Positions 1 through 64,000 are shown, numbered from the stretch's first letter. The stretch: 64,000 bases of DNA from Bugula neritina (GCA_964035545.1 OZ037769.1:9570129-9634128), one strand, 5' to 3'. The notes: generated by a model from the sequence alone, not told the origin. Translations and numbers: made by a program.

Positions 1-112
1 AACAAAAATGCTCCGAGATAGAGTTTTCCCCTTTTCCACATAACAAACATAAAATAATGAAAACGAAAAAGATCCCAACTTAACTTGACAGATTGAACTC
101 AATTGAGCGTAA

Positions 113-293
113 ACATCACCTGGTTCTCCAAAAAGTCCGGTATCTCCTGGGAAACAAGGTGGTCTCCTTTCTCCTGCATCTCCAGGATTGCCGGATATAC
201 CAGGCAGGCCATCAACATCGGGTGAACCGTCCCTCTCCATCAGTTCTGTAAGATCCTGGGTGTCTTTTGGGACCCATTCTCCCTTTCTGTTCA
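113..293 (-). pseudogene. Degenerate collagen-like (Gly-X-Y) exon remnant
   Basis: After a ttttgcag acceptor the minus strand reads EQK-GRM-GPK-RHP-GSY-RTD-GE. After a 1-nt frameshift it reads GSP-DVD-GLP-GIS-GNP-GDA-GER-RPP-CFP-GDT-GLF-GEP-GD. The triplet periodicity is clear, with several Gly positions mutated to R/D/C. Confidence 0.6.
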
Positions 294-576
294 CTGCAAA
301 ACAAGATTAACACATAATACAAGTAGGCATGGCCCTGCAGAACAAAACAGAGTAGCCAATCACATTGCTGCATTGATATTGTCAAACCAATCACATCGCT
401 GCACTGGTATTGTGAAGCCAATATTCTCATTACAATACTCAGGCAATAATAAACAGCAAAATATGAAAAAACAATTTATTTTAAACTTATTACCGAATAA
501 AGTTTACTTCTAGTAAAAACATGGTGGAGAATACATCTAGACCTTGAACAATAAAAGTATGAGCTCCATAATAAAC

Positions 577-1082
577 CAGGGTTGTTGGGGTCAATTACAT
601 GTGAATGCAATTAATTACAATTACATGAGAATTTGTCAATTACAATTATAATTACAGTTAAAATAAATGTAATTATTTACATTACAAAATTACATTGTAA
701 AGCAATTAATTACAATTACAATTACTTTTGTTCTCACAAAGGACAAATAGAAGTTATGCAATTTCACTTCTAGGGTCCAACTAGCAGGGGCAATTTTGAC
801 AGGGGGGACCGTGCTTTGTTCTCAACACTCATACTATACTACATTGACTTAATCTGTACTTGTTATTTAACAGTAGGCATGTTAAAAAAGAATGAATTTC
901 TTAAGATTTAAAAGTTTGAAGTAATTGAGATGTAATTGTAAATATCAATTACATTAGATATGTAATTAATTACAATTACAATTACATGTTTATACATCAA
1001 TTACAAATTACATTCAATTACTTGAAAAAATATAATTAAATACAACAAATTACAATTACAAATTACAATTACCCCAACCCTG
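577..1082. mobile_element. Non-autonomous hAT-type MITE with internal (CAATTA)n-like repeats
   Basis: Termini CAGGGTTG(TT)GGGG.. and ..CCCCAACCCTG. Exact 8-bp TSD TAATAAAC at 569-576 and 1083-1090. An 8-bp TSD with CAGG ends is typical of hAT. Confidence 0.8.
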
Positions 1083-2341
1083 TAATAAACTGTGAAACAC
1101 CTAGGCGTGGCTAACTGATAACACAAGGCAAGGAACTCAAGCTATATTTCCAAATATTTCAGAGGAGACGACTCCCACACAAGCAGTGAGCCCCACAAAG
1201 ATACTATTCACCAACCTCGGTTCTTGCAGGTCAGGATATAGTCTCACATATGTCAACGAATAGCAGGTGGTAGTTATTTCATGTTGTGCAGGTGCCGGCA
1301 ACTGCCACGCTGAAGAGGAAACCTACCGACATAGACCCGTGCCTGCAATATGAAATGTGCTCCCAGGCTATAGCTAGTCTCAACAGTACTGGAGATAACC
1401 TCAGTACTCTGTTCAAACTGATGTTTACTCAGGGTGAGTGCGTTAGCCTACCACAATTCAAATTCAAATATCTAATGATTACTATTAATAGAGCCTTTAA
1501 TTCTCATTAAGATTGTTATATCTTCCATTACTATTAACAGACGTTAGTTTGAGCTTCGGATACAGTTCATGTATGCTTTGTTTATGGAAGTACAATGATC
1601 GTTTCCTGTCTTCAGGCAAGGAATACGACAGAGCTATCTTTCTCAAAGCCGCCAACACCATGAGAAGAAGTTGTCGTAACTTAGCCTCGGGTTCTTCTCT
1701 TGACATCACGCCTCTGCTAGGGGCGGTGAATCATCTCTTCCCCATCTATTTCAGACGTTCGACCCAAAAGAGTTCTGCCCCAAGTTGCCAACACAGAAAA
1801 GGTAACGTGTGGCATCTACTTGGTGCAAGTCATGTACGTTGATATAGTATAATATAATAATATACCATTTTTATAATATAGTATGATTATAATATTATAA
1901 TATAAGGATAATATAGCATATAAACAATATAATATATTATGTAATATGATTTTTATATAATGAAGTGATAATATAATTATAATATGCTATAGTTGTCCTG
2001 GCATAGCAGCGTTAGAATCTGTGGAAACTTTTTTATTTATATCTGTTCATTTTTGATCAAATTAGTAAATTTTCAACTTTTTCCAATTATTTCTCTTTTC
2101 AACTCTTGCTTTGTAGCTGAAGCGTGTTTTACCTCCCTCCCCAGAGAGCTCTGTGGTCTCCTCATCTCCTTCCTCTTCTAGTCCAAAAGTGTGCTCAAAC
2201 TAGCCGCCATGTTTGAGAATGACAAGTCGTGACCTAAAATACTTTCTTCCAGTTGACCTTGACATTGCGTTGCTGGCCTTGACCTCCATTTCTTTCCTCT
2301 TCTAGCTGACATTTCCTTCTATAGTTCCACGTGAGCATACG

Positions 2342-2379
<38 letters not shown>

Positions 2380-2381
2380 AA

Positions 2382-2428
2382 TCTGTGGACAGCAGCTGTT
2401 TCGGGATTTGTCCCCTCATCAGCACAGA
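2382..2428 (-). ncRNA. Type I minimal hammerhead ribozyme in a retrozyme-like repeat fragment (2375-2458) flanked by (TA)n
   Basis: Minus strand: UCUGUG-CUGAUGA-GGGG acaaa UCCC-GAAA-CAGC u GCUG-UC-CACAGA. Complete catalytic core, stem I 6 bp, stem II 4 bp, near-palindromic stem III, GUC cleavage triplet (cut between 2388 and 2387). Confidence 0.88.
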
Positions 2429-3396
2429 ACAGAGTACCATGGCCCACACCTTCGCAATATATATATACAATAATGCCTTGTAAAGATGTTATGTTTGTGT
2501 GAAAATGAAAAGCTTTATCAATATTAAACTGTTACTTTTTATTCTGTATATTACCTATTTTTTCTATGTGTACTTATATTGACATTTTACTCCTCTTGGT
2601 ATTTTATTTATTGAATATGATATTATTTCTGCTGACCTGGTATTTGTTAGCCATATTGTAGTTCAGTGTTGCTTTGTTTCCACATACTTTCTCTTTCCTA
2701 ATCCGTCATTTTATACAGCAATGTCATCTGATGACTCATCCAGTTGAATACGTTTTGTTTCCTTTTCATTTTATATGTAATTCTTCAGCTGCAGCATGCA
2801 CATGTTTATTTACAGATATAATTTTGTATACCATATAATGAATTGACCTTTAAGATCGGCATGTATAATAAACATTTATTTATAAGAAAGTACAAATATA
2901 ATATTATGTCCTTTTTTGAAAAAATACTAAACTATTCTGCTTTGAGTAGTAATTAAGCATTATATCAAATTCCACCAAAGCTTCTGCTAAATTAATGCTA
3001 TCATAACATAACTAAAGTATTGGATTCCTAAAATAAGAAATCCTAAAACTGTGTTCCCATCCTTAAAACCCTGTATATAATAGTCAATAGTCACAACTCT
3101 TATGTAACACTTCTTATAGAACAGCTGTCTGTATGACAAATGTCTCAAAGCTGTGTAGCTTTCTCTCTAAAATAATTTTTATAACTTTCATATATTAAAC
3201 TGAAAGAAAAATTTTGCATAAAGACTATTAAGTGCTTTGTGATCTCCACCAATTTATTTAGTAGTGTATAATGAGTCGCTATTTATTATGATGCCATAGT
3301 GAAATTAGTACAAGCTCATACTAAATAGTATTTACTACTAGTTGCATGAATGTTATTTTTTTATGTACGTGCATGTTTATAGCTATATTATATATA

Positions 3397-3779
3397 TGGC
3401 TTGGGTTTACACACCTTCTAAATATGCTTTAGTAAGACTATAAGTTTTTACTATTGCGAATGTGTGGGCCATGGTACTCTGTTCTGTGCTGCTGTCCGCA
3501 GATTGAGATATTATGCTCTCATTTAATGCTCAGCAATGACATTAAATGATTGAGCACTCTCACCACGGTCACAAACTTAAGCTGCTAGCATTTAGCAATG
3601 CTCGTGACTCCTAGGTGACCCCTAGAGTCACTTGAGCACTCTATCTTGAGTTTACACGCCTTTTAAGTATGCTTTAGTAAAACTATAAGTTTCTACTATT
3701 GTGCGAAGGTGTGGGCCATGGTACTCTGTTCTGTGCTCATGATGGGACAAATCCCGAAACAGTTTGCTGTCTACAGATT
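3397..3779 (+). repeat. Tandem ~1.5 copies of the hammerhead-containing retrozyme-like repeat
   Basis: GTGTGGGCCATGGTACTCTGTTCTGTG recurs ~248 nt apart (about 3462 and 3710). The first unit has lost the hammerhead core. The second (3730-3777) has a mutated core, CUCAUGA. Internal hairpin GTGACTC-CTAG..CTAG-AGTCAC. Starts directly after a short (TA)n. Confidence 0.8.
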
Positions 3780-3833
3780 TACTTTACTTTGCTGGAACTC
3801 CAACTATAGATTGACAATCAGCATACTTTATAC

Positions 3834-3844
<11 letters not shown>

Positions 3845-3910
<66 letters not shown>
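3845..3910. repeat. (TA)n microsatellite
   Basis: Pure TA dinucleotide run, preceded by TACA repeats. Confidence 0.95.
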
Positions 3911-3911
<1 letters not shown>

Positions 3912-4729
3912 TGTAAAAAGTATTGAAAATATGTTTGTTTTAAGTTTGATTTCAAGATTTCAAAATAAACATGTATTTTTATGCAACAAATTCTCAATTT
4001 TATCAGAACATGCACAGTTTGGCTTGCATAAATTGACAATCGCATATGTGCCTGTGTGTTGAAGTACTCTCACTATTTTTGTGTTAAACTATTAGTTATG
4101 AATCATAAAAGTTTAGAAATTAATAGATCAAGGTTATGTGATTATTGAACTCATCAAGCATGTGATAGTTATTAATGCAACTCTAGCTTTCACACTTTTT
4201 CAGAATCCACATATTATATTATTGTGCTTGCTTCATTCAAGCAGAATTCGGCTTAGTCAGTGCCTAATATGCTGTATATATCTTCAATTTGAAATTTATG
4301 TGCATTGATTCACTATATATTATAAAATGTAAATACTTGCTTCCTATAATTAATTTAGAAAAGTGGCAAATTGGTGGATACACACAATAGATTTGTTTAT
4401 ATTATGTTGGCTGCTTTAGTTCCAAACACCACATTTCAAATTTAGGAAACTATACAAATTGGCTATCTTGTTTTGAATATGCCATTTAATGAAAATAGTA
4501 TTAATTGGCATTTAGAAGTAGCAGCTACTCAGAATATTGTTTCTTGTTAGTAGTTTGTCAGATGTCTCCATAACTCCCATAAACTACCACTTGGAAACAT
4601 TTGTTATTGTTCAATTTTAAGTGGGGGGGGGGGGGGGGGGTTGATGTTGAGTGTTAATTTATATTTCAATTGCATTAAAATTTTTATCTTTTTAATTAAA
4701 TACCAACAACTTCCTTTGTGCATAAAGCA

Positions 4730-5330
4730 GCTACCAGAGAAATGTACTCATCCTATTTCGGTTTGCATTAAAGCTAATCTTGCAAGTTTGCTGCTCTGAT
4801 GCCAATTAGATCCGTTTACTTAGCATCATGTGCAGTCTTGAATCTGTTCAGCCTTTTCATGCTGATTCTGTGAGTCATAGAGAAATGTCATGCAGAGTAC
4901 TAAAAACTGTCAAAAATGTACTCTGTAGTTGTTGTAGAAAGTAATGGGGACGGATAACTCCAGTCTTCTGTGGAACAACCGGTTTACATGAGAAAATGAT
5001 ACTTGACTGGATAAATTGAAAATAGTTTTAAATAGGCGTCATTAGACAGAGTAGCTAATACTGCACGTATAGCCTTAGGTATCAGGGGTTTAAGACACAT
5101 GCATGTGCACCAGCAACAGATGTGAAATCTACAATTGCTGAAAATTGAGAATACAATCTCCAAGTCTATTGAGGAAGCCATGTTTGCAATCATAAAAAAT
5201 TGATTCTTTCCAAACTCACCCCAATGGTTTTGACAGAAGTTATTAAAAAGCAATACTACAGATTTTCTTATCTGATCTAGTAAGACATAATTTACAATCT
5301 GCAAAATATTATTGTTTGCAATACCATCTG
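4730..5330 (-). mobile_element. Highly degraded LINE reverse-transcriptase remnant
   Basis: Only weak motif echoes: SIDLEIVF (~FIDLEKAF) and an eroded GVPQG..LSPLLF-like stretch near 4940-4985. Many disablements. Confidence 0.35.
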
Positions 5331-6041
5331 AAGTTTTTGTAAGTTCTTTAAGTCTTGGGGCAAAACTGGAATTATTTTAGGAGATGATTTTATATTGTTA
5401 GATGAAGAACTAGGGATTTTGCCTTATGTTCATTATTTCAAAGACAGCTTAGCAGAGTCTGCAACATCACTTTCCTTATATTGCTTGTGTTTCAGTATAA
5501 GGTGCCACTGTCAAAAGTAATTGTCATTAGTTATACAAACCTTTGTGAATGAGTGAAGGTTTGGTGCACAGCTTGGGACACTATAGATATACTACTAGTA
5601 GAAAATATAGACGCTTTCAGTGTTGTTTTAGTAGCTATATATACATAAAATATCATGCCACAATGATCTGAAGCTTTAGTACAGTTTTTTCACATCTAAT
5701 ACAATATTTAAAAAATAATACATTCTTTAACTATTATAGGTAATTATATAATTCCCCAGCGCAATAAGTTAATTGCTCTGTGGTAGTGACACTTTTTTGT
5801 TGGCTCTTTCATATTAATATTGATTGACTATGATTCATTGTGCATTTTCTTCTATGTCAGTTATTACCTAATTGAAATACATATTATAATATTTATAATA
5901 TATATTCCATTTCGCCTTTCTGTGGTCCATAATATTATATTAGAAGACTATGTAACTACTAACGCTTAGCTTATTTTTTATATAGACGCTTACATATTCT
6001 AAAGGGTTGTCCCCTCTTAGTCAATTTGAGCATAGCGTATT

Positions 6042-6054
6042 GTCGCTAAGTAAC
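6042..6054 (+). promoter_or_regulatory. Candidate RFX X-box in the CFAP119 promoter
   Basis: GTCGCT-A-AGTAAC fits the X-box consensus GTNRCY-N0-3-RGYAAC and lies ~105 nt upstream of the ATG of a ciliary gene. RFX factors are known regulators of ciliary genes. Confidence 0.55.
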
Positions 6055-6158
6055 GCGCCATCTTAGACTGTTAGCCTTTGTGATTGATCGCAAATGTATC
6101 TTTAGTCAAAGCGATTTTAAAAATTAAAAAGAAAACCGCACAGCAACGGCTCAAGAGT

Positions 6159-11990
<5,832 letters not shown>

Positions 11991-13244
11991 AATTTGTATG
12001 TTTTCTAGAATGTGCTATACTTTCAACAAAATTAGCTTTTTAAGGAATTTTACCTATATAAACTGAATATTATTATTTATTAGAAATAATGTGTTTTATA
12101 GCTGGTTTCAGAATTTAATTTTATGAGCTGAAAAAACTGTAGAATGCTTTGTATTTACTTTTTAATGTGTTGTTGGTATAAGATTTCAATTATTACATCT
12201 CAGTAATACAAAACAACAGTATGTTTTTTGACAAGCAGTGTAGCAATTTAACAACAATTATATAATCACAATATCATCTCCCAAGTTTTATTAAATTTTT
12301 TTCATAGTATTGAATTCTGATGTAGCTAAAAACAAAGGTATAAAGACAAATGTTTACCTTAATAAAACTATAAAACAATGTGTTGCTGACAATAAAAAAA
12401 AGAAAAATGGGTTCTTGCATAAAATCTAATGAAAAAAATGCCTGCTCACTACAGGTTAGACCAAAAGGTTTAAAAAACTCAAAAGTATGAATGATTGTTT
12501 GGAGCACACCGGTTTGTGTAGATGTTCATGCAGTACAGACAAAATGGCACAGTCAAATGCATGCACAACAAATTAAAATGTTTAATTAAAAAAAGCTGAC
12601 AGGTTTAAACATACTCTAAAGAAGTTAAGTCTGTGTTTTAGATTGCCTTTAGTGAAAAACTTTATATTTTGTTCAGAAAGGAGCAAAAACAAATAAAATT
12701 AGGCTAAAAAGCAATAAAACAAATTTGCACATGCATGAAAGTGGCTGAAACAAAATTTTAGAATACGGATACACACGCACAAAGTAGTTAGAGAGAAATT
12801 GAAATAACATAAAAATTTGTGTAAGTATGTTTAAAACTGGCATTGTAGCGCAATGGATCAAAGCAATTGTACCTCAAATACAAGCACAATAACATGCACA
12901 CATGTACAAAAAGGTGGCTGAAACAATGTTATAGCGTGTTTGTTGTGTGAAGTAATGTTATCTTTTTAGTATTGTGGGTTAGTGTGCAATCAAGTGGCTT
13001 TCTATCATGTAAGCTAGATCAATTTTGCCAGTAAGATTCAAATCATAATAATATATTTAATACAATGATACACAATTCAGAAACTACATCTATCAGAATA
13101 CATCAACAGCTACTCAACACAGTGTCTACACTCTACAGTTTGCCAGACTATTCCTAACTGACTGTAACGCGGGAAGTCACAGCTACTAATAATAGTTCAT
13201 GATTCCTATTGGCAGGTTGCTGTCTTGGGTCATCTTCTTAATAT

Positions 13245-13561
13245 TGTAGTGGCCAGTGAAGCGTAAGCGCCACGTGCTCACGAACCAATCCTCATTAAGC
13301 ACGTGATTATCCCCGGCGAAGCAGAAAGGCTTCCGAACAGTTGATATAATACAATTCAGTTAGAGCGTGATGCTGATTATATACTAGGTTAGATGTTTTA
13401 TATATGTGTGCTACTCGATGTATATTACTTTTACTCGTGTACTTGGTGTATTAAATAAATCCTCTTCTCTCTTCAATACTCGTCTGGTGTCTAGCAATGC
13501 AACGTGGATAATTATAGAATACACGAATCCCATACTTAGTATAATTGTGGAAATTATAACA
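13245..13561 (+). repeat. Gypsy 5' LTR (type B)
   Basis: TGT..ACA termini, internal CACGTG/CCAAT motifs and AATAAA, followed by a PBS. Confidence 0.8.
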
Positions 13562-13564
13562 ACG

Positions 13565-13582
13565 TGGTAGCAGCGGTGGGAT
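13565..13582 (+). promoter_or_regulatory. Primer-binding site, tRNA-Leu
   Basis: TGGTAGCAGCGGTGGGAT is complementary (1 mismatch) to the 3' end of eukaryotic tRNA-Leu(AAG/UAG), ..AUCCCACCGCUGCCACCA. Confidence 0.85.
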
Positions 13583-13623
13583 ATCTACATACTAACACGG
13601 ATGCAACCTAACTGACAATCACG

Positions 13624-14484
13624 ATGAAGATGGCGAGAGAACCAGCTCGACAGAAAGAAGGTGAGCCTGATATCACAATAACCCCAGAGGGTCCAGTGTT
13701 ACAAGGAGAGGAGGCTTATTGGTACCGATTGAAAGCTCCTACCTTTACTGGATCAGAAGATGTGGAACAGTTCATACAGGAATTCAGAGAGGTGATAGAC
13801 CTTGCTCAATGGCCACCCAGAGTGGCCCTTATTCAGCTACGGAGGGCATTGACGGAGCAGGCCAAGCCGTACGGACTAGGAACTAACATAGGCGGGATCT
13901 TTGCTGCGCTGCAGGCCCGTTTCGGTATCTCCGCAGTAGACGCCAGGGCCCGCCTGCAAAGATTATGCCGCACACCACGGACTTCACTACAAGAGCATGC
14001 AGCTACGGTGAAGAGACTGGCACAGATCGCGTATAGCAACTTACCAGTACAACACCAAAAGCGCTATACCTATGACGCGTTTGTCCAGTCATTGAATGAC
14101 TTGGGTTTACACCACCAATGGCAAGCCAAAGGAGTGACCACAGTGGAGGACGCCCTACGAGCTGGAGAGGCTTACCTATTAGCTACTCAACTACATAAGG
14201 AACAAAAAAACCCACCACCATTGGAAATAAACGCCGCGGAAGGATACGCGGCACCGCTACCTCTCTCTCACACCGCAGTGGCCTCGAAAGCCTTTCCCCT
14301 GGACGCGGAGGTGAACCGCATGGCAGGGATGTTAAAACAGCTGGTAGCGATTCTCGCTCACACCAACTCCATTCAACCACCGCAGAGGCCCCGCAGTTGC
14401 CTATGGCATCTGCGATGCCGGGCTGGGGAGGCGGTCGTCAGGATCGCCCCGAGAGAGGACACCCCCGGAATCAAAGGGCGTTAA
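13624..14484 (+). pseudogene. gag: Gypsy gag (3' end apparently frameshifted)
   Basis: YRLKAPTFTGSEDVEQFIQEF..QWPPRVAL capsid-like region, homologous to 28411 and 45741. The zinc knuckle is scrambled near 14400. Confidence 0.85.
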
Positions 14485-17400
14485 ACTACCACGGCCCGCG
14501 GATGCCTTCCCTCTCCGCGGGCCGAGACTAAAGGACCATAGCGGGACACACCGCTGGCCGTCTGTACAGACGCGACGGTATGCTCCCCACGAGTGGCAGG
14601 TACCACGCAGAACCAGTCGACCGCCACGGCGGCCAAGTACCTTCTCCCTGCTACTCACTAACCGTTTCCATCGGTTACCCGAGGAAGAGGAGCCCACCAC
14701 TGACGTAGAGCCAGAAGGCCCAGTGGAAAGCTCGGGCTCGCACAGGCACAGGCCCCGTCGCCGAAGGCCCTGTAAGCCACGGGTAACGCCCCTGCAGATC
14801 TACCCAGGTAGAACTGAGCATGCTGGGGGGGGGGAGGGAGTTAAGGTACAACTACACGGAGATAGTTATTTCTTACCAGGAAAAGTGGCGGGTAAAGCTG
14901 TCACTTTCCTGCTAGACTCTGGTTGTACTACAGAGTTCCTCAGTCGTAGGGTCTTCGAGACACTTTCCCGCCAGGACAGGAATAGAGTACGACCGTATAC
15001 GGGATAACATGGCACCCTAGCAGACGGGTCGTGTATCCCCTTCCACAATATTATAGAACTCACTGGGCGTGTCCGAAACCAGGCCGTATGGGATACTTTT
15101 GTCATCAGCCAACTAGAGGAGGATGCTATCCTCGGAATGCCCTTTTTGAAACGGCAAAAATGCCGCATCGACTTTAGTAAGTCGGCGGTGCTGATGGGTG
15201 GGCGAGAACTCGCCTGTGTGGATAAGTCTGGGCGTCGTCTAGTGGGAGTTGTCCAGGTAATCAGGAACTGCACCGTACCAGGACGCTCTTGGGCTACGAT
15301 CCACTGCAGAGTGAACAATAACCGGATCTCCGGACTCGGGGTAGCCGAAGGCGCGCATGAAAGAATCCAACTCTCCAGCAGTTTGAACCAGCTGACTGCG
15401 TGAGGAGAGACCTTGGTGCAGTGCGTAAATCTCTTTACTGAGTCCATTAAGCTACCAGCTGGATCTATGCTGGGTCGGTTCCACTCTGTCCAAGAAGAAG
15501 ACGTGGGCCCGTCGCTGGGAGATGCGACAGAAGAGCCCCTCAACGCCCCCAAAAGGGGTGGGGGACTGTTCCAACACACATCAGGGAGTTATACGAGACA
15601 GCTTGTGGAGGCTGTGCGAGCAATGAGGAACGCCAGGCTATGGCGAAGTTGCTAGTCGACTACGGTGATGTGTTCAGCAGCCGAGATCACGACGTGGGAC
15701 TGACTGGAGCTGTCAAACACAAGATACCGCTGACTACAGGGACAATCCCTATTCGGCAACTCACACGCAGGTTGGGGCCGAAGAAGGAGAAGGAGGTCAG
15801 CCGACAAGTCCGGGATCTTCTGGACTGCGGCTTTATCGAGCCAGCCCACAGTGCGTGGAGCTCGCCGGTCGTGTTGGTCCGGAAGAAAGACGAAAGTTGG
15901 CGGTTCTGTGTGGACTCCCGCAAGCTCAATAGCGTGACCATACAAGACGCCTACCCTCTACCTCGTATGGATGAGTCACTGGACGCCCTAGCCGGCAGCA
16001 AGTACTTCAGTACGTTAGACTTGTTGAGCGGTTGCTGGCAGGTCCCTCTGAGTTCCAACGCCCAAGAGAAGGCGGCGTTTATTACCCGGGACGAACTTTG
16101 GAAGTGAAAGGTGCTGCCCTTCGAGTTAACCTCTGCCCCGGCCACCTCTCAGAAGCTGATGGAGCAAGTCTTCAACGGACTCCACTGGAAAACACTCCTG
16201 ATCTACCTCGATGACGTCATCGTGATCTCCCCAGACTTTGAGACACATGTCAGTCGTCTGCGGGAGGTTTTCGAAAGACTCAGAAGTGCCGGTCTTAAGC
16301 TCAAACCTTCCAAGTACGCTCTATATCAGCCGGAGGTCAAGTACCTGGGGCACGTTGTCGGTCGAAACGGCGTGGCAACGGATCCCGAAAAGGTACGAGC
16401 GATAGAGGACTGGGTCCTCCCCCAAGATTTGACCGGACTTCGGGTTTTCTTGGGTCTGGTGGGGTATTACAGGCAATACATACCAGACTTTGCGGAGATA
16501 GCACAGCCAATAAACCGGCTCACCGCAAAGAGAATGACGTGGCAGTGGACCCCGGTCGAACAGCGAGCGTTCGGTCGCCTCAAGGATTGCCTACTGACGG
16601 CACCCATCTTGGCCTACCCAGACCCCGCTTTGGAGTACATCCTTGATACAGACGCCAGTAACCAGAATGTTGGCGCTGTGCTGTCTCAAGTGCAGGAAGG
16701 CCGAGAAGTAGTAGTAGCTTACTACAGCAAGTCTCTCTCACCCACTGAACAAAATTACTGCGCTACCCGCTAGAAGTTGCTGGCAGTATTCAAGTCAGTG
16801 AAGCACTTCCGACCCTGTCTATGGCAGGAAGTTCCGGCTGCGTACGGATCATGCCTCCCTGATCTAGTTGTGCAAGAGAGCGGAACCGTCCAGTCAGGTT
16901 GCCCGGTGGCGCGAAATCCTAGCCGAGTTCTCTTACCGAATCAAACACCGGCCGGGTAAGAAACACAGCAATGCGGATGGTTTGAGCCGGCGACCTGATG
17001 AAGGTTGTAAACAGTGTCTCAACATCGAAAAGAGGGACGGAGGTCCCCCACGATGTGAGTTAGAGACACTGGCTCACCACGGAGCACAGTTTGACTCGGA
17101 CCAGGGTCAACTCCAACAGAAGGTTGACGAGTCCCCGGAGGTTGTACAAAGCCTCCGCGCCAACCCTGTTTTGGTCGATAATGTCCGGGAGCTGAAGAAG
17201 CTTCAGGAGGAGCTGCCGGGAGTAGTGGCAGACATATATCGAGCCAAAAAGAAAGGGCGATGACCCAGCGAGGAACAACTAAGACAGGGGTGCGCCGAGT
17301 TCCGGCTATTCTGTCAACGTTGGGACTCGCTGAGGATCGGGCAGGATGGTCTGCTGACCATTTCTTTAGCCGCCAACGGCAAACACCCGGAGAGGAAAAG

Positions 17401-17680
17401 GGTGGTCTGCCCCACTGCCATACGCTGTGAGTTAATGAGTTAATTTGGGACACTCACAAACAGGCTAACGCAAGAGTCTAGAGAGTGCTCTCCAAGTTGC
17501 AACTCCGGTGGTATTGGCTCACCATCGGGCGTGATGTCCGACTCAGAGTAAAACAGTGTGAAATCTGCCAGGCCAGCAAGCATGGCTGTTTCTCTGGTGA
17601 AGCGGGACGGCGAAGATTACATGCTAGAAGGCCGTGGCAAGTAGTAGCTGTCAACCTGGTCAGACCCATGCCACTAACCC
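14480..17680 (+). pseudogene. pol: Gypsy pol (protease, RT, RNase H, integrase N-terminus), disrupted and truncated
   Basis: FLLDSGCT protease, WRFCVD..LN, YLDD, DTDAS and integrase H..H/C..C motifs, with multiple stops and frameshifts. Confidence 0.9.
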
Positions 17681-19840
17681 TTGGTGGGGGGAGTGCAGGT
17701 GGTACAGCGTTGTACTGTACCTGGGCGCTCCCGGGCTACAGTTTGCTGCAGAGTGAACTGTATGGAAATCTCCGAGTTAGGAGTGGTGGAAGGTGCACTG
17801 GGGGGCGTCCAGCTCGATAACAGTCTGAATAGGCTGGATGGGCGGGGGGAGTTCCTGGTCCAGTGCGTAAATCCTTTCATGGAGCCGGTAGAATTGCCGG
17901 CTGGGTTTCTAGTGGGGAAGTTCCACTCCGTACAGGAGGATGATGTAGGGCCCGCGCTGGAGACGGTGGACGAAGCCCGTGGGGTACCCGCTAGAGACGG
18001 CAGGGGGCCGGTGCCTGAACACGTAGCGGAGTTGTACGAGGATGCCTGTGATGGCTGTGAGAGCAAGCGAAAACGCCTGGTGATGGCGCGGCTACTCTCT
18101 GAGTACAAGGACGTGTTCAGTTGCGGTGACCATGACATGGGTCTGATTAAGACTGTCTGTCACGAGTTACCCCTGGCGGCGGGGACGGCGCCCATCCGGC
18201 AGCCGACCCGCCGGTTAGGTCCTGAGAAGGAGAGAGAGGTGAGCCGTCAGGTGCAAGACCTTCTGAACCGGGACCTGATTGAGCCAGGCCATGGGGCCTG
18301 GAGTTCTCCAGTCGTCCTGGTTTGGAAAAAGGATGGGAGCTGGAGGTTTTGCGTTGATTATCGCAGGCTGAACAGCGTGACCATCCAGGACGCTTACCCT
18401 CTTCCTAGGATCGATGAGTCGCTCGATGCCTTAGCTGGTAGCAAGTTCTTCAGCACGTTGGACTTGTTAAGCGGGTATTGGCAGGTGCCCTTGAGTCCTG
18501 AAGCACAGGACAAGGCCGCGTTTATAATGCGGGATGGGCTCTGGAAATGGAAGGTGTTGCCATTCGGACTTGCGTCCGCACCGGCCACCTTCCAGCGACT
18601 CATGGAGCAGGTCCTGAGTGGGCTACACTGGAAGACCTTGCTCATTTATCTCGATGATGTTATTGTCGTCTCCCCCGACTTTGACACACATGTCAGTCGA
18701 CTCAGGGAGGTGTTTGACAGACTTCGAGCTGCTGGTCTGAAGCTCAAGCCCTCTAAGTGTGCATTACTGCAGCGCGAGGTTAAGTACCTGGGCAATGTAG
18801 TTGGTCGAGACGGGGTCGCCACCGACCCCGAGAAGGTACGGGCTGTGAGGGACTGGGCTGTCCCTGTCGACCTCCCTGAATTGCGGGCATTCCTGGGACT
18901 GGTAGGGTACTATCGTCAGTACATACTAGACTTCGCCGGAATTGCATAGCCGTTAAATCAGCTGACAGCAAAAGGGGTGCGGTGGCAGTGGACACAGGCC
19001 GAGCAGAAGGCATTTGACCTCCTAAAGGATCGCCTGGTGGAAGCACCCATCTTGGCGTATCCTGACCCTGCGAAGAAGTACATTTTGGATACTGATGCCA
19101 GTAACCATAATGTGGGGGCTGTGCTGTCGCAGGTCCAAGATAGTCGGTGGTGGTGGCTTACTATAGCAAAGCCCTGTCGGCGCCTGAAAAGAACTACTGT
19201 ACAACCAAGAGGGAACTTTTGGCAATAGTCAAGGCGGTCAAACACTTCAGACCATATCTATATGGGCGCACATTCCGGCTTCGGACGGATCATGCGTCTT
19301 TGATATGGTTGTGTCGACGGGCGGAACCATCAAGCCAAATAGCGCGCTGGCTGGAAATCCTGGCAGAGGTTTTTTATCGGATCGAACATCGACCCAGTAA
19401 GAAACACGGTAATGCCGATGGACTCAGCCGCCGCCAGGCAGATGGGTGTAAGCAGTGCCAGAATATTGAGCGCAGGGATGGTGGACCCCCTCGCTCGGAC
19501 GTTGAAGCACAGTTGGGGAAAGTGGGTGTATACAGCTGGAAAGAAGGACAACCCCTGTCTGAATCCCCTAATGAAGCTGTTAACAACCTTCACGCAAACC
19601 CCACGCTGCTCAGGAATGTCATTGAGTTCTGTCGGCTCCAGGCTACGCTACCAGGGGTGATAGCTGACCTGGTCCGGGCCAAGAAGGAGGGACGGCGGCC
19701 GAGTGAGGCCGAGCAGCGAGTGAAAAGTGCAGAATTTAAGTACTTCTGTGACCGCTGGGATTCCTTCCGGTTCAACAGCGATGGGCTGCTAACGATAACG
19801 TTGGCAGCCGGCACCAATAGCAGTGAACAAGAGAGGGTAG
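17681..19840 (+). pseudogene. pol: Second Gypsy pol segment (related subfamily): RT and RNase H
   Basis: ORFs 17681..18949 and 19147..19857, with many synonymous differences from the first pol. Confidence 0.9.
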
Positions 19841-19844
19841 GGTC

Positions 19845-20955
19845 ACGGAGGCTTTGAGCTCTGAGGCGGCGGCAGCCACTCTAGGTGTCAGCCGTTGTAC
19901 TTCGGTCTCTAGGTCGTAGATCCGTAGTTCGACTTCTTTTAGATTCCGAGCGGTAGGGGAGTGCCGTTTTGGGGAAGAGGAGTGCCAGCGTCGCTTGTTG
20001 GAAGGTTGTGAGGAAACGGGGGAGGGAGAGCGTCGTTTCCTAGGTACTTCAATCCTCTGTAGGACAACTCGTGGTAGGGAGGTGGGACGGGGTATAGTTT
20101 GTGCTGGTGGAGAATGAGGGAGTCTTGTGGGTTTTTTATATTTGGGAGGCCTCGGACACGGTTCGTATGTGATGAGGCGGGGAGATGGGAACCCTTGTTT
20201 CAGCCGCTCGAAACGGGGAAGATCTGTGATGAAGGGTTTTACTAGATTCAAGGAGGTGGAAAAGTTGTGTCGGTCCACGTCGTACAGATGTCCCACGTGG
20301 CACTCCATGGTGCGTTGATGTTGAAGAATGTAGTCCCTGTGGTAACTAAATTCACCACAGGGACAGAGGGTGGTTATGAAATGTTGCGGTGTGCGAACTA
20401 GCAAACGGCGATGAGTAGAAAAATGCTGTTGACACAGCCTGCAGGTGGTGCAATCGTCACTGCCACGGTGAGTTTAGATTTGCTCCTCTGTCTCTTGAGT
20501 AACCCAACTGTGTCGCTGTAGTAGTATGTCTGGCAGGGAGGTGGGAGGTGTGTCGTCGTTCCAAGCCAACTCCAACGGTGGCATGTCTCCGTAATCAGGA
20601 GAGCGAGTGGCGTCTAAAAGAGCAGAATTATTGTTAGATCGAATTTGATCTTTACAGCATAATTCTGATGACAATCGACTGTTACTAGTCTGAGAGTCAT
20701 TCATCTTTTTATACGGCACTCAAAAGACTGTGTCAGAACGTGTAAACTGACTGAGAGACATAGTGTCTAGCTCCAGATCTAGTAGACCGTCAGCCATTAC
20801 TATGTCCTCGTCGTCATTCACGTGTGACTCCGTCTCCAGTAACTGTGATTCAATTAGATCGACTAAACCAGAGTTAACTGAGGTGAGATCTATTTCCATT
20901 AGTGGAGGTGTTAGATCTAGGCGAGCTTACCTTGAAACCCGGTATTTGAAATCAT
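19845..20955 (-). pseudogene. Spliced Gypsy accessory zinc-finger gene, type A (exon 20955-20931, intron 20930-20614, exon 2 from 20613; 3' truncated)
   Basis: ATG ATT TCA AAT ACC GGG TTT CAA G|gtaagc, acceptor ctaacaataattctgctcttttag, then CRLC..F..H..L...H and CPC..H....C motifs and a coiled coil. Confidence 0.75.
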
Positions 20956-23750
20956 ACTCGACGTTCAAGCTTGGATGTGGGTGGATTTAAAACACATCTA
21001 CCCTTGACTGCGTCAGCGAAAGAAAAGGCTGGACAGCGTGTTTGTTGTGCGAGACCGGAACTGTGTGCCCCGAGAGTAGTAATTCCACCCACTACTCTGC
21101 CTTCGCAAAACTTGGTTTTTCCGTGGTGTTCATAACTCCCACGTTTTGCCGCCAGTCTTTCCGTACGGCACCCAGCTGGACTTTCATACCTTCCGCTTGT
21201 AACGCGGTCGCATATGAAGTCTTGGAGATAGGCTAGGGGTCGTCTAGTATGTTGTCCCCTTTCAAGAGGAGGGGATGTACTAGCGGTAGACGCCGGGGAC
21301 GGTGGAAGGTTTGTTGGAGGATATGGGGTTGTGGCTGGGGAAGATGGGGCAGCTGGTGTGGGGTTTGGGGTTTGGGGTGTACTCACCGGTGGGTTGTTAC
21401 ACTCTACCGGTGGTATTTCCTGCCTTCTGTCAGCTGTCATCTCCTCTTCCCTTCTGTTTTCTCCGGATGGAGCCCCTCCCGTGGGGGGTTTTGCACTTCC
21501 GGAAGTATATTTAGTTCCGGAGGTGGTGGTGGTAGCCTTGGAGTCGGGCGGCTTGGTGCTGGGGGCAGTGGGCGCATCCCCGTTTGTAAGGGCGGCCTTT
21601 CTTGCCTCACCAAGTCCTCTGTCCGCGGCATGACCCATTCGTCACTGGGCTTATGCCGCCGCCGCCCGCGCATTGTTGTCTGCCTCCTGGTTTCTAACAA
21701 TGGGGGGGTTTCTCCCGCCGCACCCGAGCTAGCCCAATATGGTTTCAAGCGGGCTTCATTCTGGACAGATACTTGTCCAGACCGCTCCAGCTTGTAAGTG
21801 TGATTGAGCATTGCCTCAACTACTACGTAGGGTCCCACGAACTTAGGCTGTAATTTAGCCGCCTGCCCTCGACGCCTACGGTAGTTGATCATCCACACCC
21901 AGTCTCCAGCTTGATAGAGGGGTGGTTCATCAGCGTCTTCCTGTCGCACCTGCCACTGCTTCTCCGGCAGTATTTCGTGTGCGACTCTCAGACGCTCTAT
22001 CAATTCCCTGGCATACTCGTGGACAGAGTAGTCCGGTTCAGGAATATGATAGGTGAGGTGGTCTGGCACTCGCGTCTCTCGACCGAGCATCAAGAGGTTG
22101 GTAGTCTCGCCAGTACTAGTGTGTGGTGTACTGCGGTAGGTAGCAGAACACACGCTGGTCTAGTATGCCGGCCACTGTCGGGGCAGATGCATCCGGGATA
22201 GCCAGAGCGTCGGCCCACCTAGTGAAGTGGTTGGTTAGCACTAGGATCCAACTGTTCCCCCTGGGGGTCATGGGCATGGGTTCGACCAGGTCAACAGCTA
22301 CCACCTGCCACGGCCTTCCAGCATATAGCCTATGCCGTCCCGCTTCGCCAGGAAGACGGCCATGCTTGCTGGCCTGGCAGATTTCGCATTGTTTGATCCT
22401 GAGTCGGACGTCACGCTCCATGTTGGGCCAATACCACCGGAGCCTTAGCTTGGTAAGCACTCTCTGGACTCCAGCATGAGCCTGCTTGTGAGTGTCCCAT
22501 ACTAGCCCCCGGCGTATGGTGGCTGGGCAAATCACCCTTTTTCTTTCAGGGTGTCTTTTGTCGGCGGCCAAGGTGATGGTCAGTAGACCATCTGGCCCGA
22601 TCCGCAGAGAGTCCCAGCGTTGGCAGTATAGCCGTAACTCGGCGCATCCCTGCTGTTCTTCGCTGGGTCGTTATCCCCCCCGTTTAGCCTGATATATGTT
22701 GGCTACCACCCCAGGGAGGTCCTCCTGGAGTTTCTGCAGCTCTCTGACGTTGTGGGCTAGAACAGGGTTGACAGGGAGGTTGTTAACACCTTCCTGTGGT
22801 GTGTCGACCCTCGGTCTAAGCTGACCTTGGTCCCAGTCGTAGCTTACTTCAGGGTGGCCCAGTGTTTCCAACTCGGATCTTGGGGGACCCCGATCCCTTC
22901 TCTCGATGTTGCGACACTGTTTACACCCCTCGTCCGGCCGCCGACTCAGTCCGTCCGCATTGCCGTGTTTCCTACCGGGTCGATGTTCGATCCGGTAGGA
23001 GAACTCGGCCAGGACTTCGAGCCACCGGGCAACCTGGCTAGACGGTTTCGCTCTCTTACACAGCCAAATCAAGGAGGCGTGGTCCGTTCTCAAGCGGAAC
23101 GGCCTACCGTAAAAATAAGGCCGGAAATGTTTCACCGACTTGATTACTGCCAATAACTCCTTGCGGGTAGTGCAGTAATTTCGTTCAGTGGGCGAGAGTG
23201 ATTTACTGAAGTAAGCTACAACTACTTCACGGCCCTCTTGCACTTGTGACAGCACAGCGCCAACGTTCTGGTCATTGGCGTCCGTGTCAAGGACATACTC
23301 CAGAGCGGGGTCTGGGTAGGCCAGAATTGGAGCCTCCAATAAGCGGCTTTTGAGACTGTCGAATGCCCTTTGTTCGACGGGTGTCCACTGCCAGGCCACT
23401 CCCTTCGCGGTGAGCCGATTTAACGGCTGTGCAACCCCCGCGAAGTCTGGTATGTATTGCTGATAATACCCTCCCAGCCCCAGGAAAGCCCGCAGTCCGG
23501 TCAAGTCCTGGGGGGTGACCCAGTCTGCCACAGCCCGTATCTTGTCAGGATCCATCGCCACGCCATTTCGGCCGACGACGTGCCCCAAGTACTTCACCTC
23601 CGGCTGCAGAAGAGCGCATTTGGAGGGCTTGAGCTTGAGACCGGCACCTCTGAGTCGCTCAAAAACCTCCCGCAGACGACTGACATGAGTCGGAAAGTCT
23701 GGGGAGATCACGATGACGTCATCGAGGTAGACTAGCAGTGTCTTCCAGTT
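20952..23750 (-). pseudogene. pol: Inverted Gypsy pol 3' half (RT C-terminus, RNase H, integrase with internal deletion, C-terminal extension)
   Basis: ORFs 22671..23711, 22116..22571, 21437..22153 and 20952..21638. Confidence 0.9.
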
Positions 23751-25920
23751 AGGTCGCCAGGTGGCTCGAGATCTTAGCTGAGTTCTCGTACCGGATCGAA
23801 CATCGACCGGGCAGGAGACACAGCAATGCGGATGGGTTGAGCCTCCGACCTGATGGAGGTTATAAACAGTGTCTCAACATCGAGAGGAGGGACGGAGGTC
23901 CCCCGCGATGTGAATTGGAAACACTGGCTCACCACGGAGCGCAGTTTGACTGGGACCAGGGTTAACTCACACAGAAAATTGACGAGTCCCCGGAGGTTAT
24001 ACAAAACCTCCGCGCCAACCCTGTTTTGGCCGATAATGTCCGGGAGCTGAAGAAGCTTCAGGAAAAGCTGCCTGGGGTAGTGGCAGACATATATCGGGCC
24101 AAAAAGGAAGGGCGACGACCCAGCAAGGAACAACTACGGCAGGGGTACGCCGAGTTCCGGCTATTCTGCCAGCGTTGGGACTCGCTGAGGATCGGGCAGC
24201 ATAGTCTGCTGACTATTTCTCTAACTGCCAACGGCAGGCACCCAGAGCGGAAGAGGATGGTCTGTCCCACTGCCATACGCCGTGAGCTAATTTGGGACAC
24301 TCACAAACAAGCCCACGCAGGGGTCAAGAGAGTGGTCTCCAAGTTACGACTCCGATGGTATTGGCCACAGATGGAGCGTGACGTCCCACTTAGAGTAAAA
24401 CAGTGTGAAATCTGCCAGACCAGCAAGCATGGCCGTCTCTCTGGTGAAGCGGGATGGCGAAGGTTATATGCTGGAAGGCCGTGGCAAGTATTAGCTGTTG
24501 ACCTGGTCGGACCCATGCCCCTAACCCCCAGAGGCAATAGTTGGATCTTAGTATTGACCGACCACTTTACGAGGTTGGCGGATGCTCTGGCTATCCCAGA
24601 TGCGCCAGCTCCGACAGTGGCCAGGGTGCTAGACCTACATGTATTCTGTTACTTCGGGCTCCCCGAACAGATACACTCTGATCAGGGCGCTCAGTTCCAG
24701 TCTCAACTGATGAGTGACCTCTGCCGCCACTGGGGAGTGAATCAGAGCAGGACCATCCCGTACCATCCCCTAGGTAATGGGGTGGTGGAGCGCAATAACC
24801 GGATGCTAGGTGATGCGCTCCGGAGTCTACTCCTCCGACGCAGTCAGGAGGAATGAGACACGGTTTTGCCGCAAGTCATGCGCGCATACTGTAGCACCCC
24901 ACACACCAGTACTGGTGAGACCCCAAACCTCCTGATGCTCAGGAGAGAGACTCGTTTTCCTGACCATCTTACCTACCAGGTTCCAGAGCAAGACAGCTCG
25001 GTTCACGAGTATGCCAGTGAACTAGTGGAATGGATGAGGGTCGCACACGAAATGCTGCGAGAAAAGCAGTGGCAGGTGCGGCGCGAGGATTTCGAGGAAC
25101 CACTCCTTTATCAGACAGGAGATTGGGTGTGGATGGTCAATTACCGTAGGCGTCGCGGACAGGCAGCTAAGCTACAGCCTAAGTTTGTGAGACCCTACGT
25201 GATAGTCGAGACTATGCCCAACCATACCTACAAGATCGAGCGCTCAGGACAGGTGTCCGTCCAGAATGAGGCTTGCTTGAAGCCGTATTGGGCTAGCCCG
25301 GATGCAGTGGGAGAAGCCCCCCATTGTTGGAGCCCAGGAAGCAGACGACAAAGTGTGGGCGACGGCGGCATGGACCTGAGTATGGAGTGGTCATTCCGCG
25401 GGAAGAACACTTGGTACGAGACAAGCGACCGCTTTTGCCTACAGAAGTGCGTCCGCCGCCTCCTACGCCAAGTCTGATTCCATCACTTCCGGAAACCGAG
25501 CCGGTTCCGAAAGTGCAAACCCCCACAGAGGGAGGGGCTCCATCCGGAGAACAGGAAGAAGTAACCACTACCGGTGAACTAGAGGCGCCGTCAGAGGCCC
25601 CTGCTAGTCCACCGGTGAGTGCGTCACCCTCCCTAGAGCGGGTACAACATGCAAGGCAACCCCCATCATATTTAAAAGACTTCGTATGTGACTGCATTAA
25701 AAGCGGCGCGTATGAAAGTCTAGCGGGGAACCGTAGGGGAAAAGTATCGAGCAATTGTGGGAGTTGTCAACACCACAGAAATATCGACTTTTGTATCGGC
25801 GGAGTTAAGAATAAAATTCATCCGCCGGGTGTGCAGAGTCCTAGTCACGCACCCCAACCACCTTGCTCGATCTTTTCTTATGCTTATGCAGTCAAGAGCA
25901 GACGTGTTCCTAGTCAATAG
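23751..25920 (+). pseudogene. pol: Gypsy integrase and pol C-terminal extension
   Basis: ORFs 24026..24856, 24866..25477 and 25324..25920; DDE core (AVDL, HSDQG, VERNNR). Confidence 0.9.
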
Positions 25921-25946
25921 TTCAATCCATTTCACAAATATTCATT

Positions 25947-26990
25947 ATGTCATATGATAGCGGATCGTGGGGTGAGTTAACTATGTCTTGATATGGAAAC
26001 TAGATTGCATCACTCACCTCCGACTCGTCTGAGTCAATTGAGCTTGAGATAGGTTAGTGAACTACAGTGGTAGGAACTCAGTTGACTTAGAGATTTCACA
26101 ATCTCACTGCAATATGTGTTCTGTTCCAACTACTCACTACCGTAAATCTCTACGAGTGGTAACTGAACGAGAAGTTGCCAGGCTGTCCAAGCCGACAACA
26201 CTACAGTGTAATGTACTAACACTGTTGAAACTCTTTCAGGTTACACTCGACCCGCCGCAACCAGGGTACGGGATAGAGCACCTTCCGCTCCGCACCATGA
26301 AGAGTAAGCCAAAGGCAGACGACCTGAGCCACTGCGCCGCTGCTGTCGGTGGGTGTCGCCGGAGACGGAGAAGCAGATAGAAGCAGCCTGGGGACCCCAA
26401 GGAAGGACACAGTGTCAGATCTGCTACAAAGAGTGCCCGTCTCACCGCTCATTGAAGCTACATGTCATCGCACACCTCCTACTAACATTCTGTCTCTGCG
26501 GATACAATAATGTCTACCCCTATCCCGTCACCTGACATCGAGCAGCTGGCTGTTTCCCCAGAGAGAACTATGTGGTCGACGCTAAGCTCTACCCGGAATT
26601 TCTGACTCTAATACGGCCCTTAGTGAAGAAGGCAATGTAACTGGCCGTCCGAACCTCCGGCTTCCAGCATGTATTAGACTATGCCAGGCAACAGTCCCCA
26701 TTGGTGTCCGACCGTCCTCAAGTTGTGTATACCCCCAAAGAGTTCGCATACCCTGAAGAAGAGGAGGAAGAAATCGCACCTCCCCTCGTAGGAAACGAAC
26801 CCCATCTCCAGATCCTGCTCGCCTGGCCACAGTAGAAGAGCGTCTCCTTCGGCTGCAGGCTGAGTTCACCCAGTTAGCCCCGGATCTACTCAGTACTACA
26901 ACGGGACTTTACCAATTAAAAGGCTCTGTTGGCCGGATTGAAAGGAAATTACGTGCCCGTCAAGCCAAACATTGGCTTGCCAAACACTGA
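25947..26990 (+). pseudogene. Spliced Gypsy accessory zinc-finger gene, type B (exon 25947-25971, intron 25972-26239, exon 2 26240-26990)
   Basis: ATG..TGG G|gtgagt donor, TACTAAC branch point (26214-26220), ctctttcag acceptor. Spliced frame gives WVSPETEKQI..CQICYKECPSHRSLKLHVIAH..FCLCG..H....C and a coiled coil, with several in-frame stops. Confidence 0.75.
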
Positions 26991-27274
26991 CTCTGGTTTT
27001 TCTGCCGAAATTATCCGTAAGCCCCACCTTCTTGGAAGTCCAAGACTGTCATGTAAATGCTTGACAGCTCAACCTCCTTGTCCAACACTACAGCTAGCGG
27101 TATCCTCTCTCTATAGCTAGCCAATTGCATGTGACATGCTGTTGTAATGATTATGTCTGTCATTGTTGTGTCTATATATGTGTTTATATCTTTTTCTTTT
27201 GGTCTACTGATGTTATGTGTGTTGACTGTAAAATATTTTGTATCAGAAAGAGGGCTTTCTGCTGGTGGGGGCGG

Positions 27275-27609
27275 TGTGGTGGCCCGTGGAGCTACCAGCA
27301 GCGTAATATGGGAAATATTATTTCCCCCACTGATACAGCACAGGGTCACGTAATTGACCCGGAACAATGGACAGCCAATTAGCGACACTGATAGTTAGTA
27401 GCAGTAGTTAGTTTTCCGCTGTTAGTCGAAGATAGAGTATTGAATTGTATAGATGTGTAGATTAACTGAGTGTATTTGTGTAGTTTTTGTGATGTATTCT
27501 TGTGTGTAAAATATACTCGTATTAACTCGACTTATCCTGGTGAAGTTCTCTAGCAAATAAATAGACTCTCTTGATTGCACATCAACCCAAATCTGAAAAT
27601 TATATAACA
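27275..27609 (+). repeat. Gypsy 3' LTR (type A) preceded by PPT
   Basis: TGTGGTGG..ATAACA, preceded by GGTGGGGGCGG. Homologous to 28074, 35320 and 37870. Confidence 0.9.
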
Positions 27610-28410
27610 TGAAACTCCCTTGCCAGAATGTAAAAAGACTCATTTCCCAGCTTGTTTTTTTTAAGTATTGCTTGTTACATAAAATAGAATAATTATTTGA
27701 GCATCCAACACTAACAAGCTAATCTCATGTTTTCATAAATTGCAAGAGCAATTTTATATGTTGTTGGGTACTTTTTGCAGCAAAATGTTTAAAACCGTAC
27801 CACTCTCTTGTTTTATTATTCGCAGATGTGAAACACCAACGATCTATATGAGGTGTTGACAAGCACAAGCCTTGTTAGTGGTCAAAGAGCCAAAGGTTTG
27901 ACACACCGTGGAAAGTTAAAGGTGAGAGAAGAGAACAAAATGTTGTGTAAATGTCATAAGATGAAAAGTATTAACCTACCATTTCTCAATTACTGTACAT
28001 CGTCTATTTTCAAGTAATTAATGCATAGTAAGCAGTGTTTATATACTCTGTGTAATTTTTTATATCTTTAGATTGTGGTGGCTCGTGGAGCTACCAGCAG
28101 CACAATACGCAGGGTCGCGTAATTGACCCGGAACGACAGCCAATTAGCGACTTGAGTAGTTAGTAGCAGTAGTAGTTTTCCCGCTGTTAGGCAGTCGAAG
28201 TTAGAGTGTTGAATAATCTAGATGTGTAGAATTATTGAATGTATTTGTATAGCTTTTGTAATGTGTTCTTGTGCTTAAAATATATACTCGTTCACTCGAC
28301 TTATCCTGGTGAAGTTCTCTAGCAAGTAATTAGACTCTCTGGATTGCATATCAACCCAAATACAAAAAATCATAACAGTGGTGGCAGCGGTGGGATAGTG
28401 CACATCCAAG

Positions 28411-29364
28411 ATGGAGACTGAAAACGCTGGAATGCAACCACCGGCAGTAGAAGGTGAGCGTAGAGACAATGCTGTAGAGAGAATGCCTGTAAACCATGTA
28501 GTAGAAGAGCGAAGGGCTCCGCGGGAACTGACTGAAGACCGCTACCGGTTAAAGGCGCCCACCTTCACGGACGAAGAAGAGGTGGAGCAATTCATCCAAG
28601 AGTTTAGCAACGTAATGGACGTCGCCCAGTGGCCCCCTAAGGTGGCCCTGCTGAAGCTCAGAATGGCATGGATAGACAAAGCCAAGCCCTTTGGGCTGGG
28701 CGTAGACATCGATAATATCTTTGCTTCTCAGCGGGCCCGCTTCAGCCTCTCTGCTACAGATGCCCGGGCCCGACTGCAGAGGTTGCGGCGTGATCCTCAC
28801 ACCCCGCTACGGGAACATGCCGCCGCGGTCATGAAGCTGGCACAGATCGCATACAGCGACTTGCCTCCAGTCAACCGCGAGAGGTATACCCTTGACGCCT
28901 TCATACAATCTGTCACCGATCTGGGTCTCCACCACCAGTTTCTAGCTAGGGGAGTCACCACCATTGAAGATGCTCTGACAGAAGGGGAAGCTTACCTCCT
29001 GGCCAATCAGATGCATAAAAGTCGCGGGAACTCCCGTCAAGTGGAGGTAGACCGCGCGGACACGGCAGCGGGACAAGAGGAGGAAACCTTCGCGACGGCT
29101 GCCGTGGCCCAGTTAGCGACAGCATCGAAAGCCACTCAACTGACTGACATGCTGGCCAAACTGATAGCAACACTGACACCCCAAACCCAAGTAGGTACCG
29201 CCGCTGAGCTCGTACGGCCACCGGCGCCGCCACCGGGGGAAACGGGCAGTTTTTGCTGGGAATGCGGAAATCAAGGACATTTCCGCAGGTACTGTCCCTT
29301 CCTAACTACGGGGTTAAACTACCGCGGCCCGCAGATGTTCCCACCTCCTGCGGGCCAACAATGA
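28411..29364 (+). CDS. gag: Gypsy Gag with CCHC zinc knuckle (intact ORF)
   Basis: 317-aa ORF directly after the PBS; CWECGNQGHFRRYC knuckle. Confidence 0.92.
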   Translation: METENAGMQPPAVEGERRDNAVERMPVNHVVEERRAPRELTEDRYRLKAPTFTDEEEVEQFIQEFSNVMDVAQWPPKVALLKLRMAWIDKAKPFGLGVDIDNIFASQRARFSLSATDARARLQRLRRDPHTPLREHAAAVMKLAQIAYSDLPPVNRERYTLDAFIQSVTDLGLHHQFLARGVTTIEDALTEGEAYLLANQMHKSRGNSRQVEVDRADTAAGQEEETFATAAVAQLATASKATQLTDMLAKLIATLTPQTQVGTAAELVRPPAPPPGETGSFCWECGNQGHFRRYCPFLTTGLNYRGPQMFPPPAGQQ

Positions 29365-32300
29365 AACCTCCAGGGAAGAAAAAACGCAGGCCACCCAGAC
29401 GGGTACCGCGTGCTGGCAACCAAAAGTGGCAACAGCCGCGACGGACCAGCCAGGGGCTTCGCCCCGCCGCTACGTTTTCCATGCCCCTCCACAATCGATT
29501 CGAAGGGCTACCAGCCCGAGAATCTGGATGGGAGCCAGCAAAGGTAGCCGGAAACCTAGCCTCGGCACCTCCGAGGCCCCCTTACCACCATCCCAAGAGA
29601 CCTCCTTCGCGACCCAAAGCGAGGGAGGTACTCCCTGCGAGAGCAAGGCCTGAAGAGAGAGTTCAGGTGCGGCCTCATTGGAACAGCTATTTCTTGCCTG
29701 GTAAATTGGAAGGCAAAGCTGTTACTTTCCTCATCGATTCGGGCTGTACCACGAACCTCCTAAGTCGCCAACTCTTCGACACACTCAGTGCTAAGGTTAG
29801 GAGCGAGATGGAACCGTATGAGGGGGAGTATGGCACCCTAGCTGACGGGTCGAGCCTTCCCTTCTATGGTATAATTGAGCTGACGGGACAAGTCCGTGAT
29901 CAAACGATCCAAGAGACGTTTATCGTCAGTCAGCTCAAGGAAGGCGCCATCCTCGGGATGTCATTCCTGAAACGGCACGGATGTCACGTCGATTTTAGTA
30001 AATCTGCGATGGTGATGTCCGGGCGAGAACTCGCCTGCGTCGACAAGTTCGGCCGCCCTTTAGTAGAAGGCGTGCAGGTGGTACGCAACTGTACTGTACC
30101 AGGCCGCTCCCGGGCTACCATTCACTGCAGGGTGAACAATAGCCGGATCTTTGGACTCGGGGTAGTCGAAGGCGCGCACGAAAGGATCCAACTTGCCAGC
30201 AGTCTGAACCAGCTGACTGAGCAAGGGGAGATCTTAGCGCGGTGTGTCAACCCCTTTACCGAGTCTGTCAAGCTTCCGACTGGGTCTATGCTGGGCCGGT
30301 TCCACTCCATTCAGGAGGAGGACGTGGGCCCGTCGCTAGGTGATGCGACGGAGGCACCCCCTCGGCGCCCTACTCAAGGGCGAGGGACAGTCCCAACACA
30401 CATCTGGGAGTTATATGAAACAGCCAGTGGTGGCTGCGCGAGTAACAAGGATCGCCAAGCTATGGCGAAGTTGCTACGCGACTACGGTGATGTGTTCAAC
30501 AGCGGAGATCATGACGTGGGACTGACTGGAGTTGTCAGACACGAAATACCGCTGACTGCAGGGACAGTCCCTGTCCGGCAACCCACACGCAGGCTGGGGC
30601 CGGAGAAAGAGAAGGAGGTTAGCCGACAAGTACGGGATCTTCTGGACCGCGGCCTCATAGAGCCCGCCCATAGTGTGTGGAGCTCGCCGGTCGTACTGGT
30701 CCGGAAGAAAGACGGCAGTTGGCGGTTCTGTGTGGACTACCGCAAGCTCAATAGCGTAACCATACAGGACGCCTACCCTCTACCTCGTATTGACAAGTCA
30801 TTGGACACCCTAGCCGGCAGCAAGTACTTCAGTACGTTAGACTTGTTGAGTGGTTATTGGCAAGTTCCTCTGAGTCCCGACGCCCAGGAGAAGGTGGCGT
30901 TTATCACACGGGACGGTTTGTGAAAATGGAAGGTGTTGCCCTTCGGGTTAACTTCCGCCCCAGCCACCTTCCAGAGGCTGATGGAGCAAGTCCTCAGCGG
31001 GCTCCATTGGAAGACACTGCTGATCTACCTCGATGATGTCATCGTGATCTCCCCAGACTTCGAGACGCATGTCAGTCGTCTGCGGGAGGTCTTCGAGAGA
31101 CTCCGAGGTGATGGTCTTAAGCTCAAACCTTCCAAGTACGCTCTATATCAGCCGGAGGTCAAGTACCTGGGGCACGTTGTCGGTCGAAACGGCGTGGCAA
31201 CGGATCCCGAAAAGGTACGAGCGATAGAAGACTGGGTCACCCCCCAAGACTTGACCGGACTCCGGGCTTTCTTGGGGCTGGTAGGGTATTACAGGCAATA
31301 CATACCAGACTTTGCGGGCATAGCACAGCCGTTAAACCGGCTCACCGCAAAGGGAGTGACGTGGCAGTGGACCCCAGTCGAACAGGAAGCGTTCGATCGC
31401 CTCAAGGGTTGCCTCTCAACGGCACCCATCTTGGCCTACCCAGACCCCACTCTGGAGTACATCCTCGACACTGACGCCAGTGACCAGAATGTTGGCGCTG
31501 TGCTGTCCCAAGTGCAGGAAGGCCGAGAAGTAGTAGTAGCTTACTACAGCAAGTCTCTCTCACCCACTGAACAAAATTACTGCACTACCCGCAAGAAGCT
31601 GCTGGCAGTAATCAAGTCAGTGAAGCACTTCAGATCATACTTATATGGCAGGAAGTTCCGGCTGCGTACGGATCATGCCTCGCTGATATGGTTGTGCAAG
31701 AGAGCAGAGCCCTCCAGTCAGGTCGCCCGGTGGCTCGAAATCCTAGCTGAGTTCTCGTACCGGATCGAACATCGACCGGGCAAGAGACACAGCAATGCGG
31801 ATGGTTTGAGCCGGCGACCTGATGGAGGTTGCAAACAGTGTCTCAACATCGAGAGGAGGGACAGAGGTCCCCGCGATGCGAGCTGGAGACATTGGCTCAC
31901 CACGGAGCACCGTTTGACTGGGACCAGGGTCAACTCAGGCAGGAGATTGACGAGTCCCCGGAGGTTGTACAAAATCTCCGCGCCAATCCTGTATTGGCCG
32001 ATAACGTCCAGGAGCTGAAGAAGCTCCAGGAAGAGTTACCTGGGGTAGTGGCAGACATATATCGGGCCAAAAAGGACCGGCGACGACCCAGCGAGGAATG
32101 CATACGGCAGGGATGCGCCGAGTTCCGGCTATTCTGCTAGCGTTGGGACTCGCTGAGGATCGGGCAGGATGGTCTACTGACCATTTCTCTAGCTGCCAAC
32201 GGCAGACACCCAGAGAGGAAGAGGGTGGTCTGCACCAGCGCCATACGCCGCGAGTTAATTTGGGACACTCACAAACAGGCCCACGCAGGAGTCAAGAGAG

Positions 32301-33906
32301 TGATTTCGAAATTGCAACTCCGGTGGTATTGGCCCAAAATGGGGCGGGATGTCCGGCTCAGAGTAAAACAGTGTGAAATCTGCCAGGCCAGCAAGCATGG
32401 CCGTCTCCCTGGTGAAGCAGGACGGAGGAGGCTATATGCTGGAAGGCCGTGGCAAGTATTAGCTGTTGACCTGGTCGGACCCATGCCCCTGACCCCCAGA
32501 GGCAATAGTTGGATCTTAGTACTGACCGACCACTTTACTAGGTGGGCAGACGCTCTGGCTATCCCAGATGCGTCAGCCCCAACAGTGGCCAGGGCGCTAG
32601 ACCAACATGTATTCTGTTATTTCGGTCTCCCCAAACAGATACACTCTGATCAAGGCGCTCAGTTCCAGTCTCAACTGATGAGCGACCTTTGTCGCCTCTG
32701 GGGAGTAAATCAGAGCAGGACAACCCCCTACCATCCCCAAGGTAACGGGGTGGTGGAGCGCAATAACCGAATGCTAGGTGATGCGCTCCGGAGTCTCCTC
32801 CTTGGACGCGGTCAAGAGGAATTGGACACGGTGTTGCCGCAAATCATGCGTGCATACCGTAGCACCCCACACACCAGTACTGGTGAGACCCCAAACCTCT
32901 TAATGCTCGGGAGAGAGACTCGTGTCCCCGACCATCTCACCTACCACGTTCCAGCGCTAGACAACTCGATTCATGAGTATGCCAGTGAACTAGTGGAACG
33001 GATGAAGGTCGCACACGATATACTGTGCGAATAGCAGTGGAAGGTGCGACACGAAGATTCCGAGGAACCACCCCTCTACCAGACGGGAGATAAGGTGTGG
33101 ATGGTCAATTATCGTAGGCGTCGTGGACAGGCGGCTAAGCTACAGCCTAAGTTCGTGGGACCCCACGTGATCGTCGAGGCGATGCCCAACCATACGTACA
33201 AGAATGAGCGCTCAGGACAGGTGTCTATCCAGAATGAGTCTTGCTTGAAGCCGTATTGGGCTAGCCTTGACGCAGTGGGAGAAGCCCCCCCGTTGTTGGA
33301 GCCCAGGAGGCAGACAACAACACGCGGGCGACGGCGGCATGGACCTGAATATGAAGTAGTCATACCGCGGGAGGAAGACTTGGTGAGAGATGAGCGACCG
33401 CTTTTACCAACAGAAGCGCGTCCGCCACCGCCAAGTCTGATTCCATCACTTCCAGAAACCGAGCCGGTTCCGGAAGTGCAAACCCCCACGGAGGGAGGGG
33501 CTCCATTCGGAGAACAAGAAGAAATGACCACTAACGGTGAAGTAGAGACGCCACCAGAGGCCCCTACTAATAAACCGGCGAGTTTGTCACCCCCCTAGAA
33601 CGGGGACAACGTACGAGGAAACCCCCACCATATTTAAAAGACTTCGTATGTGACTGCATTAAAAGCGGCGCGCATGAAAGTCAAGGGGAAAACCGTACGG
33701 GAAAATGTTGGAGTTACGAGCCCCACGCAAATATCAACTTTTGCGAGGGCGGAGTAGTGGGAGGAATTAATGCGCATAAAGCAAATAGTTCCGACCTCGT
33801 GCCACAGAAACGATGCCCAGCCTTTTCTTACGCTGACATCGCCAAGGGCAGACGTACCTCACAATTAGCTCCAACCCTTACCACGAACATTGAGTATGGA
33901 AACTAA
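29253..33906 (+). pseudogene. pol: Gypsy pol polyprotein (PR, RT, RNase H, INT, GP(Y/H), Pro-rich tail), a few disablements
   Basis: ORFs 29253..30923, 30933..32018, 32225..33034 and 33044..33598. Stops at 30921, 32138, 33032 and 33596, and a frameshift near 31870. Confidence 0.93.
29313..29356 (+). promoter_or_regulatory. -1 programmed ribosomal frameshift signal (G_UUA_AAC plus stem-loop)
   Basis: The heptamer is in the gag frame, followed by a 6-nt spacer and a 9-bp stem GGCCCGCAG/CTGCGGGCC. The pol ORF (29253) is in the -1 frame relative to gag. Confidence 0.8.
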
Positions 33907-35028
33907 TACCGAGTTCACAGGTAAGCCAGTATAAGTCTTGTATTCCTATCTATGGAAACTGGCTCGATGCCAGTAAATTCTGAGCTAATCCATCGGATTG
34001 AATCAGAATTACTGGGGACCACGTTTCACGTGAATGACGACGAGGACACAGTAATGGCCGACGGTCTGTTAGACCTAAAGCTAGACACTGTTCTTGGTCA
34101 GTCCACGCGTGATCCACTGGTCTTTCGAGTGCCTTTTAAAAGTTGTGACTCTCAGACTAGTAACAGTCGACAGCCACCAGAATTATGTTGTAAAGATCCA
34201 CCGCGATCTAACAATAATTCTACCTTTGTAGACGCACTCGCTCCCGTCTCTCCGGGCATGCCCTCCCTAGACATGGCATGGGACCCAGAGCCGACCCCAC
34301 CAACTTCTACAACTAGACAACTGCCACACCAGTTAGAAGCGACCTCCAGCTGAACTACTCCCGCCACGGAGACGGAGATCAAGAAATATAGAGGAGATGA
34401 CAATAACCGGGAGTGCCGCCTATGTCAACAGCGGTTTACAACACACCGTAGATTGAGAGTCCACTTACTGCAGCATTTTATTACAACGTTCTGCCCCTGC
34501 GGGGAGTATAGTTACAATAGAGACTACGTGTTGCGTCATCAACGCACTATGCACTGTTTTCAGGGCCACGTGTATGACGTGGATAAATCTTCTTACTCAG
34601 CATTCCTCGAAATCATCAGACCCCTTATCACAGACTCAGCTCGGCTCTCTCGCCTGGAGCAAGGTTTCCCTCCTCCTCGACCCATCATCCCTGGACCAGT
34701 AGACAAACCTTCAAAATCATCTAACTCCCCACCTCTCAATTCTGTGCGTCGACCGCAGACACTCCCCCGTGTCGTGTTACAGAGGGTTGACACACAGACT
34801 TACACACTTCCTCCCCCGCTCCCATCCACAGAACGGAAGAGACACCGGCATCAACAGATCCTCTCCCGCTCATCCCCTCTGGCTCGCAACCTACGGGAGG
34901 TCGAGACTAGGGCAAACAAATTAGAACAAGAGGTGTATAGACTAGCCCCCCGTATTCACGCAGCATCCAGTGAGCTCCGGTCGCTACAGGAGTCCATCAG
35001 ACGGATGAAACGAGCAGCCCAGGATTAA
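33896..35028 (+). pseudogene. Spliced Gypsy accessory zinc-finger/coiled-coil gene, type A (exon 33896-33920, intron 33921-34231, exon 2 34232-35028; one TGG>TGA stop at 34351)
   Basis: ATG GAA ACT AAT ACC GAG TTC ACA G|gtaagc and ctaacaataattctacctttgtag acceptor. Canonical C2H2 finger CRLCQQRFTTHRRLRVHLLQH, second finger CPCGEYSYNRDYVLRHQRTMHC, C-terminal heptads LREVETRANKLEQEVYRL..LRSLQESIRRMK. Confidence 0.8.
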
Positions 35029-36214
35029 TATGGGTTCCCCTCAAACCTCAGACCTTACTTCTCTACTTTACTCTCCCGGATCTATGCTACCTCTCCGTGG
35101 CGTCCCCCGGTGTTACTGTGGCACATACTCTATATATGTATATAAGACTTAATAGTTACTTAGTATTATTTCGATGTGCACGTTTATATGTATCTAATCA
35201 ATTCTGTTTCTGTACATACATTTTATATCTTTTTTTCCCTTTTGGTCCACTGATGTACGTGGTTAATTGTGAAATGTTTTTTTTGTATCAGAAAGAGGGC
35301 TTTCTGCTGGTGGGGGCGGTGTGGTGGCTCGTGGAGCTACCAACAGCACAATACGCAGGGTCGCGTATTGACCCGGAACAATGTACTCAGCCAATTAGCG
35401 AGGCCGCTAGTTAGTAGCAGTAGTTAGCTTCGCGCTACTAGTCAGTCGTGAATAGTGTAATAGATTAAAAAGACGTATAGATTTCTGAATGTTTTATACC
35501 GTTTTTATTATGTATTACTATGCTTAAAATATACTCTTATTAACTCGGCTTATCTTGGTGAAGTTCTCACGCACTAAATAGACTCTCTTTATTGCACATC
35601 AACCCAAAAACTGGAAATTACAACAATATACATGCTAATTGTTTACTTGAAATTTTAAAAATAGCGTAGTAGTTTGTGGGTTATAGAATGAAATCAGGCA
35701 GAGAACATAACTCCTTGTTATAGAAGAGACAAGAGAGAGTGTGTGCAGTACTTTATTGTAGCATAGATACTTCCATTGCGAGCTCCAGTTCTCAAGTGAC
35801 TGAAGCTCTACAATGCGTGTCCTTTTATACCAGTAGAACAAAGGACTTTTAGAACCTTCGACCGACAGCGGGCCAATGCACGGCAGGGGATGGCACTGAT
35901 TATGTTGGCAACCGACATTCGGTTTGATGGCATCCACCTGCCGAACTCGGTCCAACTGTCGGTTTACATAAATAAGCAAAAATGAACCCAACCAAGTGTA
36001 TGCATATTGTAACTTGTAATTGGGGGAAAAGGGATTAACTATTTACTATGCTAAAAGCTTAACAATAGCCATAGTATTTAAGGTGTTAGAAAGTTACGCC
36101 AAAGACTTAGCTATAACTACAGTATTTAGAAAAATAGCCATAAGTAATGTGTCAAGGGGGATAACTCTTAATATTTACCACAATAGCATGGTTAAGTAGT
36201 ATTACTGTGCCTAT

Positions 36215-37370
36215 TGTAGTGGGGCACGGGATATGCGCCCCACGTGTCCCCTGGCCAATTAGAGATACGTCAGGTGATACCCCCAGCGATGCGTAACATA
36301 TAGGATAACTGTTATTAGAGAGCGTGCTAGTAACTAGTGTGGATGTAACTGATTAATCGGAGCGTTTCATGTGTAACTTTTTTTAGTATGTAACTGAAAA
36401 TAAATATATTTTAATCCTATCACAAGCCCTGTATTGCTGCGGATAATTGACTCAACCTGTAACATCCGCAAATCGTGAGCCCAAGCCAACCACGTCTAGG
36501 AGAAGACCCAGATAACGTCCAGGAAGGCATCCATAGAGCCTGCTGGCGCTAAGTGGCAGGCACATTAGAGTCAGAGGTCGACAGACCTACCCAAACCTTC
36601 TACCCGACCACTTGGTACCCAGACAAAGTCTGCAAAGTTTTCCCAATCTTTCGGCCTGGCCACTCCGCAACCGGTTAGCGAGGTTGCGAGGTTATGAAAG
36701 AGAATGCAGCTTACTTGCAAGAGTTCCCCAAGCTACCTTCCCAACCTTATAAAACCCGCCATAAAGGCGAAAAGAAGGCCTGCGTAAGGACTCAACAAGT
36801 GTTTCCCCCAGAGACTGACCGCCCCAAAAGCACCCAGCCATACGGAAGCAACTACTTCCTGTCCAGAAAACTTTTAGCTAAAGCTGCCACATTTCTACTG
36901 GACACAAGGTGCACTACAAACCTACAAACCTACACTCTTGGCGCCCGGGAGGGGGCGAGCCTCAAGCCGTATGAAGGTGCACATGGTACTTTGGCGGATG
37001 AATTGTGTATTTCTTTCTACAGCATCATTATACTACCTTCATCATTAGCCGTGTGAAGGAAAACGCCATCTTGGGGATGCCATTTCTGGAGAAACACCGC
37101 TGTCATATGGATTTCCAGAAGTTGGCGAGGGTGATAGCTGGAAAAGAATTTGCTTTTGTTGACAAGTTTGGCAGGTCCTTGGTGGGCGGAGTCCAGGTAG
37201 TGCGGGACTGCACGGTTTCAAGAAGATCTCAGGCAACTCTGTGATGCAGAGTCAACTGCAAGAAGATTGCTGGTCTGGGAGTGGTGGAGAAACCGCCAAC
37301 ACATGAAACGAGTCAAAGAAGAGCTGAGTGCACTTTGACGGCGGGTGGACCACCTGAAAGGCTCTGATGG
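36215..37370 (+). mobile_element. Internally deleted Gypsy remnant (LTR type C ~36215-36455, protease region, tail of accessory-gene coiled coil)
   Basis: The LTR is near-identical to the reverse complement of 42010-42249. FLLDTRCTTNL and AILGMPFLEKH motifs. Confidence 0.8.
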
Positions 37371-37869
37371 CAGATTTTCTCATTAAATTCTACTTCTTCT
37401 CTCAGTAACATTGCTTACTTGACATTCTATTACAAATTGTGCTAGATGTGTATTTTGTGGTATATTTCTTGTTTTTTTGTAATAATATTCTTGTTTTCTT
37501 TTGTTTTTTGTATATTTCCCACAGAGCACAGAATTGTTTTTATTTTGCTTCCCCTTACCATTTTTTTGTTTTATTCTGGATACTTTATGTGAATCGACTT
37601 TTGGCCAAAGTTCAGTGATTTCGGAGTTCAGGAAAAGCGATTTTGTCTAAATGTCGGATAATTTTGGCACCGAAACTCCGACATCCGCCTATGCAAACTT
37701 TAGCCAAATGTCCGACCAGCTTAGGAAGAGGAGTTTTTGTTAGTATAAAAAAGGGCGAGTTCCCAGTGTTTTTTTGTCAACCACTGGAGCTCGTCTAAGA
37801 CACATCAAAAAGCAAATAAAAAAATTATTAATTTCAAGTTCAAAGAAGACTCTTATTTCATAGTAATAG

Positions 37870-38207
37870 TGTTATGATTTTCAGTTTTTGGGTTGATGTG
37901 CAATCAAGAGAGTCTATTTATTTGCTAGAGAGCTTCACCAGAATAAGTCGAGTTAATACGAGTATATTTTACGCACAAGAATACATCACAAAAGCTATAC
38001 AAATACATTCAGTAATTGATACATCCATACAATTTACTACGCTATTCTCAACTAACTAACAGCGGGAAACTAACTACTGCTAACTGCGTTCAGCATCGCT
38101 AATTGGCTGTCCATTGTTCCGGGTCAATTACGTGACCCTGTGCTGTATCAGTGGGGGAAATAATATTTCCCCGTATTACGCTGCTGGTAGCTCCACGAGC
38201 CACCACA
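37870..38207 (-). repeat. Solo LTR (type A) with 4-bp TSD ATAG
   Basis: Reverse complement of the LTR at 27275, including its ~30-nt insertion. ATAG at 37866-37869 and 38208-38211. Confidence 0.92.
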
Positions 38208-38337
38208 ATAGGCATGCAGATTGCTTCATCTATTTCCTAAGCACCACCCAAAAACCCTACGATATTCCCTAATGTTGCCACTCTTAATAAATCACCCTGA
38301 CTTCTGGGATATCGACAAACCAGAATGATTAACTAAA

Positions 38338-41300
38338 TAGTCTAGAAGTAACCTCCAATTATCTTTCACTCATTACACTTCGAGGGGTGGCCACGCAATT
38401 TTTTTAGAAATGGAGAGTTTTAAGGGTCCTAATTAATCTGTGAAAACTCTAGACTGTTCTGCGCACCCAGTTAGCCACAAAAGCGCTTCAAACTTTTAAG
38501 AGGAATTAGGAGTTGTCTTCTCTCAATGTTTTTGTGAATTGGCTAAATATCTTGGAACTATGAAAGCTAATTTATTTTATATAAGCAAAATAATTTTGCT
38601 GACAGTTATAAATACTTTTTTCACTTTTCTGTTATAAAAACTCTAAATTTTTTTGTCTACCCAGTTAGTCACGAAAGCACTTTAAACTTTTGCAGGAGTT
38701 GTTTCCCCACAACTTTGTCCAAATATGTTCCGTATTATCTTGAAATTATTAAAGCTAATTTATTATATATACAAGCAAAAACTTTTGCAGATAATCATAG
38801 ACGTGTTTTTCACTTCTCTGAGTTTCATTCTAGTGATTTTCTTGTGAAAACATCTAAAAAATAAGGACTAAATGGACGAAAACAAGCAAAGGAATGGGTT
38901 TTTTAGTTATAAGGCAAACATTATTATTGAACAGCTATAAAAAAAGCCAAATTATAAGTAAATATGTGTCTGATAATGATTTTCTTTATGATTTTTATTA
39001 TAATAACTATTTTTACAAAAAAGTAATGAGAAGCATGAGCAGGTTGGTCTGGACTCCGGAAGATAATATTTTAAATGTGTACGATTGAGCTTTGCCAATA
39101 AATTTAAGCTGAACTATATATACATAGGCAATTTGGTTTTTAAAACAATGCTTTTGGTTAAAATGCATATTTTTATACCTTCTTAATATAATGACTCTAG
39201 AGTCAATTTAGCTCAGTTATAGTTACAGAAGAAATACCCTAATGCTTTCCTATAATTTAAAATATATATGGTTATATTTAAGCCACCCATTAGAAAAATG
39301 ATCTTGGGTTGCCTTATTCAAAAATCATAAGCATGTACTTTTTTTCATGTGTGCCATTTGTCACAAAAATAATAATTTCTTATCAGCAAATAAAACAAGC
39401 TGCATTTTGCTCCATTTTGTGTGAAACATAAAGAAAAAAGACTTTAGAGAACGATATCGTTATTAAAGTTGTTGCATACCAAAAAAAAGTGCATTCAGCT
39501 AGAATTTTTCAAACATGGTGGAATTCCTAAGAAAACAAAACTCAAATGTTTATAATTAGATCACGAGGAAGCAGGTACACCAACTTTGTTACATGCAAAA
39601 TATCTTATGAACATCATAAGCCCAAGTGTAATAATCAAATCTCAAGACACTGAAGTTTTCATCTATTTGCAAAACATTACCTTCTTGCCAATTATATTTT
39701 TTCACGGGTGTGGTAATCATGGTGTCATCCCAGATAGAGACTAGGCTAAATTTCCTACTTAGACGCTAGTTATTTATTTTGGTAAAATGTATTTTTATAT
39801 GTGCAATTTATTTTAATATTATTGAAATATATATGTATATTAAAATAAACTTGGATCAATTGCTTGTTATTTAGCGCATAAATAAATTCCTTTGATCTGC
39901 ATTAACCTACTAAGTTTGTATATTTTAAACATCTTGCATGTTGTTTGAAAAGATATTTTGTTAATATTAAGTATCCATTAAAGATAGTATCTATTATTAA
40001 TGTATTACTACTTCTTAATGTCTCACACAAATTCGTAAAAATAATAGAATATTATTTTAGATAATTTATGTTAGCTACTATAGCTATTAGCATATTAGCT
40101 ATTTAGCAATAAATACAACAGTTATATAGGTAATATTAATATATATGATAACAAAATAAAAATAGGGAGGAAACCATAATCATATTAGGTATTTGGAAGT
40201 CAACATTGCAGCAAATAAATCCGGACTGCAGTTGTGTGCAGCACTTACTAGATTTCATGCTTTAACAGGTTGTGATTCGACCATAGTTCTTTTTATGAAA
40301 AAGCATAGCGCACAGCCTACTACTCCCTTTTGAGAAAATATTCAGAATGTATGGGAAGCTTTGAACACCTTTGGAAGTATTTCAAGCTGCCAGCGATTAC
40401 AGAGGCTGAAGTAGAACAATTTGTCTATAAACTTTATGGAGCAGGAAATTTAAACATAGATGATGTCCAATACACTGTATTTTGTTCACCGTCTAAAATA
40501 ACTCAATACAGTTTGCCTCCAACAAAAGATGAATTAAGTTTGCACGCAAAAAGAGCAAGTTATCAGGCAGCCATTTGGAGAAGAGTGACAACAGCTTATA
40601 TTGATGCACCACCCCAGAACATCATGGGTAGATTGTTGAGAATCATGGCAGCATAAATATAAAGTGGATGATTCAAGCTTCCGAACCTGAACATGTATGT
40701 TGCAAAGTTTAAACTGCTCCTATAAGACCGGCTGCAACATATCAAGATGTGAATGTCAGAAGTCTCAAGTGCAGTGCATGCACTGATGTTTGTCAATGTA
40801 AGGATTGTCTGAAAAGAAGGGCTATATTGGGGAAAAAGAAGCTGATGAGACTGACGACCGTGACAGTGATGGCGAGAATGCTTTTTCATAATGAAGCACT
40901 ATTTTTAGACATTTGTTATATATTTTGCTACTACCAATTTGATTTTGATCATTTCTCATGCTTCTGTTTCTCTAAATAATTTTACAGAATATTGTTGATT
41001 TTTGCAAATGTTTAACGGCTACTGACAGACTATAGCAAATGATTCACTTGGGCTGTGCTTAAAAAATTTCAATATTTATTCATTTCAACATTTATTTTGT
41101 GCTATAATTTTATAAATATAGTTTTTTCATACATCAGCATGACTTTGTTTTTGTTTTTGTACAAATAACTTGGTCATACAATTAATCTGCATGCTTATGC
41201 AGCATGCAATATGTCGATTCATAACAAACATATATGTTTATATAAACAACTTGGTTTTAATTTGAGATAGCCTCTTGTGCGCAGTCTTTAAATTCAGTAT

Positions 41301-41600
41301 CAGCATAGAATTCTAAGTAAGAGGCAATTTTTTTTGGTATTTCAGCAAATATTTTTCTTCAACATAGCTTGGTAAAATTGGATACTATTTTGCACAATCC
41401 ACATTTCTTTTTATTACCCATCCAAAATGCCGATTTGTTTTTTGCAATATCTTGAGTTTGGGTAGAGATAGAATTCTAGAGTTTGTAGATTCAGAATCAG
41501 CACAAAATTTTGATGTAGAAACAACTTTTTTGAGTGGCCACCTAAAAAAGTGTAATAAGCCAATTTTTTGAGCACTTTTTGGGAGATTACTTCTAGACTA
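38338..41600 (+). mobile_element. Academ-superfamily DNA transposon, degenerate transposase
   Basis: TIRs TAGTCTAGAAGTAA..TTACTTCTAGACTA (TAG..CTA ends) with AAA on both flanks. Transposase motifs DHEEAGT..LLHA, S.DTEV, FHALTGCD, LPPT.DEL.LH.KRASYQAAIW and a terminal Cys-rich CXC region. Confidence 0.8.
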
Positions 41601-41890
41601 AAACACTATTATGTTAATGAGCTCAGAGATGATCGATATCGAGAGTGGCGACTTTAGGGCATAAGAAATCATATAAATTATAAAGGGAATTTATTTTGCC
41701 ACTTTTGATATTTGATTATTTTTTTATTTCATGTGTACATTTTTTAGTTTTGTTTATTGGCATAGTTTTTTACACATTTTTCATTCATATAAAATAAAAG
41801 GCAATTTTAAAGCTGACTCCTTCGCGTAAAAAAAGCTATACAATTTAAGTTTCGCTGGAATTACAACGTGAATATGAATAAAATAATGCT

Positions 41891-44800
41891 TGTAATAACC
41901 ATTTTACCCAAAATGCATTACAATTGCTATAAATGAAAGATAAGTGAATTGGATGCAAATAGTGTTGTGATTTACACAATGTTAATGCGTGGTCCCTAGC
42001 TTGTGATTTTGAGTCAATTATCCGCAGCAATACAGGGCTTGTGATAGGATTAAAATATATTTATTTTCAGTTACATACTAAGAAAAGTTACACATGAAAC
42101 GCTCCGATTAATTAGTTACATCCTCACTAATTACTAGCACGCTCTCTAATTACAGTTATCCTATATGTTACGCATCGCTGGGGGTATCACCTGACGTATC
42201 TCTAATTGGCCAGGGGACACGTTGGGCGCATATCGTGTGCCCCACTACACCGCCCCCCCCAGCAGGAAGCCTACCTTCCTGATAACAGCAGATAAATCAA
42301 TAAAAAATATAAAAATAAGAAAATATAAATGGAGAGAGATGCGTGCGTGGTATATAATACAAAAAAAAATCACAATCACAAAAAAAATAAAACAAAATAT
42401 AAACAACGCTACGGCGTCGACAATATCACACACAAAAAAAATACTTGCAGGCCGACGGCCTATATGACTAAAAAAAGGAAATACTTTCAGACTAACTATA
42501 ATACTGTTATACTGAGATTTTGTCATGACACCGGAACACGAGATTGAAGGCTGTAGATACGACACCACCTGCGGCGTAGTAAGGAATAGGGGAGCAGGAC
42601 GAGGGGAAAGGGTAGTCAGGCACTCAGTCCTAGGCGTTTCTCTTCAGTCGAGCCACAGAGTCACGGAGGGCCCGGAGTTCGGAGGCGGCGGCAAATATCC
42701 TAGGTGTCAACCTTTGCACTTCTCTCTCCAACTTATGTATCCGTTGCTCCGTCTCTTTTAGGTTCCAGGCGCAAGAAGAGTGGCGGTTAGGAGATGAAGA
42801 TATCCAACGCCGCTTACGAGAGGGTCGGGGAGAAACGGGGAGAAACGGGGGGAGAGGGACGCCATCGTTGTGGCACTTCGATGCGTTGTAGCACGACTCT
42901 GGGTATGGAGTTGGGACGGGGGACTGTGTGAGCAGGGGGTGACGGACGGGGTGTTTGGGGTTTCTTAAATCCCGGGGGTTTGGGGCAGGGTCCTTGTGTA
43001 ATGACACGGGGCGCGAGGAACTCTTGGCGCAGCCGTTCATAGCAAGTCGGGTCTGAGATAAATGGTCTGATGAGGTCGAGGAAATGGGGGAAAGAGGGTT
43101 TGTCGACTTCGTAGAGATGTCCAACATGACACCCCATGGTCCACTGGTGGCGAAGGATGTAGTCCCTGTGGTAACTATATTCACCACAGGAACAGAAGGT
43201 GGTGATATAGTGTTGGGGGACGTGGACTCTGAGTCTGCGAGGAGTTGTGAAGTGGAGCTGACACAGACGGCAGGTGGTGCATTGATCATCGCCTTTATAT
43301 TCCTAAATGAGTGCCTCGGTGTCCTTGGTAATTTAGCATGACTGGGTTAAGAGTATTTCCGGCAGCGTGACGGGGGTAGGTTCCTCATCCCAGGCCATCT
43401 CCAATGGCGACATGTCATGAGGGAGAGAAGAGCGAGTGGTATCTAAAAGAGCAGAATTATTGTTAGATCGAGTGTGATCTTTACAGCATAATTCTGATGA
43501 CAACCGACTGTTCCTAGTCTGGGAGTCATGCATCTTTTTATACGGCACTCGAAGCACCGTGTCATGACGTGTAAACTGACTGAGAGACATAGTGTCAAGC
43601 TCCAGATCTAGTAGATTGTCGGCCATTGTTATGTTCTCGTCGTCTTTCACGTAACACTCAGTCCCCAGTAGTTGTGATTCAATCAGAGAGATTAAATCAG
43701 AACTAGCTGATGTTAGACCTGCTTCCATGGATGGGAATGTTAAGTCAAAGCAAGCTTACCTGGGAACCTGGTATTTGAAATCATACTCAGCGTTCAAGCT
43801 TGGATGTTAGTGGATTGGATTTGGATACGTCTGCCCTTGGTGATGTCAGCGTAGGAAAAGACCGGACAGTGTGTTTGTTGCGCACGGCTAGAACTGTTTG
43901 CCCCGAGCATAGTAGTTTTGTCCACTACTCCGACTTCGCAAAAGTTAGTATTCCCGTGGTGTTCACAACTCCCACTTTTTGCTGTCAGTCTTTTCGTACG
44001 GTGCCCAGCTAGACTTTCATAATTGCCGTTTGTAACACGGTCAAATACGAAGTCTTTCAAGTATGCTGGGGGTTGTCTAGTACATTGTCCTCGTTCCAGG
44101 GGAGGTGACCTACTAGCTGGGGCAGACGGTGTAGTTGTTGGTCGGGGCGGTGTACTCACTGGTGGGCTATTGTGCTCCACCGGTGGTGTTTCTGGCCCGT
44201 CGTTGGTGACGGTATTCTCTTCCCCGTCATTGTCTCTGGATGGAGCCTCTCCCACGCGGGGTTTTGCACTTCCGGACGCGGACGCGGATTCGGAAGTGGT
44301 GGTGGAAGGTTTGGCGTTGGGGGCAGAGGGCGCACTTACGTTGATGGAAGTGGCCTTTCCTGCCTTACCGAGTCCTCCTCCCTCGGCACAACCACTTTGT
44401 ATTCTGGTCCATGCCGCCGCCCACGCATTGCTGACTGCCTCCTGAGCTCTAACAATGGGGGGGGGGCTTCTCCTGCTGGGCTAGCCCAATACGGTTTCAA
44501 GGGGGCTTCATTCTGGACAGAGACCTGTCCAGAGCGCTCCAACTTGTACGTATGATTGGGCATCGCCTCAACTACCACATAGGGTCCCACAAACTTAGGC
44601 TGGAGTTTAGCCGCTTGTCCTCGACGCCTACGGTAATTGACCATCCATACCCAGTCTCCAGTTTGATAGAGGGGTGGTTCCTGAGAGTCCTCTTGCCGCA
44701 CCTGCCATTGCTGTGTTCGCAGTATTTCGTGTGCGGCCTTCAGGTCCTCTACCAATTTACTGGCATATTCATGGATGGTGCGGTCCTGTTCAGGGATGTG

Positions 44801-45235
44801 GTATGTGAGGTGGTCGGCACTCGTGTCTCTCGACTAAGCATCAGGAGGTTAAGGGTCTCCCCCGTACTGGTATGCGGTGTACTGCGGTAGGCCCGCATGA
44901 TTTGCAGCAACACCGCATCTCATTCCTCCTGACCTCGGCCGAGGAGCAGACTGCGGAGTGCGCCGCCCAACATGCGATTGTTGCGTTCCACTACCCCGTT
45001 ACCTTGAGGGTGGTACGGAGTGGTTTTGCTTTGGTTCACTCCCCAGAGGCGGCAGAGGTCGCTCAACAGCTGAGACTGGAATTGAGCCCCCTGGTCCGAA
45101 TGTATCTGCTCGGGTAGTCCGAGGTAGCAGAGTACATTTTGATCTAGCACCCTTGCCACTGTTGGGGCAGATGCATCTGGGATGGCCAGAGCGTTGGCCC
45201 ACCTGGTAAAGTGGTCGCTCAATACTAAGATCCTG
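41891..45235 (-). mobile_element. 3' half of a Gypsy element (integrase core, tail, accessory gene type A, PPT, LTR-C ~41891-42249)
   Basis: ORFs 44920..45258, 44336..44755 and 43794..44255. PPT GGGGGGGGCGG directly before TGTAGTGGGG. The LTR's distal end is approximate. Confidence 0.88.
42630..43784 (-). pseudogene. Spliced Gypsy accessory zinc-finger gene, type A (exon 43784-43760, intron 43759-43443, exon 2 43442-42630)
   Basis: ATG ATT TCA AAT ACC AGG TTC CCA G|gtaagc and ctaacaataattctgctcttttag acceptor. CRLC..H...H and CSC..H....C motifs, coiled coil LKETEQRIHKLEREVQRL; frameshifted. Confidence 0.75.
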
Positions 45236-45253
45236 CTGCTGACCTGGTCGGAC

Positions 45254-45663
45254 CACACCTTCGCAATAGTAAAACTTATAGTTTTACTAAAGCATATTTA
45301 AAAGGTGTGTAAACTCAAGCCACAGTGCTCAAGTGACTCTAGGGGGTCACCTAGGAGTCACGAGCATTGCAAAATGCTAGCAGCTTGAGTTTGACTATAT
45401 ATGTATATATACCTGAATCGTGGACAGCAGCTGTTTCGGGGTTTGTCCCCTCATCAGCACAGAACAGAGTACCATGGCCCACACCTTCACAATAGTAGAA
45501 ACTTATGTTTCTACTAAAGCATATTTAAAAGGTGTGTGAACTCAAGCCAGAGAGCTCAAGTGACTCTAGGGGTCACCTAGGAGTCACGAGCCATGCAAAA
45601 TGCTAGCAACTTGAGTTTGTGACCATGGTGAGAGAGCTCAATCACTGAATGTCATTGCTGAGC
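45254..45663 (-). repeat. Two partial units of the hammerhead retrozyme-like repeat separated by short (TA)n
   Basis: Reverse complement of the 3397-3779 repeat, including the GTGACTC/GAGTCAC hairpin. Confidence 0.85.
45418..45463 (-). ncRNA. Type I hammerhead ribozyme (second intact core)
   Basis: CUGAUGA-GGGG acaaa CCCC-GAAA-CAGC u GCUG-UC-CAC. Stem II has G-C where the 2382 copy has G-U. Stem I is shortened by a 1-nt deletion. Confidence 0.8.
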
Positions 45664-45680
45664 ATATATATATATAACAG

Positions 45681-48600
45681 TGGTGGCAGCGGTGGGATCC
45701 TAGCTACTGTTTGGAAACGATGGAAGAACAGTAGAACATTATGGCCGAGAGTACAGCTTCAAACGAAGAAGGTGAGCGAGACACTATCATAAGCCCTCTC
45801 GAGGTCGAAGAGGAGGCGTATAAACATACAGTAGAGGCTCCCATCTTCACGGGCCTAGAAGATGTTGAACAATTTATTCAGGAATTCAATGAAGTTGTAG
45901 CCATTACAAGATGGCCGCCGAGAGTAGCCCTGATAAAGCTACGGATGGCACTGACGGAACAAGCCAGGCCGTACGGGCTGAAATCCAGCGTAAACGAGAT
46001 CTTTGCTGCGCTGCGGGCCCGTTTTAACATACCTGCCGTAGTTGCCAGGGCCCGTTTACAGGGACTGCTCCACAGAACATGTACACCACTCCCGGACCAC
46101 GCTACCCTAGTGAAGAGACTGGCACAGATCGCGTATGGCGACTTGCCAGAAACACACAGGCAGCGCTATACGTTCGAGGCTTTTGTACAGTCAATCAACC
46201 ATTTGGGCCTCCACCACCAGTTACAAGCGAGAGGAGTGACCAGGATAGAGGCTGCACTACAGGAAAGCGGGGCTTACCTGGGGGCCGAACAACTCTATCG
46301 AGTCACTGGAGGATCAGACCACCCGGTCCGAATAGCTGCCGCTACCACTAGCCCCTCCTTGGAGACGGAGGTCGATCGCTTAATGACTATGCTGGAACAG
46401 TTGGTGGCGACCATAACGTGTAGCAGACCCGCGAGATCCAGGAGACCAGAAGAAAAAGCTCCCCGACCAACTGCCCTATGCTGGAGGTGCGGCACGCGGG
46501 GACACCTCTGCTCAAGTTGTCCACAACCTAAGAAACCTGAAACCCCACAATTCGCGGAAGCCCTCAAAACTCCGCGGACCGGATAAGAAGGAAAAGCGGG
46601 GCGGGTACCGCCAGACGTCCGTACGGACTCAGTGGTATGCCCCCCCACCAATGGCAGACACCTCGTCGGACCAGCCAACCTGACCGACAACAAGAACACT
46701 TCTCACTGCCTCTCACTAACCGCTTCAGCCTGCTACCAGAAATGGAGCAGGCTGGCGAGGTCCCTTCGGACATCGGAGGGGATCAACACACCCCTCTGCA
46801 AGAGAACCCTCGCCCCCGCCGGCCCCACAAACTGCGGAACAAACGGGCACCGCCCCGTTCGGCCGAGACCGAACACGCTGGGGGAGTACGGGTACAAACT
46901 CACGGAAATAGCTATTTCTTGCCTGAAAAGGTGGCTGGCAAGGCTGTCACCTTTTTGCTAGACTCCGGGTGTACCACTAATCTCCTCAGCCGTCGGGTCT
47001 TCGACACCCTTCCCCCTAGGAAGAGGGGAGCCTTAGCTCCCTATACCGGGGAACCGGGCACCCTTGCTGACGGGTCGCGGATTCCATTTTATGGTATTAT
47101 AGAGCTGGCTGGGCGCGTCCAGTTGCTACGCGAATATAGCAACGTGTTCAGCAGTGGGGACCATGACGTAAGCCTGACGACGGCCGTTCGTCATGAGATA
47201 CCGTTGGCTGCAGGGACTGCCCCTATCCGACAACCCACTCAGAAATTGAGATCAGAGAAGGAGGTTAGCCAACAAGTCCGGGATCTTTTGGACCGCGGCC
47301 TCATAGAGCCAGCACATAGTGCGTGGAGCTCGCCGGTCGTCCTGGTCCGAAAGAAAGACGGCAGTTTGCGGTTCTGTGTGGATTATCGCAAGCTAAATAG
47401 CGTGACCATACAGGAGGCCTACCCCTTACCCAAGATCGACAAATCTCTGGACGCCCTAGCCAGCAGCAAGTACTTCAGTACGCTAGACTTATTGAGCGGC
47501 TACTGGCAGGTCCCTCTCAGTTCCGACGCCCAGGAGAAGGCGGCGTTCATCACGCGAGACGGCTTATGGAAGTGGAAAGTCTTACCTTTTGGACTGACTT
47601 CCGCCCCCGCCACGTTCCAGAGGCTCATGGAACAGGTCCTCAGTGACTTCCAGACACATGTCAGTCGTCTGCGGGAGGTTTTTGAATGACTCAGAGGTGC
47701 CGGTCTGAAGCTCAAACCCTCCAAGTGCACTCTCTTGCAGCCAGAGGTAAAGTACCTGGGGCACATCGTCGGCCGTCACGGCGTGGTGACAGATCATGAA
47801 AAGGTTTGAGCTATAGAAGACTGGGTCACCCCCCAGAGTTTGACCGGGCTCCGGGCATTCCTAGGGCTGGTGGGGTATTACCGGCAATACATACCAGACT
47901 TTGCGGGGGTGGCGCAGCCGTTAAAATCGGTTCACCGCAAAGGGGTGACCTGGCAGTGGACTTCCGTTGAACAGAGGGCGTTCGACTGCCTCAAGGGCCG
48001 CCTGCTAGAGGCCCCCATCTTGGCCTACCCAGACCCTGCCCTGGAATACATTCTAGATACTGACGCCAGTGACCAGAATGTCGGCGCTGTGCTGTCCCAG
48101 GTGCAGGAGGGCCGCGAAGTAGTCGTGGCCTACTACAGCAAGTCTCTCTCACCCACTGAACAAAATTACTGCACTACCCGCAAGAAACTGCTGGCAGTAA
48201 TCAAGTCGGTGAAGCATTTTAGACCCTATCTATATGGCAGGAAGTTCCGGCCGCGTACGGACCACACCTCCTTGATTTGGTTGTGCAAGAGAGCAGAACT
48301 GTCCAGCCTGGTCGTCAGGTGGCTCGAGGTCCTGGCCGAATTCTCTTACCGGATCGAACATCTGCCGGTAAGAAACACAGCAATGCCGACGTAACATCGA
48401 GAAGAGGGACGGGGGTCCCTCACGATTCGAGTTGAGAGCACTGGATCACCCTAGAATAGAGTATGACTGGGACCAGGGTCGACTCCAACAGAAGGCTGAT
48501 ACGCCTCCGGAGCCCATTCAGAGCCTCTGCGCCAACCTTGTCTTGGCTGGTAACATCAGAGAGCTACGAAAACTCCAAGAAGACTTTCCAGGAGTAGTAG

Positions 48601-49022
48601 CCGGCGTGTACCGAGCCAAGAAGGAGGGGCGACGACCCAGCAAAGAACAACTGCGACAGGGATGCGCTGAGTTACGGCTGTACTGTCAACGTTGGGACTC
48701 TCTGCGGATCGGGCCGAATGGTCTGCTGACCATGACAGTGGCCACCCAAAACAGACACCACGGAAGAGAGAGGGTAGTCTGCCCAGCCGCCATCCGCCGA
48801 GAGTTAGTATGGGACACTCATAAGCAGGCCCACGCAGGGGTCCAAAGGGTGCTCACCAAGTTACAGCTCCGTTGGTATTGGCCCGGCATGGAACGTGATG
48901 TGCGACTCAGGGTAAAACAGTACGAAATCTGCCAGGCCAGCAAGCATGGCCGACTCCCTGGTGAAGCGGGACGGCGTAGGCTATATGCTGTAAGGCCATG
49001 GCAAGTGGTAGCTGTTGACCTG
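45681..49022 (+). mobile_element. 5' half of a Gypsy element (PBS 45681-45698, gag 45741-46586, pol with deletions, ending in integrase AVDL); 5' LTR missing
   Basis: tRNA-Leu PBS; CWRCGTRGHLCSSC knuckle; pol in the -1 frame. Deletions near 47120, 47645 (removes YLDD) and 48390. Confidence 0.9.
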
Positions 49023-49062
49023 TGTCCTCAGATTGAGATATATCTATATATATCTATATATA

Positions 49063-49127
<65 letters not shown>

Positions 49128-49149
49128 TGTATATCTTTGCTATCCCTCT

Positions 49150-50195
49150 AAGTAGAGTATGATGTCTGCCTACAATTGTTTGTGAGTAGCTTGATGACTT
49201 CTGAGTCCTATCAATGATCTGCATATGCGGTCACAGCGGAAGCATTTGAGGTCATCACTCGGTGTGTCTGTTGAGCTAAGCCTTCTTGCGGCCAGCTCTA
49301 AGTTCGTCTCTGTGTCGCATTCTTTCTTCTTCAAAGATTTGCATGCCTTTATGAACCATAGATCTCCATCTGGTCCTCCTTGCGGCATTCCATTCCCAGG
49401 TCTCTGTTCTGATGTGAGAGCGCTTTATACTGTCTTTGAGACAGTCTTTAAAGCGCTTCCTCTGTCTTCCTTGCAATCTTTTACCTATTTGTAGCTCCCC
49501 ATAAAGGATCTGTTTAAGAACTCTGTGTCCTTTTCATTCTCACTACATGTCCCGACCAACGAAGTCTGCTCTTGATGGTGAGGCTTTCAAGGCTTGGAAT
49601 CTTTGTTTGTTGGTATACGCTGTTATTAGTGTGCTTGTCAGTCCATTTGAGGCCCAGTATTCCTCGCAATTTTCTCTTGTATTAATTTTCTAGCTTCTTT
49701 ATGTCAGTACTGTAGGTAGCCCGTGTCTCAGATGCATACAGAAGTGTTGGTATGATGACAGCCTTGTACACTTTCAGCTTTGTGGTTACCTGCAGGTTAG
49801 AGTTGTCAAAGACTCTCTGCCTCAGCTTGCTGTAAGCAATACTAGCAGCTTGAAGCCGTCTGTCTATCTCTCTCCCCAGATCCGCCTTTGATGACAGGTT
49901 GCTTCCTAAGTACACAAAATCGTCAACAGGGCACAATGTTTCACCCCCAGCAACAATAGTGGGAGTGTCAACAATTTTTCCTGGTTTTGGTTGGCAGATA
50001 ACTTGTGTCTTTTTTTGCATTTAGCTGCAGTCTAAGAGAGTTGTAAGCCTTCTCGAATGCAGTCATAGCAGCTTGAAGATGTTCTTCAGAATCCGCCACT
50101 AGAGCATTGTCATCAGCATACTGCAACTCAAAGACTGATGTCTCTGATGTTAGTGTATTGGCGCGGAGTCTTTGCAGGTTAAACAGGTCCCCGAT
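49150..50195 (-). mobile_element. 5'-truncated RTE-clade LINE (RT C-terminus and terminal zinc finger) between two (TA)n tracts
   Basis: LFNLQRLRA, ELQYADDNALVA, FVYLGS, KLKVYKAVIIPTLLYASE, GRQRKRFKD.LK, CFRCDRICRSLIGLRSHQATH. Confidence 0.88.
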
Positions 50196-50198
50196 ACG

Positions 50199-50246
<48 letters not shown>

Positions 50247-51880
50247 ATATATATATATATATATATATATCACGGGTGGTGACTAGTCCTGGCATTTCTC
50301 TATACTTCCCCGTTGGTCATGCGGTGACCACGTGTTAATGGTCGTGTTGACTGTTTTTTATTTCTCCAATCAGGATAAAGGCGAACCTACGATAACGAGG
50401 GAAAGAACATTCTCCCACGTCAGTAAGGGTTTACTGGACTAGCAGTAAACACTTGTTTAACTAATTGTATTAACTTTTCTTGACTGATGTAGAGTTTATT
50501 AATATTGTATCTTGTTGTACAAATACAGTCCTATTATTCTAACGTTACAATCCTTCGGAGTTGATTACATAACTGTCTGTAATGAGCTGATTAGATTATA
50601 CACAAGTACCCACACTGACAAGCAGAAAATTATAACAGTGGTGGCAGCGGTGAAACACCACAACGGGTAGAAGGTGAGCATGACAATAATATTGTTCTCG
50701 TGGACCCCGCGGCAGAAAAAAACAACAAGCAAGCGAGATTAATCCACCAGTTGTGAAATGCCCCGGTCACGCGCAACAACCACAACGCCCAGTCGTTTTT
50801 TATGCTGATGCAGTTAAGAGCAGACGTGTTAGTAGTCACACATAGTAATCATTCCTAGTGCTCCAGTATGCCCGGCGACTCCGGTTTCCGGGGTGAGTTA
50901 TCTATTATGCTTCTAGTACAGAAACTGAATTGCATCAGCCAACTCTGAACTCAGTCAAGTTAATTAGACTGGATATCCGGCTAGTGAAAACAAGTGGCAA
51001 GAATACGGACTGACAGGGGAGTCTTGGTGATTCTAAATTGCGATTCGTATTCTCGGTCAATCATTCACTGGTATTGATCTCGCGAGTGTTAACCGAGAAA
51101 AAGTTAACTGTCAGGCTGTCAGGCGGTACCTTAGTGTAGGCTTGAATTATTACTGTTGTGCTCTTTCAGGTACCACTCGCCCTACTGCTATGGATTCTAG
51201 GACACCTATCCCTACCTGGTCACACGACCACGTACCCAGTCAACCCCTCTTCTCCCCTCATCAACTACAAAGAAGGAGAGTTGCCAGCGCCACTGTGCCG
51301 TCGATGCCGGTAGGTGCCGGTAGGTGCCGCCAGCCACAGAAGAGAAAATTAAGGCCCCGATGGAAGTACCAGGTGCCAATTATGTCATGAGAATTGTCCG
51401 TCTATTTGCTCGTTGAAGGCCCATGTGGATGCCCAGTAGTTGCTAGTCTTCTGCCTCTGTGGACAACATAATGTTCACTCTTACGCCATTATCGAGCACC
51501 AGGCTCGAGCCGGTTGTTACCTCGGTGCCACATATACCGTAGACGAAAACAACTACCAAGACTTTTTTCCTATTATATGACCTCTAGTTTATGAGGGTCT
51601 ACTCCTAGCTGTCCTTTTCCAAGGGTTCTAGACGCTACAGGAATATGCCAGTCATAAATCGCACACCATCTCTAGGCAACCTAGGCCAACACCTCCACAG
51701 AGTGAACCGTTAACCCAAAACAGTGTAGAAGAAGATGTGGATCTACCCCACAGAGATTCTCCATCTATATCAGAGCGTCTTAGTTGCTTATCCACAGTAG
51801 AAGAAAGACTCAGCGGTTGCAGGCAGACTTTACCCAATTGGTGCCCTGACTCTTAACTACTACTACCAGGCTATATCAAT

Positions 51881-54800
51881 AGACCATGTAAAACTCAGCC
51901 AATCAGCGAAGTGTACCAGGTCAATGTCTTACCATTGTAACTGATATAAAATTCTGCAAATTCAATTGCAAAATGCATGCTTCTAAAAGCTAGTTGTGCA
52001 ACTTTTTTTTCATGCATTATTTAATTTCATATCTTAAATTGATGACTCTTGAAAAGATTTTTTAAAATGTCTAAATTAAGTGTTTATAAAATGCAATTAA
52101 AGATTGCATGTCTAGAAAAATGACCTGGTACACTTTTGCAACTTAAGGCCAATTATTACATAACTGCCAGCTTAGTAGTTATTTGTTGTTGCAGCTTGAA
52201 TTGGTTATTGTTTAGCATTGAAAGCTTGTAGTAAACGGCTGTGAATTTGGTACATGACTTTGATTGGCTGGTTTTTGAATGGTCCTTTAGTATATGCATC
52301 TGGATGGCTGGGTAGTGTAGACTCCGCCTACATCTACCTAATGTACAGTAGCCAATCCACAGTAGTATTACAAAACTTCTGTTTAACAAATGAAATATTC
52401 TGGTCATTTGTTTTGTACTTTACAATAGTAAATATTCTATTCAACTGGAATTTTATTGTATGTAAGCCATGGGAACTACTAAGAGGTTAAATCAACCACC
52501 CATGCTGGTAATATTGTTGCTCACAGTAATAGCAAGTCCACACCATAAAAATATACACATAAGCTATTATGTGCAACTTATGAATGCTGAAATGACCCCA
52601 TTTCTTACTTTCAATTTGAAAAAATTGTGTTACATATTCGGCCACTTCTGCACCAAGAGTGTGTTTTCCTTTCAAATTTTGAAAATAGTAGTCAGTTTCT
52701 GCAGCAGTCAACTGCATCCACAATAAACAACGTAAGCTTTCAAATAAACTATAAATATATGAAATATTAGTGTGGAAACAATGTAATTTATTTATTGCTA
52801 TGATGAAAAATTACAAGAATATTATATAAAAGCTAAATATAGATTTCTATAAAATGACACAGGTAAAAATAACACATTTTTACTTCAAATTCTAAATTTC
52901 ATCAGTCACCAATGGTGGCTGTAGATTACAGAGAGCACAGCAGACTATCATAATCATAAGGATGGTCAGCCCACTGAGCAAAATCCAACTCCAACCCTTC
53001 ATTTGGGTTACCAACGCACTAAAGCATATAATGTAAGACGCACTAAAAACAGTGGTTTTAATGGAACATGTGAAGGAAGCGAACAGAAAACGTCTTCAAC
53101 AGACTCAGCTGATATAGAGCAACAGAACTCATCTGACAGCCATCCTCATAGTCAGACTTCATTAGAAGTAACTGAGTTACCAGAATCATCAACTACTCAG
53201 AAAAAAGATCTGCACATTCTATTGATAGACAAAAATCAAAAGTTGGAAGAAAAAGCTCAAAAAGTTCCAAGTTTAAACAAAAAGCAACTATTGAAAAAGT
53301 AAAAGTTTTTAAAACTTTCACCACTACAGATGAGCGAACTAAATTCTATACTGGAATACCTACACATTCTCTATACTATTTTTTAGCAAGGTTAAAATTA
53401 TGATTTTCTTATTGCAAAGATAGACTATGGTTTATTACAAATAAACAATGCAAGTCTCACTATGCTAAAATTTGTACATTGATTAAATTTGATGTGTAGT
53501 AAAACTGTCATTTTAATTAAATTTGTTGCAGTGTGAGTGCATCATTCATACATTTTTTATTAAAGATGTTGTTTTATGTAAGATATTCATAAATACCACA
53601 GTGGTCATCTGTATGCTTTGACTTATTTAGTTTAGGGTGTTATTTAAACAAGCAGCAGTCTTCTATTTGTGGACAAATTGACTCACTTTCTCCAAGAAAA
53701 GTAAATTGTTTTGACTTAACTTTTCCTTGGTTATTTTAAAGCTTATCAAAAGTGGCCTCCTAATCTAATTTTTAGCTGAAACTAACTCAGTGTTTAAAAC
53801 TAAAATGGTTTACACTTGTTACTAGTTTCACTTATTCACAAACATTATTAAATGCTATTCTAGAAATAATATGGGTTTGAATTAGTTATAGTATAATTAT
53901 AAAATGAAGTAATAATTGTTTGTCCACAGTATTTGTTTAAACTCATGACTCCATTCAAAGCATGTACTCAGACAGCTAGCTTATTATGTACTGTTGCAGT
54001 ATTACTTAACACATGTTGACACACATTACATTCTGTTTGGATGGTGATATATTGGGTCAAGCCTTCAACTAGCAGTTCTTGAACTTCATAGTTCTTGCAA
54101 AATATAACTGAAGCTACTTACCAGAGAGTAAAAACTGCTGAATGAATACAAACTAAGCACAAAATTTATTTAGCACATACATTATAATTTGAATCATAAT
54201 TTAATTTTCATTCTTTATTTACTATATTTAGATTTATATGTCCGAAGATGAAAGTTCTCACTCTCAGAAAAAAGCTAACAGGACAAAATAAACTTTTATT
54301 GGCCTTGATGAAGCTGCATCAAAGTTTACAGTTTCAAATGCTTGCTGGCCTTTTTTATATCTCTAGATTGCTAGCAAGCAAAACCTTCAAAGACACATTA
54401 GATATTTTAGCAAAAGAACTGAACAATCTAATAGTTTTTCCAACAAGAGAGAAGCTGAACATCCCTCTGAGCTTTCAAAGCCAATATGCTAACATTAGGT
54501 GCATTATAGACTGCACAGAAATATTCATTTGCAAGCCTCAATCAAAGCTGGCTCAATCTTTAACATGGGGTGAGTATAAAAAGACCAACACCATCAATTA
54601 TTTGGTTGCAATTACACCCAAGGGCACTATCTGCTTTATTTCGCATGGAATGGGAGGTAGAGCCTAAGACAAGTGTGTAGTGAATGACTCTAGGTTCTTA
54701 GACTTCATAAACCCAGGTGATGTGGTCATGGCAGATAGAAGCTTTCTTATTGAAAAAGAACTTATAGGCGCTGGAGCCAAGTTGGCCATACCACCTGGGA

Positions 54801-56038
54801 AAAGAGGCCATTTGCAAATGACTAAAATGCAGTTACTGCAAACAAAGTTGATTGCTAACCTTCGAATCCATGTCGAAAGAGCAATCAAAAGGATAAAGGA
54901 GTTCAATATTTTAAATGGTCCTGGAGGTGGGAACTTACTTAGTGTTGGCACCTCTATTAAACAAGATTATGATAGTCTGCTGTGCTCTCTGTAATCTACA
55001 GCCACCATTGGTGACTGATAAAATTTAGAATTTGAAGTAAAAATGTGTTATTTTTACCTGTGCCATTTTACTAGAAATCTATATCTAGCTTTTATATAAT
55101 ATTCTTGTAATTTTTCATCATAGCAATAAATAAATTACATTGTTTCCACACTAATATTTCATATATTTATAGTTTATTTGAAAGCTTACGTTGTTTATTG
55201 TGAATGCTGACTGCTGCAGAAACTGACTACTATTTTCAAAATTTAAAAGGAAAACAAGTTCCTGGTGCAGAAGTGGCAGAATATGTAATACAATTTTTTT
55301 CAAATTGAAAGTAAGAAATGGGGTCATTTCAGCATTCATAAGCTGCACATAATAGCTTATGTGTATATTTATATGGTGTGGGCTTGCTATTACTGTGAGC
55401 AACAATATTACCAGCATGGGTGGTTGATTTAACCTCTTAGTAGTTCCCATGGCTTACATACATTAAAATTCCAGTTGAATAGAATACTCACTATTGTAAA
55501 GTACAAAACAAATGACCAGAATATTTCATTTGTTAAACAGAAGTTTTGTAATACTACTGTGGATTGGCTACTGTACATTAGGTAGATGTAGGCGGAGTCT
55601 ACACTACCCAGCCATCCAGATGCATATACTAAAGGGCCATTCAAAAACCAGCCAATCAAAGTCATGTACCAAATTCACAGACGTTTACTGCAAGCTTCCA
55701 ATGCTAAACAATAACCCATTCAAGCTGCAACAACAAATAACTACTAAGCTGGCAGTTATGTAATAATTGGCCTTAAGTTGCAAAAGTGTACCAGGTCATT
55801 TTTCTAGACATGCAATTTTTAATTGCATTTTATAAACACTTAATTTAGACATTTTAAAAAATCTTTTCAAGAGTCATCAATTTAAGATATGAAATTAAAT
55901 AATGCATGAAACAAAAGTTGCACAACTAGCTTTTAGAAGCATGCATTTTGCAATTGAATTTGCAGAATTTTATATCAGTTACAATGGTAAGACATTGACC
56001 TGGTACACTTCGCTGATTGGCTGAGTTTTACATGGTCT
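51881..56038 (+). mobile_element. ISL2EU-like (PIF/Harbinger-related DDE) DNA transposon with ~1075-bp inverted arms
   Basis: Arms 51881-52955 and 54965-56038 are near-identical reverse complements. The 2-bp AT TSD reconstructs the empty site caATtaaaag seen in the paralogous Gypsy copy near 26915. Confidence 0.82.
52980..55020 (+). pseudogene. DDE_Tnp_4-type transposase (5'-truncated; THAP C-terminal remnant)
   Basis: NPTPTLHLGY, IIDCTEIFI.KP, W.EYKK.NT, GGRA*DK, GDVVMADRSF, IANLRIHVERAIKRIKEF. Confidence 0.85.
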
Positions 56039-56319
56039 ATTAAAAGACTCTGTGAGCCGGATTAAGCGGAGGCTCCGTACCCAGCATGCAAAACATTATT
56101 CTTATTCAACTAAACATTAACCCTCTTTGAGAGCGTACATCTGTGAATCCTGTCCTTCCTGGTTAGCTCAGTGGACAACGTTGCGTCCATGTAAATGACA
56201 CCCCTTCCTACCTATAGTATTGTGTAAATTTGTTAATACATTTGTGTATTATTTCTCTCTTTATGTTATGGTGTATCTTTATTTTCTGTGTGTGTTGTTG
56301 TTTCTTATATATTTATATT

Positions 56320-56400
<81 letters not shown>

Positions 56401-56405
<5 letters not shown>

Positions 56406-56960
56406 GGAATTTCTTCTACTGTATTCAAGACAAGGTACTACAACCATCTTGCTTCCTTCAGGCATTCCACCAAGCGCTTACAAACTGAGTTAAGTAAACA
56501 CATCTGGTCCTTAAAAGACAAAGGCCTAAATTTTACAATATCCTGGTAAATTCTCATAAAAGCTCAGCCATATAACATCACTAAAAGCTGCCAGCTGTGC
56601 TTATGGGAAAAATATTTTATTCTATACAAGCTAGCCACAATTGTTTTCTCTCAACAGGCGCAATGACTTTATCTATATGCAGGCATAGCAGCAAATTTCT
56701 ACTCAAGAATGCTGTGACAAAGCTAATTACATCCAATGCTACCTTTTTGTTACATTTTAATCCTTTTGCTTTTTTCTGTGCACATTTACTTATAACAACG
56801 TTATATAGTTGTGAGCCATCATAATGACAATTTTATCTGCCGAGTGCATAACATCTTGTGTACGAAACTATTAGTAATAGATTTCATTATATTATTCAAA
56901 TCTCATTTCATTTCTTCTAATGTGTATGCTCTAGATTTATTTCTATAGAGCACTCTTGTA
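56401..56960 (+). mobile_element. Penelope-like element 3' fragment (GIY-YIG endonuclease) between (TA)n tracts
   Basis: YVGISSTVFKTRYYNHLASFRH..TELSKHIWSLKD..ISW.IL.KA.PY..C.LCL.EK is typical of PLE endonucleases. A hammerhead-like motif follows. Confidence 0.82.
56831..56882 (+). ncRNA. Degenerate type I hammerhead ribozyme in the Penelope-like 3' region
   Basis: UUUAU-CUGCCGA-GUGCAUA acaucu UGUGUAC-GAAA-CUauuAG-UA-AUAGA. The core deviates from CUGANGA at one conserved position. Confidence 0.55.
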
Positions 56961-56983
56961 ACAGTTTATATACTCTCACTTTA

Positions 56984-57110
<127 letters not shown>

Positions 57111-57114
57111 TATA

Positions 57115-58853
57115 CAGTGGTGATCTTAATTATGGGACCGCTTAAAATAAACTTATTATTTTTTAGTAATTGATTATTTGCTCAATATTTATAAGGTGAT
57201 ATAGGGTAATATGCATATCAATGGAAAGCTAAATATGTTCTCTACAAGAATATTTTAAAAATTCAGCGGATTTCAGTTTCTGTAGTACAATTTTGGGCCA
57301 ATATACTCATCTTAGTGTTAAAATTGAAAATTCTAGTAAAATTGCAACTTAATTTTTTTTAAAAATTGCAATGATTTTTGCTTATTTTTTGAACATAACT
57401 CTTTGAAATTAAAGTGGTGGCCCTGAAATAGGTCTATAGGGTTATTAGATACATCCTAATATTTTGTTGGCAACCCTTGTTGTCAATCACAGCTCGACAG
57501 CATTTGGCATGCCGGCAACAAGTTTGGAGAGCAGTTCCGAGGATACCACTCGGAACCAGGACTGGATATTGAGCTCAATTAGTTTTCTGTTGGTTGTTGG
57601 CTTGTTTTTTGCAATCATTTGACCAATATTACACCATAAATTTTCAGTTGAATTGAGATACGGTGATTGGGCAGGCCAGCTGAGAGATCTCACGTCACGG
57701 TCTTCCCTCCACTTCTTGACCTTCGTGGCTGCATTGCAAGTGTGTTATCCTGTTGGTACAACCATGGTCCATGAAAGAGATCTCTTACTGATGAAAACCC
57801 CACTTTCTCCAACACATCACAGTATTTAGTAGCACTCATCATGCCTTCGACAACATAAAGTCCATCAGGACCACTCGCAGCAAAGCACCCCCATACCATG
57901 ACAGAAGTCGGATGTTTAATGTACGCCAGAGGGGCGCATGTCTGGCCTGGGCTAAAGAGCACCTGACATGGACACCCCAGCAGTGGCAAAAAGTTCTTTG
58001 TAGTAATGAAAGTACATTTAATATCTTGGCCTGGTGAAGAGTTTGACCCAAAGTATATTCTTGCAACCATTAAATATTCAACTTCCGCCACGGTCATGGG
58101 TGCTTGGCAGCGAGTGGTCCTCCTGGTGGACTTCATGTTGTTGAAGGCATGATGAGTGCTGCTAAATTTTGTAATGTGTTGGAGAAAGTAATGCTTCCAT
58201 CAGTAAGAGATCTCTTTCATGGATAACGCATTTTGCAATACAGCCAAGAAAGTCAAGAAGTGGATGGAAGACCGTGACGTGAGATCTCTCAGCTGGCCTG
58301 CCCAATCGCCAGATCTCAAATTTAGAGTTCATAGTGTAAGATTGGTCAATTGATTGGAAAGGACAAGCCAACAACCAACAGAAAACTAATTGAGCTCAAT
58401 ATACAGTCCTGGTTCCGAGTGGTATCCTCGGAACTGCTCTCCAAACTTGTTGCCGGCATGCCAAATGCTGTCGAGCTGTGATTGACAACAAGGGTTGCAA
58501 ACAAAATATTAGGATGTATCTAATAACCCTATAGACCTATTTCAGGGCGACCACTTTAATTTCAAAGAGTTATGTTCAAAAAATAAGCAAAAATCATTGC
58601 AATTTTTAAAAAAAATCAAGTTGCAATTTTACTAAAATTTTCAATTTCAATACTAAGATGAGTATATTGGCCCAAAATTGTACTACAGAAACTGAAATCC
58701 GCTGATTTTTTAAAACATTCTTGTAGAGAACATATTTAGCTTTCCATTGATATGCATATTACCCTATATCACCTTACAAATATTGAGCAAATAATTAATT
58801 ACTAATAAATAATAGGTTTATTTTAAGCGGTCCCATAATTAAGATCACCACTG
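57115..58853. mobile_element. Tc1/mariner element folded back on itself (two head-to-head transposase 3' halves)
   Basis: TA|CAGTGGTGATCTTAATTATGGGACC termini with TA TSD. WPAQSP(D/Y)L occurs on both strands; KHPTSVMVWGCF and QQDN on minus; WAKEHLTWTPQQWQKVL.SNES on plus. Confidence 0.88.
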
Positions 58854-59139
58854 TATATAATTATATGCATATGATATTGTTGTAGTTTTCTGCACTACTA
58901 GTAAGGGTATTGTTGCATGCTTAATAGTAACTGCCTATCCACTGGGAGGTTATGTGAAGAACCGAACTAAATGATTGCTTACCGAGAGAACTGTATTAAT
59001 CCAATCACGCACAATAAAAATCAGGTACAAATATAAAAGAGAACAGAGTACAATTAGCAAAATACTGCATAAAGGTAACCTATCTATATAACTGTCATTA
59101 TCAAGACTGGTGTGGGCACCGGAAGGTATTGTTTATAAC

Positions 59140-60050
59140 TCTACCGAGTCTGTGAAGTGATTGATCCACACTGCACTAAGATCTCTCCTCGTGCAGTCAG
59201 TTGGTTGAAGCGGCTGGCGAGTTGGATTCTATCATGAGCGCCCTCCATAACCCCTAGTCCGGAAATTTGCCTACTATTCACCCTGCAGTGAATGGTGGCG
59301 CGGAAGCATCCAGGTATTGTACGACTCCGTACTACCTGTACACCTCTCACAAGCGGACGGCCAAACTTGTCAACACAGATGAGCTCCCACCCGGCCATAA
59401 TTACCACAAAATTGCTAAAGTCAATATGGCATTCGTGTCTCTTAAGGAATGGCATCCCGAGGATAGCATCCTGTTTGAGTTGACTGACAATGAACGCCTC
59501 CTAAATCGCTCGATTCCGGACGCGTGCCTTCAGCTCAACTTTGCCATAGAAAGGAATACACGACCCGTCCGCCAACGTTACGTGTTCCCCGTCGTATGGC
59601 TCCAGACCAGTCTTGTCTCTAGCGTTTAGGGTGTCAAAGACCTGGCGGCTTAGGAGGTTAGTGGTACACCCTGAGCCCAGCAGGAAAGCTACAGTTTTAC
59701 CGGCTACCTTGCCTGGTAAGAAATAACTGCCACCATAAGGTTGTGCCCGTATTCTCCTAGTGCGCTCGGTCTTTGCAGGAGACACCTCTCTTGCTTTGAG
59801 TTTAGGTTGGTGTGATGTTCGATGGTTGTGGGCAGGTTTTTGAGGGGAGGAAGCATTCCACTAGACGCTAGGTCCTGTTCCTCTTTTGACCCTGAATCGC
59901 ACAACTCGCCAAAGCTATTGCGGAGTGGCAAGGTGACGGCAGCAGGCCGGCCGTATGGCTCGCCTGTCCGTCGTGGCACATGCCACTTCTGCAGGGCTGC
60001 CCGTCGCGTCCGTACAGACTGCTGACGGCTCCCCAGCGATCGGAGTCTCA
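59140..60050 (-). mobile_element. Gypsy remnant (gag-pol junction and protease region)
   Basis: SYFLPGKVAGKTVAFLLGSGCTTNLLSR and AILGMPFLKRH motifs of the same family. Confidence 0.85.
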
Positions 60051-60779
60051 TCTTCAGCTCATAATGGAGTTGCTGTTTCTGACCATAAACTATTGAGTTA
60101 TGTTTACCAGGGGATACTGGGGGGGGGGGGGGGGTGTATACTTCCGCTGCCCATTACAATATTCACATTGTAATCATGGTGAAACTAAACTTTATAGCTT
60201 TGTTTTTACATGCACGAGCGAGTCTTAAAATTGTTTTTATTATTAGATGCATAAAATGTGTTTAACAACTAAACCAATTAACAAAAAATAAAAAAATGTA
60301 CACATAAAGCAGACAAAATAATAAAATAACAGAAGTGGAAAAATTCCGCTTTATAACTTATTTAAACTCGCGGCACAAACGCGGCATAATTATCTCCCTA
60401 ATTCTCTAAAGTCGCCACTCTGAACAGATCACGCTGAATCAGCTAAATAAAACTTGACTTGCATTAACGACATTAGCGCGGGCTTTAAAGCTACTAGAAA
60501 TAATATAATTTCATATTTTTCATTTTTTATTATGTCTGTGCAGCTCAGAGATGATTTATTGAACTTGATCTATTGAACTTAACCCTTTGGTACAGTTGCT
60601 GTCCGTGTGTCACCGCCACCGGTGTTAATTCTTCTCCAGTCCAATTACTAATTAGTATTACTCCACCTATAGGTATAATGTATCGGTAATTTTAGTCTGA
60701 ACTACTTCGATAAATATAAAATTTAATGCAAGAACATTAAATAAACACGAACTTTAAGTTTAACACTTAGATTTTGATC

Positions 60780-61399
60780 TAACTCTAACGTAACGCTAAT
60801 AGTAAGTGTTAACAGTGACACTAACAGTAACAGTAACACCAAGTTAGAGTGACTAACGGTAACTGTAAGTCTATCTCTATGAGTATCAGTATCAGTATGT
60901 GTAACACATACTGATACAGTGATCATTACTCATTACTGTATGTGTTACACATACATACTGAGTAATGCTAGCTGTAAGCCATTGTCAAGGTGAAAATGTA
61001 ACTGTTGCTGTAGCACTAACAGTAACTGTAAGTGCAACTAAAACTCATACTGATACTCAGTCATAGCATTTACTTTTAGTGATTTACTGATTTTCTCTAA
61101 CTTAACGCCTAAAGCCTAAAGGTACACTATACTATAGGCATAGCATTAACAATAACTATAGTATAAGTATAAGTATAACTATACTAATACTCTGTAGTGA
61201 ATTAGCATCAGTATGAGTAGTACTACTACTAGTATGACTATAGCCTAAGCCCTAAGCCATAGGTATAACTATAACTATAAACCATAAGCCTAAGGTTAAC
61301 GTAAGCCATACTCATACTCATACTGATAGTCATACTCATAGTCATAATCATAATGCTCAAGTGATGACTAGTACAACAACAACAAAAACAACAACAACA

Positions 61400-61454
<55 letters not shown>

Positions 61455-61600
61455 GTATTACTATTAGCAATACTAATAGTACTACTACTAGTAGTACTAT
61501 TATTACTACTATAAGTATATGATTACTTTTAAATTAGTATTTCATGTTGATGTTCAATAATTAATAATAATAATAATTATTATTATTATAGTAGTAGTCA
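60780..61600. repeat. Low-complexity hexamer/trimer repeat tract (GTAACW/CATACT-like, (CAA)n, (TAC)n, (TAA)n)
   Basis: Visible degenerate tandem repeats. Confidence 0.8.
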
Positions 61601-62959
61601 CTGGTAGTGGTTTTTCAATAATCACTAATCACTAGTGCGTGTTGATCATGATAATTATTGAATTTGATTTTCAAACTCAATCATTTTCACTTAGATTTTA
61701 ATTTGAAAAATAAATTCTAAATTAAAATTTTTATTCTAATAATGATTCTGAAACTTGGTCATAATTAATAATTTATTTAATTAAAATTCACATTTTAAAT
61801 AACTTTTAATTTTATTATCATTACATTTATAAAATATTATTTTACTATTCGTATTGGTTATACTTATACTATTACTTATTTATTTCAAACTCTTGGTCTT
61901 ATAGTTATTGTATCATCATTTACTAACACTAACTACTGCAGTAGTAATACTAGTAACTACATATTAATTTACAATCTTCTTTATTTTACTGGTGTAGCCA
62001 TGGCCTATAGGATTGGGTGTTACCAGTACCATCATAATTATTGTTTATGTTGGTACAACAGCAGCTTATTCAGTTAGACCCAAAACATTAGCTGTGCGCA
62101 TATTACCTTTAGTACTACGTTTGACTACTTCAGACTTCAGTAATTACGTTAAGTGTTCTATATGCAGACAGACATGCATGTAACAGTGTGGAATTATCGC
62201 CTTAATTATTTTCACAAGTCCTTTCACAACACTTATGCCATACTTGACAACTCTGCAGACAGACAGCAGAGTTTGCATTGATCACATGGAGTATTCAATG
62301 GTCCATGGCAGTAGGCTATTGATCAGAGGAGTGTTTCAGGATAGTATAAATAACCGACCTTTCCCACACAGCAGCACTCCTGAATACCACCCAAGCACTT
62401 CTGAACACCATTCAAGGCAGGCGTGTTCTGGAGCTAAGGAGCACCACTGGCCACATTTTATCCTGTCCTAACTCCTCCCTACAGATAGGCATGAGCTGGA
62501 GTTATCTCACAAGCCAAGCAACCTGTACCAGTACATCAGCCACCGAGTTAACCCGGATGTTACAACATAATATTATTTGTGAGTTCATTAACAACTGTAA
62601 ACTGCAGAATCCCGATGTGACATAGTTAGTCCTACAAGTACTGACTACAAATACATTATTAAAATACTGTGACTGAAACAGTAAGCTGCTAAGAGTAAGT
62701 GTAACTATTATTATTAACATTATGATCAAGTTTTTCTACTGCCACAGGCATTCCATATTCATATCAATATTTCATATTGAGATTTTGGTAGCTTATTATT
62801 AAACAATTTCCGGCTTACTTGACAGTCTCTGTTGGAGTCCTCGTGCAGTCTCTTTACTTTCACCATCAGCCACTAGCCAATATTCAAGCTTTACAAGTTG
62901 GTAGGTTATTCGAGTGCTTGTTGCTAATCTACTATAAAACACAATGCAATAACCTGAAC

Positions 62960-64000
62960 ATTGTCCCATTATTTGAGAAAGGTAATAAAACAGAGATAAA
63001 ACAAGTGGTAAAACAATCTTGCCTATCAATTGTAGGCAAGATTCTTTCCCACATACTATTGAAACGGCTAAATGCGCCTATTAACTCAGAAGCGCTAATG
63101 GAGTCTCAGTGTGGATTCAAGAGCGGAATAAGTACAAAAGACATGGTTTTCGGCTTGACGCAAGTGTAGGGGAAGTGCATAGAACAAAATATGCCACTCT
63201 ACATTGTATTTTACAACTTCAGTAAGGCATTCAGTACTTTGTCTAGAGCAGGCCTTTGGCAGGTCTTTAAAAAGTTTCGCTGCACAGACAAGTTCACTCG
63301 CATTATTGAAGCACTTCATGCATACATGCAAGCAAATGTTGCAATGAGCAGTTCCATCTCAAATAATTTTGCAGTAAGAAATGGGATCAAGTAAGGGCAT
63401 GCCCTCATGCCAACACTTTTTTTTAGTTTACCTATCAGCCGCGCTTTAAATTGTGTTTAAACACAGCGCGGAAGGGGTATATGTACCAACTAGAAGAAGA
63501 GGCAGACCTGTTTGATGTAACTCATTTCAAGGCTAAAACCAAAACCACTACTGAGTTAGTGGGAGATTTACTAATAATAGTGCTCTAGTTGCTCATCATT
63601 CTGATACACAGATTCAGGTTTGCTAATGCTTCGAGACTTTAGTCTTGACATCAACATCAAGAAGACAGAATGCCTTTTTCAGCCTCCGAAGTTTCAAAGT
63701 GAAACATCTCAGCCACAGACCATAACCATCAAAGAGAAAACGTTTAAAAATGTAAAACCTTCAAGTACCTTGGACGCACAGTAGCTGTCAATTCTAAACT
63801 AGATTATGAAGTTTCTCTGAGAATAGTGCAGTTGATTAAAAAAATTAAGGAAGACTTTAGACTAATCAGCATGTTCCAGTTATAGTCAAGTATCAAGTAT
63901 ATCTTGCTACGGTACTCTCTGCCTTGCTGTATAGTACTGAGGCCTGAAACATATACAGTTTGCAAGTTGACCGACTTCAAGCATATGTAATCTGCGCTCA
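62960..64000 (+). mobile_element. Degenerate RTE-clade LINE reverse transcriptase
   Basis: LSIVGKILSHILLKRL, ESQCGFKSGIST.DMVF, F.KAF, F.V.NG.K.G..L.PTLF and FKYLG motifs; many stops. Confidence 0.85.

Follow-up and report, generated by a model that had tools for sequence, protein, structure and literature searches.

Regulatory accessory genes are a hallmark of complex retroviruses. HIV Rev with its RRE, HTLV Rex and HERV-K Rec rely on an arginine-rich motif and an NES, not on zinc fingers. Chromodomains are Pol extensions of chromoviruses. For Gypsy elements, a single characterised regulatory accessory gene, CERV, was found in the literature.

CERV belongs to Cer1, a Ty3/Gypsy element of C. 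elegans. In the part of the source considered here, it is described as a nuclear Cys-finger/zipper protein that is expressed by splicing from the env position and acts in genomic RNA export (PMC10309623). It joins Gag exons, carries an NLS and a proline-directed phosphosite, and is required for gRNA export. The 517-aa CERV protein, encoded in 5 exons, has a C4-type loop besides its H, M and G-protein-like domains, and the same part of the paper reports homologs in nematodes only (PMC10309623).

Third ORFs of other elements have also been described. In errantiviruses with env-F, the third ORF is spliced to a short upstream exon, which in the idefix subclade lies within gag, according to the sections of PMC12992720 considered. 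Non-Env third ORFs of rotifer LTR elements encode GDSL esterases, DEDDy exonucleases or TM proteins (PMC5408684, in part), and some additional ORFs in the env position of plant elements encode nuclear proteins (PMC7264820, in part). The word zinc is absent from the main texts of PMC5408684 and PMC7264820, and zinc, additional ORF and third ORF had no match in the portions of the mollusc/annelid surveys PMC6238403 and PMC8556966 that were searched. The gene described below, ORF3 of a Bugula neritina element, is a third gene other than env, and its product belongs to a two-finger family without a name.

The element and its ORF3 copies

We analysed a 64,000-nt stretch of Bugula neritina DNA, hereafter the window, with positions counted from its first nucleotide. 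The host genome is AT-rich. A Ty3/Gypsy element occupies 28074-35625 on the plus strand, in the order LTR, PBS, gag, protease-RT-RNase H-integrase, ORF3, PPT and LTR. Pfam matches in pol followed the order of protease, RT, RNase H and integrase that characterises Ty3/Gypsy, and TG...CA LTRs, a PBS, a PPT and a CCHC knuckle in gag were all present. The 5′ LTR (TG...CA; 28074..28377) shares 78% identity with the 3′ LTR that starts at 35320. The primer-binding site (28379..28396), which we take to be of the tRNA-Leu type, has its motif repeated at 13565, 45681 and 50639. gag, with a CX2CX4HX4C knuckle, spans 28411..29364. pol spans 29208..33906, comprises protease, RT, RNase H, integrase and a low-complexity tail, and is broken by stops and a frameshift. 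ORF3 follows, also on the plus strand, as a type A micro-exon (33896..33920), a 311-nt intron (33921..34231) and a type A exon 2 (34232..35028) for a two-finger core, a basic/SP linker and a coiled coil. The polypurine tract and 3′ LTR occupy 35290..35625, and the LTR U3 contains an inverted repeat, GGGTC..TGACCC.

ORF3 lies after all four integrase C-termini of the window. Besides the copy described above, broken type A copies are located on the minus strand at 19850..20955 (micro-exon 20931-20955, intron 20614-20930, exon 2 from 20613) and 42627..43784 (micro-exon 43760-43784, intron 43443-43759, exon 2 from 43442). A broken type B copy is on the plus strand at 25947..26990 (micro-exon 25947-25971, intron 25972-26239, exon 2 from 26240), with a PPT at 27245 and an LTR at 27275-27604 downstream. 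A heavily broken type B derivative lacking gag-pol, also on the plus strand, extends over 50639..51830, its 3′ end being approximate. It retains a PBS at 50639, the gag-proximal donor SD1 at 50670-50679, a pol-tail remnant, a micro-exon (50868-50892), an intron (50893-51169) and exon 2 from 51170. Exon 2 is broken in all five copies by in-frame stops, in some together with frameshifts, and the first stop comes 30-81 codons into the predicted spliced frame; in the exon 2 at 34232..35028 an in-frame stop lies at 34351-34353. Scans of metagenome contigs and viral contigs found no related loci, so DNA-level tests were limited to the five window copies.

The 28074-35625 insertion is flanked by AGAT and ATAT. 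Identity is just 78% between its two LTRs and 87.6% between its pol and the pol of the type B copy, so this element may be a post-insertion chimera. This possibility, taken with the LTR divergence and the flanks, weakens the idea that ORF3 was swapped between elements as a module.

Splice signals and the intron

The first-pass annotation had noted five ATGs placed 25 nt before a GTAAGC or GTGAGT donor. All five sites are real. G|GTAAGC follows the ATG by 25 nt at 20955-, 33896+ and 43784-, and G|GTGAGT does so at 25947+ and 50868+. On both strands (128 kb), ATG-N21-G|GTRAGY occurred five times, at these ORF3 sites and nowhere else, and G|GTRAGY alone occurred 35 times. The micro-exon thus bounded, 8 codons from the ATG plus a G, ends at this donor (SD2) in phase 1. 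The last conserved codon of the pol tail, a lysine codon, lies 50, 52, 54, 53 and 52 nt before the ATG, that is, in three registers, and the pol frame ends at five different places across the copies. The constant 25-nt spacing (5/5) is therefore independent of pol. Our early idea that the ATG and its spacing were a by-product of the pol frame ending at the donor was ruled out by this varying register, as was a conserved Pol-ORF3 readthrough in the window copies. The homolog P0124, from another source, starts with a peptide resembling the type A micro-exon.

The introns measure 317 (20955), 268 (25947), 311 (33896), 317 (43784) and 277 nt (50868), and each 3′ end consists of a pyrimidine tract and YAG. 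CTAAC is found exactly at −24 in four of the five copies, with both types represented, and is absent from 50868. These features agree with the introns of 268-317 nt and the branch motif in four copies that had been proposed. The intron at 33921..34231 has an internal ATG at 33952, CTAAC at −24 and the acceptor SA2 at its end. It had also been argued that a sense-strand intron is kept solely via unspliced genomic RNA; this is true, yet it applies to every env intron and is hence unsurprising. In a run behaving like genomic DNA, whose contigs bear on presence alone, the joints listed (15/92; 4/4) included none that bypassed the intron and none that linked SD1 with the acceptor.

SD1, the predicted major donor, is located at 28450..28459 on the plus strand, 14 codons and 1 nt from the gag ATG, in phase 1. 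Its sequence GAAG|GTGAGC is invariant at all four element 5′ ends, 30-95 nt past the PBS, including those of the second (13657..13666) and third (45768..45777) gag starts, both on the plus strand and in phase 1. The 10-mer has 4 matches in the window against 0.09 expected, and the Gag sequence around it is barely alignable between copies. Where a gag ATG is present (three copies), SD1 falls at gag codon 10-14, always in phase 1. An amino-acid motif, E-G-E, could contribute to this conservation; against it, the codon choice is invariant and the gag frame is missing from the 50639 derivative. This derivative also has no ATG between PBS and SD1, so a start codon could come only from the micro-exon. 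Because the SD1 phase equals that of the ORF3 acceptor, splicing directly between the two would keep the frame and yield a Gag-N/ORF3 protein, and a retrovirus-style gag-to-ORF3 splice is predicted. The micro-exon had been annotated as the first exon. It is likely just one of two first coding exons, an alternative to that in gag, used with internal initiation or once a second splice has taken place. SA1, a weak candidate for an acceptor further upstream (a pyrimidine tract followed by AG; 33820..33852, plus strand), overlaps the conserved pol-tail motif, and its conservation might conceivably be at the protein level instead of marking a splice signal.

The junction with pol also bears on whether ORF3 could be an integration tether or a particle-associated factor, chromodomain-like, either separate or as a Pol extension. 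A pol-tail-like motif is in frame with the ORF3 domain in 3 of 240 proteins (P0125, P0190 and P0237), and P0227 joins an aspartic protease to the domain, as such a factor might. Single fused proteins may, however, be decayed copies. In the window copies, pol terminates ahead of the micro-exon or inside it, in a register that varies relative to ORF3, so there is no conserved Pol fusion, and in none of the five copies is the domain fused in frame to integrase as in chromoviruses. The 10-14 Gag residues added from SD1 would also be unlikely to direct packaging. We consider this explanation improbable.

We compared the intron with the coding sequence. The type A intron is more conserved (pS 0.27-0.43) than the synonymous sites of the exon 2 core (0.67-0.75), and its differences, 77/61/86 by codon position, have no third-position bias. 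Summed contig depth at 80% likeness, which is not a copy number, was mostly 23,000-76,000 in the intron versus 9,000-12,000 upstream, with a dip to 5,600-15,700 at 34090-34161.

The three type A introns gave folding z values of −5.0, −3.3 and −3.9 and have hairpins common to all, with the branch motif predicted to lie buried in the last one. The intron scored best in a comparison of 11 windows of 311 nt (mean z −3.7, structure conservation index 0.81; 3 sequences), and pol control windows reached a mean z of −3.2 and an index of 0.72. z was −4 or lower in 7 of 37 element windows, the intron window being the lowest; in 155-nt windows, the intron halves were unexceptional. Compensatory pairs numbered 14 of 100, and we dropped this count as strong evidence for structure because pol controls gave 9-13. 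Whole type B introns were unremarkable (z −1.1 and −0.2). Both contain a long central stem at a matching place (z −5.5 and −1.4), which the type A central-stem model matches at the same place and strand, weakly (E 2.7 and 5.6) and among 15 non-training matches. No Rfam match was found inside the introns. The type A intron likely folds into a conserved RNA structure, with a modest margin over pol controls in these models. Between types A and B, the ORF3 proteins are 24% identical and the LTRs of all four copies are 78-91% alike, so the LTR does not track the ORF3 protein; the intron does.

The exon 2 frame also stays open across the type A intron, with 1, 0 and 0 stops in the three copies versus 7-13 in other frames. 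This raises the alternative that type A ORF3 is an unspliced 365-residue protein starting at the intron ATG, the splice signals being partly coincidental or serving RNA-level control only. Among 91 type A-like homologs, 35 continue in frame for 140 residues upstream through the intron, compared with 32 over an equal distance downstream. Constraint on the intron frame is weak at the protein level, however: its dN/dS of 0.47 is scarcely under the 0.59 of the +1 frame, and its differences are less often conservative (0.18 and 0.30) than those of the core (0.43). No open frame runs through the type B introns, both types retain donor, branch motif, acceptor and phase, and a long form can coexist with splicing. 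An exclusively unspliced protein therefore has little probability. A longer form that keeps the intron and thereby gains an acidic extension, made alongside the spliced one, is possible, though on balance we doubt it.

The ORF3 protein

Read in phase 1, exon 2 encodes the fingers, linker and coiled coil that had been described. In the type A core the pooled dN/dS was 0.15, with 183 of 357 differences at third positions, and the same region read in the other two frames gave 1.06 and 1.69. The type A linker gave a pooled value of 0.25. These type A values pool three non-independent pairs and include post-insertion decay. In the type B core, pS was 0.69 and pN 0.33. A core dN/dS of about 0.15 across the three type A copies is far from 1, and the substitution pattern indicates that exon 2 is under purifying selection.

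Homolog searches with the type A and type B frames returned 68 and 12 homologs, respectively, and the two proteins are homologous to each other (E 2e-16). A joint profile matched 344 clusters at E ≤ 0.001, the tail of which may contain generic fingers, and 158 at E ≤ 1e-10 (1.84 billion representatives). We aligned 96 proteins from part of the best 150 of the 344 clusters. The ligands C, C, H, H, C, C and H, one G and a V-D pair were conserved in at least 90% of these 96. The homologs come from metagenome and read assemblies, the sole name among those seen was 'hypothetical protein', and remote homologs are represented here by protein sequences without genomic context.

No family had been recognised at first pass, and Pfam, PDB and fold searches likewise put no name on ORF3. 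Pfam gave no defining family for the 96 homologs; the best match was zf-C2H2_4 in 16 of 96, with scores mostly under curated cut-offs. No PDB sequence named ORF3, Foldseek against PDB and BFVD gave nothing at E ≤ 0.001, a whole-model VIA search returned nothing but generic helices, and an Atlas search gave just weak generic C2H2 clusters. We found no description of ORF3 in the main-text literature, including the parts considered of 10.1101/2025.03.14.642691, PMC2774666 and PMC8220671; it could be annotated in Repbase, Dfam or GyDB.

AlphaFold predicted a confident compact core of about 110 residues (pLDDT 91), with disordered flanks and a helix at 316-364, in a protein of about 270-365 aa. The modelled core also includes a Trp-bearing N-terminal helix and C-terminal helices. 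Finger 1 has the classical C-x2-C-x12-H-x3-H spacing and an Arg-rich helix. Finger 2 is of the C-x-C type (CxC..H..C) and begins five residues past the last His of finger 1; further canonical fingers and a conserved linker, as in classical tandem C2H2 proteins, were not found. The best structural matches were all weak: Kaiso (Z 4.0, rmsd 3.0 over 58 residues) and ZBTB20 (Z 3.6, rmsd 2.4 over 50). Kaiso, ZBTB20 and SALL4 resemble ORF3 in finger 1 spacing and two-finger geometry (rmsd 2.4-3.0 over 50-58 residues). ORF3 differs from them in its C-x-C second finger, its extra helices and its single compact 110-residue domain, with Z ≤ 4.

ORF3 may instead be a DNA-binding transactivator or anti-silencer, dimerised via the coiled coil, with the LTR or an internal promoter as its target. 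The structured intron would then be a separate cis element that tunes splicing. The classical finger 1 with its Arg-rich helix would suit this role, and two-finger DNA-binding units overlay the model best. N-terminal regions are often acidic (median net acidity 0.12 in type A and 0.09 in remote homologs), and the inverted repeat in U3 would offer a target. Against this, the overlays are weak and have no Foldseek counterpart at the above threshold, the canonical inter-finger linker is missing, type B finger 2 has prolines within the would-be recognition helix, and the A and B fingers diverge while the LTRs remain 78-91% alike. Since DNA-binding finger pairs overlay the core and the RNA structure could act alone, this reading is a close rival of the role proposed below, although we regard it as somewhat unlikely.

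The linker had been described as rich in basic residues and proline. This is clear in type A, where a basic cluster with Ser-Pro occurs in 15 of 16 proteins versus 6.8 expected; the motif is not enriched in type B (2/10; a regex-defined group) or in remote homologs (8/34). Of the 11 long type A proteins, 6 had an NES-like pattern, confined to the intron-coded part, so that the spliced form would be without it; the pattern also occurred in 2 of 7 type B proteins at other positions.

An atypical envelope or fusogen is extremely improbable. ORF3 does lie between pol and the PPT and has a gag-proximal donor, as errantiviral env does in the part of PMC12992720 considered. The reading is effectively refuted by the zinc-finger fold and by the lack of any hydrophobic segment or env Pfam family. 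Hydropathy over 19 residues did not exceed 0.96 in 11 type A proteins and reached 1.80 in type B within the folded core. In agreement with the first-pass annotation, no transmembrane anchor or signal peptide was seen by hydropathy, and no env or viral fusion protein family was among the Pfam matches of the 96 homologs. Judged from sequence, ORF3 is likely a nuclear zinc-finger/coiled-coil protein.

Proposed role and comparison with described systems

We are confident in the combined claim that ORF3 is a selected gene and is spliced as predicted. The gene appears to carry a richer predicted splicing plan than initially noted, plus a candidate cognate RNA element. As to function, the first-pass annotation had offered a transactivator, a Rev-like export factor, an anti-silencing factor and an integration tether with no preference among the four. 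We tentatively prefer, at rather less than even confidence, a Rev/CERV-like nuclear regulator of unspliced genomic RNA. Early transcripts would be spliced from SD1 or SD2 to SA2, so that ORF3 would begin with either 10-14 residues of Gag or the 8 residues of the micro-exon. ORF3 would enter the nucleus, oligomerise through the coiled coil and bind the structured RNA of the small intron, found only in RNA whose acceptor is unused. Full-length gag-pol RNA would thereby stay unspliced and be exported, escaping splicing or nuclear retention.

We favour this Rev-like role because the element has two strong donors and a strong acceptor, yet its unspliced RNA must leave the nucleus; because the candidate structured element adjoins the acceptor and differs by ORF3 type, which the LTRs do not; and because CERV gives precedent. 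Several results argue against it. The best structural matches of the core, weak as they are, are DNA-binding tandem C2H2 pairs. The structure signal comes from 3 sequences and pol windows come close, and type B introns taken whole show no unusual folding, their stem matches being only at E 2.7 and 5.6. The NES-like pattern is missing from the spliced form, and the basic/SP motif is a type A feature. As the intron adjoins exon 2, their co-inheritance requires no functional link, and the structured element could work alone via host factors. It is unlikely that a full Rev/RRE-like feedback circuit evolved independently here. In such a circuit, ORF3, with a choice of two phase-1 first exons, would bind an intron that is both structured and coding, a longer form with an acidic, NES-like extension, made when the intron is retained, would switch the element from spliced to genomic RNA, and subfamilies would exchange protein and response element together as a single cassette.

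Next to CERV, an apparently unrelated zinc-finger family that counts hundreds of divergent members and comes with a candidate cognate RNA element would be the second such case, showing that LTR retrotransposons have gained these regulators repeatedly. ORF3 and its intron would offer a small, tractable protein-RNA pair for studying how retroelements export intron-containing genomes from the nucleus. The ORF3 core would also be a new zinc-finger domain, left unnamed by current annotation pipelines.

In its predicted logic, ORF3 would resemble Rev, Rex and Rec as a small spliced nuclear protein paired with a structured RNA of about 300 nt present only in incompletely spliced RNA. Candidate Rev-type features of the modelled protein are the basic cluster (type A) and the long C-terminal helix, and RNA binding is putative. 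ORF3 differs in using zinc fingers and in having its NES-like motif outside the spliced form, binding and export both being putative.

Compared with errantivirus env-F, as described in part of PMC12992720, ORF3 is without signal peptide, transmembrane helix or fusion protein homology by hydropathy and Pfam. Its splice signals and phase would, as in env-F, fit a spliced subgenomic RNA. With the rotifer and plant ORFs, ORF3 shares the occupation of the env position by a non-Env gene (PMC5408684 and PMC7264820, in part).

The concept of a spliced regulator in the env position has its precedent in Cer1 CERV, and we liken ORF3 to CERV and Rev by inference, not as a shown member. Relative to CERV, as far as the considered part of PMC10309623 describes it, ORF3 is shorter and is set apart by its fused C2H2 + CxC..H..C core, C-terminal coiled coil, two alternative phase-1 donors and an intron of predicted structure. 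Its model consists of one small core and a helix, without a G-protein-like domain. What ORF3 would have in common with CERV is the env position, a finger, and the predicted splice from the Gag N-terminus (SD1 in phase 1, 3/3).

Junction of pol and ORF3

We compared the pol regions of the type B copy (23734-25805) and the type A copy (31703-33755), which carry the two subtypes of ORF3, the predicted spliced zinc-finger/coiled-coil gene. The identity was 87.6% up to approximately 200 nt upstream of the micro-exon ATG and fell to approximately 45% beyond this point. This drop would mean either that the ORF3 cassette was exchanged or that a chimera arose after insertion.

The end of pol contains a conserved motif, (F/S)Y-A-D-x-x-K-(G/S)-R-R, at approximately 33830-33855 and at the corresponding sites of the other four copies, where it overlaps a pyrimidine tract followed by AG. 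The overlap may represent either a protein motif or an upstream splice acceptor.

Variant forms of the element and of ORF3

A type B derivative lacking gag-pol (50639-51830, plus strand) retains the primer-binding site (PBS), the predicted major splice donor (SD1), the pol tail, the micro-exon, the intron, and exon 2. No ATG was found between the PBS and SD1, and the first usable start codon after the predicted splicing would be the micro-exon ATG. This derivative may represent a non-autonomous family or a one-off deletion.

Among the homologs P0101, P0127, P0182, P0219, P0235, and P0227, some match the joint type A and B ORF3 profile in two stretches of a single protein. In P0227, an aspartic protease lies at a long distance upstream of the ORF3 domain. 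These proteins are possibly duplicated, domesticated, or non-autonomous forms.

LTRs and surrounding sequence

The inverted repeat GGGTC(A/G)-CGTAAT-TGACCC, a possible binding site for a dimeric protein of the host or the element, is present in U3 of the LTRs at 27275, 28074, 38207 (minus strand), and 35320 (one base shorter in the last), followed by CCGGAA and CCAAT. A solo LTR at 37870-38207 (minus strand) is flanked by the 4-bp target duplication CTAT.

A host exon at approximately 8630-8890 (plus strand) matched Pfam CLAMP (flagellar C1a-32; E = 1.4e-13). A Harbinger-like DNA transposon (51878-56041) has terminal inverted repeats of approximately 1 kb (97%) enclosing a DDE_Tnp_4/HTH_Tnp_4 transposase fragment (54200-54664), and the inverted repeat at 57094-58877, with arms of approximately 830 nt that are 89% alike, is probably another DNA transposon. 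Truncated copies of this single Gypsy lineage are densely nested and partly inverted across 13565-59854, an arrangement that resembles a transposon graveyard or a piRNA-cluster-like region.
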